Shown: positions 1 through 64,000 of the stretch, piece by piece
Layout of the letters: every line of letters begins with the position of its first letter
Position numbering within the stretch: the first letter of the stretch is position 1
DNA from: Dictyostelium discoideum
Taxonomy: Eukaryota
DNA length: 64,000 bases
Assembly (NCBI GenBank): GCA_000004695.1
Contig: CM000155.2
Coordinates: forward strand, 672,001-736,000
Direction of reading: 5' to 3'
Notes under the pieces: model-generated
Told to the model about the DNA's origin: nothing
What the model saw: only the letters and a program-made list of their open reading frames with translations
The model's database searches: none
Position numbers and translations under genes: made by a program

Positions 1-401
1 TTGAAGAGGCTTCAAAATTATCAAATTCTCATTCATTCATCATTGATTTACCAAATGGTTATAACACAGAGTTGGGTGAGAAATACACTCAATTATCAGG
101 TGGTCAAAAACAACGTATAGCAATTGCTCGTGCAATCATTCGTAATCCAAAGATTTTATTATTGGATGAGTCAACCTCTGCATTGGATGCTGATTCAACA
201 AAATTAGTTCAAGAAGCACTAGAAAATGTTATGAAAGGTCGTACTACTATAGTCATCGCTCATAATTTACTAACAATTCAAAATGCAGATTGCATTGCCT
301 ATGTTCGTGCTGGTCAAATCATTGAAAGAGGTACTCATGATGAGTTATTAGAAGCTGAAGGTCCTTATTCTCAATTATGGTATAATCAACAACAAAAATA
401 A
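1..401 (+). CDS. ABC transporter (ABCB-type) C-terminal nucleotide-binding domain; 5' end cut by the window edge
   Basis: Frame is open from position 1. It carries the ABC signature [14 protein letters not shown], Walker [13 protein letters not shown] and H-loop IAHNL, and ends at TAA 399-401. Confidence 0.85.
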
Positions 402-552
402 TAATAAAAATAAAAAAAAAATAAAAAAAAAAATAAACCAAAATAAATAAATAAAAAATATAAAGTGTTTTTAAAATCTGTATTATTAATTCATTCACAT
501 AAATATATTTATTGGTGTATTTACAATTATTTTATTATTATTATTATTTGAT

Positions 553-1128
553 TTATTGATTTGCAATAGGATTTGCATGAATTGTAACAGATTTTAAAAT
601 GATTTCATTTAAAGGTAAATCTTTATCATCAACGGGTACTTTTTCCATTAAATCTAAAACTTCAATACCTGCTATTATCTTTCCAAATACTGTATAAACT
701 TTATTTAAACTTCTATGTTTTCCATATGTTATAAAAAATTGTGACCCATTTGTATCTGGTCCACTATTTGCCATTGATAAAATTCCACGTGTATTATGCT
801 ATAATTATTATTATTATAATAAAATTTTAATATTTAATTTATAAATATATATAAATGTTGAACTAAAAAAATAAATTATTATAATTACTTTTAAATGTGA
901 CGGAAATTCATCCTTAAATTGCTTTTTCCAAATACTTTCACCACCTCTACCTGTATTTGTTGGATCACCACCCTGTATCATAAATCCTTTAATGTTTCTA
1001 TGAAATATTGTGTTGTTATAATAGTTTGATGCACATAATGCTAAAAAATTTTCAGATGCTAAAGGAACTGAATCACAAAAAATTTCAACTTTAATATCTC
1101 CTAAACTTGTATGTAAAGTGACTGACAT
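553..1128 (-). CDS. Peptidyl-prolyl cis-trans isomerase, cyclophilin PPIL3-like (about 161 aa)
   Basis: Two exons on the minus strand: 1128..889 ([17 protein letters not shown]...KDEFPSHLK) and 798..553 ([27 protein letters not shown]...). The 90-bp intron 888..799 runs from GTAATT to a TAG acceptor. Length and collinearity match the PPIL3 sequence I recall. Confidence 0.85.
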
Positions 1129-1729
1129 TCTAAATATTTATTAATTTGTTTTTTTTTTTTTTTTTTTCTTTATTTCAACAAATGAAAAAACAATAGTGAA
1201 AAAAAAAAAATCAAAGAAAATTTAAAAATGAAATTTTTATTTTTTTTTTTATTTTTTTTTATTTTATTTTATTTTATTTCGCATAAAAGTAATAATTTAA
1301 AAGATTGTGATTGAAAATGACTGGGGGATAAGGGATTATTATAATTTGGTATTTAATTTATAAAAACAAAATATGTTGATCCTATGTTGTCTAATATTTT
1401 TTATTTTTTAGATCTATTTTTATTATTTTTTATTATTTTTTATTATTTTTTATTTTTTATTTTTTTTTTTAAATTTTATCACCATCTGTTTTTTTTTTAA
1501 CCCAAAAACTTTATTTTTAGAATTCAATTATTCGCCATTCATTTTTTGTAATTGAAGGGAATAAATTTTATTAAAAAAAATTGATTTTAATTTATTTATT
1601 TTTTTTTTTTTTTAAAAAAAGACAAATAGGTCAACAGAATATAAAATTTAAATTAAACAGTATTAATAAAAAAAAAAAAAAGTTGGAATAACAATTATAA
1701 TTTTATATTTATTTTATTTTTAATATTTT

Positions 1730-1769
<40 letters not shown>

Positions 1770-1795
1770 AAATTCGAATGATAAGAATATTTTAT

Positions 1796-3024
1796 TCAAT
1801 CAGCAGTTTTCTTTTCCTTGTCCGAAGTAGATAAATTCTTTAAAAGATCAAGCAATTCATCTGCACCATCACTACCATCTCCACCATTATCATCACTTTC
1901 ATCACTTTCATAATAGTTATCTGAATTGATTTCTGGTTTATATTTATCATCCCCAATATAAAATCTTCTATGTTTTCCAGAATCATAAAAAAACACATCG
2001 TCTTTATATGCTGATTTAATCTTTTCTTTATATACAAGAATTAGAGAATGATCATTATCATTCAGATCCATTTCACCATCAGTACAAACCATTCTTAATT
2101 TTTTTGCAATTATTTTGAAATCCTCCAAGATTTCATGTGATTTTTTGAAAACAAATTCCATTGGACTCTCACCATTCTCAATTTTCATTATTCCTGCCTT
2201 CTGTTGATGTTTATATCCCGTATATCTTTGATTGTTAAAAAAAATTCTTTTTTCCAAAGTGTATCCGGCAATAAATGGACTTTCGATAATATTATTCCTT
2301 GTTGGAATATGGTATGATACGTTGGATCATCTTTTTTAGTCTGAGAGATTATCAAATGTACCTTGTCACCCAATCTTTGAACTTTAGAACATGATAAACA
2401 GAAATCACTAATCAAATTAGGAAGACTTGGATCCATAAATGAACTTCTATCATGAGGCATTGACCAATATATTTTTGAATATCTTTCATTTGATTCATGT
2501 ATTTTTGTTGCATCTAATCCAAAAATAACAGTACATTCAGAAATTATTAAAAATTCAATATTTTTAATTGTCAACAAACAGTTATCACATTTTTTAACAT
2601 TATCTTCACAACATCCGTAGGTTGTAACTCCAGTTTTTATAAGTACATCCTTATGAACTTTAAATTTATTGTAAACTGTTTGGGAAATATATAAATCTGA
2701 AGCGGTTATTTTTAAAAATTTCCCATCATTTGTGTGATGATTTTGGTTATGTTTTTCCAATAAAGAAGTTGAAAATGAGAAATTTCCTTCGCCTACAAAT
2801 AAAATTTTATGATGTCTCTCTGCTTTACATTTCGAAAGTGGGGCTCTAGTTTGGAGGAAAAAAAAATAAAAAAAAAAAAAATAAAAATAATTTAAAATGA
2901 TAAATTCAAATTTAAAATAATTTGGAAATTAAATATTTTATTCTAATAATTACTTGGTTTCAGATTTAGACACTCTTTTAGAAATTTCAGATATTTTTTT
3001 TTTATTTGGTTGAGGTGTATACAT
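1796..3024 (-). pseudogene. DUF2431/Bmt5-like family, copy 1; frame broken once
   Basis: Exon 1 is 3024..2954 (MYTPQPNKKKISEISKRVSKSETK, then donor GTAATT). The intron 2953..2846 ends in TAG. Exon 2 starts at 2845 (APLSKCKAERHHKILFVGEGNFSFSTSLL...). Relative to the intact copy at 6305..7554, the frame breaks near 2290-2330, which splits the gene into track ORFs 2188..2760 and 1796..2257. This is either a pseudogene or a single-base assembly error. Confidence 0.5.
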
Positions 3025-3420
3025 TTTCAAATATATATATTTTATTTGATAGGTTGTTTTTTTAAAAAAAAAAAAAAAATTTTAGTTCATTGTTTTTTTT
3101 ATCTTATTTTTTTAAATTTTTTTTTTTTAATTTTTTTTTTTTAATTTTTTTAATTTATTTTATTATTTAAAATTGATTTATCAGGTCAATTTCATATAAA
3201 TTTCATAAAATTCTCAATAAAATTGGTTTGATTTTAAAATTAAAAAAAAAAAATTAAAAAAAAAAAAATTTTTTTAAAAATTTGATAAAAAAAACTTTAA
3301 TCAATAATTTTTATTTTTTTATTTTTTTTTATTTAAAATTGATTTGGGTGGTCTTTCGTATAAAAATAAACTTTAAAAAAAGAATGATCCAAATGTTTTT
3401 GAAATGATTAATTTAAAATA

Positions 3421-3535
3421 ATTTTGAAATTAAATATTACTTGGTATCAGATTTAGACTCTCTTTTAAAAATTTCAATTTTTTTTTTAATTTGGTTGGGG
3501 TATATCTTAAAATATTTTATTTGATAGGTTGTTTG

Positions 3536-3540
<5 letters not shown>
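3421..3540 (-). pseudogene. Degenerate relic of the family's exon 1 plus its 5' flank
   Basis: This stretch is about 85% identical to 2941..3060 and 7481..7590, but the ATG is lost (gaggtgtatacattttc has become ggggtatatcttaaaat). Confidence 0.35.
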
Positions 3541-3584
<44 letters not shown>

Positions 3585-3949
3585 TTTTCAAAGTTTTTTT
3601 TTATATTATTTTTTAAATTTTTTTTTTTTTTTTATAATTAAAAATTGGTTTGTGTGCCAATTTCATATAATTCTCATAAAATTCTTAATAAAACTAATTT
3701 TTTTAAAACTCTCAATAAAATGGGTTTGTTTAAAATTAAAAAAAAAAAAAATTTTAAAAATAAGATAAAAAAAACTTATATTCATTTAAAATTGATTTGT
3801 TCTGTTAATTATAAAAATCTCATATGAAATTCTAAATAATAAAATAAATATATAAAAAAAAAAGAGTGATCCAGAATTCTACATTAGGAGCATTTGATGA
3901 TACAACTTTCTTTACCAAGGAAGGTTCGCCTGAGCCACTTTAGAAATTT

Positions 3950-4150
3950 GAGATCTGAAAAATTGAGACCACTTTGGGAATTTGAGATTTAAAAAATTGA
4001 GACCACTTTAGAAATTTGAGAATTAAAAAATTTGAGATTTGAGTATCTAAAAGAAATCAAATTTGAAATTAAATTTACTCTTAATCATATTAAAAAAAAT
4101 TATTAACCAATGATTTTAATAAAATACCAAATGAATTCTCCAAACCAAAA
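3950..4150. repeat. Duplicated fragments of the 3' end of the large gene at 9611..12151
   Basis: Two gagaccac-containing copies (plus partial repeats) of a unit resembling tttgagatttgtggcagtgtctaaagaaatcaaatttgaa at 9731-9770, and cttaatcatattaaaaaaaattattaaccaatgattttaataaaataccaaatgaattct, are near-copies of 9721-9860. Confidence 0.6.
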
Positions 4151-4236
4151 GGGAAAAAAAAAAAAAAAAGTTGGAAATACAATTATAATTTCATTTTAAT
4201 TTTTTTTTTTATTTTTAAATTGAAACTTTTGGTTAT

Positions 4237-4340
4237 GTTTTTTCAAAAATGATGTTGAAAATGAGAAATTTCCTTCACCTACAAATAATATTTTATGATG
4301 TCTCCCTGCTTTAAATTTTCGTAGTGGAGCTCTAATTTAG

Positions 4341-4394
<54 letters not shown>

Positions 4395-4560
4395 TAAAAT
4401 GATAAATTTAAAATAATTTGGAAATTAAATATTTAATTAAATAATTACTTGGTATCAGATTTAGATACTCTTTTTAGAAATTTTAAATATTTTTTTTTTT
4501 ATTTGGTTGAGGTGTATACATTTAAAATATAAATTTTATTTGATAGGTTGGTCAAAAAAA
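4237..4560 (-). pseudogene. Orphan 5' fragment of the DUF2431-like family (exon 1, intron, first ~80 nt of exon 2)
   Basis: Exon 1 with ATG (gaggtgtatacatttaaaat), the intron, and the exon-2 start (gaaaatgagaaatttccttcacctacaaataatattttatgatgtctccctgc) are present. The gene body is missing downstream of about 4237. Confidence 0.5.
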
Positions 4561-4799
4561 AAAAAAAAAAAAAAAAATTTTTTTTTTTATTTTTTAATCT
4601 TATTTATAGTGATGCCAAAAAGTTTTATTTTGGCTTAAGTTTTTAAAATTGATTTTTATAAATCTCATAAAATTCTCAATAAAATGGTGATTTAAATTTT
4701 TTTTAAATTAAATTTTTTTTTTTATTTTTTTTTTTTAATTTAAATTTTTTTTTTTTTTTTAATATTAATTTTTTTATTTTATTTTTTTTTTTTATTATA

Positions 4800-4970
4800 A
4801 AGCTCTAAAAATGAAGTTGGTATTTTAATTGATTTAAAAAATTTGAGATTTGAGGCAGTGTATAAAAGAAATCAAGTTTGAAATTAAATTAAAAAATTTA
4901 CTCTTAATCATATTGAAAAAAATTATTAACCAATGATTTTAATAAAATACCCAATGAATTCTCCTATCAG
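4800..4970. repeat. Second duplicated fragment of the 3' end of the gene at 9611..12151
   Basis: agctctaaaaatgaagttggtattttaattgatttaaaaaatttgagatttgaggcagtgtataaaagaaatcaagtttgaa ... ctcttaatcatattgaaaaaaattattaaccaatgattttaataaaataccc is collinear with 9680-9860. Confidence 0.6.
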
Positions 4971-5004
<34 letters not shown>

Positions 5005-5352
5005 GAAAATACAATTCCAATTTCATTTTAATTTTTTTTTTTTTTTTATTATTAAATTGAAATGATAAGAATATTTTATTCATACATTAGTTTTCAATTG
5101 TTTTATTTTAAAATTGGTAAATTCTTAAAAAAAAAAAAAAAATAAATTAAAAAATAAAAATAAATTAAAAAATAAATTAAAAATAAAATTTTTTTTTTTT
5201 TTAATTTAAAAAAATAAGATAAAAAAAACTTTGATCAATTTTTTTTTTTTTTTATATTCATTCATTTAAAATTGATTTGTGTGGTAATTCATATAAATCT
5301 CATATAAAATAATTAATATTATATAAATTTAATATATTAAAAAAAAAAAAAA

Positions 5353-5943
5353 ATGAATGATTCAGATGTTTTTAAAATTTTACTAATTGGTGATTCAGCA
5401 GTTGGAAAAACATCGTTATTATTAAGATTTACAGATCCCAATAATTTTCAAGAGACTTCAGTAAATATGACTAGTGTTGATTATAAAAATAAAAATATAA
5501 CTATTGATGGAAGAACATTTAATTTACAAATTTGGGATACAGCAGGACAAGAGAGATTCAGAACAATTACATCATCTTTTTATAGAGGAGCACATGGTGT
5601 TTTAGTATGTTATGATGTCACTGATCAACTTACATATAATAACGTTGGGTTATGGATGCAAGAAATTCAAAGATATGGAGTACTTGGAGTTAGTAGAGTT
5701 TTAGTTGGAAACAAATGTGATCTCGAAGATAGAAAATTGGTTAACGCTTCAATTGCCCAAGAATACGCTGATATTCTCGGTATTCCATTCATTGAAACTT
5801 CTGCTACAACTGGTGTTAATGTAGAAGAGGCTTTCATGGCAATGGCAGATGAAATTTATAGAAATCATATAGGTGGCTCAAAACCTTCTGTTGTAAAACC
5901 AGTATGTGGAAGTCCTCCCCGCACGAAAAAAAATATTTGCTAA
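5353..5943 (+). CDS. Rab-family small GTPase (Rab1/Rab8-like, divergent)
   Basis: It has G1 [10 protein letters not shown]3 [10 protein letters not shown]4 GNKCDL and G5 ETSA. It is a single exon and ends ...TKKNIC, with no CC or CXC prenylation pair. It sits inside the tandem array of the DUF2431-like family. Confidence 0.8.
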
Positions 5944-6056
5944 TTTTAAAGAAGAGTGGATAGAAGAAGGAGGGTTTTTGCCAATTATTTTAAAGTTTCA
6001 TATAATTGCAACATCAAAAAATAAATAAAAAAATATAAAATGTAAAATTTAAATGG

Positions 6057-6097
<41 letters not shown>

Positions 6098-6304
6098 AAA
6101 CTTTTTTTAGTTTTTTTAATCAATTCCTTATTTCTATTTAGTTTATTAATAGTTCTTTTTTTTTATTTTCATAATTATCTTATTTTTTTATTTTTTTTTA
6201 TTTAAAATATAGAACATATTTATATTTCAATAAATATGTTATATATGTTTCTTATTTTTATTAAATTGAAAAGATAAGAATATTTGATCCAAACAAAATT
6301 TTTC

Positions 6305-7554
6305 TTATAATTGTCTATTTTTGTCTGAAGTGGATAAATTCTTAAAATTATTGAAAAATGATTCATCTTCACTATCATCATGATTATCACCATGATCATC
6401 ATGATCATCATAATAGTCATCTGAGCCAAACTCTGGTTCATAATCATCATCTCCAATATAATAACGTCTATAGCCTTCTTTTTCATAATACCTTAATTTC
6501 TTATATGATGATTGAATCTTGGTTTCATATTTATTACTTATAACTTTATCATTTCCTTGAAGATCTATTTCCCCAACAGTTCTTAATTTTAAAGCAACAT
6601 TTTTGTATTTTTCTAAAACTTTTCCAGATTTTTTGAAAACAAATTCCATTCGATGTTTTCCATTCTCAACTTGGTCTGTTCCTTCTGTCTGTTGATGTTT
6701 ATATCCCTTATATCTTTGATCGTCAAAATAATATCTTTTTTCCAAAGTGTATCCAGCAATAAATGGGCTTTCGATAATATTATATACACAGCCTTGTTGG
6801 AATTCGGTATGATAGGTTTTTTTTCGATGTATCAAATTTTGAGAGATTATCAAATGTACCTTGTCACCCAATTTTTGTACTTGAGAACATGATAAACAGA
6901 AATCACTTATCAAATTAGGGAGACTTGGTGTTGAATATTTAGTTCTATCATGAGGCATTGACCAATATATTTTTGAATATTTTTCGGTTGATTCATGTAT
7001 TTTTTTTGCATCTAATCCAAAAATTACTTGGCAATCGAATTTTATTAAATAATTAATATTTTCAATTGTTAACAAACAGTTTTCACATTTTTTATCAGCT
7101 TTTGGTCCACAAAAATCTTCAGGACATTGGTATTTTTCAACTCCAGTTTCTTTAAGTACATATCCACAATCTTCGAATACTTTAAAAACAGTTTCACATA
7201 CAAATAAATCTGAAGCGGTTATTTTTAAAAGATTATTATCATTTGTGTGAAATTTTTGGTTATGTTTTTTCAATAAAGATGTTGAAAATGAGAAATTTCC
7301 TTCACCTACAAATAAAATTTTATGATGTCTCTCTTCTTTACATTTTGATAGTGGAGCTCTAATTTAGAAATAAAAAAAAAAAAAAAATAAAAAAAAAAAT
7401 AAAAAAAAAAAAAAAAAAAAAATAAATTTTTAATAATTAATTTTTAATAATTTGGAAATTAAATGTTTTAATTAAATAATTACTTTGTATCAGATTTAGA
7501 CACTCTATTAGAAATTTCAGATATTTTTTTTTTATTTGGTTGAGGTGTTAACAT
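6305..7554 (-). CDS. DUF2431/Bmt5-like (Rossmann methyltransferase-like) family protein; intact copy, about 374 aa
   Basis: Exon 1 is 7554..7484 (MLTPQPNKKKISEISNRVSKSDTK, then donor GTAATT). The intron 7483..7359 ends in TAG. Exon 2 is 7358..6305 (APLSKCKEERHHKILFVGEGNFSFSTSLLKKHNQKF... through the acidic DDHDDHGDNHDD tail). The intron phase is consistent across the junction. Confidence 0.7.
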
Positions 7555-8075
7555 TTTCAAATATATAAATATTTTATATGATAGGTTGATGAAAAAAAAA
7601 AATTTTTTTTAAAATAAGATAAAAAAACTTAAGGGTTCTAAAATAAAAAAAAAAAGCCAATAATTTTTTTTTTTTAATTTAATTTTATTCCAAATTGATT
7701 TGTCTGGCTAATTTCATCTAAATCTCATTTTGTTTTTATTAAAATTTCATTAAATTTTAAATAAAAAAAAAAAAATTAAAAAAAATAAGATCTAACCTTC
7801 GCGTTTTTTTTGAGGTTGCTTTTTTAAAATTTTGAATTTTTTTTTTTTTTTTTTCTTTTAAAATTTATCATATCATTACCATTTAAAACTTCAAATAATG
7901 ATTTGCACTTTGGGACCCACTATAATTTGTTCAAATAATTGTTTTGTTTCGAAAAAAAAAAAAATAAAAAAAAAAAAGGTTGGAAATACAATTATAATTT
8001 TATTTTATTTTAATTTTAATTTTTTTTAATTTTTTTTGCTTTTTTTATTAAATTGAAATGATATGAATCTTTGAT

Positions 8076-9051
8076 TCAGAGAGCAGTTTTCTTATAATTG
8101 TCTACTATTGTCTGAAGTGGATAAACTCTTAAAACTATTGAGAGATGATTCATATTCACTATATCAGAGTTGAATTGTGGTTGATAATCATCATCTCCAA
8201 TATAATAACGTCTAATGCCCTCTATATCAAAATACAATAAGTTATATGATGACTGAATCATGATTTTATATTCATTAATTCTATCTTCGTCATCTCCTAG
8301 AAGATCTATTATAAAAAATCTTCTAAATTTTGATGCAACATTTTTGTAATTTTCTAAAATTATACCAGATTTTTTGAAAACAAATTCCATTAGACCTACA
8401 CTATCAACTGTCATTGTTCCTTGTGTATTTTGATGTTTATATCCCTCATATCTATTATTCTTAAAATGAATTCTTTTTTCCAAAGTGTACCCAGCCTTCA
8501 ATAATATTGTAAACAATGCCTTGTTGGGATTGGGTATGAATGGCTGAATAATCATCTTTATAAACTTGAGCGATTATAAAATGTACCTTGTCACCCAATT
8601 TTTGTGCTTCAGAACATGATAAACAGAGATCACCAATCAAATGAGGAAGAGTTCCTTTTTTAAATGAACTATTAGGCATTGACCAATATTTTTGAATATT
8701 TTTCATTTGATTCATGTATTTTTCTTGCATCTAATCCAAAAATAACTTTGCATTGAGAATTTATTAAAAATTTAATATTTTCAATTGTCAACAAACAGTT
8801 TTCACTTTTATTATCATCTTTTGTTCCACAATATTCCTTAATACATTTGAAGATTTTAACTCCAGTTTCTTTAAGTACATCTCCACAATCTTTGAATTCA
8901 TTAAAAACAGTTTCACACACATAAATCTGAAGCGGTTATTTTTAAAAATTGATTATCATTTGTATAAAGATGTTGAAAATGAGAAATTTCCTTCACCAAC
9001 AAATAATATTTTATGATGTCTCTGCTTTACATTTTGGAATTTGATTTTTAA

Positions 9052-9087
<36 letters not shown>

Positions 9088-9200
9088 ATTTAAAATGGTT
9101 AATCTAAAATAATTTGGAAATTAAATATATTAATTAAATAACTACTTTGTATCAGATTTATAGACTGTTTTAGAAATTTCTGTTATAATTTCTATATCTG
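8076..9200 (-). pseudogene. DUF2431/Bmt5-like family, copy 3; multiply disrupted
   Basis: The body is split into three frames (track ORFs 8672..8920, 8461..8730, 8076..8555). The exon-1 donor has decayed to GTAGTT (9121-9200) and the exon-2 acceptor region is deleted. Confidence 0.6.
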
Positions 9201-9610
9201 GTTGAGGTGTATTCATTTTCAAATATATATTTTATTTGATTGGAATTTATTAAATTATAAAGTAAAAAATTTAAAAAAAAAAACTTTTAACAATAGTTAT
9301 TTTTTTTTTTTTTTAAAATTTAATTTTTTTAAAATAAATTTATTTTAATAATTCTCAGATTTGTGAGAAAAAAAAATAAAATAAAAAAATAAAAATAAAT
9401 TCTAAAAATAATTATCAAATGTTTTATTTTTATTTTTTTATTTTTATTTTTTTTTTCTCATAATCTGAGAAAAAAGATTTTTTCCCCACCCGATTTATCA
9501 ATTAAATCAAAATATTTTAATAATTGATTAATGGGGGAAAAAAAAAATAAAAAAAAAAAAAAAATTTTATTTATTTAATTTTTTTAAACTTTTTTTATTT
9601 TTTTTTTTTT

Positions 9611-12151
9611 TTAGAATCTGTTTTTAACACCACTTAAAAAATAATCATAAATTATAGAATCATTATTATCCTTAAAATATTGATTACAAAGCTCTACAAA
9701 TAAAGTTGGTCTTTTAATTGATTCAAAAAATTTGAGATTTGTGGCAGTGTCTAAAGAAATCAAATTTGAATATGATACTGAAATTAACTCTTCAGCATAT
9801 TTAAATAATAAATTATTAACCAATGATTTTAATAAATCACCAAATGAATTCTTGAAACTACCACATGAACAATTCCTTCCAAAAATAAATTCAAATGAGA
9901 ATATATTTGGTAATAAATAATTTCTAATTTGATAAGAAATTGAATTATTATTATTATTATTATTAAGAGTGACAGGAGGTGTTTGAATATTTGAATATTG
10001 TTTATTACAATCATAAAATCTACTATAAGGGATAGTAGTTTCGTGTGGAAATGATAGTATATATTTTGTAAACTTTGGAGATCTAATATGAAGAAAATAA
10101 AATGTTTCATATAATCCAGGTTCACTGAACCAACTTGGGTAACCAGTATTTCCATTATTAATATATTGGTGTACTGATTCCATCATTTCAATTGTAAAAC
10201 CTTTATGTTGAATTAATTTTCTATAAAGATGTTGAATCATTATGTTAATACCATTACTAAAAGGCACATATTCTTTAAATCTATCATAAAATGATTTTAT
10301 TAGAGTGATCATTGCAGTAATATCGGTAGCAACTTTACCATCACCATTACCATTATTACTATCATCATCACCATAATGATATATTATACGATTAGCTCCA
10401 TATCCATGTTTGAAAATGATTGCTTTAGTATTAATTGAAGGATTATAAGATTCAACTAAATCATCGAATATATTTGAATCAAATTTAACCTTTTTACAAC
10501 AATTATTTAATAAAAATTGTAATTGAATTAAATCCAATTTAAAAATTGAATTTACAATAATTTCTTGAATCTCTTTAATTTTGAAATTCTCTTCAATTTT
10601 AAATTCTAAAAATGCTGCTTCTGTTGCTGATGATGATGATGATTGTGATGATTTATAATATCGAACTAATTGATTATAAAATCTTTTTAAATTTTCATTT
10701 GTAAAACTTTTAAATTTTGATTGATTTAAATAATTTAATAATTTAATAATTTGTTTAATTGGAGTATTTGGTAAAATGAAATCATCATCATCATTATCAT
10801 TATCATTATCATTAGATTGAAAGTCTAAAACTTTAATATTTAATGAATCTATAATTTTCAAATTATTTAAATCACATTGTTGGATTGATTTCTTGAATAG
10901 GTATCTAAATATATACTCTTTTGATTGTTGCTCTACTTGTATTGAATTCTCTTTGCCTTTTAAATAAAATGATTGAATTGATTTAAAAGAATTTAATTGA
11001 CCTGTTACTTCTTTACTATCATTATTATTATTATTATTATTATTACTATTATTATTATTAAAATTATATGCATATTGAATTATTTGAAAATCAGTAAAAA
11101 CAATAGAATGATCATTTAATAATACTGATAAAATAACTTTATTTTCAAATGAAATTAACCAATTTATAATTAATTTATCAGATATTATTAATGAATAAGA
11201 TTGTTGTTTTTCTAAATTTTGATTATTATTATTATTTTTAATATATTTTAAAATTGGAAACATATGAAATTTCTTTAAATTCATTTTCTTTTTATATTCA
11301 TTATAAAAATTAATTATAAATGGTATTGAAATTGATGGTTTACTTAATTTAATATATCTTAAAAATGAAATTAAATAAGATTCATCAGAACCATCATTTT
11401 TATCTTTAAATTCATCTTTATTATCTTTGAATGCATTTAAATAATGATCACCATAATAAAATTCATCAAGTTCATCTTTACATTGATGAAATTCATCAAT
11501 TGATTCATTATATTTTAAAATGTAATCTTTATATAATTCTATTTGTTTTGTTTCAATAATTATAAATTTTTGTAATTTTTTTAATTTATATTTTTCAATA
11601 TCACAACTACTACCACTACTACCACTTTTACTACCACTACTACTACCACTACTACCACTACTATTGCTACTGATTTTTTTAATTTTATTATTAATTTTAT
11701 CTAATTTTGAATCAAGTGGTTTAATTGGTTTATTTAAAACATGGATTAAATTTGTTCTATGTGTAAATAATAATTCATCAAATGATTGATTAATTGTTAA
11801 ATTAAATGGTTTAGTGACGAAAAGACGATTTGTAAAGATTGATAAATCATAGATTTTATTTAATAAATTATAATTTTCAAAATCATATATTTTTCCAAAT
11901 GAAAAACTATTTTTTTCATCATTACATTTTGAATCGTATAAACCACTATTAAATAAGAAAAATTCTAATAATTGTTCTCTACTTTCTTCTCTATTCTTTA
12001 AAATTAATGATATTAATGTTTTATTTCCAATAAATGGTTCAACTTTTTCAATTTTACCATATTGTTGAATTTGAATTTTTATAAATTCTTTTATAAATTC
12101 GATACTTGAATATTTTAAAACATATTGTAAATTTGATGGTAAAACTTTCAT
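9611..12151 (-). CDS. Large low-complexity hypothetical protein (846-aa ORF; N-terminus probably extends upstream)
   Basis: One continuous ORF with Asn, Ser/Gly and Asp runs. The frame stays open upstream of the first Met, through NNNIEKKLFTDFDLIKLSIKSNRIKIFKLLISEPYS, into the (AAT)n tract. Confidence 0.55.
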   Translation of the reverse strand: MKVLPSNLQYVLKYSSIEFIKEFIKIQIQQYGKIEKVEPFIGNKTLISLILKNREESREQLLEFFLFNSGLYDSKCNDEKNSFSFGKIYDFENYNLLNKIYDLSIFTNRLFVTKPFNLTINQSFDELLFTHRTNLIHVLNKPIKPLDSKLDKINNKIKKISSNSSGSSGSSSGSKSGSSGSSCDIEKYKLKKLQKFIIIETKQIELYKDYILKYNESIDEFHQCKDELDEFYYGDHYLNAFKDNKDEFKDKNDGSDESYLISFLRYIKLSKPSISIPFIINFYNEYKKKMNLKKFHMFPILKYIKNNNNNQNLEKQQSYSLIISDKLIINWLISFENKVILSVLLNDHSIVFTDFQIIQYAYNFNNNNSNNNNNNNNDSKEVTGQLNSFKSIQSFYLKGKENSIQVEQQSKEYIFRYLFKKSIQQCDLNNLKIIDSLNIKVLDFQSNDNDNDNDDDDFILPNTPIKQIIKLLNYLNQSKFKSFTNENLKRFYNQLVRYYKSSQSSSSSATEAAFLEFKIEENFKIKEIQEIIVNSIFKLDLIQLQFLLNNCCKKVKFDSNIFDDLVESYNPSINTKAIIFKHGYGANRIIYHYGDDDSNNGNGDGKVATDITAMITLIKSFYDRFKEYVPFSNGINIMIQHLYRKLIQHKGFTIEMMESVHQYINNGNTGYPSWFSEPGLYETFYFLHIRSPKFTKYILSFPHETTIPYSRFYDCNKQYSNIQTPPVTLNNNNNNNSISYQIRNYLLPNIFSFEFIFGRNCSCGSFKNSFGDLLKSLVNNLLFKYAEELISVSYSNLISLDTATNLKFFESIKRPTLFVELCNQYFKDNNDSIIYDYFLSGVKNRF

Positions 12152-12240
12152 TGAATAAGGCTCACTTATTAATAATTTAAAAATTTTAATTCTATTTGAT
12201 TTAATTGATAATTTAATTAAATCAAAATCAGTAAATAATT

Positions 12241-12737
<497 letters not shown>

Positions 12738-13439
12738 CTTTTTTTTTTTTTTAGATTTAATATTTATTATTTATATAATTCTTGTGTGAAAAAAAAAAAA
12801 AAAAAAAAAAAATGAAAAAAAAAAAAAAAAAATTTGAAAAAAAAAAAAAATTGAAAAAAAAATGAAAAAGATTTAAAAAAAATGAAAAAAAATCAAAAAA
12901 TCAAAAAAAAAAAAAAATTCAAAATCTTGCTTTTGATTGGTTGCTTTCATAAATTCGAATTTTTGGGACATAACGTTTCATAAATAAGAAATTACCAAAA
13001 AAAAAAAAAAAAAAAAAAAAACCGTACCTTTTTATACCCAAAAATATTTTCAAAAATATTATTGTTTTTTTTAAAAAAAAAAATAAATAAATAATTAAAA
13101 AAAAAATCTTGTTTCCTTGGGAAATTAATTAATTTTTATTCTCGTTTTTTTTATTTTTTCAAAAATTCAAGTACCAATGAATATAATAAAAAAAAAAAAT
13201 CTTGTTTCCTTGGGAATTTTTTTTTTTTATTTTAATTTTTTTTTTTTTTTAATCCTGGTTGAAAATATTCTGATATTAAAAAAAATATAAATTCCTGCAT
13301 GTATTTTTTTTTTTTATTCTGTTCCAAAATTAACACATTTATATTCATAATAAATAAAAATAAAAAAAATAAATAAATGAGGGAATAAAAAATAAAAAAA
13401 ATTAATAAATCCCTAATAAAATAATTTAAAAAAAAAAAA

Positions 13440-13838
13440 ATGAAACTATTAATTTCATTAATATTAATTTTAACAATTTCATTTATTAATAATTGTAATT
13501 CTATTTTAGTAACTGAAAATGAATTTTACCAAAAAAAAAAGGAATCAAATAAAAATATTTGTTTCCCAAATGGTGATCCTAATATCAATGGTTTTAATAC
13601 AATAGTAAGAGGTGTTAGTTATAATTCAAATTATCCATCACCAAATGGTTTTGGTGAAAATCAAAATTCATATTATACAGAAAACCCGATGGATGTTGAT
13701 TTCTTAAACCAAAGATTCTCAGTTGATTTCTCTCTTCAATCAGAAACTGGAAGTGTTTTTGGTAAATTTTTGGCATTCACTCAAAATGTAAGTTTGTTTT
13801 ATTAATATTAATAATAATAATAATTTTCATAATATGGT

Positions 13839-13890
<52 letters not shown>

Positions 13891-14289
13891 CATTAGAAAA
13901 CTGAATATTATATTATTAGCAGAGGAGAAATAGGTAATGCAACTTGTTATATATCTAAAATGGATTACGAAATTAAATCATTATTAAAGTTATCATTTGC
14001 ATCAGATACTACACTTGGTCAAGTACCATGTGAATTTTATTCTATTGATTCCCCACTAAAACAAAATGATACATTTGAATTGGTTTTTGTTGACAAAAAT
14101 CATTGTTCATTGATGGCCTCAATTTCAACAATTGAAGCTTTAAACGAAGGTGAATCAATGGCAATTTATATGAATTATGTGCCATACTCAAAACCAGATT
14201 TCTATCAATTACCAACTGAATGTGAAAATCCAACTCCGATTGATCAAATTTTCAGACCAAAATTATTAAATCTATTCGCTAAATACTAA
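13440..14289 (+). CDS. Secreted hypothetical protein (about 246 aa), two exons
   Basis: Signal peptide MKLLISLILILTISFINNCNS. Exon 1 is 13440..13787 (donor AAT|GTAAGT). The intron is 13788..13896 (poly-T then cattag). Exon 2 is 13897..14289, in phase 0. Confidence 0.6.
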
Positions 14290-14425
14290 ATATATAAATA
14301 TATATATATAATATATATATATTTATTATTTATATATATTTAGTATTTATCATTTATTTACTTTATATTTTAAATATAATAATAAAACCATATAGGATGA
14401 ATTATTTATTTATTTTTTTATTTAT

Positions 14426-15098
14426 TTATTTTCTTTTCTTTTTATTTACAGGTTGAGGAGTATCATTAAAGTTATATTCTTCTAAATAGTCCATATCTGG
14501 TTTAATACCAAAACTTGTATCGAAATCACTTGGACGAATATTATATTTTGAATCACAAAATTGTCTTAAAGATGATATGTTATCAGTGTATCTATTAACG
14601 GCAGCGATTGCAATTTTAATATCTCTCTTTTTATCATCAATTAATGATGAATCTGCATATAACAATAATTCTTCTTTAAAACTTTTATTATCATCTTTTA
14701 ATGTTTGTAATTTTTCTAAATTTTTTGTTCTTGTTTCCTAAATATTTATTATTATTATTTTTGGTTAATATAAATTAATTTATTATTATTAATTTATTAT
14801 CTAAACAATACATACAGATTCAACTCTTTCACTTTTTAATTGTTCAATTTTTTTAGTTTCTGATTGTATCCTTTCTTTTGTTTCAGATAATAATTTAGTT
14901 TGTTCAATTATTTTATCTTTTTTTGAATCAAATTCAAAACTTGGGAATGACCAATAAAAATTTGATGATCCCATTTTATCTGTATTTACAACACCATCAT
15001 CTATTAACATTTGTAATGTTTCTTTACATTGAACTTGTGCTAATAAAAAGTAAAAAATAAAATATAAGTTAAATATAAATTTATAAATAACAATAATG

Positions 15099-15134
<36 letters not shown>

Positions 15135-15387
15135 TTACTCATTCCTGTATACTTTGAAGCTTCTGATTCTACATCTTTACTTGAATATATTGTTGACTAA
15201 TTATTTATTAAATTATAATTAGTATATATATATATATATATTTATTTTTGTTGTTATAGTATATAGATTTCTCTCTCTCCTCTCTTTGATTGCTAATGTT
15301 AATGAGCATACATACATTAGAGTGGAAGAATTCTTTTAATTTTTCTTTTTTTTCTTCTGGTGACATACCCTTTCTTCTTGTTGCCAT
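14426..15387 (-). CDS. mnd1: Meiotic nuclear division protein 1 (MND1) homologue, four exons, about 221 aa
   Basis: Exons are 15387..15316 (MATRRKGMSPEEKKEKLKEFFHSN, donor GTATGT), 15196..15139, 15039..14816 (QVQCKETLQMLIDDGVVNTDKMGSSNFYWSFPS) and 14737..14426 (...AIAAVNRYTDNISSLRQFCDSKYNIRPSDFDTSFGIKPDMDYL). It is collinear with the MND1 sequence I recall ([50 protein letters not shown]...RTFGIPEDFDYI). Confidence 0.8.
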
Positions 15388-15884
15388 CTTTATTTATTAT
15401 TTATATATTACAATATTATTTTATTTTTTAAATTTATCTATTTACAATTTGTTTTAAAAGTATAATTCAAAAAAAAAAAAAAATAAAATAAAATAATTTT
15501 CATTTTTTTTTTTTTTTTAATTTTCCTTTTTTTCACTTTTTTCAAAGAAAAAAAATAATTCCCCAAAAAAAAAAAAAAAAAGTAAGTGGTGTTATCGATA
15601 ACAATTAAATAACTCCAACCATATGATTTGTTTTTTTTTTTTTTTTTTTCTGATATATGAAATAAAAAATGAAAAATCAATAATCCTCAAACAAAAATAA
15701 AAAAAAAATAAAAAAAATGGTTTTTTAAAGTTTTATTTATTTCTTTTTATTAAACTTTAAGATGAAATTTTGTATACTATAAAAGAAATAATCATTAAAA
15801 TATTTTTAAAAAATCTCCTTTTTCATAAAACCATGAATCCCAAAAGAGAAATCAACAGATTTGCTAACTAATTTTTGTTTCCTG

Positions 15885-15915
<31 letters not shown>

Positions 15916-16163
15916 TTTTTTTTTTTTTGAAATTTTACAATTCTAATTATTTCCCGCCAAAATTTTTTAAAAATTTTTATAATTTTTTTTTGACAAAAAA
16001 AAAAAAAAAAAAAAAAAAAATCATTTTATTTTTATTTTGTTATTTATATGAATCTTTATGTAAATATAGGTTTTTTTTTTTTTTTTTTTCCCCTTTTAAA
16101 AAATTCATATTGAAAAGGGTATAGTTAAACAAAATAAAACAAAATAAAACAAAATAACCAAAT
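15388..16163. promoter_or_regulatory. Shared 776-bp divergent intergenic region between mnd1 (minus) and smc1 (plus)
   Basis: The two start codons face away from each other across an AT-rich spacer with long A/T runs. No motif was tested. Confidence 0.3.
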
Positions 16164-16409
16164 ATGGGTATATCAATTTTAAAAATTCAAAATTTTAAAT
16201 CATATAAAGGTAATCCCCTTATTGGTCCATTCAAGGATTTTTCATGTGTAATTGGTCCCAATGGTAGGGGAAAATCAAATATTATGGATGCTATCATCTT
16301 TGTATTAGGCCATAACTCTTCTCAAATTAGAAGTACAAAATTAAATGAATTAGTTAATACACATATTGTAACAGATAAAAGTAATTTTTTTTTTTTTTAT
16401 TTTTCTTAT

Positions 16410-16476
<67 letters not shown>

Positions 16477-19230
16477 GTAATAATAATAATAATATTAACC
16501 ATATATATATATATTTTTTTTATTTATAAAAATTTAATAATAATAAAAATAATAATAATATTAACCTTATAAGATAATAATGAAGGTGGTGATAATTCGA
16601 CTTATGTTGCAATTAATTTTAATCATCAAGGTAACAATTATAGATTTTCAAGAAAAATTATTGGTAATGGATCACAATATTTTTTTGAACAAACTCAAGT
16701 TTCAGCAGAACAATATCAAAAACATTTAAAAGATATTGGTATTGATATTGGTACAAAGAATTTCTTTGTATTTCAAGGTGATGTTGAGAGTATAGCTACA
16801 CAAAATCCAAAGCAAATTTCAGCATTTATTGATGATATCTCTGGTAGTAGAGCATTGAAATTTGAGTATGATAGATTATTGGGTGAAAAGTCTAAATGTG
16901 AAGATGACGTTTTCGCATCATACGCTAAAAGAAAAACGATAGCATTCGAGAAGGAGCAATACAAGGAGCAGTGGACCGAGGTGAAAGAGTACCAATCCAT
17001 GCAGGACCGAGTGGACTCTTTGAAAACTGATCAACAATTAGCTAAACTTTATCAAACCACCAAAGAGATGAGAAAGGAGCAAAAACTATTAGACGAAAGT
17101 AAACAACAAATCCAATCTATCCAATCGGATGAAATGAAGCCATTGGAACAACAATACACACAGACTAGTAAGAACCAGGCGTCATTGCATAAAGAGGTGG
17201 TGCAATTGGAGGATGATATCTCGAGGTTGATAAAGGGCAAGAAGAAGAAAGGCTCCGATCAGTATTCTGCCGAAGAGGAAATTAAGTATATTTCAGAGAA
17301 AATCAAGAAAACCAAATTAATCCTATCAAAAGCTGAAAACAGTCGTAGTAAACAAATACAAGAGATTGATCAACTTCGTAATGAATTAAATGAGTTTACT
17401 GAACAATTGGAGAATCTAGATGACGAAAAGGAGGTGGCAGAAACTGGGCTATCAATAAAGATGGACCATCAACAAATTGAAGAATACAATCAATTGAAAT
17501 TGCAATCAGGTAAGGAAACCTCTGGTTTAAAGATTAAATATGACCAACTATCGAGAGAGCACAAAATTGAACAGGACCAACACCAACAACTCACCTATAG
17601 ATTGGAGGAGTTTGAAACTATGAAAAAGAAATTCCAAGAATCTAAAGAGAAATTTCAAAATCAAAAAGATATTGAACAATCGAATTTCCAAGATTTAGAA
17701 CAGAAATTAAAAGAGTCAGAGAAAGAACTCGTACAATGTACCACTAGATTCAATGAGACACAACAACGTCAACAAAATTTAAATAATGATTTAGAGCGTA
17801 TTCAATATAGTCTTTCCGATTTGAAATCATTGAAATCTGAAAGTCAACGTGATAGACAATTCAATCAAACCGTTGAAACTTTGAAAAGTATTTTCCCAGG
17901 TGTTAAAGGTAAACTAATGGATTTATGCGAACCTTCACAACGTAAATATGCAACCGCATTGACTCTAACAATGGGCAAACTAATGGATGCCATCATCGTT
18001 GACACTGAAGAGACTCTAATTGGTTGTGTACGTTATTTAAAGGAGCAATTACTTGGTGTTGCAACATTTATAAGTTTAGATCGTTTACAAATGGTTAAAC
18101 CAATTAATCAACAGTTACGTCAAATTAGTGGTGGTGGTGGTGGTAGTACAGCTAAATTATTATTCGATTGTTTAAAGATTCAAAAAGGTATAGAAGATGC
18201 TGTATTGTATGCATTGGGTAATACAGTGGTTTGTGAAAGTTTAGCAGAGGCAAAGTTATTGGCATTTGGTGGTAAAGATCGTGTAAAGGTTATAACTATA
18301 CAAGGTATTAGAATCACAAAATCAGGTTTAATGAGTGGTGGTGGTTTATCATCAATTAAATCCAAATCATCACAATGGGATACTAAACGTGTTGAAGAAT
18401 TAAAGAAACAAAGAGACACCATATTGGCAGAACTATCCGATGTAATCCAATTGAATGAGATTTTCAATCAACGCCAACAATTGACAAGTCAAGTACATCA
18501 ATTGAAATCGGATTATTCATTATCAAAGAGTAAAATTGAGTTACTCAATGATAGATTGAAAAAGAATCAACAAGAATTGGAAACCAATGAAAAGGTAATC
18601 AATGAAACAATCATTCCCGAGTTATCGGAATTGAATGAAACATTGGCAAAACGTAAAACTCAATTAGATCAACTACAAAGTGAAATCAATTCAATAGAGG
18701 AGAGATATTTCAGTGGATTCTCAAAGAAATTTGGTGTTGACAATATCAGAGAGTATGAAGATAACAGGTTGGCTAAAATTCAAGAAAACATTCAAAAGAG
18801 ATTATCATTAACTGAATCGATCTCTGTGATTCAATCACGTTTAGACTATGAACAGGGTAGAGAGATTGATAATGAAATTAAACAACTCTCTGAAGAATTG
18901 AATGCAAATGAAAAGATATTAGATCAAGAATTGGAACATAAGAAAGAGAATGATGAAAAAGAGAAACAATTCAAAGAGAATCTATCCGATCTACAAAAAC
19001 AACATACTGAAAAGAAATCACAATTAGATAAAATGAATATAACCATTAAAGATTTGAAAAAACAATTATCAACTTTTAATAATCAAATCACTGATATTGA
19101 AAAATTAAGTAATCGTCATGATTTTAATATTACAAAACTTCGTGGTGTTTATCATCAAATTTTAATTGAAACTAGAAATGAAGATATTCGTTTACCAATT
19201 TTACAATTTAAAGGTAAAGAAATTGATCAA

Positions 19231-19292
<62 letters not shown>

Positions 19293-20478
19293 TAAATCTG
19301 AAGGTGAAACTGAAGATAATAATAAAAAACAAAAAAATAAAGATAGTGAAGCTGAAGTTGATGAAAGTGCTGTAAGTGAAGGTGAAAATGTTAAAAAACC
19401 AAAGAAACCAACAATTAAAAAGAAAAAATCATCAATAAAAAGAAAAAGAGAAACAAATAAAGGTGATCAAGAAGATAATCAAGAAGAAGATGAAGAAGAT
19501 GAAGATGATATATTTAATGAATCAGATGTTGAAGAAAATGAAAAACCAAATATTTTACAAGATATAATTAAAGATATAACACAAGCAATGGTACAAGATG
19601 ATATTTTAGATATTTATGAAGATGAAGCATCAATTAAATTCAATTATTCGTCATTGAAAAAACGTGTATTTGTTGATCAAAAAACTTATGAAGAATATCT
19701 TAGAAAGTTAACAATCGATATTGAAACCATTGGTAAAGAGATGAAAAGAGTTATGCCAAATTATAAAGCCTATGAGCATTTGGTTGATGTTAGTGATAAA
19801 TTGAAAAAAGTTAGAAAAGAGTTAAACCAAGCTAGAGACAATGCAAAAACAAAGATAGACTCATTCAATCGTGTTAGAGACCAAAGAAAACAATTGTTTT
19901 TAAGAGCGTTCAAGAGGATTGCAAAGAATCTCACTTCAATCTATTCAGAGTTGACAAGAGAGTTGGAACCACCTTATCATAGGGGTTCGGCTCATTTGGC
20001 TTTGGAAGACACTGAAAATCCTTTCAACTCTGGTGTAAGGTTCACTGTTATCCCACCAAATAAAAGATTCCAAGAGATGGATCAATTGAGTGGTGGTGAG
20101 AAATCAGTGGCTGCTTTGGCTTTCCTTTTCTCAACTCATGGCTTGAAATCAACTCCATTTATGATTCTCGATGAAATAGATGCCGCCTTCGATAGTGTAA
20201 ACGTTTTGAAATTGGTGCGTTATGTTAGACATAAAGCAAGTAAAGATCTTCAATTCTTGGTAATCTCTTTGAAAGAACAATTCTTTGTCCACTCTGATCT
20301 TTTAGTTGGTGTTTGTAGAGAACCAGATTCACAATCAAAATCTTTCCATTTACTTTTAGAAGAATTCCCTGAATCTGATGAAGCAAAGAAAGCTTTAATC
20401 TCAAAAGGTGACGATGAAACTGAAACTGATGGTAAAACTTCTGCAACTTCTGGTAGTAGTGAAAGTGAAAATGACTAA
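16164..20478 (+). CDS. smc1: Structural maintenance of chromosomes protein 1 (SMC1, cohesin), about 1373 aa, two exons
   Basis: Exon 1 is 16164..16380 (MGISILKIQNFKSYKG...GPNGRGKSNIMDAIIFVLG, Walker A). Donor GTAATT. The 193-bp intron 16381..16573 contains (AAT)n. Exon 2 is 16574..20478. It carries the SMC1-type QGDVESIA, the hinge SIFPGVKGKLMDLCEPSQRKYATALT, the C-terminal LSGGEKSVAALAFLF signature and Walker B FMILDEID. Confidence 0.9.
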
Positions 20479-20835
20479 ATAATACACTATAAAAAAAATA
20501 AAAATTAAAAATTAAAATAATAAATATTTTAAAATTAAAATCAATTTATATATAAATTGATAAAAGAAATAAAAAAAAAAAAAATACTAATTATGTTTTA
20601 CTAGATTTTTATTCAAATTTTTGCTAATCAGACTTGGAATTGGAAAATATTTAAAAAATTCAATTTTATTCTATTTTTCTTATATTTATAAATTATTAAA
20701 CCAAAAAAAAAAAAAAACCCATTTTATTTTTGAAATATAATTTTATTTAATTATAATTTAATTTGTTTTGAAATATTTCTTAGGTTTTATTTGAAAAATT
20801 TAGGGGGAATGATATGGTCATCTATTTTCGTAATG

Positions 20836-20980
20836 TCATAGTGCATAGATAAATCTTTCCTTTCTCTGACACCAGATAAATATTGATCATTTTTATATCC
20901 CTTTTGATATGATAGTATTGATATGAACGTTAACTTTTCTAAATGATATAGTGCATAGATAAATCTTTCCTTTCTCTACC
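20836..20980. repeat. 31-bp direct repeat atagtgcatagataaatctttcctttctct, two copies 113 bp apart
   Basis: Copies sit at 20836-20866 and 20949-20979 in a locally less AT-rich patch about 350 bp downstream of smc1. Confidence 0.6.
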
Positions 20981-21934
20981 ATTAGATTGGTTTAGGATAC
21001 ATATCACATAACTACATTTTCTTTAAAAGTAACCATTTATAAAAAGAATTCTTTTTTCTATATTTTTAAAAAATAAAATTAGATAATTTATTTTTTATTT
21101 TGTTATTATTTTTAATTCTCTCTTTTACCTTTTTTTCTCTTTTTTAATTCTATCCTTAATCTTTTAATTTTTTTGTTTTTGAAATAATACTATTTCATTT
21201 TATTTGATTTAATTCTTTAGTTTGGAATGAAAAAAAAAAAAAAAAAAAAAAAGATCAATTTATACTCGAATAATTTTTTATTGTTTCCGATTTAAAACTA
21301 TTTAGATTTGACCTAAAAAGGAATTTTTACTTTTTTTTTTTTTCCTTTTTTTTAATCAACCAAAAATTCTAAATTGGTAATTATTAGATAAACAAATAGG
21401 GAAATATTTATTATTTTATTATTTTAGTATTTTTATTCTCCCCATGAACCATCTATCCATCAACATTTTAAAATTTCCACTCACAAGTATTCAAACAAAA
21501 AAAAAAATAAATAAAAAATAAAAAAATAAAAAATAAAAAAATAAACAAAAAAAAAATAAAAAAATGAAATAAATTTTATGGATGTAATAATAATTATAGA
21601 TTTGTTTTTCTTTTACCTTTTTTTTTTTTTTGTTTTGTTTTATTTTATTTTTTTAATTTTGAAATATATTGAAATAAATAATTGGAAATGATTAAGATTT
21701 TATGATAATTATGAAAATAAAAAAAAAAACTAAAAAACAAAATGTGAATATATCTCTTTGTACATTTTTTATATTTTATTTCATTATTTATTATAGGTTG
21801 TAGGATTCTTATTATTATTATTATTATTAATATTATTATTATTATTACATTTTATTTTAGTTTTGTTTTTTTTTTTTTTTTTTTATATAATTATTTATTA
21901 TTTATTATTTAAAATTTATTTTTGATTATTATTA

Positions 21935-22660
21935 TTAAAAACTTGAAATTGGTTGATAATCACCTTTATTATAACCAAAATGAACTTGTTTACAGAAACA
22001 ACGAATTGAAATTAAAACTAAAATTAAAAGTAAAGATAATAAAGCAAATGAGAATAAAACAGAGATTGCAATTGCAGCACCAGGTGAATATCTTGGAATT
22101 GGTACAATCGAAACCTTTGAAGAGTTTGAAGTGGATACCCAACATGGGAATGTAGCATTTGTAATGTACGCATTGAAATCGTAAGCTTCTTCCCAATTAC
22201 CTTGAACATAAAGGGTATCGGTATTTGTAAAAGTTGAGTTTATATGATAATTGAATGTTACAGATGTATTATAGCATTGATAAGTTGATGAGGAGGTTGT
22301 CGTACATTCATTTGTAGGTTCAGTCGAGTTTTTATGAGCTAATGGTGTATCACCATTATCATATTCATAAGGGAATGTTCTACCATGGTCATAGAAATAG
22401 TAGGGAAATTCAACTTGATTGGTATATTCTGAACATGTTTCATTCGAACAGTATGCTGATATAGTTGGTTTCTCCACCAATGATGCACTAATCTTTAACC
22501 ATCCATCTTTATACTCTACTGATGGTACAAATATTGCTGCTGTTATAACAGCTCCAGCTATAAATGTTATTAAAAAAAATATAGTATTAATTCCAATACA
22601 ACAATTTGAACAACTATGTCTTTTATGATGATGATGATGATGATGATAATTATGTCCCAT
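21935..22660 (-). CDS. Hypothetical His-rich membrane glycoprotein (241 aa)
   Basis: MGHNYHHHHHHHKRH, then a TM segment (IFFLITFIAGAVITAAIFV), a Cys/N-glycosylation-site-rich middle, and a C-terminal TM (AAIAISVLFSFALLSLLLILVLI). Single exon. Confidence 0.55.
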   Translation of the reverse strand: MGHNYHHHHHHHKRHSCSNCCIGINTIFFLITFIAGAVITAAIFVPSVEYKDGWLKISASLVEKPTISAYCSNETCSEYTNQVEFPYYFYDHGRTFPYEYDNGDTPLAHKNSTEPTNECTTTSSSTYQCYNTSVTFNYHINSTFTNTDTLYVQGNWEEAYDFNAYITNATFPCWVSTSNSSKVSIVPIPRYSPGAAIAISVLFSFALLSLLLILVLISIRCFCKQVHFGYNKGDYQPISSF

Positions 22661-23137
22661 TATTTATTTAATTTTATATATATATTTAATTTTTATATAT
22701 TTTATAATTTATAAATATAATAATTAATTTTTTTTTTTTTTTTTTTTTATTTTTTTCTTTTTTTTTTTAAAACTATTAAATTATTTTTATTATTTTTATT
22801 TTTATTATTTTTATTTATTTATTTATTTATTTAAAAAAAACACAAATGAGTGGATATCGAAGCGAAAGGTATAAAAAAAAAAAAATTGAAACACCTCCTT
22901 TTATAAAAAAAAAAAAAAAAATAAAAAATAAAAAAACAAAAAAAAAAAAAATAAAAAAAAAAAAAAATTAAAAAAATTAAAAAAATAAAAAAAAAAAATC
23001 TTAAAATTTCGCATAATTGTGAAATGTTTGTTTAATGCTCACTGAGAAAAAATCTTTTCGATTTCCGACCTAAATTTTTATTTTTTATTTTTTATTTTTT
23101 TATTTTTTTTCTATTTTTAAATTTTTAAAATTTTAAA

Positions 23138-24312
23138 TTATTCCAAGATTGGAGAATCTAATAAACCAAAACCAGCAGCAACACCAACTTCATCAGAATT
23201 TGCAGTTTTTGTACGAAGTAAAATACCAGCTTGTTTATTTAAAACTATATCATCATCACCATTTGAAATGAAAACACTATAAATACCCAATTCATATAGA
23301 CCTTCAATCTCTAATAATTGACGATCACGAACTACATGGGTTTTGAATGATTTTGACATGATTTTATCCATCAAGATATAAGATGATAGTTCCTCAGAGG
23401 ACATTGATTTCAAAGCTATGGCAACTTGATCATTGTAAATATTATTACCACCACCCTCTCTTTGTGGCTTCATTACGTAGTTTTGAGGTGACTCTATTGC
23501 TTCCTTCACTACTGACATATCGATATCCTCTTTTGAAAGACTGTATAAACCTGTGAATGATCTCTTCACTCTTTGCAAGGATTCCTTGTCGTTATTGATG
23601 AATTTTTCAAGTACACCAGGTTGTGCTAAAACCTGTTGTATCTTTTTAACACCAACTAAATGATGTGCAATGGTTGGACATTTAATTGCCAACGATCTTT
23701 CAATCAATAGTCTTGCTTTCCATTCATCACCACCGCTACTCGTGTAATCGTTTGGTGTATAGCCAGCCCTATAATATGCGACTGATATCTCCATCCCATC
23801 AACGATTAACACAGATCCGTTCTCTTCATCCAATTTAGCACATTGATTGATCTCTTTCATTGTACGTCTAATTAATTTTATACTATGATTTGACCAAAGT
23901 TGAAATTCCAAACCTTTTTGATCATAAATATTTCTTTCACCCTCTTGAATGATCATCAACACCACTGAACTCTTCTCTTTATTATATAATTTATGTGCCA
24001 ATGCAATTGAATCACTAATCTCTTTATCTGATTGATTGGTTGGATGATTCAATAGGTCGTATCCATTATCATTAAGATCATTTCTACCAATTAAATATTT
24101 ATGTAAATTGAATACTCTATTTGATACAACTGCTAATGATGATGAAATTGTATTCAATTCAACTTGATAAATTCTTTCTTCTTCTCCTTCTATCTTATTA
24201 TGAAACATATAATCTGATCTAAATATACCTAATGATATCTTTTGTTTAATACCTTCTTTAACAACTTTTCTTTGAATATTTAATAACATTTGTGTAAAAT
24301 CATCAAATACAC

Positions 24313-24343
<31 letters not shown>

Positions 24344-24660
24344 ATAGATTAGTAAATAGATTATTTATTTATTTATTTATTTATTAATTATTAAATTTAT
24401 TACTCTTTTAAAGTATTTTGAAGGAAATCATAATCTTTACTAATATTATGAACTAATAAATTATAATCTTCTGCTAATTTACATGCTTCATTAAATAATT
24501 TTTTATTCATTTTTGATGGATATAATGAAAATGGTACATGAGTAACATTTACAACATTATTTTTTGCTTCTTCTTCTGTTGGTTTTTTAATCATAATTAA
24601 TCCATTTGCAAATGCCCAATCAATACCTTGTTCTTTTAAATCATTTAATTTTTCTTCCAT
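23138..24660 (-). CDS. gshB: Glutathione synthetase (eukaryotic GSS), two exons, about 476 aa
   Basis: Exon 1 is 24660..24404 (MEEKLNDLKEQGIDWAFANGLIMIKK...VTHVPFSLYPS...FLQNTLK). Donor GTAATA; acceptor tttatttag. Exon 2 is 24311..23138, with MKPQREGGGNNIY and LRTKTANSDEVGVAAGFGLLDSP matching GSS hallmarks. Confidence 0.85.
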
Positions 24661-25439
24661 TTTCTTTTTTTCTTTTTTTTTTTTTTTTTTTTTTTTATTT
24701 ATTTTGATACATAAATAATATACAAATAAATAGGGAATTTTACTTTTATATAACAAAAAAAAAAAAATAATAATAAAATTGGAAAAAAAAAAAAAAAAAA
24801 TGAAAAATATAAAAAAAAAAAAATGGAAATTAAAAAAATAAAAAAATAAAAAAATAAAAAATATTAAAAAAAAAAAAAAAAATCTGGAAGGGGGGATGCG
24901 TGAATTATATGTTCATCTTTTAAAGGATTTTGGGGATTATTTTAATTATTAAAATTAAACATTTTTTTTTTTTTTTTTTTTTTATAATTCAAATACAAAA
25001 TAAAATTATTTTTAATATTTCCAACTTAAAAAAAAGAAGAAAAAGATTTTATTTTTTTTTTTTTTTTTTTCAAAGCTTTATAAAAAATTTTTTCAAATAA
25101 AAAAAAAATTAATAATCTAGATTTTTTTTTTTTTTTTTAACATTGATGACGTTAATAGATTTAATTCTAGGGGTTTATTATCAAAAACTTTTATATAAAA
25201 TGAAATTTCTGAAGCTTCCTCAAAGTATTTTTTTTTTTCATATTTTCGAACTAAAAAAAAAAAACCTAAATATTTAGGCCATTTATAATTAATTTATTTT
25301 CCTTTTTTTTTTTTAGATTTTTTTATCTTTTTTTTTTTTTTTTTTGAATTAAAAATTATAATCAGTCCAAATTATAATAATAAAAATAATAGTAATAATA
25401 ATAACATTAATAATAAATTAATATTTTCAAAAATATAAA

Positions 25440-26900
25440 ATGGAGAAACTTAATGAACCACTCTTAGGAGGATCAGATCCAAAAAGACAACATCCATTAT
25501 TAAATTCTGCAATTCTCGGAGCTGCAATGTTTTTCATTTTATTATTAAATTATGTAAGTTTTTATTTATTTTATTTTTTTTTATTATTATTTCTTTTTTT
25601 TAAAAAAAAAAAAAACTAATTTTAATTTATTATGTTTTTATCTTTTTTATTTTTTTTTTTTTTTATTATTTCTTTTTTTAATAAAAAAAAAATTCAAAAT
25701 AATAATAATATCAATGATAATGTTTAAAAAAAAAAAAAAAAGTATAACCAATATTATATATCAAATATTCAAGCATTTTTTATAAATTCTCTTTCTTTTG
25801 TTGCTATATTAATATCATCTTTATTAATTACAAAACTCCGTGAAAAAATTTCAATTTTAATTTCAACTTTAATCCTTTTCTTTATATTTATAATTAATGT
25901 TAATTTACCCTCCATTTCAGTTATTTCATATATAATTCAACCATTTGCAAATAATTTATTATGGATTGCAGCAGGTACTTATATTATGACAATTTCAGAT
26001 AAATGCAACATTGGTCAAAACTTTGGTTTGGTAAATAATAATATTATTTAAATTTTTAAAAATTATTATTTTTATTATTAACACACACTTTTATTTTTAT
26101 TTTTTAAGTTTTTCTTTGTAACATCATTTTTAAATGGATTATTTTCAGTATCAACAACAAATTTTTATAATATTTCTCAATTCATTTATATTGTATTTAT
26201 GGCGATAGCAGTGGTTTTAATTTTATTATTAAAGAATCCATGTTGTGAACAAAATGAAAATATTACAGTTGCTGGATCTGATCCTCATTCATTTTTAAAT
26301 GCAATTGCATATCCAATGAGTCTTTGGTCCGATAAGAAATTTTTATATTTAGTCCCTGCCATTGCCCTTTTAGGAATTGTCTCTTTATTATTTCCAATTG
26401 GTTTGTTGGCCACAACATTAAATCCCTTTGCATACACTCAGAATGTAAGTGGAGCATTTTATTTCTTGGGTGCTGTAGCCTCACTTTTTTTTGGTTTCCT
26501 ATTCGACAGATTTGAAAAGAAATATTTATTATATGCAATTGCTACCTTTGGTGCAATTGGCGCAGCTTTGAATATCGGTTTTTCAAATACAACATGTTGT
26601 ACACAAGGTCAAGTAAATTTGGCTTATGCTTCCCTTATATTTAACACAATCGCTCAATATGGTCTTAAAGTTTTGGTTTTTTCACTTTTAGGTTCGATTT
26701 ATCTTGATTGTAGATCATTATCTGCAAATGTTTGCTACCAATTATTATCAACTTCTGCCTTTTTAATTGTTTATTTAATTTTCTATTATGTATCTTTTAC
26801 TGCATGTTTCTACATTTACTTTTTAATTTTAATCCTAGCATGTATTGGAATTTTCAAATTTTTATCTTCAAATGATGATCAAGAACAACTAATTGTTTAG
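25440..26900 (+). CDS. UNC93/MFSD11-like MFS membrane protein, paralogue A (three exons, about 397 aa)
   Basis: Exons are 25440..25553 (MEKLNEPLLGGSDPKRQHPLLNSAILGAAMFFILLLNY, donor GTAAGT), 25743..26030 (...LLWIAAGTYIMTISDKCNIGQNFGL, donor GTAAAT) and 26109..26900. It shares a family-like WxAQG-type segment and the FDRFEKK loop with the UNC93-like genes at 47367-50819. Confidence 0.55.
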
Positions 26901-26922
26901 ATTAAATATAAATTAAATAAAA

Positions 26923-26955
<33 letters not shown>

Positions 26956-27834
26956 ATCATATAAATATATATTTATTTATTTTTTAATTCAATCATTTTT
27001 TTCAAGAATCTTAAAAGTAAAAAAGATAATTATACAATCTTAATATTATAAAAAAAATAATGAAACTTCATTAAAAATAAATAATTAAACGAAATTTCAT
27101 TAAAAAGAAAATAAAAAAACGGAATTTCATTAAATAAATAATCAAACAAATAAATAAGTTTAAAAAACACTTAATTCCTTTATTTTATATTATTTTATTG
27201 AAGATTTTCAATATCACAGAATCAACAACCCTCACCAAATACAAACACAATAACCAGTAGAACAACTCAAACATCACTACAGGTATAAACACAAGAACAA
27301 CAAACATACCCAACAACACAATCAAAATAAAAAAAATAAAAAAAATAAAAAAAAAAAAAATTTTTGGAATAAAAAAAAATTAAAAAAAAAATGAAAAAAA
27401 AAAAAAAAAAAAAAAAAAAACCGAGAATTTTTTTTTTTCTTAAATTAACATATGTTTTATTTAATAGAAATTTTATCTTCCAAAAACAAATATTAAAATC
27501 TCTAATTCACTACTTTAAAAATTTCCAAGGGATTATACAAACCCATTTTCATTACCAAAAAAAAATAAAAAAATGAAAATAAAAAAAAACTTGTGATTTA
27601 AAGAATTTTTTCTATTTTTATTTATTTTCATTTTTTCGAGTAGAAATGTGAAATTACGGCTCTGGTGGGTTTGTCATCTTTTTTTTTTTTACTTTTAATT
27701 TTTATTTTCACCTTATTTTTTTTCTTTTTTTTTTTTTCTTATTTTTTTTTCTTAATTTTTTTTCAGCTAAAAATTATAATCAGTCCAATTTATAATAATA
27801 AATTAAATTATTTAATATTATCAAAAAATATATA

Positions 27835-29287
27835 ATGGAGAAACTTAATGAACCACTCTTAGGAGGATCAAATCCAAAGAGACAAAATCCATTTTTAAAT
27901 TCTGCAATTCTCGGAGCTGCAATGTTTTTCATTTTATTATTAGAATATGTAAGTTTTTCTTTTTTTTTTTTTTTTTTTTTTATATATTTCTTTTTTTTTT
28001 TTAAAAAAAAAAAAACTAATTTTTTTTTTTTTTGCATTTCTTTTTATTATAAAAATAATAATTATATCAATGATGATGTTAAAAAAAAAAAAAAAAAAGG
28101 TTAATAAATATTTTATAACAAATATTCAAGCATTTTTTATAAGTTCTCTTTCTTTTGTTGCTATATTAATGTCATCTTTATTAATTTCAAAACTCCGTGA
28201 AAAGATTTCAATTTTAATTTCAACTTTTATCTTTTTAATTGTATTTATATTTAATTTTAATTTCCCCTCAATTTCAATTATTTCATATATAATTCTACCA
28301 TTTGCAAGTAATTTATTATGGATTGCAGCAGGCACTTATATTATGACAATTTCAGATAAATGCAACATTGGTCAAAACTTTGGTTTGGTAAATAAATAAT
28401 AATATTATTTAAATATTTAATTTATTTAAATTTTTATTATTATAATTATTAAGACATCTTTTTTTTTAATTTTTTTATTTTAGTTTTTCTTTGTGCCATC
28501 ATTTTTAAATGGAATACTTTCAGTATCAAATTTAAATATTTATAATAATGATTCTAAAGTCTACCAATTAATTTATTTTTTATTTATGGTGATAGCAGTG
28601 GTTTTAATTTTATTATTAAAGAAATCATGTTGTGAACAAAATGAAAATATTACAGTCTCTGGAACCGATCCTCAATCGCTTTTTAATGCGATTGCATATC
28701 CAATGGGTATTTGGGCCGATAAGAAATTTTTATATTTAGCTCCTGCCATTGCCCTTTTAGGAATTGTCTCTACACTATTCCCATTTGGTTTCTTAACTAC
28801 AACAATTAGCGAATTTGATTTCTCTCAAATTATATTTGGAGGAATTAATTTCTTGGGTGCTGTAGTCTCACTTTTGTTTGGTTTCCTATTCGACAGATTT
28901 GAAAAGAAATATTTATTATATGCAATCGCTACCGTTGGTGTAATTGGTGCAGCTTTGAATATCGGTTATGCCCATACAACATGTTGTACACAGGGTCAAG
29001 TAAATTTGGCCTATGCTTCCCTTATATTTAACACAATCACTCAATATGGTCTTAAAGTTTTGGTTTTTTCACTTTTAGGTTCAATTTATCTTGATTGTAG
29101 ATCATTATCTGCAAATGTTTGCTACCAATTATTATCAACATTAGCCTTTTTAATTATTGATTTGTTTTTCTCTTATGTCTCTTCTGTCGCATGTTTCTAC
29201 ATTTACTTTTTAATTTTAATCCTAGCATGTATTGGAATTTTCAAATTTTTATCTTCAAATGATGATCAGGAACAACAATTAGTTTAG
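27835..29287 (+). CDS. UNC93/MFSD11-like MFS membrane protein, paralogue B (tandem duplicate of A, about 401 aa)
   Basis: Exons are 27835..27948, 28100..28387 and 28484..29287. Exon lengths, phases and donor types are the same as in paralogue A. Confidence 0.55.
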
Positions 29288-29502
29288 ATAAACTATAAAT
29301 TAAAAAAAAATTAAATTATTTAAAAAAAAAAAAAAAAAAAACTTTGTTGATAATTTTTAAAAAAAGGTGTTTTGGTTTGATAAAAAAAAAAATTAATTTT
29401 TCACAAATTTATATATTATTTCTTTATTAAAATCATGTAATACTATTTTTTCAATAATCTTAAAAAAAAAATAAAAGATCATTTTGCAATCTTGAAAAGA
29501 AA

Positions 29503-29549
<47 letters not shown>

Positions 29550-29849
29550 TTAATTTTAAAGTCATATTATAATTATTTAATAATTAATTTTATTCTAGAA
29601 ACAAATTATTAAAAAATTAAAAGAAAGATTTTTAGACATTCAGTATTGGTAAATAAATTTTTAACTTGATTTAGGTCAGGTAAAAAAGTCATAAAATTAA
29701 AATATATGGGGTTTAGAAAAAAAGGTACAGTTTTTACCCCATTCAAATAATTATTAAAAATGAATAAGTTAACGTAAATGTAAAATGTTTGAATCTCATG
29801 AAAACAATCTTTTTTTATTTATGGTTATTTAATAAAATGAAGAGTTTTA

Positions 29850-29898
<49 letters not shown>

Positions 29899-29990
29899 GT
29901 ATAAAAAAAAAAATTATAATAAAATCATATATTCTTTTCATTACATAATATCTAAAATTTAAATAATTTTTAATTAATTGATTAAAAAAA

Positions 29991-30857
29991 ATGAAAGTAA
30001 TTACATATTTAATTTATTTTATTGCAAGTATTTTTTTAGTTGTTGTTGTTGGTGCAACAACAACCGCAACTACTACTCCTGCTACACCAAAAAATTCAAT
30101 ATCAGAATCTTACTTCGCCATAAGAACTGATGTAAGAAAGTGTTCAAGTTGCGGTGGTTTCTTTTTACGTGAAATTGGTTCATCAAATAAAACTGAAATT
30201 TATGTAAAATCATTGAATCAAGTATCTGAAACTGTCAAAGAATCACAATACAAATTTGCTCCAAATTTCAATGTAGTTGTAAAAGGTCAAATCACTAATG
30301 ACAATACCATAGTAGTTTCACAAATATTTAGACTTTTACCAAAGATCAATAGTACAATTAATATTGATTTAGAAATTGATAATTTCTATACAACAATTAA
30401 TCCAAATGGTAATGAAAATACTACAACAATTGAAATTAAAAAATTAAACTCAAATAAACCATCAATGAAAGTTAAATCAATTAAAAATAGTAATGATGAT
30501 ATATTTTTCATTCCAACTGATTGGTTATCATATAAAGTTAATTCTGCTCAATCAGTATATACAATTACTAAAAGTAAAAATTCAAAAACAACAACAACTA
30601 TTGATTACATGTTTATTAGTTTACCAGATCCAAAATTTTCTCCAAAAGTTTTAATTCCTGTTATTTGTAAAAATGAAACTGTTCCAACCTATACTAGTAG
30701 TGCTGCACGTTGTTTGATATTCTCTGGTTGTGTCCATCCAGGTCCATGCCCATTCATGATTCCAGTTTGTCCAGATGGTTATACAAAGAGTTCTTATCCA
30801 ATTAAACCAAATGCTTGTCCACACTACTCTTGTCTTCCTTCCTTTTTATCTCAATGA
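29991..30857 (+). CDS. Secreted Cys-rich hypothetical protein (288 aa)
   Basis: Signal peptide MKVITYLIYFIASIFLVVVVGA, a Thr-rich stretch, and a C-terminal Cys cluster (CLIFSGCVHPGPCPFMIPVCPDGY...CPHYSC). Confidence 0.55.
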   Translation: MKVITYLIYFIASIFLVVVVGATTTATTTPATPKNSISESYFAIRTDVRKCSSCGGFFLREIGSSNKTEIYVKSLNQVSETVKESQYKFAPNFNVVVKGQITNDNTIVVSQIFRLLPKINSTINIDLEIDNFYTTINPNGNENTTTIEIKKLNSNKPSMKVKSIKNSNDDIFFIPTDWLSYKVNSAQSVYTITKSKNSKTTTTIDYMFISLPDPKFSPKVLIPVICKNETVPTYTSSAARCLIFSGCVHPGPCPFMIPVCPDGYTKSSYPIKPNACPHYSCLPSFLSQ

Positions 30858-31143
30858 GAATTAAATTATTTCGTTTCTATTATTGAATAAATAGAAATAA
30901 AATAAAAATAAAAATAAAAATAAAATAATATATTTTAATTTTATTTTTCAAAAACTAATTTAAGAAACCTTTAATTTTTTTTTATTATTTATTTATAATT
31001 TTATAAATAATAATAAATAATTTCCCTTATATTTCTAGTCTTAATTCTAAACTTTCAAATTGTTTTTTAAATATGGAAATATTTTTTTTTTTTGCCAATT
31101 TCTTATCACTCTAAAAACATGTTTTAATAATAATAATTAATAA

Positions 31144-31430
31144 AAGGTTGTTCTGGAAGTAATAATACAGAATCATTCTCAACTCGTGAATGTAGAGATG
31201 GACTTGTTGCAACATGTGTAGAAGAAATGGATACTATTCCAACAAATACAATGGTTACAATTACAACAGATGGTAAATGTCAAGATGACCAAAATTGGAA
31301 GAATCATATTATAGTTTTAAATTATGTTGATATAGATGAGTGTCTATCAAATCATGGCAACACATACATATCCTATTCATGTAATTCCACCGAACCAGTT
31401 TATTATGTTTATGAAAATGAAAATTGTTAG
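31144..31430 (+). CDS. Orphan Cys-rich coding segment without an in-frame start (exon or gene fragment)
   Basis: The frame opens at 31144 after a TAA (GCSGSNNTESFSTRECRDGLVATCVEEMDTIPTN...CNSTEPVYYVYENENC). The first ATG is at 31227. It is preceded by taaaag, a possible acceptor. Confidence 0.3.
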
Positions 31431-31559
31431 GTGGATGGACAGGTTATGTTTATGTTGATTCAAAACCTTGTACACTTGAAAATCCAATATTCACATATTG
31501 TCAATAATATCAAAAAAAAAAAAAAAAATCTATAAATTTAAATATATAAATAAAAATTT

Positions 31560-31606
<47 letters not shown>

Positions 31607-31715
31607 TCATTACATTAAAAAACACATTCGGACAAATTAAAAAAAAAAAAACAAAAATAAAAAATAAAAAATAAAAAGTTGGTTTCCGAGCTTTTAAAAT
31701 ATACTTTCAAAAATA

Positions 31716-31761
<46 letters not shown>

Positions 31762-31801
31762 CGTGTTACTAAAACCAAAATAATATTATTATATTATTCA
31801 T

Positions 31802-32746
31802 TTAATATGTAAAAAAAAAAAATGAGGCTTCTGATAAACAGTTTTTGCAACTTTCTTTTAATATTAAATTTTGGGCAATAGGACAAACTTCTTTAATAAT
31901 CTTTGTAAATGAAATTATATTTTTATTTGGAATAGTTAAATAAATGTTGATTGGAGAATGTTGTGAGGGATAACCATATAAAACACCATCTTTATCAGCA
32001 GAATATAATAAATCACCAATTCTTGTTGGAAATTTTACACCACCATTAGGTAAAACGTTACAACCAGGTTTGCTAATGTCAGCCTTAATTGAAACTTTAT
32101 GGCCGTTTCTAACTGAATTAACATTTGAAATTATACCATGTGCAAATTTTATATTTGAATGAATTGAATTTTTTAAATCATTAATTGATGTTCCTTGGAA
32201 GTCACCAAATTGACCTGGTACTCCACCCCCTCTATCGGCTGCACCTGATAAATCATAAAAATCATTACCCATTTGAACCAATTTTCTTGATTTCAAAGTC
32301 AAATCTGGAACAAAACTTCCATCAAAGGAGTATTTAATTTGTGAAGAATCACTGGTACCCACTGACAATTTTTTATCATCAAGAAATAATTCAACATTAT
32401 ATTTAACTTGGACATTTGTTATTTCATGAACATCATAATATGGTGGACGTGGTGATAATGCAACACGATGATAATCACAAATAGTATTAAGAGGTTTTAT
32501 ATAACAACCACAATCAAAGTTAGTGTGAGTTGAAGTACAATAACTATTTCCAGGATAGTGTGTTGCCGCATAATCTCGTAACAAACCTTTACAATCAATA
32601 TCACTTGGTTGTATTCCTCCGCATACTCCTGTACCACAACTACCTGAACCGTCACATTGTGTTCTTTGAGATATTACTGGTTCAAAACAACTAGTTGAGT
32701 ACAAAAATTTTTTATCAGATTCCATATGATAATCGGTAATCTTCAA
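31802..32746 (-). CDS. Hypothetical Cys/Gly-rich protein; true 5' end unresolved
   Basis: Track ORF of 314 aa. The first ATG is at 32728 (MESDKKFLYSTSCFEPVISQRTQCDGSGSCGTGVCGG...). The same frame stays open upstream to 33030 and includes a signal-peptide-like FSISSLSLLFLIITRSF, but no ATG. Confidence 0.45.
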   Translation of the reverse strand: MKITDYHMESDKKFLYSTSCFEPVISQRTQCDGSGSCGTGVCGGIQPSDIDCKGLLRDYAATHYPGNSYCTSTHTNFDCGCYIKPLNTICDYHRVALSPRPPYYDVHEITNVQVKYNVELFLDDKKLSVGTSDSSQIKYSFDGSFVPDLTLKSRKLVQMGNDFYDLSGAADRGGGVPGQFGDFQGTSINDLKNSIHSNIKFAHGIISNVNSVRNGHKVSIKADISKPGCNVLPNGGVKFPTRIGDLLYSADKDGVLYGYPSQHSPINIYLTIPNKNIISFTKIIKEVCPIAQNLILKESCKNCLSEASFFFFTY

Positions 32747-32927
32747 TCTTAAGAGAGCTATTGACTGTTTACTCTCATCCTTTAAATTATAACAACCTTC
32801 CCAACTTTTTGATGGTAATGTAAATACATATTCCCCAAAAAATGATGAAGTGATTGTACCATTACCATAATCTTTATTTATTGTTTGAATATTATTTGAA
32901 ATTAAATATATTTCATCACAAGAATAA

Positions 32928-33305
32928 CATTTTTCAACAAAAGAACGTGTAATAATTAAAAATAGTAGGGATAGAGAAGATATTGAAAAAGTTTTAAAAT
33001 ATTTCGAAAATGAAACAGAATATATTATTCAATTACTACACCATTCAGCAAAATTAAATAATGAAGAAATGTTTATGTATATATTCGAAAAGTATAAACA
33101 TACAATAACTGATAATAAAATCTATATATTAATAAATAGTATATTCAAAGATAATAATTTAAAAATGGCTCAATTTATATTTAAAAATTTTGAAAATGAA
33201 ATATCACCATTGGGTAATATCTTTTTTTGTAATGATTATGAAAACAAAATTATAAATGTAAAACATAAAAACTCACCAATCATATCAACTCTCCAAAGAA
33301 AATAA
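32928..33305 (+). CDS. Hypothetical 125-aa ORF, opposite-strand overlap with the open upstream frame of the gene at 31802
   Basis: HFSTKERVIIKNSRDREDIEKVLKYFENETEYIIQLLHHSAKLNNEEMFMYIFEKYKHTITDNKIYILINSIFKDNNLKMAQFIFKNF... Both strands are open here, so which one is coding is not resolved. Confidence 0.25.
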   Translation, partial: HFSTKERVIIKNSRDREDIEKVLKYFENETEYIIQLLHHSAKLNNEEMFMYIFEKYKHTITDNKIYILINSIFKDNNLKMAQFIFKNFENEISPLGNIFFCNDYENKIINVKHKNSPIISTLQRK

Positions 33306-33315
33306 AAACAAATTT

Positions 33316-34190
33316 ATGTTATTTCCCATAAAATACCCAGACATCTGGAAAATGTATAAAAAAACACTTGCAAATCAATGGGTAGTTGAAGAAATAGAAT
33401 CAAGTGATGATGGATTAGATTGGGAGAAAAAATTAACAAATGATGAACGTGATTTCTTCTCAAATGTTTTAGCATTTTTTGTTGCATCTTGTGGTATTAT
33501 AAATAAAAACCTTAATAGATTTATGTCTAAAGTACAAATTCCAGAAGCGAAATGTTTCTATAATTATCAAATTCATATTAAATATTTACATTCCGAAACT
33601 TATAGGTATGGCAATTAAATTATATATTCATTTATACAATTATTTATGTTTGTTTGTTTATTTATTTATTTTTATTTTTATTTTTCCCTAGTCTTTTAAT
33701 TGAAACTTGTATTAAGGATAAAAATATTAAAGATAAACTTTTTAATGCAATTGAAACAATCCCATGTGTTAAAAAGAAGGCAGAATGGGCTTTAAAATGG
33801 ATAAATGAATCATTTGAAAAACGTCTAGTAGCACTCGTAGCATTTGAAAGTATATTTTTCAGTGGAAGTTTTCGTATAATCAGTTTGTTAAAAAAGAGAT
33901 CTTTGATGCAAGGTTTAACATTTTCAAATGAATTGATTAATTAATTTGATCAAAGATTCACAAATACATATGAACAATGGTTTATAGATAACCTTCCTTT
34001 CGAAGTATATTCATTCTTTCAAACATTTAAAACAAGAAATTTACTAATTCAAATAATGAGCAACAATAAAGTGAGATATTATATAAAAAATATTTCATCA
34101 AAAACAATCATAGGCTACGCAAAAAACATTGGAATAGAAGATGAATATATTTTCTTTTTTGAAAAAATGACCAATAAAGAAATTATATAA
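33316..34190 (+). pseudogene. Ribonucleotide reductase small subunit (R2)-like gene with substituted metal ligands and an in-frame TAA
   Basis: Exon 33316..33607 (MLFPIKYPDIWKMYKK...VLAFFVASCGIINKNL...AKCFYNYQIHIKYLHSETY, donor AG|GTATGG). The intron is 33608..33690 (cccctag). Then [10 protein letters not shown]...[22 protein letters not shown]...[12 protein letters not shown]...[13 protein letters not shown] falls at 33941-33943, where R2 normally has SRDEGLH. The same frame continues FDQRFTNTYEQWF...IFFFEKMTNKEII*. Confidence 0.55.
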
Positions 34191-34375
34191 ATTGGATTAT
34201 TTATTTATTATTTAAATAAAATCACGATATTAATAAAAGACTATATTTATTTATTTTTTTGTTTTTCCCACCACCCCCAATGGTATTTTTTTGGATCGAT
34301 ACAGAACAAAAATTTAATAAACTCAATTAAATCCATCTATAATAATCAATAAAATTTAATCATATTTATAATTAA

Positions 34376-34384
34376 TATTTTATT

Positions 34385-34454
<70 letters not shown>

Positions 34455-34471
34455 TATTATATTATTATTTA

Positions 34472-34530
<59 letters not shown>
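34376..34530. repeat. (ATT)n microsatellite with interruptions
   Basis: Seen directly. Confidence 0.95.
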
Positions 34531-34713
34531 GGTTCAGTTTTATTTATTACACTTACATTACATTAATTGATTAATATGAACAGATAAAAAAAAAAATAAA
34601 AATAAAAAATGAAATAAAAAAAAAAAATAAAAAAATGAAATAAAAAACAAAAATAATAAAATGAAATAAAAAAATGAAATAAAAAAAATATATAATAAAA
34701 AACATATAATTAA

Positions 34714-35361
34714 TTAAATATTAAATAAATTTTTTATTTTTTTTTGAAAAATTAATGTGGTAATAATTAAACATATCACCAATGTTAATAAAAGTGTTAT
34801 GATTTTGTTATTTTTTATACTAATTAATATAATTTTTAAATTTAATAATAATGTCTTCAAAATAAAAAATAATACTCCCATTGAACTTAATAATATAAAG
34901 GATGATATTATTATATAATAACTTTCAAAACAAATTGGTGATAAAAATGATTTACCACATACATTCATAAATTCTTTTACCCAAATTAAAATATCCATTA
35001 CATGATTCATAATAAAATCGAATATTGTTATTTTACAATGAATTTCCTCTTTGACTTTAATAAAAGGATTATTAATATAGAAAATTTCCATATTAAATGA
35101 TTTTTCATTCGAACAGTACTTTTCAATGTTAATTTCCGTTTGATTTTCAGTTAAATTTATTATATTCTTCTCAAATATTGAATAAATGAGTATAATTTTT
35201 GGTAACGAGTCATTAAAATTTATATGCAAAGTATTAAAATCCAATCTGTAATCATAAATAATGTTGGGAATGAAAATCGAATTATTATTATTATTTCTTT
35301 CTTTTGCTTTGATTTGAATGACTAAAAAAAATAAAAAAATTAAAACGACTTTATTTATCAT
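34714..35361 (-). CDS. Hypothetical protein with N-terminal signal peptide and C-terminal TM (215 aa)
   Basis: MINKVVLIFLFFLVIQIKA at the N-terminus; hydrophobic ITLLLTLVICLIITTLIF near the C-terminus. Confidence 0.45.
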   Translation of the reverse strand: MINKVVLIFLFFLVIQIKAKERNNNNNSIFIPNIIYDYRLDFNTLHINFNDSLPKIILIYSIFEKNIINLTENQTEINIEKYCSNEKSFNMEIFYINNPFIKVKEEIHCKITIFDFIMNHVMDILIWVKEFMNVCGKSFLSPICFESYYIIISSFILLSSMGVLFFILKTLLLNLKIILISIKNNKIITLLLTLVICLIITTLIFQKKIKNLFNI

Positions 35362-35426
35362 ACTCTATAATAATATATATATAAATTGTGGGTATATATA
35401 ATAAAAAATAAATATTAAACACATAT

Positions 35427-35469
<43 letters not shown>

Positions 35470-35506
35470 AATTTTTTTTTTTTTATTTATTTATTTATCC
35501 ATTTTT

Positions 35507-35538
<32 letters not shown>

Positions 35539-35562
35539 CCCCTAAAATTTTTTCTTAAAAAA

Positions 35563-36339
35563 ATGAAATCAATCCTATTTTATTTTGTTTTATTAATATT
35601 TTTAAATAATTATGTTAATGGCAGAATTTCAGTTTCTCCCGAGTATTTATCATCTTCAGATTTCAACTCAAATCATCTTGAACAAAAATTAACAAGTGTT
35701 TATTACAATAAACCAAATTGCACTGAAGGAAATGAACTATATATAAAAATTATTAAAGGCTGTAATTTTAGAGGAAGGGTAGTAGGTAATACCACTCATT
35801 ATATGTTTTATGATGATGATCCAGAAACACCTTTAATATGCAGTAACTTTGATAAAATCTCTGAAGTAGTTTTAAAAAATACTTGTATAAATGAAATTGA
35901 TGGGAGTTCCTTTCTATATAAAGAGTACAACAATTCTGATGAACAACTTTTAAAAAAACCTGGTACAATGGTTACATATATTTACCCCTTTAAAAGTTGT
36001 AGTGAAAATGAATTTATTATAATAAATTTTGAAAATGTTTGTGAAGATATTAATGGTCAAACTGCTCGTAAAATAACATTTGATAAATCAACGCTAATTT
36101 ACCATAATTGTAGTTCTGAATGTGCTTCTTGTGATCCTCAACTAACTACAAATATAGAAAAACCTCAAGAAAAGTGTTTCAATCAAAATAATGAAACAAT
36201 ATTCACATTAACTTTATTTAATCAAAAAGAAAAAAATGCTAGTGCTTTTGATCCTTCAAAAAATGAAGGAATTATTTTATTACAAAACTTTTTATTTTTG
36301 GTCCCCATGATTACTATTTTGATATTGTTTTTTTTTTAA
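35563..36339 (+). CDS. Secreted / GPI-anchor-like Cys-rich hypothetical protein (258 aa)
   Basis: Signal peptide MKSILFYFVLLIFLNNYVNG, multiple Cys and NxT/S sites, and a C-terminal hydrophobic tail LFLVPMITILILFFF. Confidence 0.5.
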   Translation: MKSILFYFVLLIFLNNYVNGRISVSPEYLSSSDFNSNHLEQKLTSVYYNKPNCTEGNELYIKIIKGCNFRGRVVGNTTHYMFYDDDPETPLICSNFDKISEVVLKNTCINEIDGSSFLYKEYNNSDEQLLKKPGTMVTYIYPFKSCSENEFIIINFENVCEDINGQTARKITFDKSTLIYHNCSSECASCDPQLTTNIEKPQEKCFNQNNETIFTLTLFNQKEKNASAFDPSKNEGIILLQNFLFLVPMITILILFFF

Positions 36340-36884
36340 AAAAAATAATAGTTGAAATTTTAAATTTTTGTAAAAAACTCCTCAAATAAACGCACGCAAT
36401 TTATTTTTTTTTTAATTTTTTTTTTTTTTTTTTTAATTTTTTTTTTTTATTAATATTAAAATTTTTTTTTTTTTTTTTTTATTTTTTTTTTTTGAGTTTT
36501 TATACGAAAGAGAAAACATGATAACATTTGAAGAAATTGCAATAAATAAAATAAATAAAAATAATAAATATATAAACCAATTGATTGAAAATAAGCATTT
36601 ATCCCCAGATACATTCGAGGCATTCGGCAACAAATATGAATGTTATAGTCACATTAACAAAAAATATAAAACAGCAAAACTAGTATTGTCTCAGAGGTCT
36701 TTAGCAGATATATATAAAAACTTTGAAAAGAAACAGTCACCAGAAAGTGAATTCAAAAAATATCTTGAAAATAATAGCATTAAATTCGAGGGTGGGTGAT
36801 TCAATATTTTGAGTTTTTTTTTTAAAAAAAATAACAAAAAATCTCAATATTAATATTTTTTTTTATTTTTTTTTTTATTTTTTC

Positions 36885-36928
<44 letters not shown>

Positions 36929-36992
36929 TTTTTTTTTTTTCTTTTTTTTATATTTAAAAAATAAAGAAAGCAAACTCATTAATGTATTTGAA

Positions 36993-37658
<666 letters not shown>

Positions 37659-38005
37659 AATAAAACAAGAATATATTTTTTACCAAAAAAAAAGAAAATT
37701 TGATATGGAGCAAAACGAACGGGTGGTTGATAAAGAAAAACTTAAAAAAGCTATAATCAGTTTGCATTTATCAGATGAAACCTTAGCGGAGCAGGGTTTT
37801 AATAATGGATTATTGTTTTATGAAAAAGTTTTAAAAAAAATAAAAAAATATAAAAAATAAATAAACATTGTCATTTCTTGGTTAATTTTTTCATTTAATT
37901 TTTTCATTTAATTTTTTCATTTAATTTTTTCATTTAATTTTTTTTTTTTTTTTAATTTTTTTTTTTTTTTTTTTTTTTTTCTCCCATAAATTTTTTTAAG
38001 CTTTG

Positions 38006-38137
38006 CATGGCTGTTCATGAACAATTTAATATGATATAAACACAAATTCTATAAACACGAAAATTTGTGTTTATAGAAATTTGTGTTTATATCATATTAA
38101 ATTGTTCATGAACACATTTTTGGTGTTCATGAACACC
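38006..38137. repeat. Nested palindrome with three copies of the 12-bp palindrome TGTTCATGAACA
   Basis: The arm gttcatgaacaatttaatatgatataaacacaaatt (38013-38048) is matched by its reverse complement at 38078-38113 (33 of 36 positions pair, contiguously). Between them lies the hairpin ctataaacac-gaaaattt-gtgtttatag. TGTTCATGAACA sits at 38012-38023, 38103-38114 and 38124-38135. Confidence 0.85.
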
Positions 38138-39007
38138 CTATCTCTTTGAAATATGTACAGAATAAGGACTCCTCTCATAAAAAATGTGCAAATAGTTATA
38201 AATAATCGATCTATTAATTTTTTTTTTAATTTAAAAAATTCAATTTTTCAATTACTGATTTCACTTTTTTATAAAATACAATATAACAATTTTTTTTTTT
38301 TTTTTTTTTTATTATTATTGGAAAAGTTTAAAAAGTAATTTTTTGTTAGAAAAGTTTTTAAAACCAAAAGAGTACCATTGAAATAATTTGATAGTTTCTT
38401 GTTCGACATTATTTATTATTGTTATAAATTTTTTTTTTTTTTTTTTTTTCTTCTCCACTCTTTTTATTTTAATTTTTTTTTTTTTTTTTTTTTTTTTAAT
38501 TGAAAATAAAAAAAATATATTTTTATACATATTTAGAATTAATTTATTTTTTTAGAAATAAATTAAAATTAAAAAAAAAATATATATTTCCAACTTTTTA
38601 AATAGAACAATTTGGGGTTGAATAGAAAATATAATTAATTTTTTATTTGGAATTTCTGACAATTATAGTTTTGTATATATTCAAAATTTTAGAAAATTTT
38701 TACTGAACAAAAAAAAAATTTTAAATAAATATATTGTTTTTAAAAAATAGATTTGTAAAAAAAAAAAAAAAAACAAATAAATGAAAAATAGATCAACAAG
38801 AAATTCAACACCATCAAAATTTTCACTTTTTTTTTTCAAAATTTTTTTTATATATTTATTTTTATTTTTTTTTTTATTTTTTTTTTTTATTTTTTTTCAA
38901 AATTTTTAAAAAATTTGAAACCCTTTTTTTTTTTTTTTTTTTTATTTTTATTTATTTTTTTTTTTTAATTAATTAAATTAATTCTTAATAATAATATTTA
39001 TTTAATA

Positions 39008-39934
39008 ATGTCAAATAATAATAAAAATAAATTAGTTACAGTTGTAGATTCAACAAGTGAAGTTGGAGATTTTGTTACAAGAGCATTATTAAAGGAAGGA
39101 TATAAAGTACGTGCATTAACCAGAAATATAGAATCCAATGCAGCCAAAGCATTAAAGAACTTGGATGCCGAAGTTGTCAAATGTAGTGATACCGATTCAC
39201 CAGCAAACATTCAAGCAGCATTAATCGATACAGAAGTTATATTTTATCCAACCAATTTTTGGAGTTCATTTGAAAAGGAAGTAGAGTATGGCATAAAGTT
39301 TGTGGATGCCGCTCTTTCAGTTAAAACCGTTAAACATTATGTATTCCATGGTTTAATTTCATGTAAAACAGTATCAAACGATAAATATTCCGTACCACAT
39401 TTCGATCTTAAATATAGAGTAGAGCAACATTTACGTAAAGTGTCCAAAGAGAACCCAACATTCATTAGTTCTTTCATATATTCACCTTTTTATATGCAAA
39501 ATTTCTCTTCAATTTTCACACCAAAAAGATCAACCACCACCAATGGTACCTACACAATCAGTATGCCACTCGAAGAATCTAAACCATTGGATATGGTTGA
39601 CATTAAAGATATTGGTCCAATCGTTGCTGGTATCGTTGCTAATCCTTCCAAATACTCTGGTGTCATCGTACCTTTAGCTGGTGAGAAATTAACTGGTGAT
39701 CAAATTTGTCAAGTTTTCACCAAAGTCACTGGTAAACAAGTTAAATATAACTATATCCCACCTGCCACCTTTAGAACCTTTGCTTTCCCTTATGCCAATG
39801 AAATCGCTTCAATGTTTCAATTCTTTTCTGAATTTGGTGCTTTCAATGATTTAGATACAACCTTAGCTTCTTCAATTCATAAATTAACTTCTTTAGAAGA
39901 TTATTTAATTTCAACTAAATTTAGATTTGAATAA
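39008..39934 (+). CDS. NmrA-like family NAD(P)-binding protein (308 aa)
   Basis: N-terminal Rossmann segment LVTVVDSTSEVGDFVTRALLKEGYKVRALTR, with overall NmrA/isoflavone-reductase-like architecture. Single exon. Confidence 0.65.
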   Translation: MSNNNKNKLVTVVDSTSEVGDFVTRALLKEGYKVRALTRNIESNAAKALKNLDAEVVKCSDTDSPANIQAALIDTEVIFYPTNFWSSFEKEVEYGIKFVDAALSVKTVKHYVFHGLISCKTVSNDKYSVPHFDLKYRVEQHLRKVSKENPTFISSFIYSPFYMQNFSSIFTPKRSTTTNGTYTISMPLEESKPLDMVDIKDIGPIVAGIVANPSKYSGVIVPLAGEKLTGDQICQVFTKVTGKQVKYNYIPPATFRTFAFPYANEIASMFQFFSEFGAFNDLDTTLASSIHKLTSLEDYLISTKFRFE

Positions 39935-40313
39935 AATAAAATAAAATTAAAAAAAAAAAAAAAAAAATAATAATAATAATTAATAATTAATAATTAATAT
40001 TTAATAATAAATAACAATAATAATAATAATAATAATAATAATAACCGATAAAACGCTATTAATAATCACATCACTATCAGAACAGAAAATTAATAAATAA
40101 TATTTATTTATGTATGATATAAAATTTATTTTTTATTTTTTATTTTTTTTATTTCTAACATTACTAATAAAAAATAATAATCAATATGTTTATTATTTGT
40201 AATTGGCAAATTATATTATAATAATTTTTTTTTTTTTTTTAATTTTACAAATTAGAGTTTACGTGAACATTCTCTTTATTATTATTTTCTCACTTTTTTT
40301 TTTTTTTATTTTT

Positions 40314-41111
40314 TTATAAAATTAAAAATTTAATAATTAATAAAACTATTGTTGTAAAAATAAATAATGGTGAGACTGAATAATAACCAATTCTTTCATT
40401 TTCTAAATACTCTTCAATTGTTACATTTAAACCTTGTTTGAATGTATATTGTGGTTTGAAACCTAATTCTCTTTTTGCACGTTCATTACTATAGATACGA
40501 TCTTCTTCCATTGCTGACAAAGTTGCTGCTTTAAATAGGAAGGGTTTTCTACTACTAAATGAATACATGAGCAATCCCAATACTCTAATGGCCGGGAAAC
40601 AAATTGATGCGGGTAATTTTAAACGTGGCTTCATTCTATTCAATTTTTCATTTAAGAAAATGATCGCTTCTTTATAGGTTAAACCTTTATCTGGTGAAAT
40701 TATATAGGTATGTGGTAATCCATCAGTATCATCAGTTGCTAATTTCTCTTTATGAATTGATAACATAATTGATTGAATGAAATCATCAATATGTGTATAC
40801 ATGATATTACCATTGGCAAATGATGGAATGAAAAATAAAATACCATATGACACTGATTGTATCAATTCAAATATACTAAATTGATCATCTTTTCCAAAAA
40901 TTCCAGTTGGTCTTAAAATAATCGTATCCAATCCATACTTTTTCTCGTAACGTCTAACATGATCCTCTGCTAATCTCTTGGTTTCACCATAATAATAACT
41001 TGGATGTGAATATGGGTCATCTAATTCTGATAATGGTATACCTGTAATTGGTTTTTTACCTCCCATAGTTTCAGTTGTTGAACAATAAATAAACCTTCTA
41101 ATTAATGATGA

Positions 41112-41198
<87 letters not shown>

Positions 41199-41687
41199 TA
41201 TATTATTTATATTATTTATATTATTATTATTTATATTATTATTATTATTATTTACACTATTCATTTTTGGAGATGAATTTAAAATTGTTGATGTACATGA
41301 TGCTTTTAATAAATTTTCTGTACCAATTACATTGGTTTTATGAATATTTGAATAATCAATTGAATTCCTAGGATAAAAGTCCATCATTGATGCTAAATGA
41401 ATTATTACCTTTATTTGATTATTTGTGATTATTGATTTTAAAAATTCGATACATTTTGATTGTGAAGTGACTGATGATTGTAAATCAACAAAATCACCAA
41501 TAATTAAATTAAAATTTTTATATTTTTCAATTAATTCTTTAATAAATTCACTATGACTTGATTTTTCTCTAACTAATGCATACACGTTATTATTTTTAGT
41601 TGAATCATCTTCAAGTAAAACTTTTATTAAATTACTTCCAACATATCCTGTTAATCCAGTTATTAATATATTTTCATTTTGAATCAT
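40314..41687 (-). CDS. Extended-SDR (NAD-dependent epimerase/dehydratase or 3beta-HSD-like) protein with a poly-Asn insert and C-terminal TM
   Basis: ILITGLTGYVGSNL (GxxGxxG) and a catalytic YGETK (YxxxK). An (AAT)n tract at 41105-41260 encodes Asn runs. The C-terminus is hydrophobic (LFIFTTIVLLIIKFLIL). Confidence 0.6.
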
Positions 41688-42428
41688 TTTTTTTTTTTTA
41701 TTTAATTTATATATATAAATTTATAGTTATTAATTTATTAATTGAATGTTTTTTTTATATTATTACTACAAAAATAATAACCACTCCCTTTTGATGATAT
41801 AATTTTTTTTTTTTTTTAATGAAATTAAAAATTAAAAATTTTTATTATTTTTTTTTTATTTTTTTATTAATTTTTTTTTTTTTATGAAATTATTTTTATT
41901 TTTATTTTATTTTTATTTTTTTATTTTTTATTTTTTTTTTCACAAATAGTAATAATGCGAACTAAATTGGGGAATCATTTGAAATTGAGGAATTAAAAAA
42001 AAAAATAAATAAAAAAATATGATTATACTATAAATGAAAAGAAAAAACATTTTATTACCAAATAAAAAAACTCAAAGAGGAAATTTATTTATATTTTTTT
42101 TTTTTTTATAAAAATAAATATTCCTTTTTTTTCATTTTCATTTTTTTTTTATTTTTTTATTTTTTTATTTTTTTTTTTAAAAAATTTCATACAGATCCTC
42201 AAATTATATTATCATTCATAAATAAACAATAACAAATAAACAAATAAAATAAATAAATAAATAAATAAATTCTATTTACTCACATATACATAAACAAATA
42301 ATACGTATTTCTTAAAAGATCTATTCACATAAACAAATATATTATAATATAATAATTAATAATTATTTGAAATTGTTTTTAAATTTTTTATTCATTGTGG
42401 GTTTTGTTTTTTTTTTTTTTATTATAAT

Positions 42429-44752
42429 ATGAATAATATTTTTGCATACAAAGAGATTGAATCACCAATTGATGATCAAATTTGTAAAGACTATAAAACA
42501 AAATATGCAAACCCTTCAATACCAATTATAATTGATAATGGGTCCTATCAATGTAGAGCAGGTTTTGCAAATGATATATCGCCAAAATGTAATAGATCAA
42601 TTATAATAATAATAAATAAATAAAGATATAATTTATGTTGAAACATTTATATAAAAAAACATAACTTATTAATTTTTTTTTATTTTCTGAAAAACAATAG
42701 TAATATTTAGATCATTAGTTGGTAAAGTTAAAAGTACATCAAGTCCAATTGTTGGTAATTCATTAAAAGAAGGTGATATTTCAAGATTAACAATAAAGAG
42801 TCCATTTGACTCAAATTTATTAGTTCACCCACCATCACAAGAGAGTATATTTGATTATATATTCCATAAATTTGGTATTGAAAATGAAATTGAAAATCCT
42901 GTTTTAATTACTGAACCAACTTCAAATCCAACATTTTGTAGAAAATGTAAGTTTTTTTTTTTTTTTTTTTTTTTTTAATTAATTAATTGATTGATTTATT
43001 AATTTATTTTTTTTTTTTAAAAAAAAAAAAAGACATGAGTGAATTATTATTTGAATGTTATAATATAAAATCAGTTGTTTATGGTATTGATTCATTATTT
43101 TCATTTTATGGACAAAGAGATCAATTTAAAGATGGTGGTAAAAATTCATTAATTATTGGATCAAGTTTTAATACAACTCATATATATAATGTTCAAAATT
43201 ATAATGTTTCTCATCAACAAACTAAAAGAATAAATATAGGTGGTGGTGCATCAACTGATTATCTTAGAAAATTAATTCATTTAAAATATCCTAAACATAA
43301 ATCTTATTTTACTCAAAATTATACAAATGTAAGTTTATTAATTTTTATTATTATTATTATTATTATTAAAATTATTAAATTATTTATTTTAAAAATTAGA
43401 AAATTAAAGAAGAACATTGTTATGTTTCACAAGGTCAATATATTGAAGAATTAAAAGAATTTGAAAATGATCAATTAGCAAAAGAGAAATCAGTTATAAT
43501 TCAATTACCTTATCAAGAGATTGATTTTGAGAAATTAGAAGAGGAAAGACAAAGAAAAATTCAAAATCGAAAAGATTTAGGTGCGAAATTAAGGGAGTTG
43601 GCAGATAAGAAACGTTTAGAAAAGAAAACGGAATTAGAGGATAAATTAGCTTCATTGGAATCAATATTAGCATTAAAGACTACAAATGTTGAAGAGTTTC
43701 AACAAACATTGAAATCAAAATCCTATGCAACTGAAAAGGATTTAATTAGGGATATAGATGATTTAAAAGATAAACTATTTGGAAAGAAGAAAGAGAGTGA
43801 ACAAGTTGAAGACACTGAAGAATTCCCATTGTTATTTATTGCAGATTCAGAGTTGAATGCTGATCAATTAAAAGAAAAGAAAAAACAAAGACAATTAAAG
43901 AGTATGAAAGATGGTAGATTAGCACAAAAGAGAAAAAGAGATGAAGAGAAAGAGAAAGAGAAAGAAAAGGAGGAGGAACGTGATCGTCAAGAGGAAGAAT
44001 CATTCTTGAAGGATCCTGAACATTATTTAAAGGATCTTCATAGTAGAAAATCGAAAATTTTGGAAAAAAGAGAAGCAAGACAAAAGCAAAAACAAAAAGC
44101 CAATATAGTTCAAAGAAATTCAAGGCTAAGAACAATTGTAAATCCAACCAATCATGGTAACTATGGTGAAAAGGGTGAAGAGGTCGAAGATCCTGAAGAG
44201 GCAGAAGAATCAAGAGAAATGGCAATTCTTGATAAACTATTGAATAAATTCGATCCAACTAGTATTAGTAGTGCCATCGTTAGTCATGATGATCAATTCC
44301 CAATAGGTGAATATCATACCGCTGAAGATTTTCAAGTTTCATTGGGCGTTGAAAGAATTAAATGTCCTGAAACTTTATTTCAACCAAAAGCAATCATTGG
44401 TGTGGATCAAATGGGTTTGGTTGAGGCTATTATCTCTTCAATTCTCTCCCAATTGCCAGTGGATACACGTAAATTGGTAACAGAGAATATCTTCCTCACT
44501 GGTGGTAATGTAAATACTAAACACTTTAAAGATAGAATTCATTATGAAATTCAACAAATTCGTGAACCATATTCACCTTTAACCATCTTAAAATCAAAAG
44601 ACTCTCAATTGGATGCTTGGTTAGGTGCTAGAAAATGGTGTTTAGATAATCAAGATAATTGGTCAAATGTTTCAATCTCTAAACAAGATTATCAAGAAAA
44701 AGGTTATGATTATATTAAAAGTCATTTTGCTTCCAATCTTTCTTTAAATTAA
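42429..44752 (+). CDS. arpE: Actin-related protein 5 (Arp5, INO80 complex), four exons, about 684 aa
   Basis: Exons are 42429..42588 (IIIDNGSYQCRAGFANDISPK, donor GTAATA), 42701..42946 (IFRSLVGKVK...SPFDSNLLVHPP...VLITEPTSNPTFCRK, donor GTAAGT), 43033..43328 (MSELLFECYNIKSVVYGIDSLFSF...KRINIGGGASTDYLRKLIHLKYP) and 43400..44752 (EEHCYVSQGQYIEEL... a long charged insert ...NIFLTGGNVN...LDAWLGARKWCL). It is collinear with the Arp5 sequence I recall. Confidence 0.85.
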
Positions 44753-44978
44753 TAAAAATAAAAAAAATAAAAAAAAAATAAACTATATAGTATTATAAAA
44801 AATATAGTATTATAAAAAATAGTTTTCTATTAAAAAAAAAAAAAAAATAATAATAATAATAATAATAATAAATAGGAAATTTTTGGTTCTTTTTTTTTTT
44901 ATTTATTTATTTATTTATTTATTTCATTAAATATATTATTTACATTGGATCGATCCTTGTTTATTTTTTTCTTTCTTT

Positions 44979-45785
44979 TTAATCTTTCATTTCTAATGCA
45001 ACATATGATGCATTGTTTTGAGCTGTTGAAATTCTACCTGTTCTAAATCTTTTATATAATATAATACAAACAAATACTACACATGCACCGCCTATTACAT
45101 ATACTATAATTGTACTATTGAAAACTAAATATATTTTTTTACATATATATAATATTATATATATATGGGAGTGTTAATAAATTAGTTTAATAAACACACA
45201 TCAAAAAAGACAATAAAATTTTTTAAAAAAAAAAAACCTACTTGAATTATCACTGTATGGATCTTCTTCATCTCCAAGATGAGTAGGTCCCGTTGGATCT
45301 GATGTTGTAGGTTTTGTGGATTCTGTTGTTGATGTTGTTGATGTTGTTGGTATTGTTGTTGTTGTTGTTGTTGGTATTGTTGTTGTTGTTGTTGTTGGTA
45401 TTGTTGTTGTTGTTGTTGTTGGTATTGTTGTTGTTGTTGTTGTTGTTGTTGGTATTGTTGTTGTTGTTGTTGTTGTTGTGGATGTTTCTGCTGGTTCTGT
45501 TGCTTGTGATCCTCCTGACGTTGAGGTTGTTGTTGTTGTTGTGGGTGTTTCTGCTGGTTCTGTTGCTTGTGATCCTCCTGATGTTGAGGTTGTTGTTGTT
45601 GTTGTGGGTGCTGATGTTGATGATGTTGTTGTTGTGGGTGCTGAAGATGATGATGGTGTTGTTGGTAGTGGATGAAAAGTTAAACTATTCGAATCATCAC
45701 TATCATCACCTAGAGTGGATACTGAATAATGAGATATGAATACCAGAAGCAGGCATAATAAAAAAAATAATCGTTTTGACTTCAT
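44979..45785 (-). CDS. Mucin-like type I membrane protein (signal peptide, Thr-rich repeats, TM, short tail), two exons
   Basis: Exon 1 is 45785..45242 (MKSKRLFFLLCLLLVFISHYSVSTLG..., then perfect repeats SGGSQATEPAE[TS]PTTTTTT and TTTTTTIP x5, donor GTAGGT). The intron ends atttag. Exon 2 is 45124..44979 (FNSTIIVYVIGGACVVFVCIILYKRFRTGRISTAQNNASYVALEMKD*). The track ORF starts further upstream at 45842, but the signal peptide fits the Met at 45785. Confidence 0.6.
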
Positions 45786-46096
45786 CCTTAAATTTATGAA
45801 AAAAAAAAAATATATATTGGGTTTGAAACTGACACTGTTCAAAAAAAAGAAAAAAAAATAGAAAAAAAAAAAAAAAGAAAAAAAAAAAAAATAAAAAAAT
45901 AAAATTAAAAATAAAAATAAAAATAAAAATAAAAATTAAAAATCTACGTTGCGAAAAACAGGAATATTATATTTAATTTTTTTTTTTTTTTATTTTTATT
46001 TTTTTTAATTTTAATTTTATTTTCATTCCCAATTTGTTTGATCTGCCTAGATGTAACAAATTCCCCAAAACTACTTTTTACCATAAAATTTTTTTC

Positions 46097-46128
<32 letters not shown>

Positions 46129-46261
46129 CGATATAAAAAAAAAAAAAAATTAAAATAAAAAATAAAAATAAAAATAAAATTAAAAAAATAATAAATCAAC
46201 TTGTTGTTGCTTTCACTGTTTATTAAATATTTAATTTCAAATTCTATATCACCATTTATTG

Positions 46262-46500
46262 TTTCAAAAAAGTGGTGAAATTAGAAAAAATACAAACCTA
46301 TATTGAAAATAATAAATATAAAATTTAATATTAAATAAATACCTGTGTCGGAGAAAATGCTGAGAACAATATACAAAAACATAATTCTAAAATTATAATA
46401 TTTTATTATTTTTATACTGTATTGATTTTGAACGAGAATAATAATAATCACTCTCTTCTTGAGTAATAACACCATCACCAACAACAATCAACAATAATAA
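46262..46500 (-). pseudogene. Partial third copy (5' flank plus exon 1) of the UNC93-like gene at 47367..48881
   Basis: 46330-46480 is about 85% identical to 48700-48850, including ...ttctccgacacaggtattt (the exon-1 end plus donor). No downstream exons follow. Unit boundaries are marked by tttcactgtttattaaatatttaatt at 46215-46245 and 47313-47340. Confidence 0.55.
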
Positions 46501-46651
46501 TTAATAAAAATTTATATTATAGTTCACAAAAGTTAAACTGTTTATTTTTTTGCTTTTTAGTTTTTGTGATAGATACGGTAACTGATAACCGGTAAGGGGT
46601 TTCCGGTGTTTAATGTGTATAGGTAATGGTAACCGGATATAAAAGTGGTAG

Positions 46652-47160
46652 TTATTCATTGTCACTCTCATCATTTTCTTCTTCTTGTTCTTCATCTTCT
46701 TCTTCTGATTCACTTTCTCCTTCTGAATCGGTTAGCCCAGTTGTTTCAATTTCTACATCTACACCCCTTGGCACGTCACATAATCTAACTAGCTTACCAT
46801 TAAGTATTCCCGCTTTCATAGTTTTTAATATACGATCACGGTACTCCGGATCCCTATTCCGCCATTCTAAACAATCGTTGTATGTCTGGCAGCCAATTGA
46901 CATTATGGTGGGTTTGGGCGACGTTTGAATATTTTACAATCATCATAGTAATCATTAACTGCCTTGAGATATCCTTCGAAAGTTATCCTATAAATTTCTT
47001 TCATTTTTTTTTACATTCTTTTGTACAGAGTCTATTTATCTCAGGGAATCTATCCTGGTCAAATAATTTATCATCGTATAAAAAGGGGCCCGATTCTTTA
47101 AGGTCTTCTATTGAAAAGCGGTCATGTCCGCATCCACCTACTTTTCTCAACATCATTTTG
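46652..47160 (-). pseudogene. GC-richer ~650-bp segment with three collinear ORF pieces in different frames (unknown protein, acidic tail)
   Basis: Piece 1 is 47160..47008 (MMLRKVGGCGHDRFSIEDLKESGPFLYDDKLFDQDRFPEINRLCTKECKKK*). Piece 2 is 47006..46905 (MKEIYRITFEGYLKAVNDYYDDCKIFKRRPNPP*), one base off after an A9 run. Piece 3 is 46903..46652 (MSIGCQTYNDCLEWRNRDPEYRDRILKTMKAGILNGKLVRLCDVPRGVDVEIETTG, then an acidic tail). Composition is locally GC-richer (ccggtaacc, gggcccgattc). Confidence 0.35.
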
Positions 47161-47366
47161 TTGTGTTTAAATTGAGTAAAAATAAAAAAAATAAAAAATA
47201 AAAAAATAAAAAAATAAAAAAATAAAAAACAAATTAAAAAAATAAATTAAAAAAAAAAAATAATAAACACAGAATATAACATTAAGAAAATTTATAATAA
47301 TCAAATGATGTTGTTTTCACTGTTTATTAAATATTTAATTATTTTTTTATTTTTTTATTTTTTTTT

Positions 47367-48881
47367 TTAAACACTTTTTGAAAAATTATCAGCGAAAATG
47401 AAAAATACACAAGAAATGATTACTAAACAATCTAAAACAAAGACATTTTCAAATAATGAAGCATATGGACCATATATAAAAGCAACAGCAGTTGCAGTTG
47501 ATTGAACAAATTTGAAAACACCAACAGCAGCTTCACCATTTGTTGGATAAAGTACACCAAGTAAAGAATATAATTGAGTATTGAAACCCGCATCTGAAAA
47601 TCCTAATAATGCACTACCAATAAAATAACAAAGTATTTTATATTCACCATAATTATTATTATTATTAATTGAGAAATATATTATTTTTGATTGATTAACT
47701 AAAATAATCAAAACTGTACCAATGATAGAAGAAATTGTTGAAATTAAAATTAAAATTTTTCTACCAATTTTAAATGATAATTTACCTAAAATAAAACTTG
47801 ATAATGCATCAAAAAATCCAAAAACACTCATAACATAACCAACCCATTCAACACCAATTAAAGATGGAAATACACCAAAAAAAAAAGTTTGACTTATACC
47901 ACTATAAAGCAATGATGGAATTAATAATTGAATTGGTTTATCTTTAAATAGAATAATTATAGATTTAAAAATATTTTTTATAGATAAATCATCATCGTCA
48001 TGATTTTCTTGATTTCCTTTTGTTTCTTCATCTTGAATATTTATTGATTTAATAGTTTTTTTAATTTTAGGAGTAATTGGACATTTTAAAAATAAAAATC
48101 CGATAATCGGCATTAAAGAAATTCCCATAAAAATAGTAAATAAGATGCTATTTGAAAGTCCAGCTTTATTAATTAATGTTGCTGATCCTATATTTCCAAT
48201 GATTTGATCTGTTTGAAATAATGCAAAAAACTATTATTTAAATAATAAATTAGAATTTATATGTAAAAAAAAAAAAAATAATAAAAATTTATATACAACT
48301 TACTAAACCTGTATTAGCGCCAATAGTTTCTTCTGTTGAATATTTAATTATTAATGAACCTTGTGCATTCCATAATATTGCACCGCCAAATCCAACTAAA
48401 ATTGATGAAATATATAATGATGGTTGAGTAACATAAATATTTGATCCAATATATATAGCATATGATAATGTTCCTATAATTAATGATATTTTTTCACCAA
48501 ATTTTGAAACAATAAATGGTGATATAAAATTTGAAATTGATAAAGATGAATATAATACAGCCAATGTATAATATCCCAAATTTTGATTAATTGTTGTTTG
48601 TAAAATCTTTTTTAAAAAAAAAAAATAATTATATAAATTAGAATATATACACACCTTTACTGAAAAAAATAAAAATAAATATTTAATATTAAATAAATAA
48701 ATACTTGTGTCGGAGAAAATGCTGAAAATAATATACAAAAACATAATCCTAAAATTATAATATTTATTTTATTATTATTTTTATTCTGTATTGATTTTGA
48801 ATGAGAATAATAATCATTCTCTTCTTGATGATGATGATCATTTAGTAATGGAGTTTGTAATAAATCTTCTTTATTTTTCAT
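47367..48881 (-). CDS. UNC93-like protein MFSD11 homologue (MFS), paralogue C, three exons, about 447 aa
   Basis: Exons are 48881..48705 (MKNKEDLLQTPLLND...ILFSAFSPTQ, donor GTATTT), 48606..48304 (ILQTTINQNLGYYTLAVLY...VGFGGAILWNAQGSLIIKYSTEETIGANTGL, donor GTAAGT) and 48230..47367 (FFALFQTDQIIGNIGSATL...FGFFDALSSFILGKLSFKIGRK...). The GxGxAxLWxAQG motif is the UNC93/MFSD11 hallmark. Confidence 0.75.
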
Positions 48882-49304
48882 TTTTTATTTTTTATTTTTA
48901 TTTTTTTTATTACGACATCATCAATAATCTTATCTTTTAAAAAATAAAAAAAAAACTACTTTTTACCAAAAAATGAAGAAAAAGAATAGAAAAAAAAAAA
49001 TAGAATCATAATGATTCTCTTTTTTTTTTTTTTTCGTGATATTTTCACTCCTATTCTCCTGCAATCACTTTTGAAAAAAAAAAATTAAAAAAATAAAAAA
49101 ATAAAAAAAAAAAATATCTTTTTTGATTTTTAAAAATATCTTTTCTGAATTATCATTTGTTTTTTTTTTTTTTTTTTTTTTATAAAACGATAAATAATTT
49201 AAAATAAATGAAAAAAAAGGTATAAAGAATATTGGGGGAAAAAATATTTTAATTTTATTTAAATTATATCTATATTATTTTCTTTTTCTATTTTTTTTTT
49301 TTTT

Positions 49305-50819
49305 TCAAACAGTTAACTCATCAATTGAAACTCTTTTTGAAAAATTATCAGCAAACATGAATAATACACAAGATAAAATTACTAAAGAACCAACGATAAT
49401 GACATTATCAAATAATGTAGCATATGGACCATAGACAAAGGCAGCAGCAGTTGCAGTTGACTGAACGAATTTGAAAACACCGGCAGCAGCTTCACCTTTC
49501 TTTGGATAGATAACACCGATTAATGCGTATAATTGAGTATTGAAGCCGGCATCTGCCAAACCTAATAAAGCGGCAACTATGAAATAGTATGGTATTCTCT
49601 CTGATTGTGTTGAGACTAATCTGTCCAATAGGATACATAAAACAGTACCAGAAATACAAAACACGGTACTAAAGACCACAAGTATCTTTCTACCGAAAAT
49701 ATCAGACAATTTACCCATGATCATACTGCCAGCAGCATCGCAAAAACCAAATACAGCCATCACATAACCAATCCATTCCTTACCAAGTAATTGAGGGAAT
49801 ACACCAAAAAAGAATGACTGACTAATACCACTATAAAGCAATGGTGCTACTAATAATTGAATTGGTCTATCTTTAAATAAAACTATAGTTGATAATAAAC
49901 GATCCCTAATTGACATAGTTTGATTCTCTTTCTCCACTATTTGACCTTTATCATTTACTTTAACTGGTTTACCCAATATTGCAAATCCCAATATCGACAA
50001 TAATGATACACCTAAAAATATTAAAAATAAAACCTCATTTTGTAAACCTGCTTTATCAATCAATGCTGCTGTACCTAAATTACCAATAATTTGATTAATT
50101 TGAAATAATGCAAAAAACTAATAAATAAAATCTATTAATAACACTTATATTTTTAATTATTATTATTATTATTATTATTATTATTTATTCTAAAATGAAA
50201 AAAAAAAAACATACTAAACCAGTATTTGCGCCAATTGTACTCTCTGTTGAACATTGAATTACAAAAGAACCTTGAGCAGTCCATAAAATAGCACCACCAA
50301 TACCAAGTAAAACTGACGCACCATATAATGTTGGTATTGTAACTTTAATATTTGCTGCGATATATGCTGAATATGTTAATGTACCAACTATTAATGATAA
50401 TCTTTCTCCTAATTTTAAAATTACAAATGGTGATATAAAATTTGTTACTGATAAAAATGCATATAATACTGCTAATGAATCTGACCCGAGATTTTTATTA
50501 ATTGTAGTTTGTAATTCCTAAAATAATAATACATACATATGTATATATATATATACACATATAAACACACAAATTATTATTATTAATATGATATGTGTAA
50601 TTTTGAAAAAGAAACTCTTGAAGTTGGATTATAATATTATAAAAATTAAATAAATACCTGAGTTGGAGAAAATGCTGAAAATAAAATACAAAAACTTAAT
50701 CCTAAAACTATAATATTATATTTACTTCTATTTCTAAATGATGGTTTAGAATATTGATAATCACTATTAAGTAAAGGCTGTACTTCACCTTCACCTCTTC
50801 CTTCATTAATTGGTTTCAT
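49305..50819 (-). CDS. UNC93-like protein MFSD11 homologue (MFS), paralogue D, three exons, about 425 aa
   Basis: Exons are 50819..50658 (MKPINEGRGEGEVQPLLNSDYQYSK...ILFSAFSPTQ, donor GTATTT), 50517..50215 (ELQTTINKNLG...GIGGAILWTAQGSFVIQCSTESTIGANTGL, donor GTATGT) and 50117..49305. Exon phases and lengths match paralogue C. Confidence 0.75.
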
Positions 50820-52245
50820 TTTATTTTTGATTTAAATTTTGTTTTTTTTTTTTTATTATTTCCTATTATTATTGTTATTATATGCTATTAAAAAAAAAAA
50901 AGGTGAAAATGAAAATCAAAAATTGAATATATATACAATTTGTTTAATGATCGGGATTTGATAAGTTTATAAAACAATTGAAAAATAAAAAAAATAAAAA
51001 AAATAAAAAAATAAAAATATAAAAAAAATAAAAAAAAAAATTTCAATTGTTTGTGTGTGGTATCAAACAATTCAATTTGCCAGGAATAAAAATTAAAAAA
51101 ATTAAAAAAAATAAAAAATAAAAATAAAAAAATAAAAAAATTTGATCAAATTTAAATTTATCATTGACGGACCAATTACAAAATCTATTTTTTAAAAAAA
51201 AAAAAGATGTTTATGAAAAAAAAAAAAATAATAAATAAATAATAATAATTAATCAAAAATAAAAAATAAAATAAAATTTAAAAAAAAAAAATAAATTAAA
51301 AAATTAAAATAAAAAGAAAATTTTAAATGAATAGAGAAAATAAAACATACACAGATTGTTGATTTTTTCTATTTAATATAAAATATTTTTTTTTTTTTTT
51401 TTGTAAAAAAATTAAAAAAAAAGAAAAAAAAAAAAAAAACAGATGTGCAACTTTGACAACCTATAAAATTTTATTTTCAAGGGTACCACCCTTTAAAAAA
51501 ATTTTTTTTTTATTTAAATTTACAATTTGAAATGTTTATAAAAAAAATAAAAAAATAAAAAAATAAAAAAATAAAAATAAAATTAAAAAAAGTCAAAAAA
51601 AAAAAAGCTTTTAATTTCTGGTATAAACCAGAAGCAAAAATTTGAGTTCTCTCTTTTTTTTAAAAAAATTATTACAAAAATAAAAAAAAAATAAAAATAA
51701 TTTCATACTCAATATTTTCCCAATACCTCTGGCAAAAAAAAATTAAAAAAATATCTCACTCTGATGTCATCCTAAATTTTTTTTTTTTATTAGGTCGCAA
51801 GGTCGAAAAGTTTTTAATTGAAAAAACTGTAAAATATAAAAAATAAAAAAAAAAATAAAAAAAATAAAAAATAAAAAAAAAATAAAAAAATTAAAAAGTA
51901 AAAATTTGAGAGAAAGCTGACACAACGAATCACATTTTTTTTATTCTTTTCTTCAAAACTTTTCAAGGTAAATGTTTATCTTTGACAAAAAAAAAAAAAA
52001 TAAAAAATAAAAAAAAAAAAACCTCATTAATAAAATTAACCCCACATTATCACCCCACACAAAGATCTATCTATTTTAACATTATTTATTAATTTTATTT
52101 TATTTTATTATTTTTATTATTTTTTTTTTTTTTAAAAAACAATAATTAGCTATAATAATTTATTTCATATTATTTTATTATTTTTTTTTTTTAAAATAAA
52201 TAAATTTAGTTATTTAATTTATTTTAAATAGTTGTTTTAATAAAT

Positions 52246-52269
52246 AATAATAATAATAATAATAATAAT

Positions 52270-52350
<81 letters not shown>
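52246..52350. repeat. (AAT)n microsatellite
   Basis: Seen directly. It gives the spurious poly-Leu ORF 52224..52451 on the minus strand. Confidence 0.9.
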
Positions 52351-52353
<3 letters not shown>

Positions 52354-52491
52354 TTACATACATTCATACACATATAGTTAATTAAATTAAATAAAAGAAT
52401 CATATATGTAAAATAAATTTTTTTTACATATAAAAAAACAAAACAAAACAAAACAAAAAAAAAAAAAAAAAAAAACCAAATATAAAAAGTT

Positions 52492-53216
52492 ATGGTACAA
52501 CCAACAACAACAGCAGCAGCAACAACAACAACAACAGCAACAACAGATTACATAGAGAATGATGATTCAATAATTAGCCAATCACAATCATCATTTGTAT
52601 CATCGGTATCATCGACTCCAACATGGACATTTTCAGTTACTAATCAACAAAATTCAAACAATAATAATAATAATAATTTAAGTAATAATAAAAATAATAA
52701 TATACCAATAATAGCGTCAACTAGAAAGATAGAAATAGTAGATAATTTTGAAAACAAAGATAAAGAAAAAGAAGACAATCAATACGATGATGATAATGAC
52801 AATGATAATGATGACGATAATAAAGAATCAATAGAAATTTCAGAAAAGAATATTAAAGTTGAAAAAATAGCATTATCAAAGAAAATTATAAATGGTTTAA
52901 AATATTGTGGTAAAAGAGTAATAAGATTTAAACCATTAACATGGGTAAAAATTTTTATTTTAATCTGTATGATTACTTTAATATGTGTTGTTGTATTCAA
53001 ATTTAAACTTCAAGATCATTTCAAAGAATATTTAAAAAACCTTCAAGATTACGTCGATAAAGAAAAACATGGTTATCTCATTGGTGGTTTCATATATATG
53101 GGTGCTTTTATGTGTTTAATTATATTTTTAATACCTGTAACCATTCCAACAGTTTTGTAAGTTTAAATTAAAACATACAATATAAAAAGAGAGAGAGAGA
53201 GAGAGAGAGAGAAGAT

Positions 53217-53260
<44 letters not shown>

Positions 53261-54026
53261 TACTAATTATTTATTTAATTTTTAAAATTTAAAAAGAGGT
53301 GGAGCAATATTTGGATTTTGGTATACATTATTATTTGTATGGACAGCATCAATGGTTGGAGGATGTATTTCATTTTTAATTGGTAGATTCTTATTAAGAG
53401 GAAGTATATCAAGAATGGTAGCAAAGAGTAAAAGGATGACAGCAGTTGATCAAGCGGTTGCACAAGAAAGTTTTAAAATAGTTTTATTATTACGTTTTAC
53501 ACCAATAGTTCCAGAGAGTATATTAAATTATGCATTATCAGTTGCAAAGATATCAGTAGCACGTTATTTAATTTGTACAGCGATTGGCTTATTACCTGGT
53601 ACTTCATTTTTCATTTATCTAGGTGCTGTTGTAATTGGTTCAATACCTAAATTTGAAAAGGATGGTTTAGATCTTGGTAAGGGTACAATTGTACTCTATG
53701 CAATTAGTGGTGCTTTAATGCTCATAAATATGATTATAATTAGTGTAGTTGTTAAAAAAGCTGTTCAAAAGAAATTAAAAGAACAAGAAACTATAAATGA
53801 AGAAAAAGATAAAAGAAAAGAAAAAAGAAAACAAGAAAGAAAACAAAAAAGGTCAAATAATAATACTATTAATAATGATGACGAAGATGATGAAGATGAT
53901 GAAGATCAAGATGAAGAAGAATCAATAGGAGATGATAATACACCTTTACTTGGTAAAGATTCATCTGATAATCTTGAAAATCAATCATTCTTTTCAAAGT
54001 TAAAAAGATTTATTTCAAAAATATAA
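52492..54026 (+). CDS. TVP38/TMEM64 (DedA/SNARE-associated Golgi) family membrane protein, two exons, about 464 aa
   Basis: Exon 1 is 52492..53156 (poly-Thr/Asn/Asp N-terminal region, then a TM segment). Donor GTAAGT; acceptor aaaaag. Exon 2 is 53297..54026 (GGAIFGFWYTLLFVWTASMVGGCISFLIGRF...LLLRFTPIVPESILNYALSVAKISVARYLICTAIGLLPGTSFFIYLGA, the DedA core motif), followed by a charged KR/DE tail. Confidence 0.75.
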
Positions 54027-54192
54027 AAAAATAAATACAAAACAAATCAAGAAATAAAATATATATAATATTAACAAGTATTTTGGTAATAATTATAAAA
54101 ATAAGATCTTAAAAATAAATAAATATACTTGTATATATAATTTTTTTTTTTTTTTTACATTAAAAAGCAAATCTATTATTATTTTATTTAAT

Positions 54193-56514
<2,322 letters not shown>

Positions 56515-57397
56515 TATTGAATATATTATTGATGTGCGCTTATCAATAATTTTAATAATACTTTAATATGAAATTGATATTATTATATGTGTGTGTGTGA
56601 AATAAAATAAAAAATTGTATGTGTGTGTGTGTATTGTATTTATTTATGATGCCCGGTAAAAAAAATAAAAAAAATAAAAAAAATTAAATTATTATATATA
56701 AATATAATTTTATTAATGTTAAAATTATTAATTAATTTTTTTATTTACTTAATTTTTTAATATTAATTGTAGATGTAAATAAATTTAAAAATTTAGATTT
56801 TTTAATTAAAAGAAAAAAAAAAAAAAAACCCATTTAATGCCCCGATAGAATTATTAATTTTTTTTTTTTTTTTTATTTATTTATTTTTTAAGATAAAATT
56901 TATTAATATTATTATTGTAATAAATTTTTTAAAATAATAAAAAAAAAAAAAAAGGAAAAAAAAAAAAAAAAAAATAATGAAAGTAAAAAAATAAAAAATA
57001 ATAATTTAAAAAATTAATAATAATAATCGATAATAATTAAATAATTAATTTAATTTTAAATAAAGTTCACTCTGTCAAAAAAATTTTTTTTTTTTTGTAT
57101 TTTGGGTGAGAAAATATTGTGCTAGTGTGTGTTAAAGTTGTAGTAGAGTGTTAAAAAAAAAAAATAAAAAAAATAAAATAAAAATAAAAATAAAATAAAC
57201 TAAAAAATTAATTATTAACAAATTATTTTAATAAAAAAACAATAAAATAAAATAAATGTGAATGTGATTTGTTTTTATATAAATTTTATTTTGATTTATA
57301 GTTAAATATAACACACAATCATTTTTTTGGGGGAAAATAAAAAAAAAAAAATACGATCACATCTTCAAGAGATCTTTTTTTTTTGTCTTTTTCAAAA

Positions 57398-57439
<42 letters not shown>

Positions 57440-57446
<7 letters not shown>

Positions 57447-57831
57447 ACAATCGCTTTTTCCCTCTGTATTGTTTTTTCAAATTTTTTTTTGAATTGGATA
57501 ACGCAATTAAGGAGTGGTTTTGTTTTTTAAAATAAAAAAAACCCCTTTTTAATTAATTTGAACATAAAATTTTTTTGAAAAATAAAATTAAGCACAACAA
57601 AAAACTTTTTTTTTTTCCCCCCAAAACGAGAAAAATTAATGGAATTAATAAAGATAGGATTTAAAAAAAACTTCCATGTATATGCCAACCCTTATTAAAC
57701 AATCGAAAAGTATCGACCATGATTTGGTACAAAGGAAGTAAAAAATAGTAAAAAGCAAGATAAAAATATTCTTTAACTATAAGTAGATTAGCTGCTGCCA
57801 TTGGAATTGATACTTACGCTTCACAACTAAT

Positions 57832-57865
<34 letters not shown>

Positions 57866-57970
57866 GGATTGTTTTTTTATTTTTCCCTCTATATTGTTTT
57901 TTCAAATAATAAAACCCATTTTTAATAATTAATTTAAACATAAAATTTTTTTGAAAAATAAAATTAAGTA
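57440..57970. repeat. Roughly 120-bp segment directly duplicated about 420 bp apart
   Basis: 57450-57560 (...ccctctgtattgttttttcaaa...ttaatttgaacataaaatttttttgaaaaataaaattaag) recurs at 57865-57975. Surrounding sequence has GGGG/CCCC blocks typical of poor read ends. Confidence 0.5.
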
Positions 57971-58230
57971 AGTTCTTCCAAATGGTTTTATTTTTTTTTT
58001 TCCAGTCTTTTCATTTTTAAATATATTACACCAATTTTCTTTTTTGTATAAAATTTTTTTTTTTTTTTTTTTCTTTTCTGTTAATTCTTTTTTTTTTTTG
58101 AATTTGATTTAAATTATATATAAGGGATATTTAAAGTTTTAATCTAAGATTGTTAAATTTTTTTTGGGGGGAATTGTTGGGTTGGTAATCACTTTTCAAA
58201 TAAAAAAAAAAAAAAACCCCAAAAAAAAAA

Positions 58231-58262
<32 letters not shown>

Positions 58263-58634
58263 GGTTTTAAGGTTGGTTTAAATACTCTAAACCTAAACCC
58301 AATTTATTTTAACCCAATATTTATACTGAAAAAAGAAAAATAAATATATAAATAAATAAATAAGTGTAACTATAAAATAATTATTACTATTATCATAAAA
58401 AATAAATTTCAAAGGGGATAATTTTATTTACTTTTTTTTAAACTCGAGTTTAAAAACGAATTATATTTAAAAAAAAAATAATAATAATAAATAGGTTATT
58501 AATTTGTTAATATTACCGTTTGTTTGACTTTGTTATTATTATTGTTATTATTATTATTATTATTATGACATTATTTTTGTTTTTTTTTTTTTTTTTTTTT
58601 TCCTAGTTTTTTTTTTTGTTTTTTTTTGTTTTTT

Positions 58635-58864
58635 TTAAAAGTTTAAGAAATTCATTTTAGTTTTTGCTGAATTTGTTAATGGAACTGGTGGGGGAGCAGC
58701 AGCAGATGAAGCAGAACCACTAGTGGAACTTGCCAATGGACTACTAGCACCATTATCGGGTGTACTTATATTACTATTTGAGGTTGAAAGAGATGATTTA
58801 CTATTATTAAAAGTACCCATTGATAAAGAGAATTTTCTCTTTGGTGTTTCTGGTGTATCACCAC

Positions 58865-58895
<31 letters not shown>

Positions 58896-60189
58896 GTTAT
58901 TATTATTATCAATAGAATTTTTCAAAGAATTTGAATCACTAATTGGGGTAGCAGAAAAAGAGTTTTCAGAAGTTTCAGGTGAACTTGGATTATAAGAAGA
59001 TGATAATGGTGATGTTGAAGGTGATGATTTACTTGAAGCACTACCAGCTGCTGCTGATCCAATTATAACATTACCACTACCACCACTATTACCATTAGCA
59101 CCATTATTATTATTATTCATATTATTGATTTCTTGTTGTTCTTTAAATTCATTTTCTTTTTCTTTTTCTTTTTCTTTTGCTTCTTTACCAGCATTTGGAT
59201 GACGTAATGTAAACATGATACGATTAGTAACACGTGTTGACGATGCAGAACTACCAATATGACTAACTGATGGATTACCCCATTTAATAGTTTGTGGTGG
59301 ATCATAAATATGTTTATCGATTTTTGGTAATGTATTTGGTTGTGTAAATATTTTCTCGGGTATATTTGATTGTTCTAATCTCATTAATGATTCAAATTGT
59401 AAACTATATGAATTATCTAAACTATTATAATTATTATTATAATTATTATATTCTTCATTATTATTATTATTATTAAAACTTGATAAATTTCCACTACTAC
59501 TACTTGGACTTATTATATTACTATTACTATTACTATTATTTAAACTATTATTACTATTATTATTATTATTGTTATTGTTATTGTTATTGTTATTGTTATT
59601 GTTAAAATTACTACTATTTAATACATTTGAAAGGGTTAATGGTACAGTTGTTTGATATATATTACTATTAATACTATTTATATTAATACTATCATTATTA
59701 TTATTATTGTTATTGTTTGAATTTGAATTTGATATAGAATTTGATAAAGAATTTGATTGATTTGGTTCAATTAATCTACCAAATATTGTAATTGGTGGTG
59801 GAGTTGTTGATCCACCCGTTATGAATGATGGTGCAACTGATGGTGTGCTTGTGTGATGATGTGTATTGTAGTGGGGTGGCTGATGAGGTGAAACTTCACT
59901 GATTTTCTGTGACAAGACTTCAACACCATCTTCACCAAATAAAACTCTCTCCAATGCGAAATAAACTTCTGTATACTTTTTATTGATTTGTGTAGTTGTG
60001 AAATCTTTAGAAACTGACCATAAAACTCTCTTTGCTCTTGCTAAATAAATTGATCCTTCAAATGGATTATCATTAGCTTGTGATATAGCCAATATGAATA
60101 ATTCATTCAATATCATATAATAAACTCTATACATATTTAATACAACCACTGATCCTGTTAAATGTGATATGGATCCTTTTGTTCTGTTT

Positions 60190-60235
<46 letters not shown>

Positions 60236-60579
60236 AGTATAAACTATAGTATTAATATGCGGTGTGTGGGTGGGTGTTGGTTGATTCAATTTTGAAATTT
60301 ATAAATCAAAAAAACTTACATAAAATTTTCATCGTATGATGATATTTGATTTTTAAATGCTTTGGCTGCTAAATGTGCTTTGTCTAGTGATAAATATTCA
60401 CGGCTATAAATTTAAAAAAAAAAATATATAAAATATAAAATAAAATGTTAGTGTGTGTGATGTGTGGTTGATTCAATTTTTTATTTTTTTTTATTTTTTT
60501 TTTTTAATTCAACCACTTACACATTTTGGAATAAAATTGTACCATCATGTTGTTGAATAACTAAACCAACGATTGTCAT
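58635..60579 (-). CDS. Hypothetical protein with N-terminal Roadblock/LC7-like domain and long Asn/Ser-rich tail, three exons, about 563 aa
   Basis: Exons are 60579..60521 (MTIVGLVIQQHDGTILFQN, donor GTAAGT), 60403..60320 (REYLSLDKAHLAAKAFKNQISSYDENF, donor GTAAGT) and 60183..58635 (TKGSISHLTGSVVLNMYRVYYMILNELFILAISQANDNPF... then low complexity). The domain call rests on weak resemblance to Roadblock (GVxGxxVVNxEGIPI ... EIMVxPDKEYLLIVIQN). Confidence 0.4.
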
Positions 60580-60711
60580 TTTATTTATTTATTTATTTAT
60601 TTATATTTCTATTATCTCAACAATTCTTTATTACTACTATTATTAAATTATTTTTATTATTATTATTATTATATTAAAATTACAAAAGAATATTTTTTTT
60701 TTTTTTGGTTT

Positions 60712-60754
<43 letters not shown>

Positions 60755-61551
60755 ATTGAAAAAATGATTTTTTTTTTTTTTATAAAAAAAAAAAAAAAAA
60801 AAAAGGTGTGGTTTCTTGTGCTTTTGGAAAAAAAAAAAAAAAAAAATTAAAAAAATAAAAAAATAAAAAAATTATAAAAAACCAAAAGTTGTTTGTGTTT
60901 TAAAAAAAGAGAGATATTAAGTAAGTTGATGTTGAAATGTTTAAAATATTTCTTTCGTTCTTTCTCTCTCTCTCTCTCCAACTCTTTTAAGAGTATACGT
61001 ATCTAAATTTATTTATCTATAGATAAAAAGAAAATTTTTATTTTTTTATTTTTTTTTTTTATTTTTTATTTTTATTTTTTTTTTTTTTTTTTGCGGTTAG
61101 AATTTAGATATTTTTTTTAAAAACAAAAGAAAATTATTTTTTTTTATTTTTTTTTTTTATTTTTTTTTTTTTGTGGATTGGATTTGGAAATTGATTAAGT
61201 AATACAAAATTGAATGGTTTAAGAAAAAGAGAAAATTTAGATTATTTTTATTTTTATTTTTATTTTTTTTTTATTTTTTTTTTATTTTTGGATGGAAACT
61301 TTAAGTTTTTAAAAGATAATCAAAACTTAAAAAAAATAAAAAAAAAAAAAAAAATTATTCTAAGACAAATTTTAAAATTAATTAAATAAAAAAAAAATAA
61401 TAATAATAAATTTATTATAAAAGTATAATTAATAAAAGGTAGATATTGGATTTTTTTTTTTTTTTTTTTTTTTTCTACCCATTTTTTTTTTTTTTTTTTA
61501 TATCCGAAACCACAAAAAAAAAAAAAAAAAAAAAAAATATAAAAATAAATA

Positions 61552-61583
<32 letters not shown>

Positions 61584-61590
61584 TACCACT

Positions 61591-61622
<32 letters not shown>

Positions 61623-61633
61623 TCAAAAAAAAA

Positions 61634-61733
61634 NNNNNNNNNNNNNNNNNNNNNNNNNNNNNNNNNNNNNNNNNNNNNNNNNNNNNNNNNNNNNNNNNNN
61701 NNNNNNNNNNNNNNNNNNNNNNNNNNNNNNNNN
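61634..61733. other. Assembly gap (100 N)
   Basis: A run of n characters. Confidence 1.
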
Positions 61734-62002
61734 CCCAAAAGTATACACACACACACTCTCACACACACAATTGTATATATCAAATTTACATATTTATATA
61801 GATGTAAATATTATAAAAAAAAATATATATATATATTGTATATTTATTGAAATTCAATTATTCCCACAATTGTAATTTTATGACGATGTTGATGATGAAG
61901 TTTGTGTGTTCTTTATTTTGATTTTTAACTAATTTTGGAAAGATATAAAAAAACAAAAAAAAATACAATTTATAATAATTAACCTACCTATTATTTATTA
62001 AA

Positions 62003-62035
<33 letters not shown>

Positions 62036-63010
62036 GTATTCTATATTATTTTTTTTATATTTTTATTTTTTTATAATAAAAAAAAAAATAAAATAAAATA
62101 AAATAAAAAACTAAAAAAAAATAGTTGTTATTGCTATTTTAATTTACAATATTGTTATTTTTGTAATATTTAAATATAAAAAAAAATTAATAATTTGAAA
62201 AAAAAAAAAAAAAATATAGAAATATATAATATAAAATTAGAATTATTTATAATATTAATTTATTAAGATTAAATAATTAATTAAATAAAAAAATTTTTTA
62301 TTTGAAAAAAAAAAAAAAAAAAAAAAAAGCCAAATTAAATTAAATTAAATTAAAAAATATTTATAGAGTGATCGTTTTCAAAGTTTATTCCAGTATTTTC
62401 AATTGTTTGTGTATGTGTTTTGTTTGTGTGGGTGTTATTTAATTTGTTATTGTTGTTGTTGTGGAGTGTGTTGTTTTATTAAATTTGGTTGCAATACATC
62501 ATATGATATGATTTTATAAGATATAGACAAATAATTAACAATTAAATTACTAATTAATGGAAATAATATTTTTTTTTATACATACTTTGAGATTAATTAT
62601 AATTTTTCTTAAATTAAATTATTAAATAAAAAAATATTTGAAATAAAAAAAAATTTAAGATAAATTAAAATTGGAAAAAAAAAAATTCTTAAAATAAAAA
62701 TTTTTTCTTTTAGTATAAATGAACTAGTAAGTTGGTGAGGTAATGTGTGTGTGTGTGTTATAGTGTATTTGTAAAAATAAATAATATTAAAATTCAATTT
62801 ATAATAAAATTTAAAAGAGACTTTCAATTAAAAAGATTGTTTTTAATTTAGAAGTTTTTTTTTTTTTTTAATTTTATTTTCTTTTCTTGAAACCAACAAA
62901 TAAAAATCTATTGTGCTGATATTAAAAAAAATAATTAAAAAAAAAAAAAAAAAAATTTTAAGTGCAAATTAAATTTAATTTTTTATTATATTTTAAAAAA
63001 AAAAAAAAAA

Positions 63011-63110
63011 NNNNNNNNNNNNNNNNNNNNNNNNNNNNNNNNNNNNNNNNNNNNNNNNNNNNNNNNNNNNNNNNNNNNNNNNNNNNNNNNNNNNNNNNNN
63101 NNNNNNNNNN
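63011..63110. other. Assembly gap (100 N)
   Basis: A run of n characters. Confidence 1.
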
Positions 63111-63586
63111 AAAAAAAAAAATTTAAAGGGGTGGCCCGGATAAATTTAAATTTTTTATTTTTTTTACCAATATTTTTAAATGGTTTTTTAAATATTTTTT
63201 AAAATAATAATATTTTTTTAAAATGATAATAATTTTTTTTTTGGGGAAATTGTGTGAATTTGTTTTTTAAATAAATAAAACGGTTTTTCAAATGATCAAA
63301 AAAAATATATTTTTTTCCTTTTAATCCCGGTTAATTTTCCAAAAAAAAAAAAAAAAATTTAAGGTTTTTTTAGTTTTTTAAATTTAAAAAACGGGGTTTT
63401 AATTTGCCAAATATGTTTTTTTTTTTTTTTTTTTAAAGTTTTTAGAAAAAAAAAAAAAAAAAAACCTTTCACCAACGATAAGAAATTTTAAAAATTTTTA
63501 TTCATCATTTAAGATTTAACTAAATTTAAATACTATTTTATAAAGTTTGAAAACATGAGATTGTTTATATTCAAATAAAAGAAAAT

Positions 63587-63627
<41 letters not shown>

Positions 63628-64000
63628 AATAAGAATTCCTTTTGTTTTGAAAATAAAAATAAAAATCAAAATTTATTTTTAGAAAAAGAAAAATAAAAAA
63701 GGTAATAAGAATAAAATTGAGGACTAATGAGGAAATTTTTGAAAGATTGGATTTTTTGCTAAAACAAAAGAATAAAGTATTTTTTATTTTTTTTTATTTT
63801 TATTTTTTGTTTTTTGTTTTTTTTTTTTTTTTTTGGTTGTGAAAATAATAATGAAAGTATTATAATTATACTATATGCAAGGTTATTTTGCAAAATATTT
63901 ATTTAAAATTAATTTATTATTATTTAAATTTAAATAATTAAATAAAATTCAAAAAGGGGTTTGTGTTAAAACGAAAAAAAAAAAAAAAAAAAAAAAAAAA

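Follow-up and report, generated by a model that had tools for sequence, protein, structure and literature searches.

The 64-kb window analyzed here (the whole stretch of 64,000 nucleotides from chromosome 6 of Dictyostelium discoideum AX4) carries a lineage-restricted tandem family predicted to encode class I SAM-dependent methyltransferases of the BMT5-like (PF10354) superfamily. By sequence, the nearest relatives of its genes are those of amoeba-infecting Chlamydiae, and not Bmt5, so that a bacterial gene transfer into the amoeba is probable. We assign a probability of roughly 60% to a history in which the gene was transferred from bacterium to amoeba, gained a 5' exon, was amplified in tandem, and then entered birth-and-death turnover.

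The array consists of three long two-exon gene copies and three truncated units, all on the minus strand. Self-BLASTN revealed long direct repeats at 1669-3269, 6248-7791, and 7966-9349, with nucleotide identities of 71 to 75%, together with shorter pieces corresponding to truncated units (3362-3777 and 4221-4605) and a 3' stub (4975-5130), which bears out the tandem repeat family of the original prediction; no array-like sequence was found by self-BLASTN in the remainder of the window. Pattern searches gave four matches to a flank motif and four occurrences of a 35-mer coding for motif I, with none expected by chance in either case. The flank motif ('aaaagttgg...') was located in unit 1 (AAAAGTTGGAATAACAATTATAATT; 1678..1702, plus strand), downstream of the stop codon of minus-strand copy 1, and in unit 3 (7975..7999, plus strand). 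Since the array genes lie on the minus strand, it constitutes a 3' flank and not the 5' flank for which it had been taken, and it is missing at copy 2.

The upstream (promoter-side) regions of copy 1 (3025..3364, minus strand) and copy 2 (7555..7791, minus strand) are included in their repeat units, the latter unit reaching 7791; 3236-3364 pairs with 5157-5297, and 2858-3297 pairs with 3362-3777. The truncated unit at 3362..3777 (minus strand; 71% identity to 2858-3297 and 80% to 4397-4577) retains only distal intron, an exon 1 remnant, and the upstream region, exon 2 being absent from it. An internally deleted unit (4166..4605, minus strand), delimited by self-BLASTN and motif searches, comprises the flank motif (4166-4190) directly abutting about 90 nt from the start of exon 2, then the intron, exon 1, and the upstream region; its segment 4221-4564 is 87% identical to 7248-7602, and the motif I 35-mer lies at 4254-4288. 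For its part, the unit at 4975..5350 (minus strand) has been gutted of its gene body, leaving the flank motif (4998-5022), the terminal part of the gene (up to 5130), and an upstream-type repeat (5157-5350), with self-BLASTN matches of 4975-5130 to 7952-8134, 5039-5130 to 6248-6347, and 5176-5350 to 7589-7775.

The sole intact gene is copy 2 (6305..7554, minus strand), identified by splice translation and Pfam. Splicing of exon 1 (7554..7484) to exon 2 (7358..6305) across an intron of 125 nt (7483..7359, GTAATT..TTAG) yielded a 374-aa open reading frame (ORF) 100% identical over its full length to DDB_G0291740, and thus the exon structure foreseen for this copy coincides with the public gene model. 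Copy 1 (1796..3024, minus strand; exon 1, 3024..2954; intron, 2953..2846; exon 2, 2845..1796) keeps its ATG and GT/AG signals and is a young pseudogene, disabled by one 7-bp deletion near 2296. This is its only frameshifting lesion, exactly as anticipated, and the public annotation cuts the gene to the 242-aa DDB_G0291770, which ends shortly past the frameshift. The expected intron length of ∼110 bp holds for copy 1 (108 nt) but not for copy 2. Copy 3 spans 8092..9216 (minus strand, ATG at 9214-9216), instead of the 8076..9200 given at first, and is a decayed pseudogene. A lesion catalogue based on its alignment with the intact orthologue FIW_373 (94% identity) contained six frameshifting deletions (2, 26, 2, 2, 11, and 40 bp), a change of the acceptor AG to AA, and a GTAGTT donor, in agreement with the multiple breaks and decayed splice signals described previously and with a series of one intact, one nearly intact, and one decayed copy.

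The array is bounded by a gene with an 846-aa ORF (9611..12151, minus strand; ORF list) in which no Pfam domain was found. It is syntenic in all assemblies, with products of 1,082 to 1,143 aa in three other assemblies and a 1,245-aa fused model in ACTFIY, and shows omega values of 1.2 to 1.5. Judging from the self-BLASTN matches, this gene is the source of duplicated fragments in the array. Two array units bear pieces of its 3' end (source, 9680-9858). One is a degenerate copy of the 3' coding end (4020..4145, plus strand), with 80% identity between 4025-4145 and 9725-9858 and 82% between 4020-4225 and 4831-5062. The second (4791..4962, plus strand), a marker of a duplication junction, is 84% identical to 9680-9852 and is collinear in assembly ACTFIR (L003).

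Between the minus-strand units sits an intronless gene for a Rab1-like GTPase of 196 aa (5353..5943, plus strand; Pfam Ras, 185.6 bits). Its dN/dS ratio against three assemblies was 0.14 to 0.16, and the gene is under purifying selection. The three introns of a paralogue in L020 are precisely missing from the array gene, and the 3' untranslated region-like segment that follows the latter (5944..6096, plus strand), ending in an A40 run (6057-6096), is homologous to the sequence downstream of that paralogue up to the A run. The array Rab gene is probably a processed retrocopy.

The copy 2 protein matched PF10354 (BMT5-like) with an E value of 9.8e-16 and 58.9 bits (cut-off, 24.7), as the DUF2431/BMT5-like assignment had led us to expect, and the frame-repaired copy 1 protein reached 66.6 bits. 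An AF2 model of the copy 2 protein (pLDDT, 75.7) displayed a class I methyltransferase fold. The intact protein is predicted to bind SAM via the motif VGEGNFSF and D74, and it probably N-methylates an RNA base by means of a WSMPHD loop, a putative family version of the (D/N/S)-x-P-(H/Y/F) motif; Ser occupies the catalytic-loop Asn position in every Dictyostelium copy. PF10354 membership stood, but a simple Bmt5 family with an odd remainder did not. With the eukaryotic reference limited to one canonical BMT5-like sequence, of fungal origin, plus the Pfam model, a hidden Markov model (HMM) built only from chlamydial proteins gave 148 to 182 bits for the Dictyostelium proteins and 66 bits for the fungal protein. 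Orthology to yeast Bmt5 is not supported, given that the chlamydial profile scores so far above the Pfam model (59 bits) and that the fungal protein scores so low. Without support for orthology, the rRNA m3U activity of Bmt5 is not simply transferable.

An exhaustive HMMER search over 1.84e9 representatives yielded only 303 matches at an E value of ≤1e-3. After the Dictyostelium entries, the best matches were full-length collinear proteins, and those with taxonomic labels were all from chlamydiae or other bacteria; the 176 representatives at an E value of ≤1e-10 covered several chlamydial families and Gammaproteobacteria in many domain architectures. In a bacterial genome scan, 11 of 14 loci were labelled Chlamydiae, including Parachlamydiaceae HS-T3, Rhabdochlamydiaceae, and a complete Neptunochlamydia chromosome, and the other three came from one 'Verrucomicrobia' and two 'uncultured bacterium' metagenome-assembled genomes (MAGs). 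From these comparisons, the nearest relatives are proteins of environmental, amoeba-associated Chlamydiae (Protochlamydia amoebophila, Parachlamydiaceae), and the Dictyostelium family would belong to a bacterial, mainly chlamydial, subfamily of BMT5-like proteins. Some members of this subfamily are fused to LRR, TPR, or Sel1 modules, and with these partners and a weak OTU domain the bacterial relatives would be effector-like.

Hallmarks of the subfamily are a four-Cys insert, zinc-ribbon-like, that separates strand beta-2 from the helix following it, a catalytic loop of the form (R/K)IHWNCPHDG, and an acidic tail at the C terminus. Thus, the Cys-rich middle and acidic tail, previously regarded as unusual, are shared position for position with bacterial proteins. 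At least three Cys residues plus CxxC were present in 34 of 35 long-insert sequences, compared to CxxC in 1 of 53 short-form sequences; the Dictyostelium insert has only one clean CxxC, its remaining Cys residues being spaced differently. The fungal BMT5-like protein is of the short, insert-less form, and since this form is common to fungi and many bacteria, it is the Dictyostelium form, with the insert, that is derived.

The chlamydial relatives (e.g., "Ca. Protochlamydia amoebophila" PRO82_002182 and PRO82_002015 and proteins of Parachlamydiaceae HS-T3 and Rhabdochlamydiaceae MAGs), all of them uncharacterized, are collinear over their full length with the Dictyostelium proteins, at 27 to 32% identity. 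They share an N-terminal C..H..(R/K)(I/L)L(F/I/V)GEGNFS, a Cys insert that terminates in CxxC, (R/K)I(H/Y)W..PHD, (F)(Y/Q)QG.VY(N/D)I, RY.GY.H..T, and a (R/M)EFVF(x)K strand plus acidic tail. The Dictyostelium tail is longer and His/Asp rich, and WSMPHD replaces WNCPHDG. The chlamydial genes are intronless, have a GC3 of ∼0.28, and are surrounded by bacterial housekeeping genes (in P. amoebophila, those for LpxK, isocitrate dehydrogenase, and SIS), whereas in Dictyostelium a 5' exon and an intron are present and the composition is host-like (GC3 of 0.147, compared to 0.15 to 0.165 in the neighbouring Rab and ABC genes and 0.28 in that of Protochlamydia). Such an intron and composition, like the significant Pfam match and a fast evolution with omega near 1, would also suit a vertically inherited, fast-evolving eukaryotic BMT5 paralogue whose chlamydial likeness is an artefact of rate or composition. 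We consider this distinctly unlikely, because fast evolution should lower all similarity and not produce a threefold rise in bit score to one bacterial group, the likeness spans the full length, insert and C-terminal region included, and the chlamydial proteins lack a Dictyostelium-like AT richness. Moreover, with only 303 matches in the search, most eukaryotic BMT5 proteins were undetected.

Since the trees were unresolved, we can only infer the direction of transfer. The Dictyostelium proteins are separated from every non-Dictyostelium sequence by ∼1.3 to 1.5 substitutions per site, and neighbour joining placed their long branch beside other long branches, with an insert-bearing group as sister in only 22 of 100 bootstraps. 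When the insert was masked, the Dictyostelium core scored ∼180 bits against insert-bearing and insert-less bacterial profiles alike; what ties the family specifically to Chlamydiae is therefore the Cys insert, together with the taxonomic origin of the labelled matches. Among annotated dictyostelid proteomes, BMT5-like matches were confined to the D. discoideum and D. cf. discoideum assemblies. None was obtained in nine other proteomes of the same database (D. citrinum, D. dimigraforme, D. firmibasis, D. purpureum, Polysphondylium, Acytostelium, Tieghemostelium, Heterostelium, and Cavenderia), whose presence in it was evident from the Rab search, an absence that refers to annotated proteomes and that unannotated pseudogenes would escape. 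Elsewhere among eukaryotes, this bacterial-type clade has sporadic members in Trichoplax adhaerens (TRIADDRAFT_53956, an intronless gene with the Cys insert, located on a scaffold of 9.7 Mb) and Planococcus citri (LOC135846521). Both are single genes, not arrays, and score 220 to 300 bits with the bacterial profile, versus 148 to 182 for the Dictyostelium proteins.

It is unlikely, although conceivable, that the transfer ran in reverse, an amoebozoan (dictyostelid-like) BMT5-type gene having been captured by Chlamydiae as a 'eukaryotic-like' effector, with the array as a vertical remnant of the donor lineage. PF10354 is defined on eukaryotic proteins, host-gene uptake is known for intracellular bacteria, Dictyostelium is not nested inside Chlamydiae in the trees, and the insert-masked core shows no preference for the chlamydial core group. 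However, a bacterial clade as large and diverse as that found here faces, on the eukaryotic side, one species complex plus the two single genes; the nine other dictyostelid proteomes gave no match, and Dictyostelium carries the derived form.

Copy number and intactness differ among the six assemblies, in keeping with the birth-and-death locus that had been proposed. ACTFIW holds three intact paralogues, 15 to 25% diverged, ACTFIR has frameshifts in all three copies, and two D. cf. discoideum assemblies have two copies each, none intact. Some 1-bp frameshifts may be long-read assembly errors. The family omega (dN/dS) was 0.79 to 1.11, compared to 0.14 for Rab and values of 0 for both the ABC and the cyclophilin gene, but it fell to 0.16 to 0.42 over the SAM-binding and core blocks (0.33 for motif I and 0.35 to 0.42 for two other blocks), with values of at least 0.9 elsewhere. 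The overall omega, the lesions in most copies of the other assemblies, and the lack of a known function would fit a gene graveyard in which all copies, DDB_G0291740 included, are functionless neutral relics. This is very unlikely: in AX4, copy 2, like its orthologue, has a frame (374 to 379 codons) with no stop and only in-frame indels after 112 substitutions, for which a neutral simulation gave a stop-free probability of 2.5e-4, ACTFIW has kept its diverged paralogues intact, and omega drops precisely at the SAM-binding and core blocks. The conserved SAM blocks, the omega near 1 elsewhere, and the polymorphic copy number likely reflect diversifying or fluctuating selection on a non-essential gene, for which interactions with intracellular bacteria are a plausible context. 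Given that most copies in other assemblies are damaged, the family may be heading to loss rather than serving a function.

According to the bacterium-to-amoeba history, an ancestor of the D. discoideum species complex would have acquired the gene from an amoeba-dwelling intracellular bacterium, host base composition and the short 5' exon and intron being gained afterwards; the region homologous to the bacterial proteins lies wholly in exon 2. A unit of ∼1.7 kb would have been amplified in tandem via unequal recombination, the duplicated segment taking in the 3' end of the neighbouring gene at least once, and the Rab1-like retrocopy would have inserted into the array and then been conserved. 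Birth-and-death turnover would continue at present, with copy 2 intact in AX4, copy 1 recently dead, copy 3 heavily decayed, and three units truncated.

Among characterized enzymes, Saccharomyces cerevisiae Bmt5 (YIL096C) is the 25S rRNA m3U2634 methyltransferase (PMC3950682). PF10354, a Rossmann-like class I methyltransferase fold, a glycine-rich SAM-binding motif, and an x-P-H catalytic loop are common to Bmt5 and the Dictyostelium proteins. However, the latter add the four-Cys insert (∼30 extra residues) and a C-terminal extension of ∼100 residues with the acidic tail and have Ser in place of the catalytic-loop Asn; the fungal BMT5-like protein is far more distant from them than the bacterial proteins are, and neither the substrate nor the nucleolar location of Bmt5 can be transferred to them. 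The tRNA m2G methyltransferases TrmN and Trm14 (PDB 3tma and 3tlj) share only the generic Rossmann core (∼150 residues, 13 to 17% identity), and the Dictyostelium protein has no equivalent of their THUMP domain and no sequence-level relationship to them. With respect to the locus, head-to-tail units, pieces of a flanking gene at the junctions, graded decay, and varying copy number are also found in birth-and-death families in general, and the loss of the three introns of the paralogue and the terminal A run of the Rab gene are those of processed retrogenes in general, the mechanism itself being nothing unusual.

The window was extremely AT-rich (GC, ∼20%) and its minus strand carried three long direct repeats, at 1669-3269, 6248-7791 and 7966-9349. 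These were recovered by both self-BLASTN and the repeat finder and shared 71-75% nucleotide identity among them, bearing out the tandem arrangement of the original prediction. Incomplete units were found on the same strand: a truncated one at 3362-3777 was reduced to a portion of the intron together with exon 1 and the upstream region; one at 4166-4605 (self-BLASTN match, 4221-4605) was internally deleted, with its 3' flank fused to approximately the first 90 nt of exon 2; and one at 4975-5350 was gutted, its 3' end (stub 4975-5130) being joined to an upstream region. Neither self-BLASTN nor the repeat finder yielded further copies elsewhere in the 64-kb window, and a tRNA scan of the window found no tRNA genes. 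In a pattern search, a 25-nt flank motif and a 35-nt segment coding for motif I each occurred four times, with zero occurrences expected by chance. The flank motif had been described as lying 5' of the units; since the genes are on the minus strand, it is a 3' flank, and it is missing at copy 2.

The three long repeats differed in their state of preservation. The two-exon model proposed for copy 2 (7554..7484 plus 7358..6305, minus strand) was that of the public gene DDB_G0291740 (P0001) of D. discoideum AX4, located on a 3.6-Mb contig, with 100% identity over 374 residues; this match places the window on AX4 chromosome 6. The single frame break expected in copy 1 (1796..3024, minus strand) turned out, upon alignment to intact relatives, to be one frameshifting 7-bp deletion near 2296, the ATG, GT and AG signals being intact; the public annotation carries this copy as the shortened 242-aa DDB_G0291770. 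For its part, copy 3 did show multiple breaks and decayed splicing, but it lies at 8092..9216 of the minus strand rather than at 8076..9200; it has six frameshifting deletions (2, 26, 2, 2, 11 and 40 bp) and an acceptor AG changed to AA, and it still shares 94% identity with an orthologue that is intact in a different assembly. The neighbouring gene, an 846-aa open reading frame (ORF) at 9611-12151 on the minus strand, had its 3' coding end duplicated as well: 4020-4145 and 4791-4962 match 9680-9858 and precede two of the units, marking segments whose duplication reached into that gene. Imperfect tandem repeats (gagaccacttt(a/g)g(a/g)aatttgagat...) at 3890-4060, to be compared with 9722-9760, appear to derive from this duplicated 3' end. 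The array would have arisen by tandem segmental duplication via unequal recombination, followed by deletions, and in itself is ordinary.

The proposed assignment to the DUF2431/Bmt5 family was upheld at the level of the Pfam domain. Copy 2 matched PF10354 (BMT5-like, formerly DUF2431) with 58.9 bits (E = 9.8e-16; curated gathering score, 24.7 bits) in two stretches split by a Cys insert, and the frame-repaired copy 1 matched it with 66.6 bits in a single stretch covering profile positions 1-167 of 168. An AlphaFold model built from an alignment of 45 sequences was confident (pLDDT, 75.7; pTM, 0.77), and its predicted fold is that of a class I (Rossmann-like) SAM-dependent methyltransferase; a model built from six Dictyostelium sequences alone (pLDDT, 39.7) was unusable. 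No relatives were found in the PDB by sequence search.

Motif I (L39-F40-V41-G42-E43-G44-N45-F46-S47) was invariant across all the Dictyostelium copies, as were D74 after strand beta-2, the GLDA motif and the W-S-M-P-H-D loop, and G42 and F46 were conserved among 45 family members. In yeast, the family's founding member Bmt5 is the methyltransferase for U2634 of 25S rRNA and needs its glycine-rich SAM motif, m3U formation being abolished or strongly reduced in the bmt5-G182R mutant, in which a conserved glycine of that motif is replaced (PMC3950682). The Dictyostelium motif I would likewise be a glycine-rich SAM-binding motif. Within the predicted catalytic loop, W156, P159, H160 and D161 are conserved, the family pattern being N-(F/C)-P-H. 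The Asn of this loop is replaced by Ser in every Dictyostelium copy (WSMPHD versus WNCPHDG in bacteria and WNFPHAG in the fungus). Serine is found at that position in other N-methyltransferase motifs, so methyltransferase activity is plausible despite the replacement.

Orthology to Bmt5, by contrast with membership of the domain family, was not borne out, the best non-Dictyostelium matches being chlamydial or metagenomic. The only fungal BMT5-like protein recovered scored 78 bits (E = 2.6e-16) against the mixed profile. With a profile made of chlamydial and metagenomic sequences alone, the Dictyostelium proteins reached 148-182 bits versus 66 bits for the fungal protein, a canonical BMT5-like one, and residues 21-314 of P0001 formed one HMM domain on this chlamydia-only profile. 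The database label "25S rRNA (uridine-N3)-methyltransferase BMT5-like" should not be taken as a functional assignment for these genes.

A word-indexed search with a single protein returned proteins of the D. discoideum complex only; an exhaustive HMMER search of 1.84 billion representatives returned 303 proteins at E ≤ 1e-3, in which the best non-Dictyostelium matches (E = 1e-38 and weaker) aligned collinearly along their full length. Of the 14 loci obtained by scanning 185,579 bacterial and archaeal genomes, 11 were labelled Chlamydiae, among them Parachlamydiaceae HS-T3, Rhabdochlamydiaceae and one complete chromosome of Neptunochlamydia; the remaining three came from one "Verrucomicrobia" MAG and two "uncultured bacterium" MAGs. 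Among the named relatives, Ca. Protochlamydia amoebophila and Parachlamydia were represented by several paralogues, the P. amoebophila gene lying in a context of LpxK, isocitrate dehydrogenase and SIS genes. The other eukaryotic members were lone genes, one in Trichoplax (without introns, on a 9.7-Mb scaffold) and one in Planococcus citri. The Neptunochlamydia match (L016 5001-5728) looked fragmented and was excluded as a reference; since only a 182-aa ORF lies beneath it, this copy may itself be a pseudogene.

The Cys-rich middle and the acidic tail, regarded as unusual in the original prediction, are indeed present, and both are common to the bacterial relatives. The family insert comprises 40-67 residues with CxxC pairs, between strand beta-2 and the helix that precedes the G(V/L)D(A/G) motif. 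It was Cys-rich (at least three Cys plus CxxC) in 34 of 35 long-insert sequences, while CxxC occurred in 1 of 53 sequences of the short form, which lacks the insert and occurs in the fungus as well as in bacteria of other groups. The Dictyostelium inserts (52-57 residues, 4-6 Cys) terminate in CENC or CPNC, which lines up with the bacterial C..C, and their first CxxC is degenerate. The acidic tails can also be aligned (RRYYIGDDDYE..GSDDYYDD in Dictyostelium versus R.YY.C..D.DSSDY in bacteria), and the C-terminal columns by themselves score almost nothing (0-5 bits). Many of the bacterial relatives end in the acidic ..D.DSSDY motif. Judged by insert and full-length collinearity, the Dictyostelium proteins would belong to a chlamydial-type BMT5-like subfamily, a grouping defined in this analysis. 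Among the bacterial relatives, fusions to LRR, TPR or Sel1 modules are frequent, and an OTU-like protease domain is weakly matched as a further fusion partner (P0013, P0180, P0058, P0083 and P0129). Such LRR, TPR or Sel1 fusions are typical of proteins delivered into hosts by intracellular bacteria. The analysis also describes an uncharacterised bacterial branch of BMT5-like proteins, with a four-Cys insert, an acidic tail and frequent LRR/TPR/Sel1 fusion.

Membership of this bacterial-type clade is well supported, and we place the probability that the genes were acquired by transfer at about 0.65. A chlamydial donor and the direction from bacterium to amoeba are suggested by the shared insert, the breadth of taxa and parsimony. 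Neighbour-joining trees were built from 179 sequences and then from a subset of 86, the insert being masked (100 bootstraps). Dictyostelium was monophyletic in 100 of 100 replicates; its sister carried the insert in 22 of them and lacked it in 74, which does not group Dictyostelium with the insert-bearing chlamydial sequences, the distances from Dictyostelium to all outgroups (∼1.3-1.5) being saturated. This topology was set aside, because Dictyostelium, itself a long branch, was joined to further long branches. Masking of the insert left the core with equal scores on the insert-bearing and the insert-less bacterial profiles.

The array genes are a genuine part of the host genome: they lie on chromosome-scale contigs, flanked by host genes (ABC transporter, cyclophilin, Rab and the neighbouring gene), in five independent assemblies, and contamination was rejected on the basis of this synteny. 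Their GC3 was host-like (0.147, versus 0.28 in the Protochlamydia gene). The single spliceosomal intron sits in the non-homologous N-terminal leader, so that the whole bacterial-like region is contained in one exon. Nine further dictyostelids, whose annotated proteomes the Rab search showed to be in the database (D. citrinum, D. dimigraforme, D. firmibasis, D. purpureum, Polysphondylium, Acytostelium, Tieghemostelium, Heterostelium and Cavenderia), gave no BMT5-like match of this type. Similarly, none of the 30 top representatives looked up belonged to a named eukaryote, and an amino-acid composition screen with cluster look-ups revealed no other dictyostelid homologues in the 150 best representatives. 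The distribution, as judged on annotated proteomes, is patchy.

The order ABC transporter, cyclophilin, array, neighbouring gene, ependymin-like, Mnd1 and SMC was conserved, and the syntenic interval was recovered from four assemblies besides AX4. ACTFIW had four copies, three of them intact (362, 379 and 373 aa) and one with a 1-bp frameshift; ACTFIR had three, with deletions of 424 bp, of 86 plus 10 bp, and two 1-bp deletions, respectively; ACTFIY and ACTFIZ (D. cf. discoideum) each had two, all damaged. A sixth assembly, ACTFIT, was represented by P0009 alone, which matched the decayed copy 3 of AX4. Several copies in the other assemblies (loci L003, L001 and L021) were disabled by 1-bp deletions alone, one of them in the A10 run of exon 1; such frameshifts may be long-read homopolymer or assembly errors and not real pseudogenisation. 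In ACTFIZ, the BMT5-like copy P0007 (L002 7419-9036) is annotated with a C-terminal internal fragment of the neighbouring gene (...ESYNISINIKAIIFKIKYGHNF..., window ∼10300-10440), and this fusion is an independent duplication junction. The flanking DNA of the other assemblies diverged from AX4 by 8-14%, and they are best seen as a species complex. ACTFIW and ACTFIR, both labelled "Dictyostelium discoideum", showed 86-93% identity to AX4 over window positions 1-13000, conserved genes included; this divergence exceeds what is expected within a species, so they may be cryptic species.

A Rab1-like gene, conserved and intronless (196 aa; 5353..5943, plus strand), lies inside the array. ACTFIW, ACTFIR and ACTFIY also have it in the syntenic interval, and ACTFIZ lacks it there. 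A paralogue with 85% identity occurs in ACTFIZ at another locus, between the Med20 and DUF218 genes (L020 6001-7300). The array Rab is probably a processed retrocopy that landed there, because the three introns of the paralogue are exactly absent from it and the 3'UTR homology between them stops at an A40 run (6057-6096), A-runs being common in this genome. Its C terminus (...KKNIC) is not the usual CC or CXC prenylation motif of Rab proteins.

Selection on the copies was estimated by the Nei-Gojobori method. The dN/dS comparison gave omega values of 0.88-1.11 between intact paralogues and of 0.79 between AX4 copy 2 and its orthologue. The adjacent Rab, with the same dS as the copy 2 orthologue pair (0.13) and similar GC3, gave 0.14 (0.14-0.16 against three other assemblies). 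The genes of the left border, the 3' end of the ABC transporter gene (1-401, plus strand) and the two-exon cyclophilin gene (553-1128, minus strand), gave an omega of 0, their proteins being 100% conserved between assemblies. Within the BMT5-like protein, low values were confined to residues 31-60 (0.16), 35-76 (motif I to beta-2; 0.33), 121-150 (0.35) and 211-240 (0.42), all other windows ranging from 0.9 to 2.2. Nonsense changes make up 7% of the possible substitutions in the copy 2 coding sequence, and in a simulation with the observed substitution spectrum the probability that the frame stays open after 112 substitutions was 2.5e-4. Selection has thus preserved the open frame of the intact copies while most of their residues are free to vary. 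Even so, many copies die; a dispensable gene subject to diversifying or fluctuating selection accounts for this pattern better than a housekeeping rRNA enzyme or pure drift would.

The neighbouring gene, very AT-rich (GC3, 0.08) and without any Pfam domain, is also fast-evolving, with dN/dS values of 1.2-1.5 against three other assemblies, a ratio that its extreme codon bias may inflate. Its products are 1082-1143 aa long in three assemblies, and that of ACTFIY is a fused model of 1245 aa; since these are longer, the AX4 gene probably extends upstream across an intron (ORF 12363..12737).

A bolder proposal is that the array is a domesticated chlamydial effector gene, used by D. discoideum in conflict with intracellular bacteria; its product might compete, act as a decoy or be a self-modifying RNA methyltransferase. 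We consider it unlikely. If it were true, the omega values of around 1 and above seen outside the SAM-binding blocks would reflect positive selection, and copy number and intactness between isolates would track exposure to chlamydial symbionts.

Both AX4 genes and their Pfam label are already public. Literature searches on DDB_G0291740, DDB_G0291770, DUF2431 in Chlamydiae and Protochlamydia methyltransferase effectors found nothing relevant, and as far as could be checked there is no earlier report of the chlamydial-type identity, of the restricted distribution or of the pattern of selection. Wild D. discoideum isolates are known to carry chlamydiae, and the study of these Dictyostelium chlamydiae does not mention this gene family (bioRxiv 10.1101/2024.11.01.621453). 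Such endosymbionts are frequent in the wild isolates. The system would be experimentally tractable, since AX4 has one intact copy only. With its nearest relatives effector-like in amoeba-associated Chlamydiae, and being itself confined to the species complex, amplified, fast-evolving and variably inactivated between isolates, the host family would link symbiont effector repertoires to host genome evolution in D. discoideum, a leading model for host-bacterium interactions.

Follow-up and report, generated by a model that had tools for sequence, protein, structure and literature searches.

The window analyzed here, a stretch of 64,000 nucleotides from chromosome 6 of Dictyostelium discoideum AX4, contains a locus whose spliced product is related to the R2 subunit of ribonucleotide reductase, with replaced metal ligands and an in-frame stop codon. 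This raises the question of whether the locus encodes a second, ligand-deficient R2 comparable to yeast Rnr4, is a pseudogene of the R2 gene rnrB, or belongs to neither of these categories; a reading made from the sequence alone had left the choice between the first two. The window is ~20% GC in composition, with (ATT)n tracts and introns that are short and AT-rich. Two D. discoideum proteins are 100% identical to the conceptual product, KAM9950893.1 (168 aa) and XP_629985.1/EAL61578.1/UniProt Q54E77 (257 aa), and the locus has previously been annotated as "ribonucleotide reductase-related" (XP_629985.1/Q54E77). A literature search by accession numbers and by the annotation name recovered no paper on Q54E77, XP_629985 or EAL61578. 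The R2-related part of the locus and the open sequence that follows it comprise these features, with positions counted from the first nucleotide of the window:

33256-33261, plus strand: relic of the rnrB start codon (ATG, 33256-33258) followed by TAA (33259-33261), from DNA alignment with the rnrB 5' end
33262-33605, plus strand: R2-like exon A, equivalent to rnrB codons ~3-119, with the first in-frame ATG at 33316
33606-33691, plus strand: intron of 86 nt, GT..AG, phase 2, at the position of rnrB intron 2 (rnrB CDS nt 356)
33692-33944, plus strand: R2-like exon B, equivalent to rnrB codons 119-205, with a terminal TAA (33942-33944) where SRDEGLH is expected
33945-34190, plus strand: in-frame open tail of 81 codons and a stop, with no detectable relation to R2 or anything else

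Joining 33262-33605 to the sequence from 33692 onward gives a product (...HSETY|SLLIET...) that is collinear with R2, as had been proposed, and all the peptides quoted in support of that proposal are present. The intron proposed with splice sites at 33607/33691 is likewise confirmed, as an 86-nt GT..AG intron, except that the G of the donor lies at 33606. Descent from R2 is evident from: 1) the match to the Pfam family PF00268 (Ribonuc_red_sm; E=1.2e-60); 2) the 71% amino acid identity to D. discoideum RnrB; and 3) the intron 2 that is common to both genes. The Pfam match covers only positions 2-189 of the 281 in the profile, and the alignment with the best solved structure, mouse R2 (1h0n; E=1.3e-65), reaches only residue 199 of the query. 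Scoring the ligand positions and the radical tyrosine on the latter alignment, in mouse numbering, gave the following:

D139: Cys (TGT, 33490-33492)
E170: Lys (AAA, 33580-33582)
H173: kept (33589-33591)
Y177, the radical Tyr: kept (TAT, 33601-33603)
E233: kept (GAA, 33846-33848)
E267 and H270: without counterpart, the TAA at 33942-33944 being aligned to R265 of SRDEGLH

The structural alignment thereby bears out both ligand changes noticed in the sequence-only reading (Asp to Cys at D139 and Glu to Lys at E170), as well as the retention of the radical tyrosine of HSETY at the position of Y177. Read in order, the six metal ligands are C, K, H, E, absent and absent, so that two of the six are kept. 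Among the other features of an active R2 the copy has the radical tyrosine and lacks the complete helical bundle and the R1-binding C-terminal peptide: there is no counterpart of the ...FVLDEDF that binds R1, and the tail ends in ...EKMTNKEII. Judged by its sequence, the copy cannot act as an active R2, because: 1) two of the four retained ligand positions are replaced (Asp to Cys and Glu to Lys); 2) the helix with the last Glu/His pair is absent; 3) the last helices and the R1-binding peptide were never in the copy; and 4) the original ATG stands directly before a stop.

The TAA had been noticed to fall exactly where the SRDEGLH ligand motif should be, with the frame continuing for about 80 more codons towards what seemed a plausible R2 C-terminus. 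On this basis one may consider a full-length, ligand-deficient R2 paralog of the Rnr4 kind, in which the TAA is either bypassed by read-through or an artifact of sequencing, and in which the tail represents a C-terminus that has diverged. The position of the codon is as described, and it is genuine: the segment 32800-34300 occurs exactly in an independent assembly (L003), and the Logan contigs that cover the TAA also contain it. There are five such genomic contigs, each from a different run and each 100% identical to the window along its full length; four of them (L004-L007) end at 34400 and span the TAA, and the fifth (L008) stops at 33787. As all are identical to the window, these contigs are uninformative on polymorphism. 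The frame is indeed open for 81 codons beyond the TAA, which exceeds chance expectation (P about 3e-4), and the other five frames carry 5-9 stops; the open, in-frame tail is a point on the side of a full-length paralog. To this can be added two short look-alike motifs, seen by eye only and at equal or similar spacing (EQWFIDNLPF/EKEFICESLP and FFFEK/NFFEGK). Against it, the tail fails every similarity test as an R2 C-terminus: tblastn with RnrB over the tail found no match in any frame, Smith-Waterman comparison with the C-terminal half of RnrB gave a shuffle p=0.20, DNA alignment with rnrB gave p=0.06 with low-complexity matches only, and hhalign against a profile of 24 R2 sequences gave a probability of 0.3%. 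A Pfam search of the tail also recovered no family. Furthermore, hypothetical read-through of the TAA would place Asp and Phe at the positions of E267 and H270. The identity to RnrB falls from 71% to none at a single point, which indicates a breakpoint rather than divergence, and the related genomes examined have no ortholog at the syntenic site. Confirmation of the TAA, the tail tests and the breakpoint together essentially refute a full-length Rnr4-like paralog, which we regard as highly improbable. Only its openness suggests that the tail was once coding, since its codon-position GC content (0.26/0.22/0.20) provides only a weak signal; most probably the tail was once the 3' portion of a chimeric open reading frame (ORF).

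A canonical R2 gene elsewhere in the genome, the presence of which had been raised as a check, was found: rnrB encodes a protein of 338 aa with all ligands (P0124/L001), is represented by two AX4 accessions with identical loci, and has a spliced cDNA contig (L002) on record. In a tblastn search with RnrB the copy is the only match in the window, which hence contains no other R2. D. discoideum RnrB is the closest relative of the copy, and the two genes share 71% amino acid and ~84% nucleotide identity over 187 codons (codons 16-205), the position and phase of intron 2, clade-specific residues, and the residues equivalent to H173, Y177 and E233. They differ in that the copy corresponds to just the 5' ~60% of the coding sequence, with the 3' 40% missing, has the two ligand replacements, lacks E267, H270 and the C-terminal R1-binding tail, is devoid of intron 1, contains a stop at codon 2 and is present in one lineage only. 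Homology extends from the rnrB ATG to codon ~206 (of 338) and then ceases. As it ends at the TAA, the copy is a 5' partial duplicate (~60% of the CDS) joined to unrelated sequence. Thus, the suggestion of an rnrB pseudogene stands as regards derivation and degeneracy, and fails as regards a full-length R2 interrupted by a stop. At the 5' end, codon 2 of rnrB is GAA and its counterpart in the copy is TAA; translation from the relic ATG, which shares the R2 frame and not that of the ORF upstream, reads M*NIKTHQ.... The ~12-14 codons at this end look scrambled by several small indels, with a net change of -6 nt. The extent and defects of the copy are thereby shown, as is its origin from rnrB.

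The introns provide a further point of comparison. Those of rnrB lie after CDS nt 153 (intron 1) and nt 356 (intron 2). All four of the rnrB genes that we examined have intron 1, which is precisely absent from the copy; this absence and the relic ATG with its adjacent TAA had both escaped the sequence-only reading. Intron 2 is retained in the copy but has a sequence that can no longer be aligned clearly with the parental intron (shuffle p=0.054), and the intron 2 sequences of D. discoideum and D. citrinum rnrB are still clearly alignable to each other. The combination of a lost 5' intron, a kept 3' intron and a missing 3' end fits copying from a nascent, partly spliced transcript, though we offer this as speculation. 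A signature of cDNA editing or reverse transcription was also sought in the substitutions, and the excess of sense-strand G>A (20/99) over C>T (6/57) is not significant (p=0.18).

The AX4 gene model combines the copy with an ORF that lies upstream of it, by way of an intron that is predicted only in the AX4 annotation:

32842-33305, plus strand: upstream orphan ORF, with an exon at 32842-32849, a predicted intron at 32850-32965 and an exon at 32966-33305
33214-33340, plus strand: predicted intron of the AX4 gene model only, 127 nt, 22% GC, from model reconstruction

The AX4 model (P0121) could be rebuilt exactly from the window with exons 32842-49, 32966-33213, 33341-33605 and 33692-33944. The upstream ORF, which is joined to the R2 part in this model, is a separate 115-aa gene in the annotation of the independent assembly (L003). 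It is a run of 125 open codons within AT-rich DNA; a search of 1.84 billion representative sequences recovered itself and one marginal ankyrin-repeat match (E=8e-4) with no other homolog, and no Pfam family was detected even at E<=10. The predicted intron at 33214-33340 bridges two reading frames, that of the upstream ORF and that of R2, and would excise 14 R2-homologous codons (ENKNKFMLFPIKYP) that align to rnrB codons 17-30. The most plausible view of the 257-aa AX4 model is that of a construct made by a gene finder to avoid the defects of the locus, of which a 127-nt predicted intron would be typical. We also considered whether the rnrB fragment had interrupted a single ankyrin-repeat gene, of which the upstream ORF and the 81-codon tail would be the two parts. 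This was rejected, as its only support is the marginal ankyrin-repeat match of the upstream ORF, there is no Pfam support, and no similarity was detected between the upstream ORF and the tail. For comparisons of ribonucleotide reductases the practical consequence is that Q54E77/XP_629985.1 should be left out of any tally of R2 proteins and should not be treated as an Rnr4-like subunit either.

To place the copy in its genomic setting, we compared 23-45 kb of the window by blastn with five syntenic loci, using the NmrA-like neighbor DDB_G0291732 as the anchor. These loci are from D. firmibasis, D. citrinum, D. discoideum strain ACTFIR, D. cf. discoideum and D. dimigraforme. The comparison delimited a segment within which a second notable ORF lies:

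31820-38342, no strand assigned: segment of ~6.5 kb confined to the NC4/AX4 lineage, from blastn against the syntenic loci
31802-32746, minus strand: ORF with a partial Phlebovirus G2 domain (Gc, class II fusion; PF07245, E=1.5e-11)

In all five syntenic loci the flanks aligned by blastn and the ~6.5 kb segment had no counterpart; tblastn of its ORFs against the same loci also gave no match. The left edge of the segment is fuzzy (31607-31820, poly-T) and the right edge lies at 38343. The boundaries show only low-complexity repeats, with no terminal repeats, target-site duplication or transposon hallmarks. Besides the R2-like copy, the segment includes the Gc-like and upstream ORFs and two orphan genes, one of 150 aa on the minus strand and an Asn-rich one of 641 aa. 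A protein search with the copy returned no close relative outside D. discoideum among the annotated proteomes. The copy is therefore lineage specific, and, as the segment is absent in a conspecific strain, it is dispensable. The Gc-like ORF is divergent to the upstream ORF, ~100 bp from it and ~0.5 kb from the R2-like copy. Its PF07245 match scores 44 bits, with a cut-off of 22.9, and spans profile positions 57-247 of 324. A search of 5.8 billion proteins recovered only the ORF itself; its best PDB match, a weak one, is an alphavirus E1. With no relative in the searched databases, this ORF may be the more interesting object in the region.

R2 genes are common in giant viruses, and the Phlebovirus-Gc-like ORF lies ~0.5 kb away inside the same strain-specific insertion; hence it might be supposed that the R2-like sequence is itself derived from a virus and arrived with the neighboring glycoprotein-like ORF. 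However, no viral R2 in IMG/VR exceeds 62% identity to the copy, as opposed to 71% for Dictyostelium RnrB, and the copy has both clade-specific substitutions and a spliceosomal intron position in common with the host rnrB. Several lines of evidence place it more precisely: 1) at 18 nucleotide sites it agrees with D. discoideum against D. citrinum, the reverse being true at 5. 2) At seven sites the copy sides with D. discoideum plus D. cf. discoideum, as opposed to D. citrinum plus D. firmibasis, and at one site the pattern is the opposite. 3) No site is common to the copy and AX4 rnrB alone, and the copy retains the ancestral state at 4 AX4-specific changes. 4) Some of its residues are found solely in the D. 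discoideum complex (ALA..WV, KLT, LLIETxIKDK..KDKLF), and the Q of LMQGLTF is common only to the copy and to the RnrB of D. discoideum and D. cf. discoideum. The clade-specific residues and site patterns, together with the mere 62% identity of viral R2, indicate that the host gene gave rise to the copy, and that it did so within the D. discoideum complex. This placement contradicts a viral origin, to which we attach scarcely any credence.

The remaining question is whether the copy has evolved as a protein-coding sequence. On its branch, three-taxon estimates gave dN=0.159, dS=0.275 and omega=0.58, with a bootstrap 95% interval of 0.35-1.06; as omega is >=1 in 3.4% of bootstraps, it is not significantly below 1. 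The omega of rnrB is ~0.02-0.04, which means that the constraint on the copy is relaxed ~20-fold, and 18 of its changes, including the two ligands, are at R2 sites that are >=99% invariant. Nevertheless, the pattern of substitution, while relaxed, does not appear to be neutral. When 114 substitutions were simulated with the observed spectrum a mean of 6.8 stops resulted, versus 2 observed (P=0.025). Both of the latter sit at the extreme ends, and an open run of >=198 of 201 codons has P=0.0007. The two core indels (-3 and -6 nt) are in frame, and replacements affect 22% of the R2 sites that are >=95% conserved versus 42% of variable sites (odds ratio 0.38, p=0.003). The depletion of stops, the in-frame indels, the sparing of conserved sites and the open tail suggest that the fragment was maintained in a translatable state during some of its history, and the TAA, which is one base from the parental TCA, would be a comparatively late lesion. 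The same statistics of ORF integrity could equally mean that a truncated protein is still useful.

These observations bear on two opposite readings of the copy. The first is a pseudogene fragment that was dead on arrival, i.e. never translated, drifting neutrally since the duplication and open only by luck. It accords with a copy that was partial from the outset, the stop at codon 2, the loss of ligands, the strain-specific distribution, an omega interval that extends to 1.06, and a start in which the first 14 codons look scrambled by small indels. We nonetheless consider it distinctly unlikely: it has to accommodate too few stops and too long an open run, amino acid changes that are depleted at conserved sites, and a tail that is open in frame. 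The second is a living young gene that specifies a truncated, metal-free half-domain of R2 with a non-catalytic role, for example as a partner of RnrB monomers that modulates or poisons the R2 dimer; its product would have ~185 aa if initiated at the ATG at 33316, or would be the 257-aa AX4 fusion with the upstream ORF. Under this reading the TAA at 33942 is simply the stop codon of the protein, the canonical GT..AG of the intron has been kept, the open run between the stops far above the neutral-decay prediction, the avoidance of conserved R2 sites and the in-frame core indels all favor a functional product, and two independent annotations place a protein here. Those annotations, however, differ on the start, and the only members of the protein cluster are the two models from these annotations and a genomic ORF that is unspliced; none derives from an assembled spliced transcript, unlike the case of rnrB (L002). 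The copy is, moreover, missing from the syntenic site in 5/5 related genomes, including that of another D. discoideum strain, and combines its omega of 0.58 with changes at nearly invariant R2 sites. Stable folding is also doubtful given that ~40% of the helical bundle is missing. Accordingly, a living gene appears possible but on the unlikely side. More doubtful still is a very young, strain-specific chimeric gene in which selection has preserved the open frame of a metal-free N-terminal half of R2, which serves non-catalytically, for example as an RnrB-binding modulator or decoy, and arrived in a 6.5 kb mosaic insertion together with the bunyavirus-Gc-like fragment. If true, it would show a new gene, derived from a core enzyme of DNA-precursor synthesis, at the moment of its birth or of its almost immediate death.

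On balance we favor, with some confidence, the interpretation that the copy is a lineage-specific, catalytically dead 5' partial duplicate of rnrB that was once a chimeric ORF and is now a decaying relic. Under this interpretation a fragment of rnrB that begins at the start codon, extends to ~codon 206, and still has intron 2 but has precisely lost intron 1, would have come to lie within the ~6.5 kb mosaic segment exclusive to the NC4/AX4 lineage and been joined in frame to unrelated open sequence. The resulting non-catalytic chimeric ORF may have been translated for a time under constraint that was much relaxed but real, before a single-base change (TCA to TAA) truncated it at the end of the R2 part, leaving a relic that would now be heading towards pseudogene status. 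Consistent with a relic, a functional parent is still present in the genome and the copy has disabling lesions, namely the TAA codons at positions 2 and 206, the missing 3' 40% and the lost ligands. Both its past translation and its present lack of function are what we infer from these features. The description of the pseudogene as recent proved half right, as the copy differs from its parent at 114 of ~600 aligned nucleotides. The dS on its branch is about 0.25, versus 0.048 between the rnrB genes of AX4 and D. cf. discoideum, and so long a branch fits poorly with the recent-looking insertion. Possibly, the copy arose earlier elsewhere and then moved, its source was an unsampled close relative, or it has evolved faster. 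On a small scale, the copy neatly illustrates how part of an essential gene can be duplicated and lose its active site while bearing traces of having kept its translatability, and it does so within a mosaic segment that is polymorphic for presence and absence.

Comparison with characterized systems helps to define what kind of element this is. Like yeast Rnr4 (1jk0_B, 1sms), with which an analogy had been drawn, the copy is an R2 homolog that has lost iron ligands and would have no cofactor of its own. Rnr4 (Y4), however, has the full-length R2 fold with the whole helical bundle and the C-terminus, pairs with Rnr2, is conserved among yeasts and is functionally required. The copy ends after helix E, at codon ~206 of 338, and matches yeast Rnr2 (E=3e-61) far better than it does Rnr4 (E=1.9e-36). 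It has neither the full-length fold nor conservation under purifying selection (omega 0.58, no ortholog at the syntenic site in five related genomes). The analogy thus fails, the copy being truncated, without two ligands, the last three helices and the R1-binding tail, and absent from the syntenic site in five related genomes. The R2c of Chlamydia and R2lox similarly are proteins of the R2 fold with altered residues at the cofactor site, but they are full length and have a complete six-ligand site that is differently metallated, whereas the site of the copy is destroyed, two carboxylates having been replaced by Cys and Lys, and lacks one half. Closer parallels are offered by jingwei-type chimeras and by captures by Helitrons and Pack-MULEs, in which a gene fragment with an intron is likewise fused to an unrelated ORF, evolves in a strongly relaxed manner and shows lineage-specific presence and absence. 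In contrast to the Helitron and Pack-MULE captures the copy has no transposon hallmarks, terminal repeats or target-site duplication, and its intron pattern, with one precisely lost and one kept, is typical of neither a pure DNA capture nor a processed retrocopy. The category to which the copy comes nearest is that of a partial-duplicate gene relic or short-lived chimeric gene.

A partial Phlebovirus glycoprotein G2 domain and several repeats were delineated in and around the part of the window that carries the R2-like copy, a partial duplicate of rnrB, as follows (positions are those of the window):

25.3-26.95 kb and 27.65-29.35 kb, MFS-like gene, tandem duplicate
31802-32746, minus strand, ORF of 314 aa encoding part of a Phlebovirus glycoprotein G2 domain (Gc, class II fusion; Pfam PF07245)
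34360-34530, (ATT)n microsatellite, shortly downstream of the R2-like tail, the open codons that follow the R2-like copy
36993-37658, very long (AAT)n/poly-Asn coding repeat within the Asn-rich 641-aa gene

The 314-aa ORF was matched by the Pfam profile with an E-value of 1.5e-11 over profile positions 57-247 of 324, and its GC periodicity (0.40/0.39/0.13) is strong and of the coding type. A search of 5.8 billion proteins recovered no relative of this ORF besides itself, none was present in IMG/VR, and the ORF is missing at the syntenic loci of all five related genomes. It may be an endogenous fragment, viral or env-like, of the D. discoideum genome.

The whole segment at ~31820-38342 (~6.5 kb) is present in the NC4/AX4 lineage and absent from D. 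firmibasis, D. citrinum, D. dimigraforme, D. cf. discoideum and another D. discoideum strain. Orphan ORFs are interspersed with gene fragments in this mosaic segment, and no mobile-element ends are recognisable in it. The (AAT)n repeat of the 641-aa gene and the (ATT)n microsatellite next to the R2-like tail form mutual long imperfect inverted repeats.

The two MFS-like copies share ~88% nucleotide identity, and their number varies across the related genomes, with one copy each in D. firmibasis and D. citrinum and at least two in D. discoideum strains. Elsewhere in the window, the stretch at 16000-20500 stands out in composition (GC ~0.285, AT skew ~+0.2, GC skew up to +0.23) and corresponds to a 1207-aa ORF at 16855-20478.

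Finally, comparison of the AX4 window at 23-45 kb with the syntenic locus of strain ACTFIR, which is labelled D. discoideum, showed just 81-93% identity across the region. As this divergence is comparable to that of D. cf. discoideum, either polymorphism is unusually high in this region or ACTFIR comes from a distinct lineage.

What the first reader, a model, noticed from the sequence alone, without database searches (positions are those of the whole stretch)
38006..38137. Nested palindrome carrying three copies of TGTTCATGAACA
A 36-bp arm and its reverse complement flank a smaller hairpin (ctataaacac / gtgtttatag). The 12-bp perfect palindrome TGTTCATGAACA occurs three times within 125 bp (38012, 38103, 38124). 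The half-site motif aaatttgtgtttata occurs four times, two direct and two inverted. A structure of this regularity in an intergenic gap between the poly-Asn gene and the NmrA-like gene could be a dimeric transcription-factor binding cluster, a cruciform-forming element, or the terminal inverted repeats of a small DNA element.
Basis: seen in the sequence. Interest (0 to 1): 0.6.

Follow-up and report, generated by a model that had tools for sequence, protein, structure and literature searches.

The report
Nested palindrome in plasmid-related genome insertion
A real, one-of-a-kind 103-bp DNA palindrome with three copies of a 12-bp palindromic motif sits in Dictyostelium discoideum chromosome 6, inside a 6.5-kb insertion found only in the laboratory-strain lineage that carries genes related to Dictyostelium nuclear plasmids, so it is most likely a leftover protein-binding element of such an episome, not a conserved host regulator.

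Summary
Window 38012-38114 is a 103-bp near-perfect palindrome: 37-nt perfect arms around an inner hairpin. TGTTCATGAACA occurs exactly three times, only here in 64 kb. The third copy lies in its own 16-bp palindrome, 38122-38137.

The window is D. discoideum AX4 chromosome 6. The element is identical in a second, 99.5%-identical D. discoideum assembly (probably AX2). It is absent from the orthologous locus in two wild D. discoideum isolates, D. cf. discoideum and D. citrinum.

It lies 206 bp inside the right edge of a lineage-specific 6.5-kb block (31823-38342). Two ORFs in that block have homologues side by side on a plasmid-like D. citrinum contig. One of them also matches the 'D2 ORF' of D. 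discoideum nuclear plasmids. Every D2-like locus I could fetch also carries a long complex palindrome. Control loci almost never do.

Best reading (about 0.4): a dyad-symmetric protein-binding module of episomal origin, probably now a relic. I found no support for a MITE, a known RNA family or a published miRNA. A conserved host enhancer is unlikely. Genome-wide copy number and expression could not be tested with these tools.

The parts
38012..38114 (.). 103-bp near-perfect palindrome. Outer arms are 38012-38048 and 38078-38114 (37 nt, 100% complementary). About 49 pairs, one bulge (A38077), central loop of 4-8 nt.
38049..38077 (.). Inner hairpin: CTATAAACAC (38049-38058) / GTGTTTATAG (38067-38076). 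It is itself a second copy of the TATAAACAC-AAATT unit, so each arm carries two tandem units with a period of 15-16 nt.
   Evidence: (families D7, D8)
38012..38023 (.). Copy 1 of the 12-bp palindrome TGTTCATGAACA, at the outer end of the left arm.
38103..38114 (.). Copy 2 of TGTTCATGAACA, at the outer end of the right arm. As a 13-mer (TGTTCATGAACAC) it is identical to copy 3.
   Evidence: (D4)
38122..38137 (.). Stand-alone 16-bp perfect palindrome GGTGTTCATGAACACC containing copy 3 of the 12-mer (38124-38135). It is 21 bp centre to centre from copy 2 and separated from it by CATTTTTGG.
38061..38091 (+). Two exact direct copies of AAATTTGTGTTTATA (38061-38075, 38077-38091). Their inverted partners are 38035-38049 (one mismatch) and 38050-38064 (three mismatches).
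   Evidence: (D7)
37880..37997 (+). Upstream flank. It holds a 13-nt tandem repeat (TTTTTTCATTTAA, about 5 copies), then T16-AA-T25, then TCCCATAA (37982-37989), which matches the DUSE consensus, overlapping a TATA-like ATAAAT followed by T7. This looks promoter-like for Dictyostelium but is not shown to be one.
   Evidence: (D2, D3)
31823..38342 (.). 6.5-kb block specific to the AX4 lineage and its 99.5%-identical sister assembly. It carries the palindrome 206 bp inside its right edge. In other isolates, a second CfaA_B_C-like paralogue plus about 280 bp occupies this position.
31805..33028 (-). Truncated D2-like ORF (408 codons without a stop) with a Phlebovirus_G2 (Gc fusion) domain. It is homologous to the D2 ORFs of D. 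discoideum nuclear plasmids, a D. citrinum plasmid-like contig and a D. purpureum scaffold.
35563..36339 (+). DDB_G0291766 (258 aa). It has no close relatives in a 5.8-billion-protein search, but is 35% identical over 149 aa to a 254-aa ORF that lies 1.2 kb from the D2-like gene on the D. citrinum contig.

Best explanation
SHOWN. The element is a genuine nested palindrome, unique within the 64-kb window. It lies in a 6.5-kb insertion present in D. discoideum AX4 and in a 99.5%-identical second assembly (probably AX2-214, so most likely inherited from their parent strain NC4). The insertion is absent from the same locus in every other Dictyostelium genome I could fetch. It carries at least two genes of families that occur together on a plasmid-like D. 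citrinum contig, and one of them is also found on the D. discoideum nuclear plasmids (the D2 ORF).

INFERRED. The palindrome is a cis-acting module that came in with this episome-related DNA. It would act as a dyad-symmetric platform on which dimeric DNA-binding proteins sit. One kind would bind the three TGTTCATGAACA palindromes, two of which are on the same helical face 21 bp apart. Another, or the same, would bind the four GTGTTTATA-containing 15/16-nt units. The perfect arms give cruciform or unwinding potential. This is the layout of promoter/operator or origin dyad elements in plasmids and viral episomes. No matching trans-acting gene is visible in the block, and the axenic strains are usually described as plasmid-free (my recollection). 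The element is therefore probably inert today, and its near-perfect symmetry reflects youth and not selection.
For: Reality and uniqueness.

Lineage-specific block: homology to four related genomes (L008-L011) stops near 31822 and resumes at 38343. Those genomes have a 199-aa CfaA_B_C-like gene directly upstream of the NmrA-like gene. AX4 keeps that paralogue's upstream region (31760-31822) but not its coding sequence, which points to insertion with deletion in this lineage.

Plasmid link:
- ORF 31805-33028(-) matches the D2 ORFs AAC18624.1/AAC18631.1 (phmmer E 1.7e-15; BLASTP 28% over 317 aa, E 2e-21).
- It matches the 802-aa ORF of D. citrinum contig JBTAPK010000030.1 at 34% over 393 aa, E 3e-46.
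- DDB_G0291766 matches a 254-aa ORF 1.2 kb from that gene on the same contig, E 3e-24.
- That 48.5-kb contig holds two copies of the same gene neighbourhood, as expected for a concatemer of a circular molecule.

Architecture shared with D2-linked loci:
- L071 has a roughly 300-bp palindrome (71 + 38-nt perfect arms) that itself contains short palindromes, between divergent ORFs.
- L072, which holds a 94.7%-identical fragment of the plasmid D2 ORF, has a nested 90-bp palindrome 170 bp from the fragment's edge.
- L073 (D. purpureum, full-length D2-like ORF) has a roughly 140-bp palindrome.
- By the same criterion (arm at least 18 nt, at least 4 G/C, loop at most 300), the rest of the window plus 84 kb of orthologous control loci give one hit of 19 nt.

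Motif clustering: 10 of the window's 61 TGTTYAT half-sites fall in 130 bp.

Use of the 12-mer elsewhere: it occurs as a densely repeated motif in unrelated phage, bacterial and metagenomic DNA, as expected of a protein-binding site.
Against: - The four palindromes share no significant sequence. The longest shared k-mers are within the range of random control segments (p = 0.15-0.9).
- The block is not collinear with the D. citrinum contig. There the palindrome lies upstream of divergent genes. Here it lies downstream of a gene, about 5 kb from the D2-like ORF (my comparison).
- The block also holds material not matched on L071 or L073: a truncated ribonucleotide-reductase small-subunit gene, a poly-Asn ORF and ORFs with no detectable relatives.
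- No Rep-like or zinc-finger (HHCC) gene is in the block.
- The Ddp1, Ddp2 and Ddp5 plasmid sequences are not in any collection I could search. Direct homology to a plasmid origin or repeat is therefore untested.
- The palindrome association rests on four loci and was noticed after the fact.
- D2-like genes may also be ordinary chromosomal genes (D. purpureum), so 'plasmid-derived' is an inference.
- No Dictyostelium factor is known to me that binds TGTTCATGAACA.
Confidence: 0.4

Rival explanations
1. Neutral young palindrome. A short segment that already held a tandem duplication was inverted-duplicated by template switching or fold-back repair, in a fast-evolving, fragment-rich insertion. 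It has no function, and its perfection only reflects recent origin.
For: The block is a mosaic of truncated genes: the D2-like ORF lacks both ends, and the ribonucleotide-reductase gene is truncated. It is lineage-specific. The palindrome is 206 bp from a rearrangement junction. Only two deviations from perfect symmetry remain. L072 also has a palindrome next to the edge of an inserted gene fragment.
Against: At least three separate events are needed: the tandem unit duplication, the inverted duplication, and an extra 13-mer copy that forms its own 16-bp palindrome exactly two helical turns from copy 2. The palindrome is not at the junction. Complex palindromes are nearly absent from about 140 kb of control sequence.
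Confidence: 0.25
2. Hairpin-RNA gene, a source of proto-miRNA or endogenous siRNA. The 103-nt stem-loop is transcribed from the T-rich/TATA-like flank and diced into roughly 21-nt RNAs.
For: The fold is very stable on either strand. A long T-run, a TATA-like box and T7 lie 15-75 nt upstream, and a T5 run follows the stem. Dictyostelium pri-miRNA start sites are a G preceded by up to 26 nt of T-rich sequence (PMC6161686). The only Rfam matches are weak and generic, to miRNA-precursor models.
Against: The hairpin sequence is absent from the text-held supplements of two Dictyostelium miRNA catalogues and from the main text of a third small-RNA survey, which has no supplement held as text. The Rfam hits are far below gathering scores and equal on both strands, so they detect 'any hairpin'. 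It is not conserved in any relative. A perfect 49-bp stem is not miRNA-like. The DUSE-like motif is 23 nt, not about 60 nt, from the stem, and occurs at chance frequency in the window. No target was identified in the window.
Confidence: 0.12
3. Miniature inverted-repeat or foldback transposon: a 103-bp non-autonomous DNA element with 37-bp terminal inverted repeats.
For: Perfect terminal inverted repeats, small size, AT-rich, intergenic, present or absent between strains.
Against: No target-site duplication at any plausible boundary (read). No second copy of the arm in the window with up to 3 mismatches. The diagnostic motifs are absent from the other Dictyostelium loci scanned. The presence/absence difference is that of the whole 6.5-kb block, not of the 103-bp unit. 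The third 12-mer lies outside the putative element.
Confidence: 0.1
4. Host enhancer or operator. A Dictyostelium transcription factor binds the cluster and regulates DDB_G0291732 or the upstream gene. Candidates include a heat-shock-factor or STAT-type factor recognising TTCnnGAA, or a forkhead-like factor recognising ATAAACA.
For: Clustered palindromic sites with helical phasing lie 0.87 kb upstream of the NmrA-like ATG. TTCATGAA fits the TTCnnGAA pattern and ATAAACA fits RYAAAYA (consensus patterns recalled from memory).
Against: The orthologous gene has no such element in four related genomes, and its upstream region is conserved only from 38343 onward. The motif is absent from the rest of the window. 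Each site has only two of the three GAA units a heat-shock element needs. No literature match for the motif in Dictyostelium.
Confidence: 0.08

Closest known systems
Inverted repeats and cis elements of Dictyostelium nuclear plasmids (Ddp1, Ddp2, Ddp5 families)
   Same: The element sits next to genes of plasmid families: D2-like, and the 254/258-aa family. A plasmid-like D. citrinum contig has a large near-perfect palindrome with short palindromes nested inside it, between divergent genes. From memory (Rieben et al. 1998, Genetics 148:1117, not readable here): these plasmids carry long inverted repeats tied to replication, and encode their own putative regulators with an HHCC zinc motif. Three ORFs on the D. 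citrinum contig give weak Integrase_H2C2 hits that would fit this.
   Different: The element is chromosomal, much shorter (103 bp against 0.3-1.6 kb), and has no detectable sequence similarity to the one plasmid-like palindrome available. No Rep or HHCC gene is linked to it. Comparison with the Ddp1, Ddp2 and Ddp5 sequences themselves was impossible.
Dyad-symmetry origin elements of viral episomes (for example EBV oriP DS and the SV40 core origin; knowledge from memory)
   Same: Several copies of a 12-18-bp palindromic site for a dimeric protein are embedded in a larger dyad. Two sites are 21 bp apart centre to centre, with AT-rich flanks.
   Different: This is an analogy of layout only. No initiator protein, no replication data and no homology.
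Miniature inverted-repeat and foldback transposable elements
   Same: Perfect inverted termini, small size, AT-rich, polymorphic between strains.
   Different: No target-site duplication, no other copies found, and the polymorphism belongs to the 6.5-kb block.
Dictyostelium miRNA and hairpin small-RNA loci (PMC6161686, PMC11014262, PMC2175303)
   Same: A stable stem-loop in an intergenic region, downstream of T-rich sequence.
   Different: A perfect 49-bp stem. Not in the published lists that could be searched. Not conserved. No expression evidence.
Phage and bacterial iteron arrays built on the same 12-mer (for example IMG/VR contig IMGVR_UViG_638276845_000001, Pedobacter chromosomes, AT-rich marine contigs)
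   Same: The identical palindrome TGTTCATGAACA is repeated at short, regular or dense spacing, up to 21 copies in 2.4 kb.
   Different: No similarity beyond the motif and no shared genes. This is convergent use of a simple palindrome. It says only that such a 12-mer works well as a protein-binding repeat.

Membership tests
MITE / foldback DNA transposon | Terminal inverted repeats on a short non-coding unit | tested here: met
   37-nt perfect arms, 103-bp unit
MITE / foldback DNA transposon | Target-site duplication flanking the element | tested here: not met
   Flanks are ...GCATGGC | element | CATTTTTGG... No direct repeat at boundaries 38012/38114, 38012/38135 or 38009/38137 (sequence).
MITE / foldback DNA transposon | Many dispersed copies in the genome | tested here: inconclusive
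   No second copy in the 64-kb window. The diagnostic motifs are absent from the other Dictyostelium loci scanned. The full AX4 genome is not searchable with these tools.
Dictyostelium miRNA / hairpin small-RNA gene | Stable stem-loop precursor | tested here: met
   -72.3 kcal/mol, z = -16. The stem is perfect, unlike typical miRNA precursors.
Dictyostelium miRNA / hairpin small-RNA gene | Mature small RNAs, dependent on DrnB or another Dicer | not testable with these tools
   No read data are available. The hairpin sequence is not in the text-held supplements of PMC6161686 and PMC11014262 or in the main text of PMC2175303, which has no supplement held.
Dictyostelium miRNA / hairpin small-RNA gene | T-rich motif followed by a G start site upstream of the hairpin | tested here: inconclusive
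   T16-AA-T25 ends 31 nt before the stem, and the first G after it is at 38000. Published start sites lie 116-281 nt upstream of the mature miRNA.
DUSE-driven ncRNA (Class I RNA, snRNA type) | DUSE ([AT]CCCA[CT]AA) about 60 nt upstream of the start site, and the Class I 11-nt motif with a terminal stem | tested here: not met
   TCCCATAA at 37982 is 23 nt from the stem. The motif count in the window equals chance (9 against 9.3). No Rfam family matches at gathering score. The CCTTACAGCAA-type motif (recalled from memory) is not in the sequence. Definition taken from PMC7919456.
Ddp-family nuclear-plasmid cis element (inverted repeat, origin or promoter) | Physical linkage to genes of plasmid families | tested here: met
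   D2-like ORF 31805-33028(-) and DDB_G0291766 both have homologues on the D. citrinum plasmid-like contig. The D2 ORFs AAC18624.1/AAC18631.1 match the first.
Ddp-family nuclear-plasmid cis element (inverted repeat, origin or promoter) | Sequence similarity to a plasmid inverted repeat or origin | tested here: inconclusive
   No significant similarity to the palindromes of L071, L072 or L073. The Ddp1, Ddp2 and Ddp5 records are not available.
Ddp-family nuclear-plasmid cis element (inverted repeat, origin or promoter) | Supports extrachromosomal replication or binds a plasmid-encoded protein | not testable with these tools
   This needs an autonomous-replication assay or gel shift. No Rep or HHCC gene is in the block.
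Giant-virus 'hairpin rule' transcript-end signal (considered because of the reductase gene and viral-type glycoprotein) | A palindrome after most genes of the element | tested here: not met
   This is the only complex palindrome in the 6.5-kb block.

The most novel reading that the evidence does not exclude
The palindrome is a still-functional cis element of an unrecognised class of virus-like Dictyostelium episomes whose hallmark gene is a phlebovirus-Gc-type class II fusion protein (the plasmid 'D2 ORF'). Two versions are open. It could be a replication or tethering site that an incoming plasmid's proteins can act on in trans. Or it could be a chromosomal hairpin that yields small RNAs against such plasmids, giving an 'endogenous episome element' immunity comparable to virus-derived small-RNA loci in animals.
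Probability: 0.1. Interest if true: 0.7.

Novelty: new member of a known kind. Interest (0 to 1): 0.42.

Why it matters
For the palindrome itself the stakes are modest. It marks a recent structural difference between the reference laboratory lineage of D. discoideum and wild isolates. It is also a candidate relic of a plasmid cis element, and could be tested directly for replication, protein binding or small-RNA production.

The context is of wider interest. It suggests that pieces of nuclear-plasmid-like elements integrate into Dictyostelium chromosomes. It also shows that the long-unexplained plasmid gene D2 belongs to the viral Gc class II fusogen family. That raises the testable idea that these plasmids spread by promoting cell fusion.

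Tried and rejected
- Rfam at gathering thresholds over the whole window: nothing. In E-value mode, only sub-threshold generic miRNA-hairpin hits, equal on both strands.
- tRNA scan: none.
- DUSE/Class I RNA idea: rejected. Wrong distance, chance frequency, no Class I motif. An apparent DUSE cluster at 45539-45639 is a coding repeat.
- Partner repeat at the other end of the 6.5-kb block: none.
- Literature search for the 12-mer: only unrelated primer-type occurrences. No Dictyostelium factor with this site was found.
- Exact-protein look-ups of three small ORFs around the hairpin, to reach other contigs: none on record.
- Short Logan contigs covering the NmrA-like gene end in homopolymer runs, so they say nothing about transcript ends.
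- Arm 25-mer in prokaryote genomes and viral contigs: no hit.
- PLSDB plasmids: only chance matches, and the collection holds no Dictyostelium plasmids.
- Scans for pairs of the 12-mer found many phage, bacterial and metagenomic arrays, but no homology or shared genes. Treated as convergence.
- Shared motifs among the four D2-linked palindromes (TGTTCAT, TGTTTATAT) looked suggestive by eye but are not significant against control segments.
- A second TGTTYAT 'cluster' at 42214-42343 is only AAATAAACAA low-complexity sequence.
- Rieben et al. 1998 on Ddp5 could not be read. Statements about Ddp plasmids rest on my memory of that work.

Full report
WHAT IS THERE

Positions 38012-38048 and 38078-38114 are 37-nt arms that are 100% complementary. 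Between them lies a second hairpin, CTATAAACAC (38049-38058) / GTGTTTATAG (38067-38076), with a single bulged A at 38077. The whole of 38012-38114 is therefore a 103-bp near-perfect palindrome.

Each arm is modular. It has the 12-bp palindrome TGTTCATGAACA at the outer end, an 11-nt linker, then two tandem 15/16-nt units built on TATAAACAC/GTGTTTATA. A third TGTTCATGAACA lies 21 bp centre to centre from the second. It sits inside its own 16-bp perfect palindrome, GGTGTTCATGAACACC, at 38122-38137.

As single-stranded RNA the region folds at -72.3 kcal/mol (z = -16.4). As DNA it folds at -49.5 kcal/mol (z = -14.7). The minus strand folds almost as well.

IS IT MORE THAN CHANCE?

Yes.
- The 12-mer occurs nowhere else in 64 kb, even with one mismatch. 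Base composition predicts 0.005 exact copies in the window.
- Ten of the window's 61 TGTTYAT half-sites fall in this 130-bp stretch.
- It is the longest perfect inverted repeat in the window. All the others are A-runs paired with T-runs.
- It is not an assembly artefact. An independent long-read assembly has the identical sequence.

WHERE IT IS

The NmrA-like protein downstream is DDB_G0291732 of Dictyostelium discoideum AX4, and the contig on record is 3.6 Mb. That length matches chromosome 6 (my identification). The exact-protein look-up also returned the orthologous locus from several new assemblies.

GCA_054883475.1 is 99.5% identical over the fetched region and has the palindrome. It is probably the AX2-214 assembly of bioRxiv 10.1101/2025.08.01.668227, which sequenced that strain together with nine wild isolates. 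That identification is my inference.

Two wild D. discoideum isolates, a D. cf. discoideum and a D. citrinum all lack the palindrome. Their homology to the window ends near 31822 and resumes at 38343. In between they have a second copy of a 199-aa CfaA_B_C-like gene plus about 280 bp. AX4 keeps that gene's upstream region (31760-31822) but not its coding sequence.

The simplest history is therefore a 6.5-kb insertion with a roughly 0.95-kb deletion in this lineage. AX2 and AX4 were derived separately from NC4 (my background knowledge), so the event probably predates laboratory culture. The palindrome cluster ends 206 bp inside the right junction.

WHAT THE INSERTION IS

The block looked at first like a set of genes with no relatives. 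DDB_G0291766 had no relative in the 5.8-billion-protein word-indexed search.

The minus-strand ORF at the left edge has a Phlebovirus_G2 (Gc fusion) domain. The E-value is 1.5e-11 for the 314-aa ORF and 7e-18 for the full 408-codon open frame. An exhaustive HMMER search found 17 relatives. By name these include:
- a D. purpureum protein (43% identity);
- an 802-aa D. citrinum protein (37%);
- the 'D2 ORF' entries AAC18624.1 and AAC18631.1 of D. discoideum (E 1.7e-15).

I recognise the last two as the D2 genes of the nuclear plasmids Ddp5 and Ddp1 (Rieben et al. 1998). That paper could not be opened here. The Ddp5 accession and citation are confirmed by PMC11962162.

The D. citrinum gene lies on a 48.5-kb contig that contains the same gene neighbourhood twice, as expected for a concatemer of a circular molecule. 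Three ORFs on it give weak Integrase_H2C2 (HHCC zinc-binding) hits. That fits my recollection of an HHCC motif in the plasmid G5 proteins. On that contig, 1.2 kb from the D2-like gene, is a 254-aa ORF that is 35% identical over 149 aa to DDB_G0291766 (E 3e-24).

So two separate genes of the AX4 block belong to families that sit side by side on a plasmid-like element. The AX4 D2-like ORF is truncated at both ends (it aligns to residues 245-637 of the plasmid and contig proteins), and the gene order differs. The block is thus a rearranged fragment and not an intact element.

It also contains a truncated ribonucleotide-reductase small-subunit gene. That gene is at most about 67% identical, and typically about 60%, to any such protein in the database, apart from its own copy in the sister assembly.

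PALINDROMES TRAVEL WITH THESE GENES

Each of the other three D2-like loci I could fetch has a long, complex, near-perfect palindrome.
- D. citrinum contig (L071): about 300 bp, with 71- and 38-nt perfect arms. The arms themselves contain short palindromes such as GTAAGGGCAGCCCTTAC. It lies between divergent ORFs. This is the same nested design as in AX4.
- A wild D. discoideum contig (L072): a 94.7%-identical fragment of the plasmid D2 ORF, with a nested 90-bp palindrome 170 bp from the fragment's edge.
- D. purpureum scaffold (L073): a full-length D2-like ORF and a palindrome of about 140 bp.

By the same criterion, the rest of the window plus 84 kb of orthologous control loci give a single 19-nt hit. 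The association rests on a small sample and was noticed after the fact. The palindromes also share no significant sequence. The support is therefore for a common kind of element, not for homology.

HOW IT MOST LIKELY WORKS

I commit, at about 0.4, to this reading. The palindrome is a cis-acting, dyad-symmetric protein-binding module that arrived with episome-related DNA.

The features that point to protein binding, and away from a mere fold-back accident, are:
- the third 12-mer, which is outside the large palindrome, forms its own 16-bp palindrome and lies exactly two helical turns from the second;
- the second repeat family with a period of 15-16 nt;
- the same nested layout on a plasmid-like contig.

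Paired palindromic sites 21 bp apart inside a larger dyad are how episomal origin elements such as the EBV oriP dyad-symmetry element are built. That is knowledge from memory and an analogy only. From memory, Dictyostelium plasmids encode their own putative regulators and use inverted repeats in replication.

The block contains no candidate trans-acting gene, so in AX4 the element is probably inert. What is shown is the structure, its uniqueness, its lineage restriction and its gene context. Binding, origin or promoter function and episomal descent are inferred.

RIVAL READINGS

- Neutral product of tandem and inverted duplication in a fragment-rich insertion (0.25). This cannot be excluded, and it would explain the lack of conservation. 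It needs at least three coincident events.
- Hairpin-RNA gene (0.12). This fits the fold and the T-rich/TATA-like flank. But the sequence is not in the published catalogues I could search, the Rfam hits are generic and nothing is conserved.
- Miniature transposon (0.1). It fails on target-site duplication and on copy number as far as that could be tested.
- Host enhancer for the NmrA-like gene (0.08). This is hard to reconcile with the element's absence from four orthologous promoters.

THE 12-MER ELSEWHERE

Scans of public collections for two copies of the 12-mer found far more than chance. Examples:
- a phage contig with a 32-bp-period array;
- Pedobacter chromosomes;
- AT-rich marine contigs with up to 21 copies in 2.4 kb.

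None shares genes or flanking sequence with the Dictyostelium block. I read this as convergent use of a simple palindrome as a repeated binding site. It supports the idea that such a motif works as one, and nothing more.

LIMITS

No tool here can search the D. discoideum genome or the Ddp plasmid sequences by DNA, and no expression data were available. Genome-wide copy number, similarity to real plasmid origins and transcription are the three decisive unknowns.

VERDICT

This is a real and unusual structure. It is new as an object but of a familiar kind. Its interest lies mainly in its context, a plasmid-related insertion in the reference strain.

The most surprising thing met on the way is that the plasmid D2 ORFs themselves pass Pfam's threshold for the phlebovirus Gc fusion domain (38.5 bits against a cut-off of 22.9). 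One full-text search turned up no paper that makes this link for the plasmid gene.

Noticed in passing
window 31805-33028 (-); proteins P0135, P0151, P0133; L073 8909-11401: The 'D2 ORF' of D. discoideum nuclear plasmids (AAC18624.1, AAC18631.1) and its chromosomal and plasmid-like relatives carry a Phlebovirus_G2 (Gc, class II fusion) domain above Pfam's gathering score. The more distant relatives are 0.9-1.2-kaa proteins on roughly 3-4-kb contigs, a size that suggests viral glycoprotein precursors (my guess). A plasmid-borne fusogen could promote cell fusion and plasmid spread. One full-text search found no paper stating this link for the plasmid gene.
   Followed up: partly
window 31823-38342: A 6.5-kb block is present in AX4 and the 99.5%-identical assembly GCA_054883475.1. 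In two wild D. discoideum, D. cf. discoideum and D. citrinum, a second CfaA_B_C-like paralogue takes its place. AX4 retains that paralogue's upstream region at 31760-31822.
   Followed up: yes
window 33316-33944 (+): A truncated ribonucleotide-reductase small-subunit gene (two ORFs of 100 and 96 aa; annotated as a 168-aa protein in the sister assembly). Its best non-self matches are only about 60-67% identical and are mostly unnamed metagenomic, Bacteroidota and animal sequences. It is therefore not a recent copy of a close relative's gene. Origin unknown.
   Followed up: partly
L071 17239-17536 (D. citrinum contig JBTAPK010000030.1): A roughly 300-bp near-perfect palindrome (71 + 38-nt perfect arms, 37% G+C against 20% in the flanks) with short palindromes nested inside it. 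It lies between divergent ORFs that give weak HHCC zinc-domain hits, on a contig that looks like a concatemer of a roughly 24-kb plasmid. AATTCGGGA-type repeats recur in other intergenic regions of the contig.
   Followed up: partly
L072 9714-9803 and 9977-10597 (wild D. discoideum, JBTAPG010000114.1): A 94.7%-identical fragment (residues 282-488) of the plasmid D2 ORF is embedded among retroelement genes, with a nested 90-bp palindrome 170 bp from its edge. This is evidence that plasmid fragments integrate into chromosomes in wild isolates too.
   Followed up: partly
L073 16237-16376 and 1168-1864 (D. purpureum GL871122): A palindrome of about 140 bp lies just upstream of a minus-strand gene, 5 kb from a full-length 830-aa D2-like ORF. 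A thymidylate-kinase gene lies in the same 17 kb.
   Followed up: no
window 35563-36339: DDB_G0291766 found no relative other than itself in the word-indexed protein search. It does have a clear homologue (35% over 149 aa, E 3e-24) on the D. citrinum plasmid-like contig.
   Followed up: yes
window 37880-37980: A 13-nt tandem repeat (TTTTTTCATTTAA, about 5 copies) followed by T16-AA-T25, immediately upstream of the palindrome.
   Followed up: no
L032, L033, L060 (marine metagenome Ga0115013); L012 (IMG/VR); L083, L086, L090 (Pedobacter planticolens): Dense arrays of the same 12-mer, TGTTCATGAACA. There are 13-21 copies per 1.7-2.4 kb in 30%-G+C marine contigs of unknown origin, a 32-bp-period array in a 139-kb viral contig, and 63-bp-period arrays in Pedobacter. 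The organisms and the binding proteins were not identified.
   Followed up: partly
window 61634-61733 and 63011-63110: Two 100-base runs of N (assembly gaps) in the window.
   Followed up: no

Follow-up and report, generated by a model that had tools for sequence, protein, structure and literature searches.

A composite insertion with a dead copy of a Dictyostelium-only gene beside a conserved MFSD11-like gene pair in Dictyostelium discoideum

The window, as we call the whole 64,000-nt stretch of DNA analyzed here, comes from chromosome 6 of Dictyostelium discoideum AX4 and carries two neighboring genes on its minus strand, C and D. Gene C (DDB_G0291722; 47367-48881, with exons at 48881-48705, 48606-48304, and 48230-47367 in the splice model) encodes a protein of 447 aa, and gene D (DDB_G0291720; 49305-50819, with modeled exons at 50819-50658, 50517-50215, and 50117-49305) one of 425 aa. 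Both are intact UNC-93/MFSD11-like MFS genes, and their products match exactly the AX4 entries XP_629994.1/Q54E68 (C) and XP_629995.1/Q54E67 (D) of the protein collection. As the earlier note on this DNA had described, they are complete paralogues of three exons each, with identical phases (in C as in D, the two introns are phase 0) and with the hallmark motif, which reads GFGGAILWNAQG in C and GIGGAILWTAQG in D. The two proteins are 57% identical. Their full-length matches to the Pfam families UNC-93 (PF05978; for C, E 3e-53, 181.9 bits, profile positions 3-379 of 379; for D, E 6e-48, 164.3 bits) and MFS_1 (PF07690; 94.5 bits for C and 86.4 bits for D) lie above the gathering scores. Furthermore, the C/D tandem pair is kept in all seven genomes compared.

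The six Dictyostelium genomes other than AX4 have D and C only and lack the sequence of window positions ~46237-47298. At the orthologous locus L003, positions 3742-9546 align to window 53000-47350 and positions 9541-14700 to window 46208-41000. The same empty site was found at the loci L004 to L008, and 46462-47224 aligns in none of them. At those of the six loci where it is called, a small Thr-rich gene follows gene C at a distance of ~270-490 bp; none is called in L004. The "three-unit tandem array" of the earlier note is thus without support, since the six orthologous loci show two MFS genes and an empty site. We conclude that a composite insertion of ~1.1 kb, bracketed by a direct repeat, is present in the 3′ flank of gene C specifically in the AX4 lineage.

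The insert has three parts. The first is an inverted 48-bp scrap from exon 2 of gene C (46233-46280, plus strand; 91.7% identity to 48538-48492, E 2e-13). The second is a gene-C-like scrap of 185 nt on the minus strand (46278-46462), which comprises 70 nt of intron 1 and part of exon 1 and matches 48635-48828 with 85% identity if gaps are counted and 92% if only substitutions are (E 4.5e-60). Judged by these alignments, gene C is the source of both scraps. The third part (46461-47306, minus strand) derives from a gene unit that is dispersed in Dictyostelium; this copy measures 846 bp and is 82-86% identical to the non-syntenic loci L001, L002, and L010, which share no other part of the window. 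The copy is present once in the window and consists of ~150 bp of T-rich upstream sequence, an open reading frame (ORF), and ~190 bp of a conserved 3′ region with motifs of the type GGTAACCG.

A direct repeat (R) flanks the insert. Its left copy lies at 46194-46236 (gapless core 46202-46236), and its right copy, the duplicated target in the gene C 3′ flank, at 47299-47340 (gapless core 47306-47340). The copies are 91% identical over 43 nt (E 1e-10), with 33 of 35 positions identical in the gapless core at a spacing of 1104; the repeat is thus 35 nt long without gaps and extends to ~43-47 nt. At the empty sites of L003, L006, and L007, R is single copy. Read on the minus strand, gene C is followed by R, the block (the GC-richer segment at 46500-47170), exon 1, intron 1, the exon-2 scrap, and the other copy of R. 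An apparent homology between R and the upstream region of the unit was judged to be low-complexity similarity, apart from a stretch of ~12 nt at one junction (J4, below). A search of Rfam with 45900-47500 returned only a sub-threshold snoRNA match (18.5 bits, with the gathering score at 50).

These data change the picture of the supposed first MFS unit at 46200-46490. The similarity of ~85% to gene C holds, for 46278-46462 against 48635-48828, but the remnant is a partial exon 1 with 70 nt of intron 1 and not a "5′ flank plus exon 1." It lacks the first 53 nt of exon 1 including the ATG, its translation is broken by a stop and a frameshift, and the segment does not have the start codon, three exons, and open frame of a gene copy. 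Both C and D being minus-strand genes, the coordinates of a gene body would be lower than those of the exon-1 remnant; the block, which had been placed where this body should be, lies upstream (5′) of the remnant. Nor was it inserted into, or exchanged for, a third MFS copy; all that there is of such a unit, the scraps of 185 bp and 48 bp, belongs to the same insertion.

The ORF of the 846-bp unit (46652-47156, minus strand) is a pseudogene in three frames. Its three collinear pieces (47156-47001, 47004-46903, and 46903-46652) together give a collinear, gapless match to intact family proteins of ~160 aa. Six Dictyostelium protein clusters were matched collinearly (E 6e-92 to 1e-50), the best match being P0001 (89% identity, E 6e-92). 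With 79-89% identity to the full-length ~160-aa proteins P0001 to P0003 and with their motifs retained, the window copy belongs to this family; its acidic tail carries an in-frame expansion of 18 nt. According to the paralogue alignments, the first frameshift, between KECKKK and MKEIYR, lies in a run of nine A residues (A9; 47004-47012) where the intact paralogues have A10, and the second, between PDPPI and M, is a 1-nt deletion at 46905-46906 that changes CCACCAATAATG to CCACCATAATG. Both are 1-nt deletions relative to L001 and L002, and the reading frame is not intact. No product of this copy is recorded, its exact 83-aa ORF being absent from the protein collection.

The frameshifts are real, since an independent assembly (GCA_054883475.1) is 100% identical over 46150-47420, with the same A9 run and the same second frameshift. 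Elsewhere, this assembly does differ from the window (99.86% identity and 6 gap openings in 12 kb). At the paralogous locus L010, too, A10 has become A9, so the tract has slipped in at least two separate family copies and looks like a recurrent slippage or frameshift site of the family.

The GC content of the block is 34.6%, that of the ORF 36.6%, and the peak is 42.5% per 200 bp, compared to 23.4% in gene C and 21.1% in the window. The block therefore does exceed gene C and the window, as had been noticed, but its GC content is not exceptional: within the window it ranks at the 97th-99.5th percentile, a level that about nine further coding stretches attain, and the intact paralogues have the same value (35-37%). 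The homologues all come from dictyostelids, namely the D. discoideum complex, D. firmibasis, D. dimigraforme, relatives of the D. citrinum group, and D. purpureum, and no viral or PDB relative of the block was found in BFVD or the PDB, by sequence or by fold. With dictyostelid homologues and a GC content equal to that of the paralogues and within the host coding range, the block does not have the profile of horizontally acquired DNA. We conclude that it is a defunct copy, with two frameshifts, from a small Dictyostelium-only gene family, an instance of ordinary genome wear and tear. The earlier reading of three collinear minus-strand ORF pieces, one frame change falling in the A9 run, is borne out, and that of an inserted, decayed coding segment was right in outline, given the empty site in six genomes and the frameshifts. 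Other copies do exist, the block being multi-copy in the genus. Since the independent assembly has the same A9 run, the result that the earlier note named as a refutation, a single-copy block coding for a conserved housekeeping protein in a correct frame once this run is resequenced, was not obtained.

The family shares the pattern CxH...FP...CxxxCKxKM...YYxDxK...NGKxVRLC followed by an acidic tail, and C43, C47, and M51 are invariant in 22 members. In AX4, its members are DDB_G0268956, DDB_G0288733, DDB_G0268832, and DDB_G0293518. DDB_G0288421 is a further AX4 paralogue. We found no paper on the former four genes, and the family has no name. A profile search of 1.84 billion representatives returned dictyostelid family members only, besides two long proteins (P0050 and P0054); these scored through several short repeated stretches, as checked for P0050, and were read as low-complexity matches. 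Identity within the family falls to ~28%, D. purpureum included, and dN/dS between the intact paralogues L001 and L002 is 0.30. An ancient, diversified family with such a ratio behaves like a cellular gene family, and the sequences indicate that it is native and restricted to Dictyostelium, with its intact copies under purifying selection. Just upstream of the family unit, L001 and L002 carry a deoxynucleoside-kinase-like fragment.

No Pfam domain was found in the reconstructed protein at E up to 10 or in P0001 and P0004 at E up to 0.1, and a PDB sequence profile search with the family gave noise at best (E 0.36). The fold of the family, which is predicted with confidence (pLDDT 81, pTM 0.72), had no neighbor in the PDB or BFVD. 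The conserved Cys/His pattern might bind metal.

How did the insertion arise? Most likely, it goes back to a single DNA-templated accident. A break in the gene C 3′ flank would have started a repair or replication accident of the MMBIR/FoSTeS type, or synthesis-dependent repair with several template switches. In this process, 48 nt of the adjacent gene C exon 2 would have been copied in inverted orientation, then 185 nt of gene C intron 1 and exon 1, and then the 846 bp of an unlinked family paralogue together with its own upstream and downstream sequence. Finally, synthesis would have returned to the original flank ~35-47 nt behind its starting point, which would explain the flanking direct repeat. 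Today, the captured copy is a pseudogene that carries two 1-nt deletions, one of them in the A10 run.

Both the single event and the mechanism are inferred from the structure of the insert. It contains three templated segments, an inverted and an unlinked one among them, its site is empty in six genomes, and the junctions show overlaps of 4 nt (AATT, J1), 3 nt (AAA, J2), 2 nt (GA, J3), and ~8-12 nt (J4; donor ATAATAATCAAA, target ATAATTAATCAAA), of which only J4 is notable, overlaps of 2-4 nt being expected by chance in a genome with 79% A+T. For J3 and J4, the donor side is represented by the 82-86% identical paralogues from another strain and not by an AX4 donor, and the ~8% divergence since the event has blurred the junctions. 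The local pieces are about equally diverged: 6-9% between the two R copies, 8% between the inverted scrap and its source, and, counting substitutions alone, 7.7% between gene C and the exon 1/intron 1 scrap. This equal divergence (6-9%) is what argues for a single event, and it is the sole point in its favor. The exon 1/intron 1 scrap is about equally far (~8%) from gene C of AX4, L003, L006, and L007. The event thus dates from about the time at which those strains split off, with its polarity given by parsimony.

A stepwise history, the alternative nearest to the earlier note, would yield the same end product, and we regard it as unlikely. In it, a partial tandem duplication of gene C, with one breakpoint in exon 1 and the other where the 3′ flank ends, would have taken up a family copy as junction filler, and the duplicated body would later have been lost almost entirely through an internal deletion and an inversion. 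The order of the pieces on the minus strand is indeed the one expected for a tandem duplicate of C, and exon 1/intron 1 and R are all gene-C-like. However, this history needs at least two to three independent events at one spot instead of one, all local pieces are equally diverged, and no intermediate with a fuller third copy was seen in the genomes examined.

The single template-switching event faces one further objection, as in four loci the unit ends on its 3′ side within the same ~40 bp, which is more regular than random switching predicts. Family units at unrelated loci measure 0.85-1.7 kb, with nearly coincident 3′ ends. The ~160-aa family may conceivably be a selfish or otherwise unusual cassette that spreads by a defined yet unrecognized mechanism, with the chromosome 6 insertion as a fossil of one such spread. 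We hold this to be improbable, but it would fit the predicted fold without neighbors, the Cys/His pattern, the repeated A10-to-A9 change, and the recurring units with their near-coincident 3′ ends and, at L001 and L002, the kinase-like fragment.

We hold it quite improbable that a mobile element or a retrocopy (a non-autonomous DNA element or a product of TRE/LINE-mediated retroposition) inserted beside gene C and created the duplication, whether as the 846-bp unit itself or as its carrier. The dispersal of the unit over non-syntenic loci would fit, as would 3′ boundaries that nearly coincide while the 5′ extents vary and the direct repeat around the insert. But the search for TIRs and LTRs found only A/T low-complexity inverted pairs, and, at 35-47 bp, the flanking repeat would be a long target-site duplication, so that the TIRs plus short, fixed-length duplication of a DNA transposon or MITE are missing. 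The reconstructed protein, P0001, and P0004 showed no transposase, integrase, or reverse transcriptase domain in Pfam, and neither end of the insert, the 3′ junction at 46461 included, bears a poly(A) tail. The insert does have a flanking repeat, yet the ~150 bp of T-rich, promoter-like upstream DNA and the MFS intron fragment are incompatible with a processed mRNA copy. The age, diversity, and dN/dS of the family also speak against this origin, and the mobile segment considered in the earlier note is not upheld. TRE elements target tRNA genes; a scan found no tRNA genes in the window, and thus no target of the TRE type.

We consider it very unlikely that the insertion is ancestral and was lost precisely in the other lineages. 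The direct repeats of 35-47 bp could mediate such an excision by R-R recombination, leaving one R as at the empty sites. This would, however, take independent precise losses in several lineages, D. firmibasis and D. citrinum among them; the divergence between the R copies and between scrap and gene C (6-9%) is far below the 20-24% that separates AX4 from D. firmibasis and D. citrinum at this locus; and sampling so far points to outgroups without the insert and to its presence only in the AX4 lineage. Finally, a bacterial or viral origin of the block, or an assembly or sequencing artefact, is largely refuted and almost certainly wrong: the GC content above that of the immediate neighbors and a frameshift in a homopolymer might suggest it, but the homologues are all dictyostelid, BFVD and the PDB gave no match, the same GC content is found in the intact paralogues and attained by other coding regions in the window, and the independent assembly reproduces the region base for base.

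The main value of these results is a correction: the locus holds a conserved MFSD11-like pair and no three-gene array, nor is the GC-rich block foreign. Beyond this, it offers a clean, datable multi-template insertion that is fixed in the D. discoideum laboratory reference lineage and absent from six related genomes. The analysis also flags an unnamed, Dictyostelium-restricted family of small proteins that could merit the attention of dictyostelid genome curators.

Among known systems, C and D are full-length members of the UNC93-like/MFSD11 transporters (PF05978), while the supposed third member amounts to 233 bp of scraps within the insertion and is no gene copy. The transposons of Dictyostelium include the non-LTR elements TRE5 and TRE3, DIRS-1, Skipper, DDT, Tdd, and thug. 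Compared by their general features rather than against a repeat library, they resemble the unit in that it is dispersed, multi-copy, and flanked here by a direct repeat; unlike them, the insert has no TIRs, LTRs, or poly(A) and no reverse transcriptase, integrase, or transposase domain, and the window contains no tRNA genes.

Duplicated (non-processed) pseudogenes of lineage-specific families have been surveyed in dictyostelids (PMC8535579). The block is similar to these in being a DNA-level copy with both flanks that was disabled by frameshifts and has a Dictyostelium-restricted parent family, but this family lacks a name, a Pfam model, a solved structure, and any literature that we found. 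Studies of MMBIR and templated insertions describe exactly such multi-segment, partly inverted insertions joined by microhomology (PMC8421209, PMC5120786, PMC11724301). Shared with them are short segments from nearby and unlinked templates, one of them inverted, microhomology at the junctions, duplication of the recipient site, and the absence of transposon hallmarks. In contrast to those cases, the event considered here is an old, fixed germline event in an amoeba, its mechanism read from structure alone, and one of its templated segments (846 bp) comprises an entire small gene along with the flanks.

The window has a base composition of 21% G+C, with short introns and intergenic DNA consisting of A/T homopolymers. 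Two neighboring MFS genes are located on the minus strand, gene C (exons 48881-48705, 48606-48304, and 48230-47367; spliced product of 447 aa) and gene D (exons 50819-50658, 50517-50215, and 50117-49305; spliced product of 425 aa). Their products exactly match Dictyostelium discoideum AX4 DDB_G0291722 (XP_629994.1, Q54E68) and DDB_G0291720 (XP_629995.1, Q54E67), respectively, and are 57% identical to each other. Each aligns along the full length of the Pfam UNC-93 profile and also matches MFS_1. All introns are GT...AG and of phase 0, and the hallmark motif reads GFGGAILWNAQG in gene C and GIGGAILWTAQG in gene D. The splice models, the Pfam matches, and the exact AX4 matches confirmed the earlier note, which had described C and D as complete three-exon paralogues sharing exon phases and this motif.

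The earlier note had also counted a third MFS unit, disrupted by a GC-richer block (46500-47170). Self-comparison of the window, local alignment, and a repeat finder resolved three small pieces derived from gene C at 46190-46462. The first (46194-46236) is the left copy of a direct repeat, R, and is ~91% identical to 47299-47340, just 3' of the gene C stop codon; in the gapless core (46202-46236 versus 47306-47340; 1104 bp spacing), 33 of 35 positions are identical. The second is an inverted 48-nt scrap of exon 2 (46233-46280; ~92% identity to 48538-48492; E 2e-13). The third (46278-46462) consists of 70 nt of intron 1 and of exon 1 minus its first 53 nt, in a broken reading frame. It is 85% identical to 48635-48828 (92% by substitutions only), in agreement with the ~85% claimed for an exon 1 remnant; the exon 1 assignment holds except for those 53 nt, and the remnant includes intron 1, not the supposed 5' flank. 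With the MFS genes running on the minus strand, the block lies 5' of the exon 1 scrap and not in the place of a gene body, the reverse of the proposed geometry.

Orthologous loci were obtained via the gene C and D orthologues from six genomes: two other assemblies labelled "Dictyostelium discoideum" (L003 and L006), two of D. cf. discoideum (L007 and L008), D. citrinum (L005), and D. firmibasis (L004). All six have two MFS genes only and the gene order VTT-domain gene, D, C, small Thr-rich gene, actin-related gene, epimerase, with about 270 to 490 bp between gene C and the small gene (uncalled in L004). The exception is L008 (ACTFIZ), where a DDE_Tnp_4 transposase gene (14719-16023), downstream of the actin-related gene, takes the place of the epimerase/3-beta-HSD gene. 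None of the six loci aligned to window 46462-47224, R was present once at the empty sites (L003, L006, and L007), and the L003 alignment skips from window 47350 straight to 46208. Window ~46237-47298 thus corresponds to an AX4 lineage-specific insertion, made up of two gene C scraps and an 846-bp unit (46461-47306) with a copy of a small-protein gene; a target duplication of 35 to 47 bp is present on both sides. A three-unit MFS array is thus contradicted; an inserted, decayed, multicopy segment was correctly recognized, but with two MFS genes in the orthologous loci it did not enter a third. An ancestral insertion lost in the other lineages is argued against by the divergence of the pieces from their sources (R copies, 6 to 9%; inverted scrap, 8%; exon 1/intron 1 scrap, 7.7%), which is far below the about 20 to 24% between AX4 and D. 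citrinum or D. firmibasis at this locus.

L003 and L006 (locus-tag prefixes ACTFIW and ACTFIR) share only about 83 to 92% identity with AX4 over window 41000-53000. This divergence is well above that expected of conspecific isolates and may point to cryptic species or to a haplotype region of high divergence. Directly downstream of the insertion, at ~45075-45880 (minus strand), is a small two-exon gene. Its product combines a signal peptide with long repeats rich in Thr (PTTTTTTI...), which account for an extreme plus-strand G/T skew, and a C-terminal hydrophobic segment, and has 192 to 231 aa across genomes, presumably depending on repeat number.

The block contains three consecutive minus-strand ORF pieces (47156-47001, 47004-46903, and 46903-46652; frames 2, 1, and 0). 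Joined, they align collinearly and without gaps with hypothetical Dictyostelium proteins of ~160 aa: P0001 (89% identity; E 6e-92) and P0002 (84%) of D. cf. discoideum, and P0003 and P0004 of D. firmibasis (79% and 78%). DNA alignment with the nonsyntenic loci of P0001, P0002, and P0005 (L001, L002, and L010), which have only 46461-47306 in common with the window, located the lesions: A10 shortened to A9 at 47004-47012, and CCACCAATAATG changed to CCACCATAATG at about 46906. The acidic tail also has an 18-nt in-frame expansion. An independent assembly, GCA_054883475.1, is 100% identical to window 46150-47420, including the A9 at the previously noted frame change, yet elsewhere differs from the window (99.86% identity; 6 gap openings over 12 kb). 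This indicates that the frameshifts are real and that the window copy is a pseudogene. The tract (KECKKK|MKEIY) is likewise A9 in the unrelated locus L010 (~3990-4010), and seven proteins annotated as "111-aa" in five genomes start with the Met right after it, which suggests repeated homopolymer slippage at the A10 run. The ~150 bp 3' of the ORF stop (46500-46650) are conserved among the three paralogous loci, and motifs of the GGTAACCG/CCGGTAAC type recur there, the "ccggtaacc" strings of the first reading; an Rfam search of this region gave no match.

Searches with the family proteins revealed no Pfam domain and no sequence relative in the PDB. When 1.84 billion representative proteins were searched with a family profile, 19 matched at E <= 0.001, including AX4 DDB_G0288733, DDB_G0268832, and DDB_G0293518 along with four D. 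purpureum proteins; among those with source looked up, all that align over the conserved core are dictyostelid. Two long proteins, each scoring through seven short repeated stretches, were interpreted as low-complexity matches. The alignment of 22 members shows CxH...FP...CxxxCKxKM...YYxDxK...NGKxVRLC followed by the acidic tail. With a dN/dS of 0.30 between L001 and L002, purifying selection acts on the intact paralogues; for the window copy, the values against L001 and L002 are 0.39 and 0.68 (small counts). Judged from these searches, the family, which has no name, appears Dictyostelium-restricted, with the chromosome 6 copy as a new pseudogene member.

A few hundred base pairs upstream of the family gene, L001 (8947-9651) and L002 (9103-9640) have a deoxynucleoside-kinase-like fragment (MPPEIKIITDPIGSGKTT...) belonging to a duplicated segment common to both, and in the representative protein P0058 a similar N terminus is fused to the family's CKEKMKEIYRITF...YY.D motif. 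Just downstream of the L001 gene, on the opposite strand (10777-10941, minus), is a conserved basic 57-aa ORF (AX4 DDB_G0288421, MAEQEERRRLMQEESERRRLQRNRE...; proteins P0044 and P0045), which is fused to the family protein in annotation ACTFIY_011549 and is absent from the window.

For the block, a transposon and a foreign origin are both rejected. Horizontal acquisition had been proposed, but nothing suggests it: the looked-up core homologues are dictyostelid, and the ORF GC of 36.6% matches that of the intact paralogues (34 to 35%) and is reached by some nine further coding stretches in the window. The idea of a mobile element fared no better, as the insertion has neither TIRs nor LTRs and lacks a poly(A) tail; no tRNA gene was found near it. 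An mRNA intermediate is unlikely because the insert carries promoter-like DNA and an intron fragment.

The insertion combines several templated pieces, one local and inverted and one from an unlinked paralogue, with junction microhomology and a recipient-site duplication. The homologies flanking its four junctions overlap by 4 nt (AATT), 3 nt (AAA), 2 nt (GA), and about 8 to 12 nt, the last two judged against paralogous copies (82 to 86% identical) from another strain, standing in for the AX4 donor. We favor a single MMBIR/FoSTeS-type event, which would have copied the gene C scraps and the unlinked family unit into the 3' flank of gene C, although short overlaps are expected by chance alone in 79% A+T DNA. 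A stepwise origin, in which part of gene C was duplicated in tandem with filler DNA at the junction and an internal deletion and inversion followed, is less likely. There is a small probability that the unit was dispersed in a directed manner by an unrecognized mechanism, for which the 3' ends of the unit, within about 40 bp of one another at four loci, would speak. An insertion with an embedded pseudogene is ordinary in kind. In its multiple templates, inverted piece, microhomology, and recipient duplication, the AX4 insertion resembles MMBIR/FoSTeS-type templated insertions, for which the same signature is on record (PMC8421209, PMC5120786, PMC11724301).
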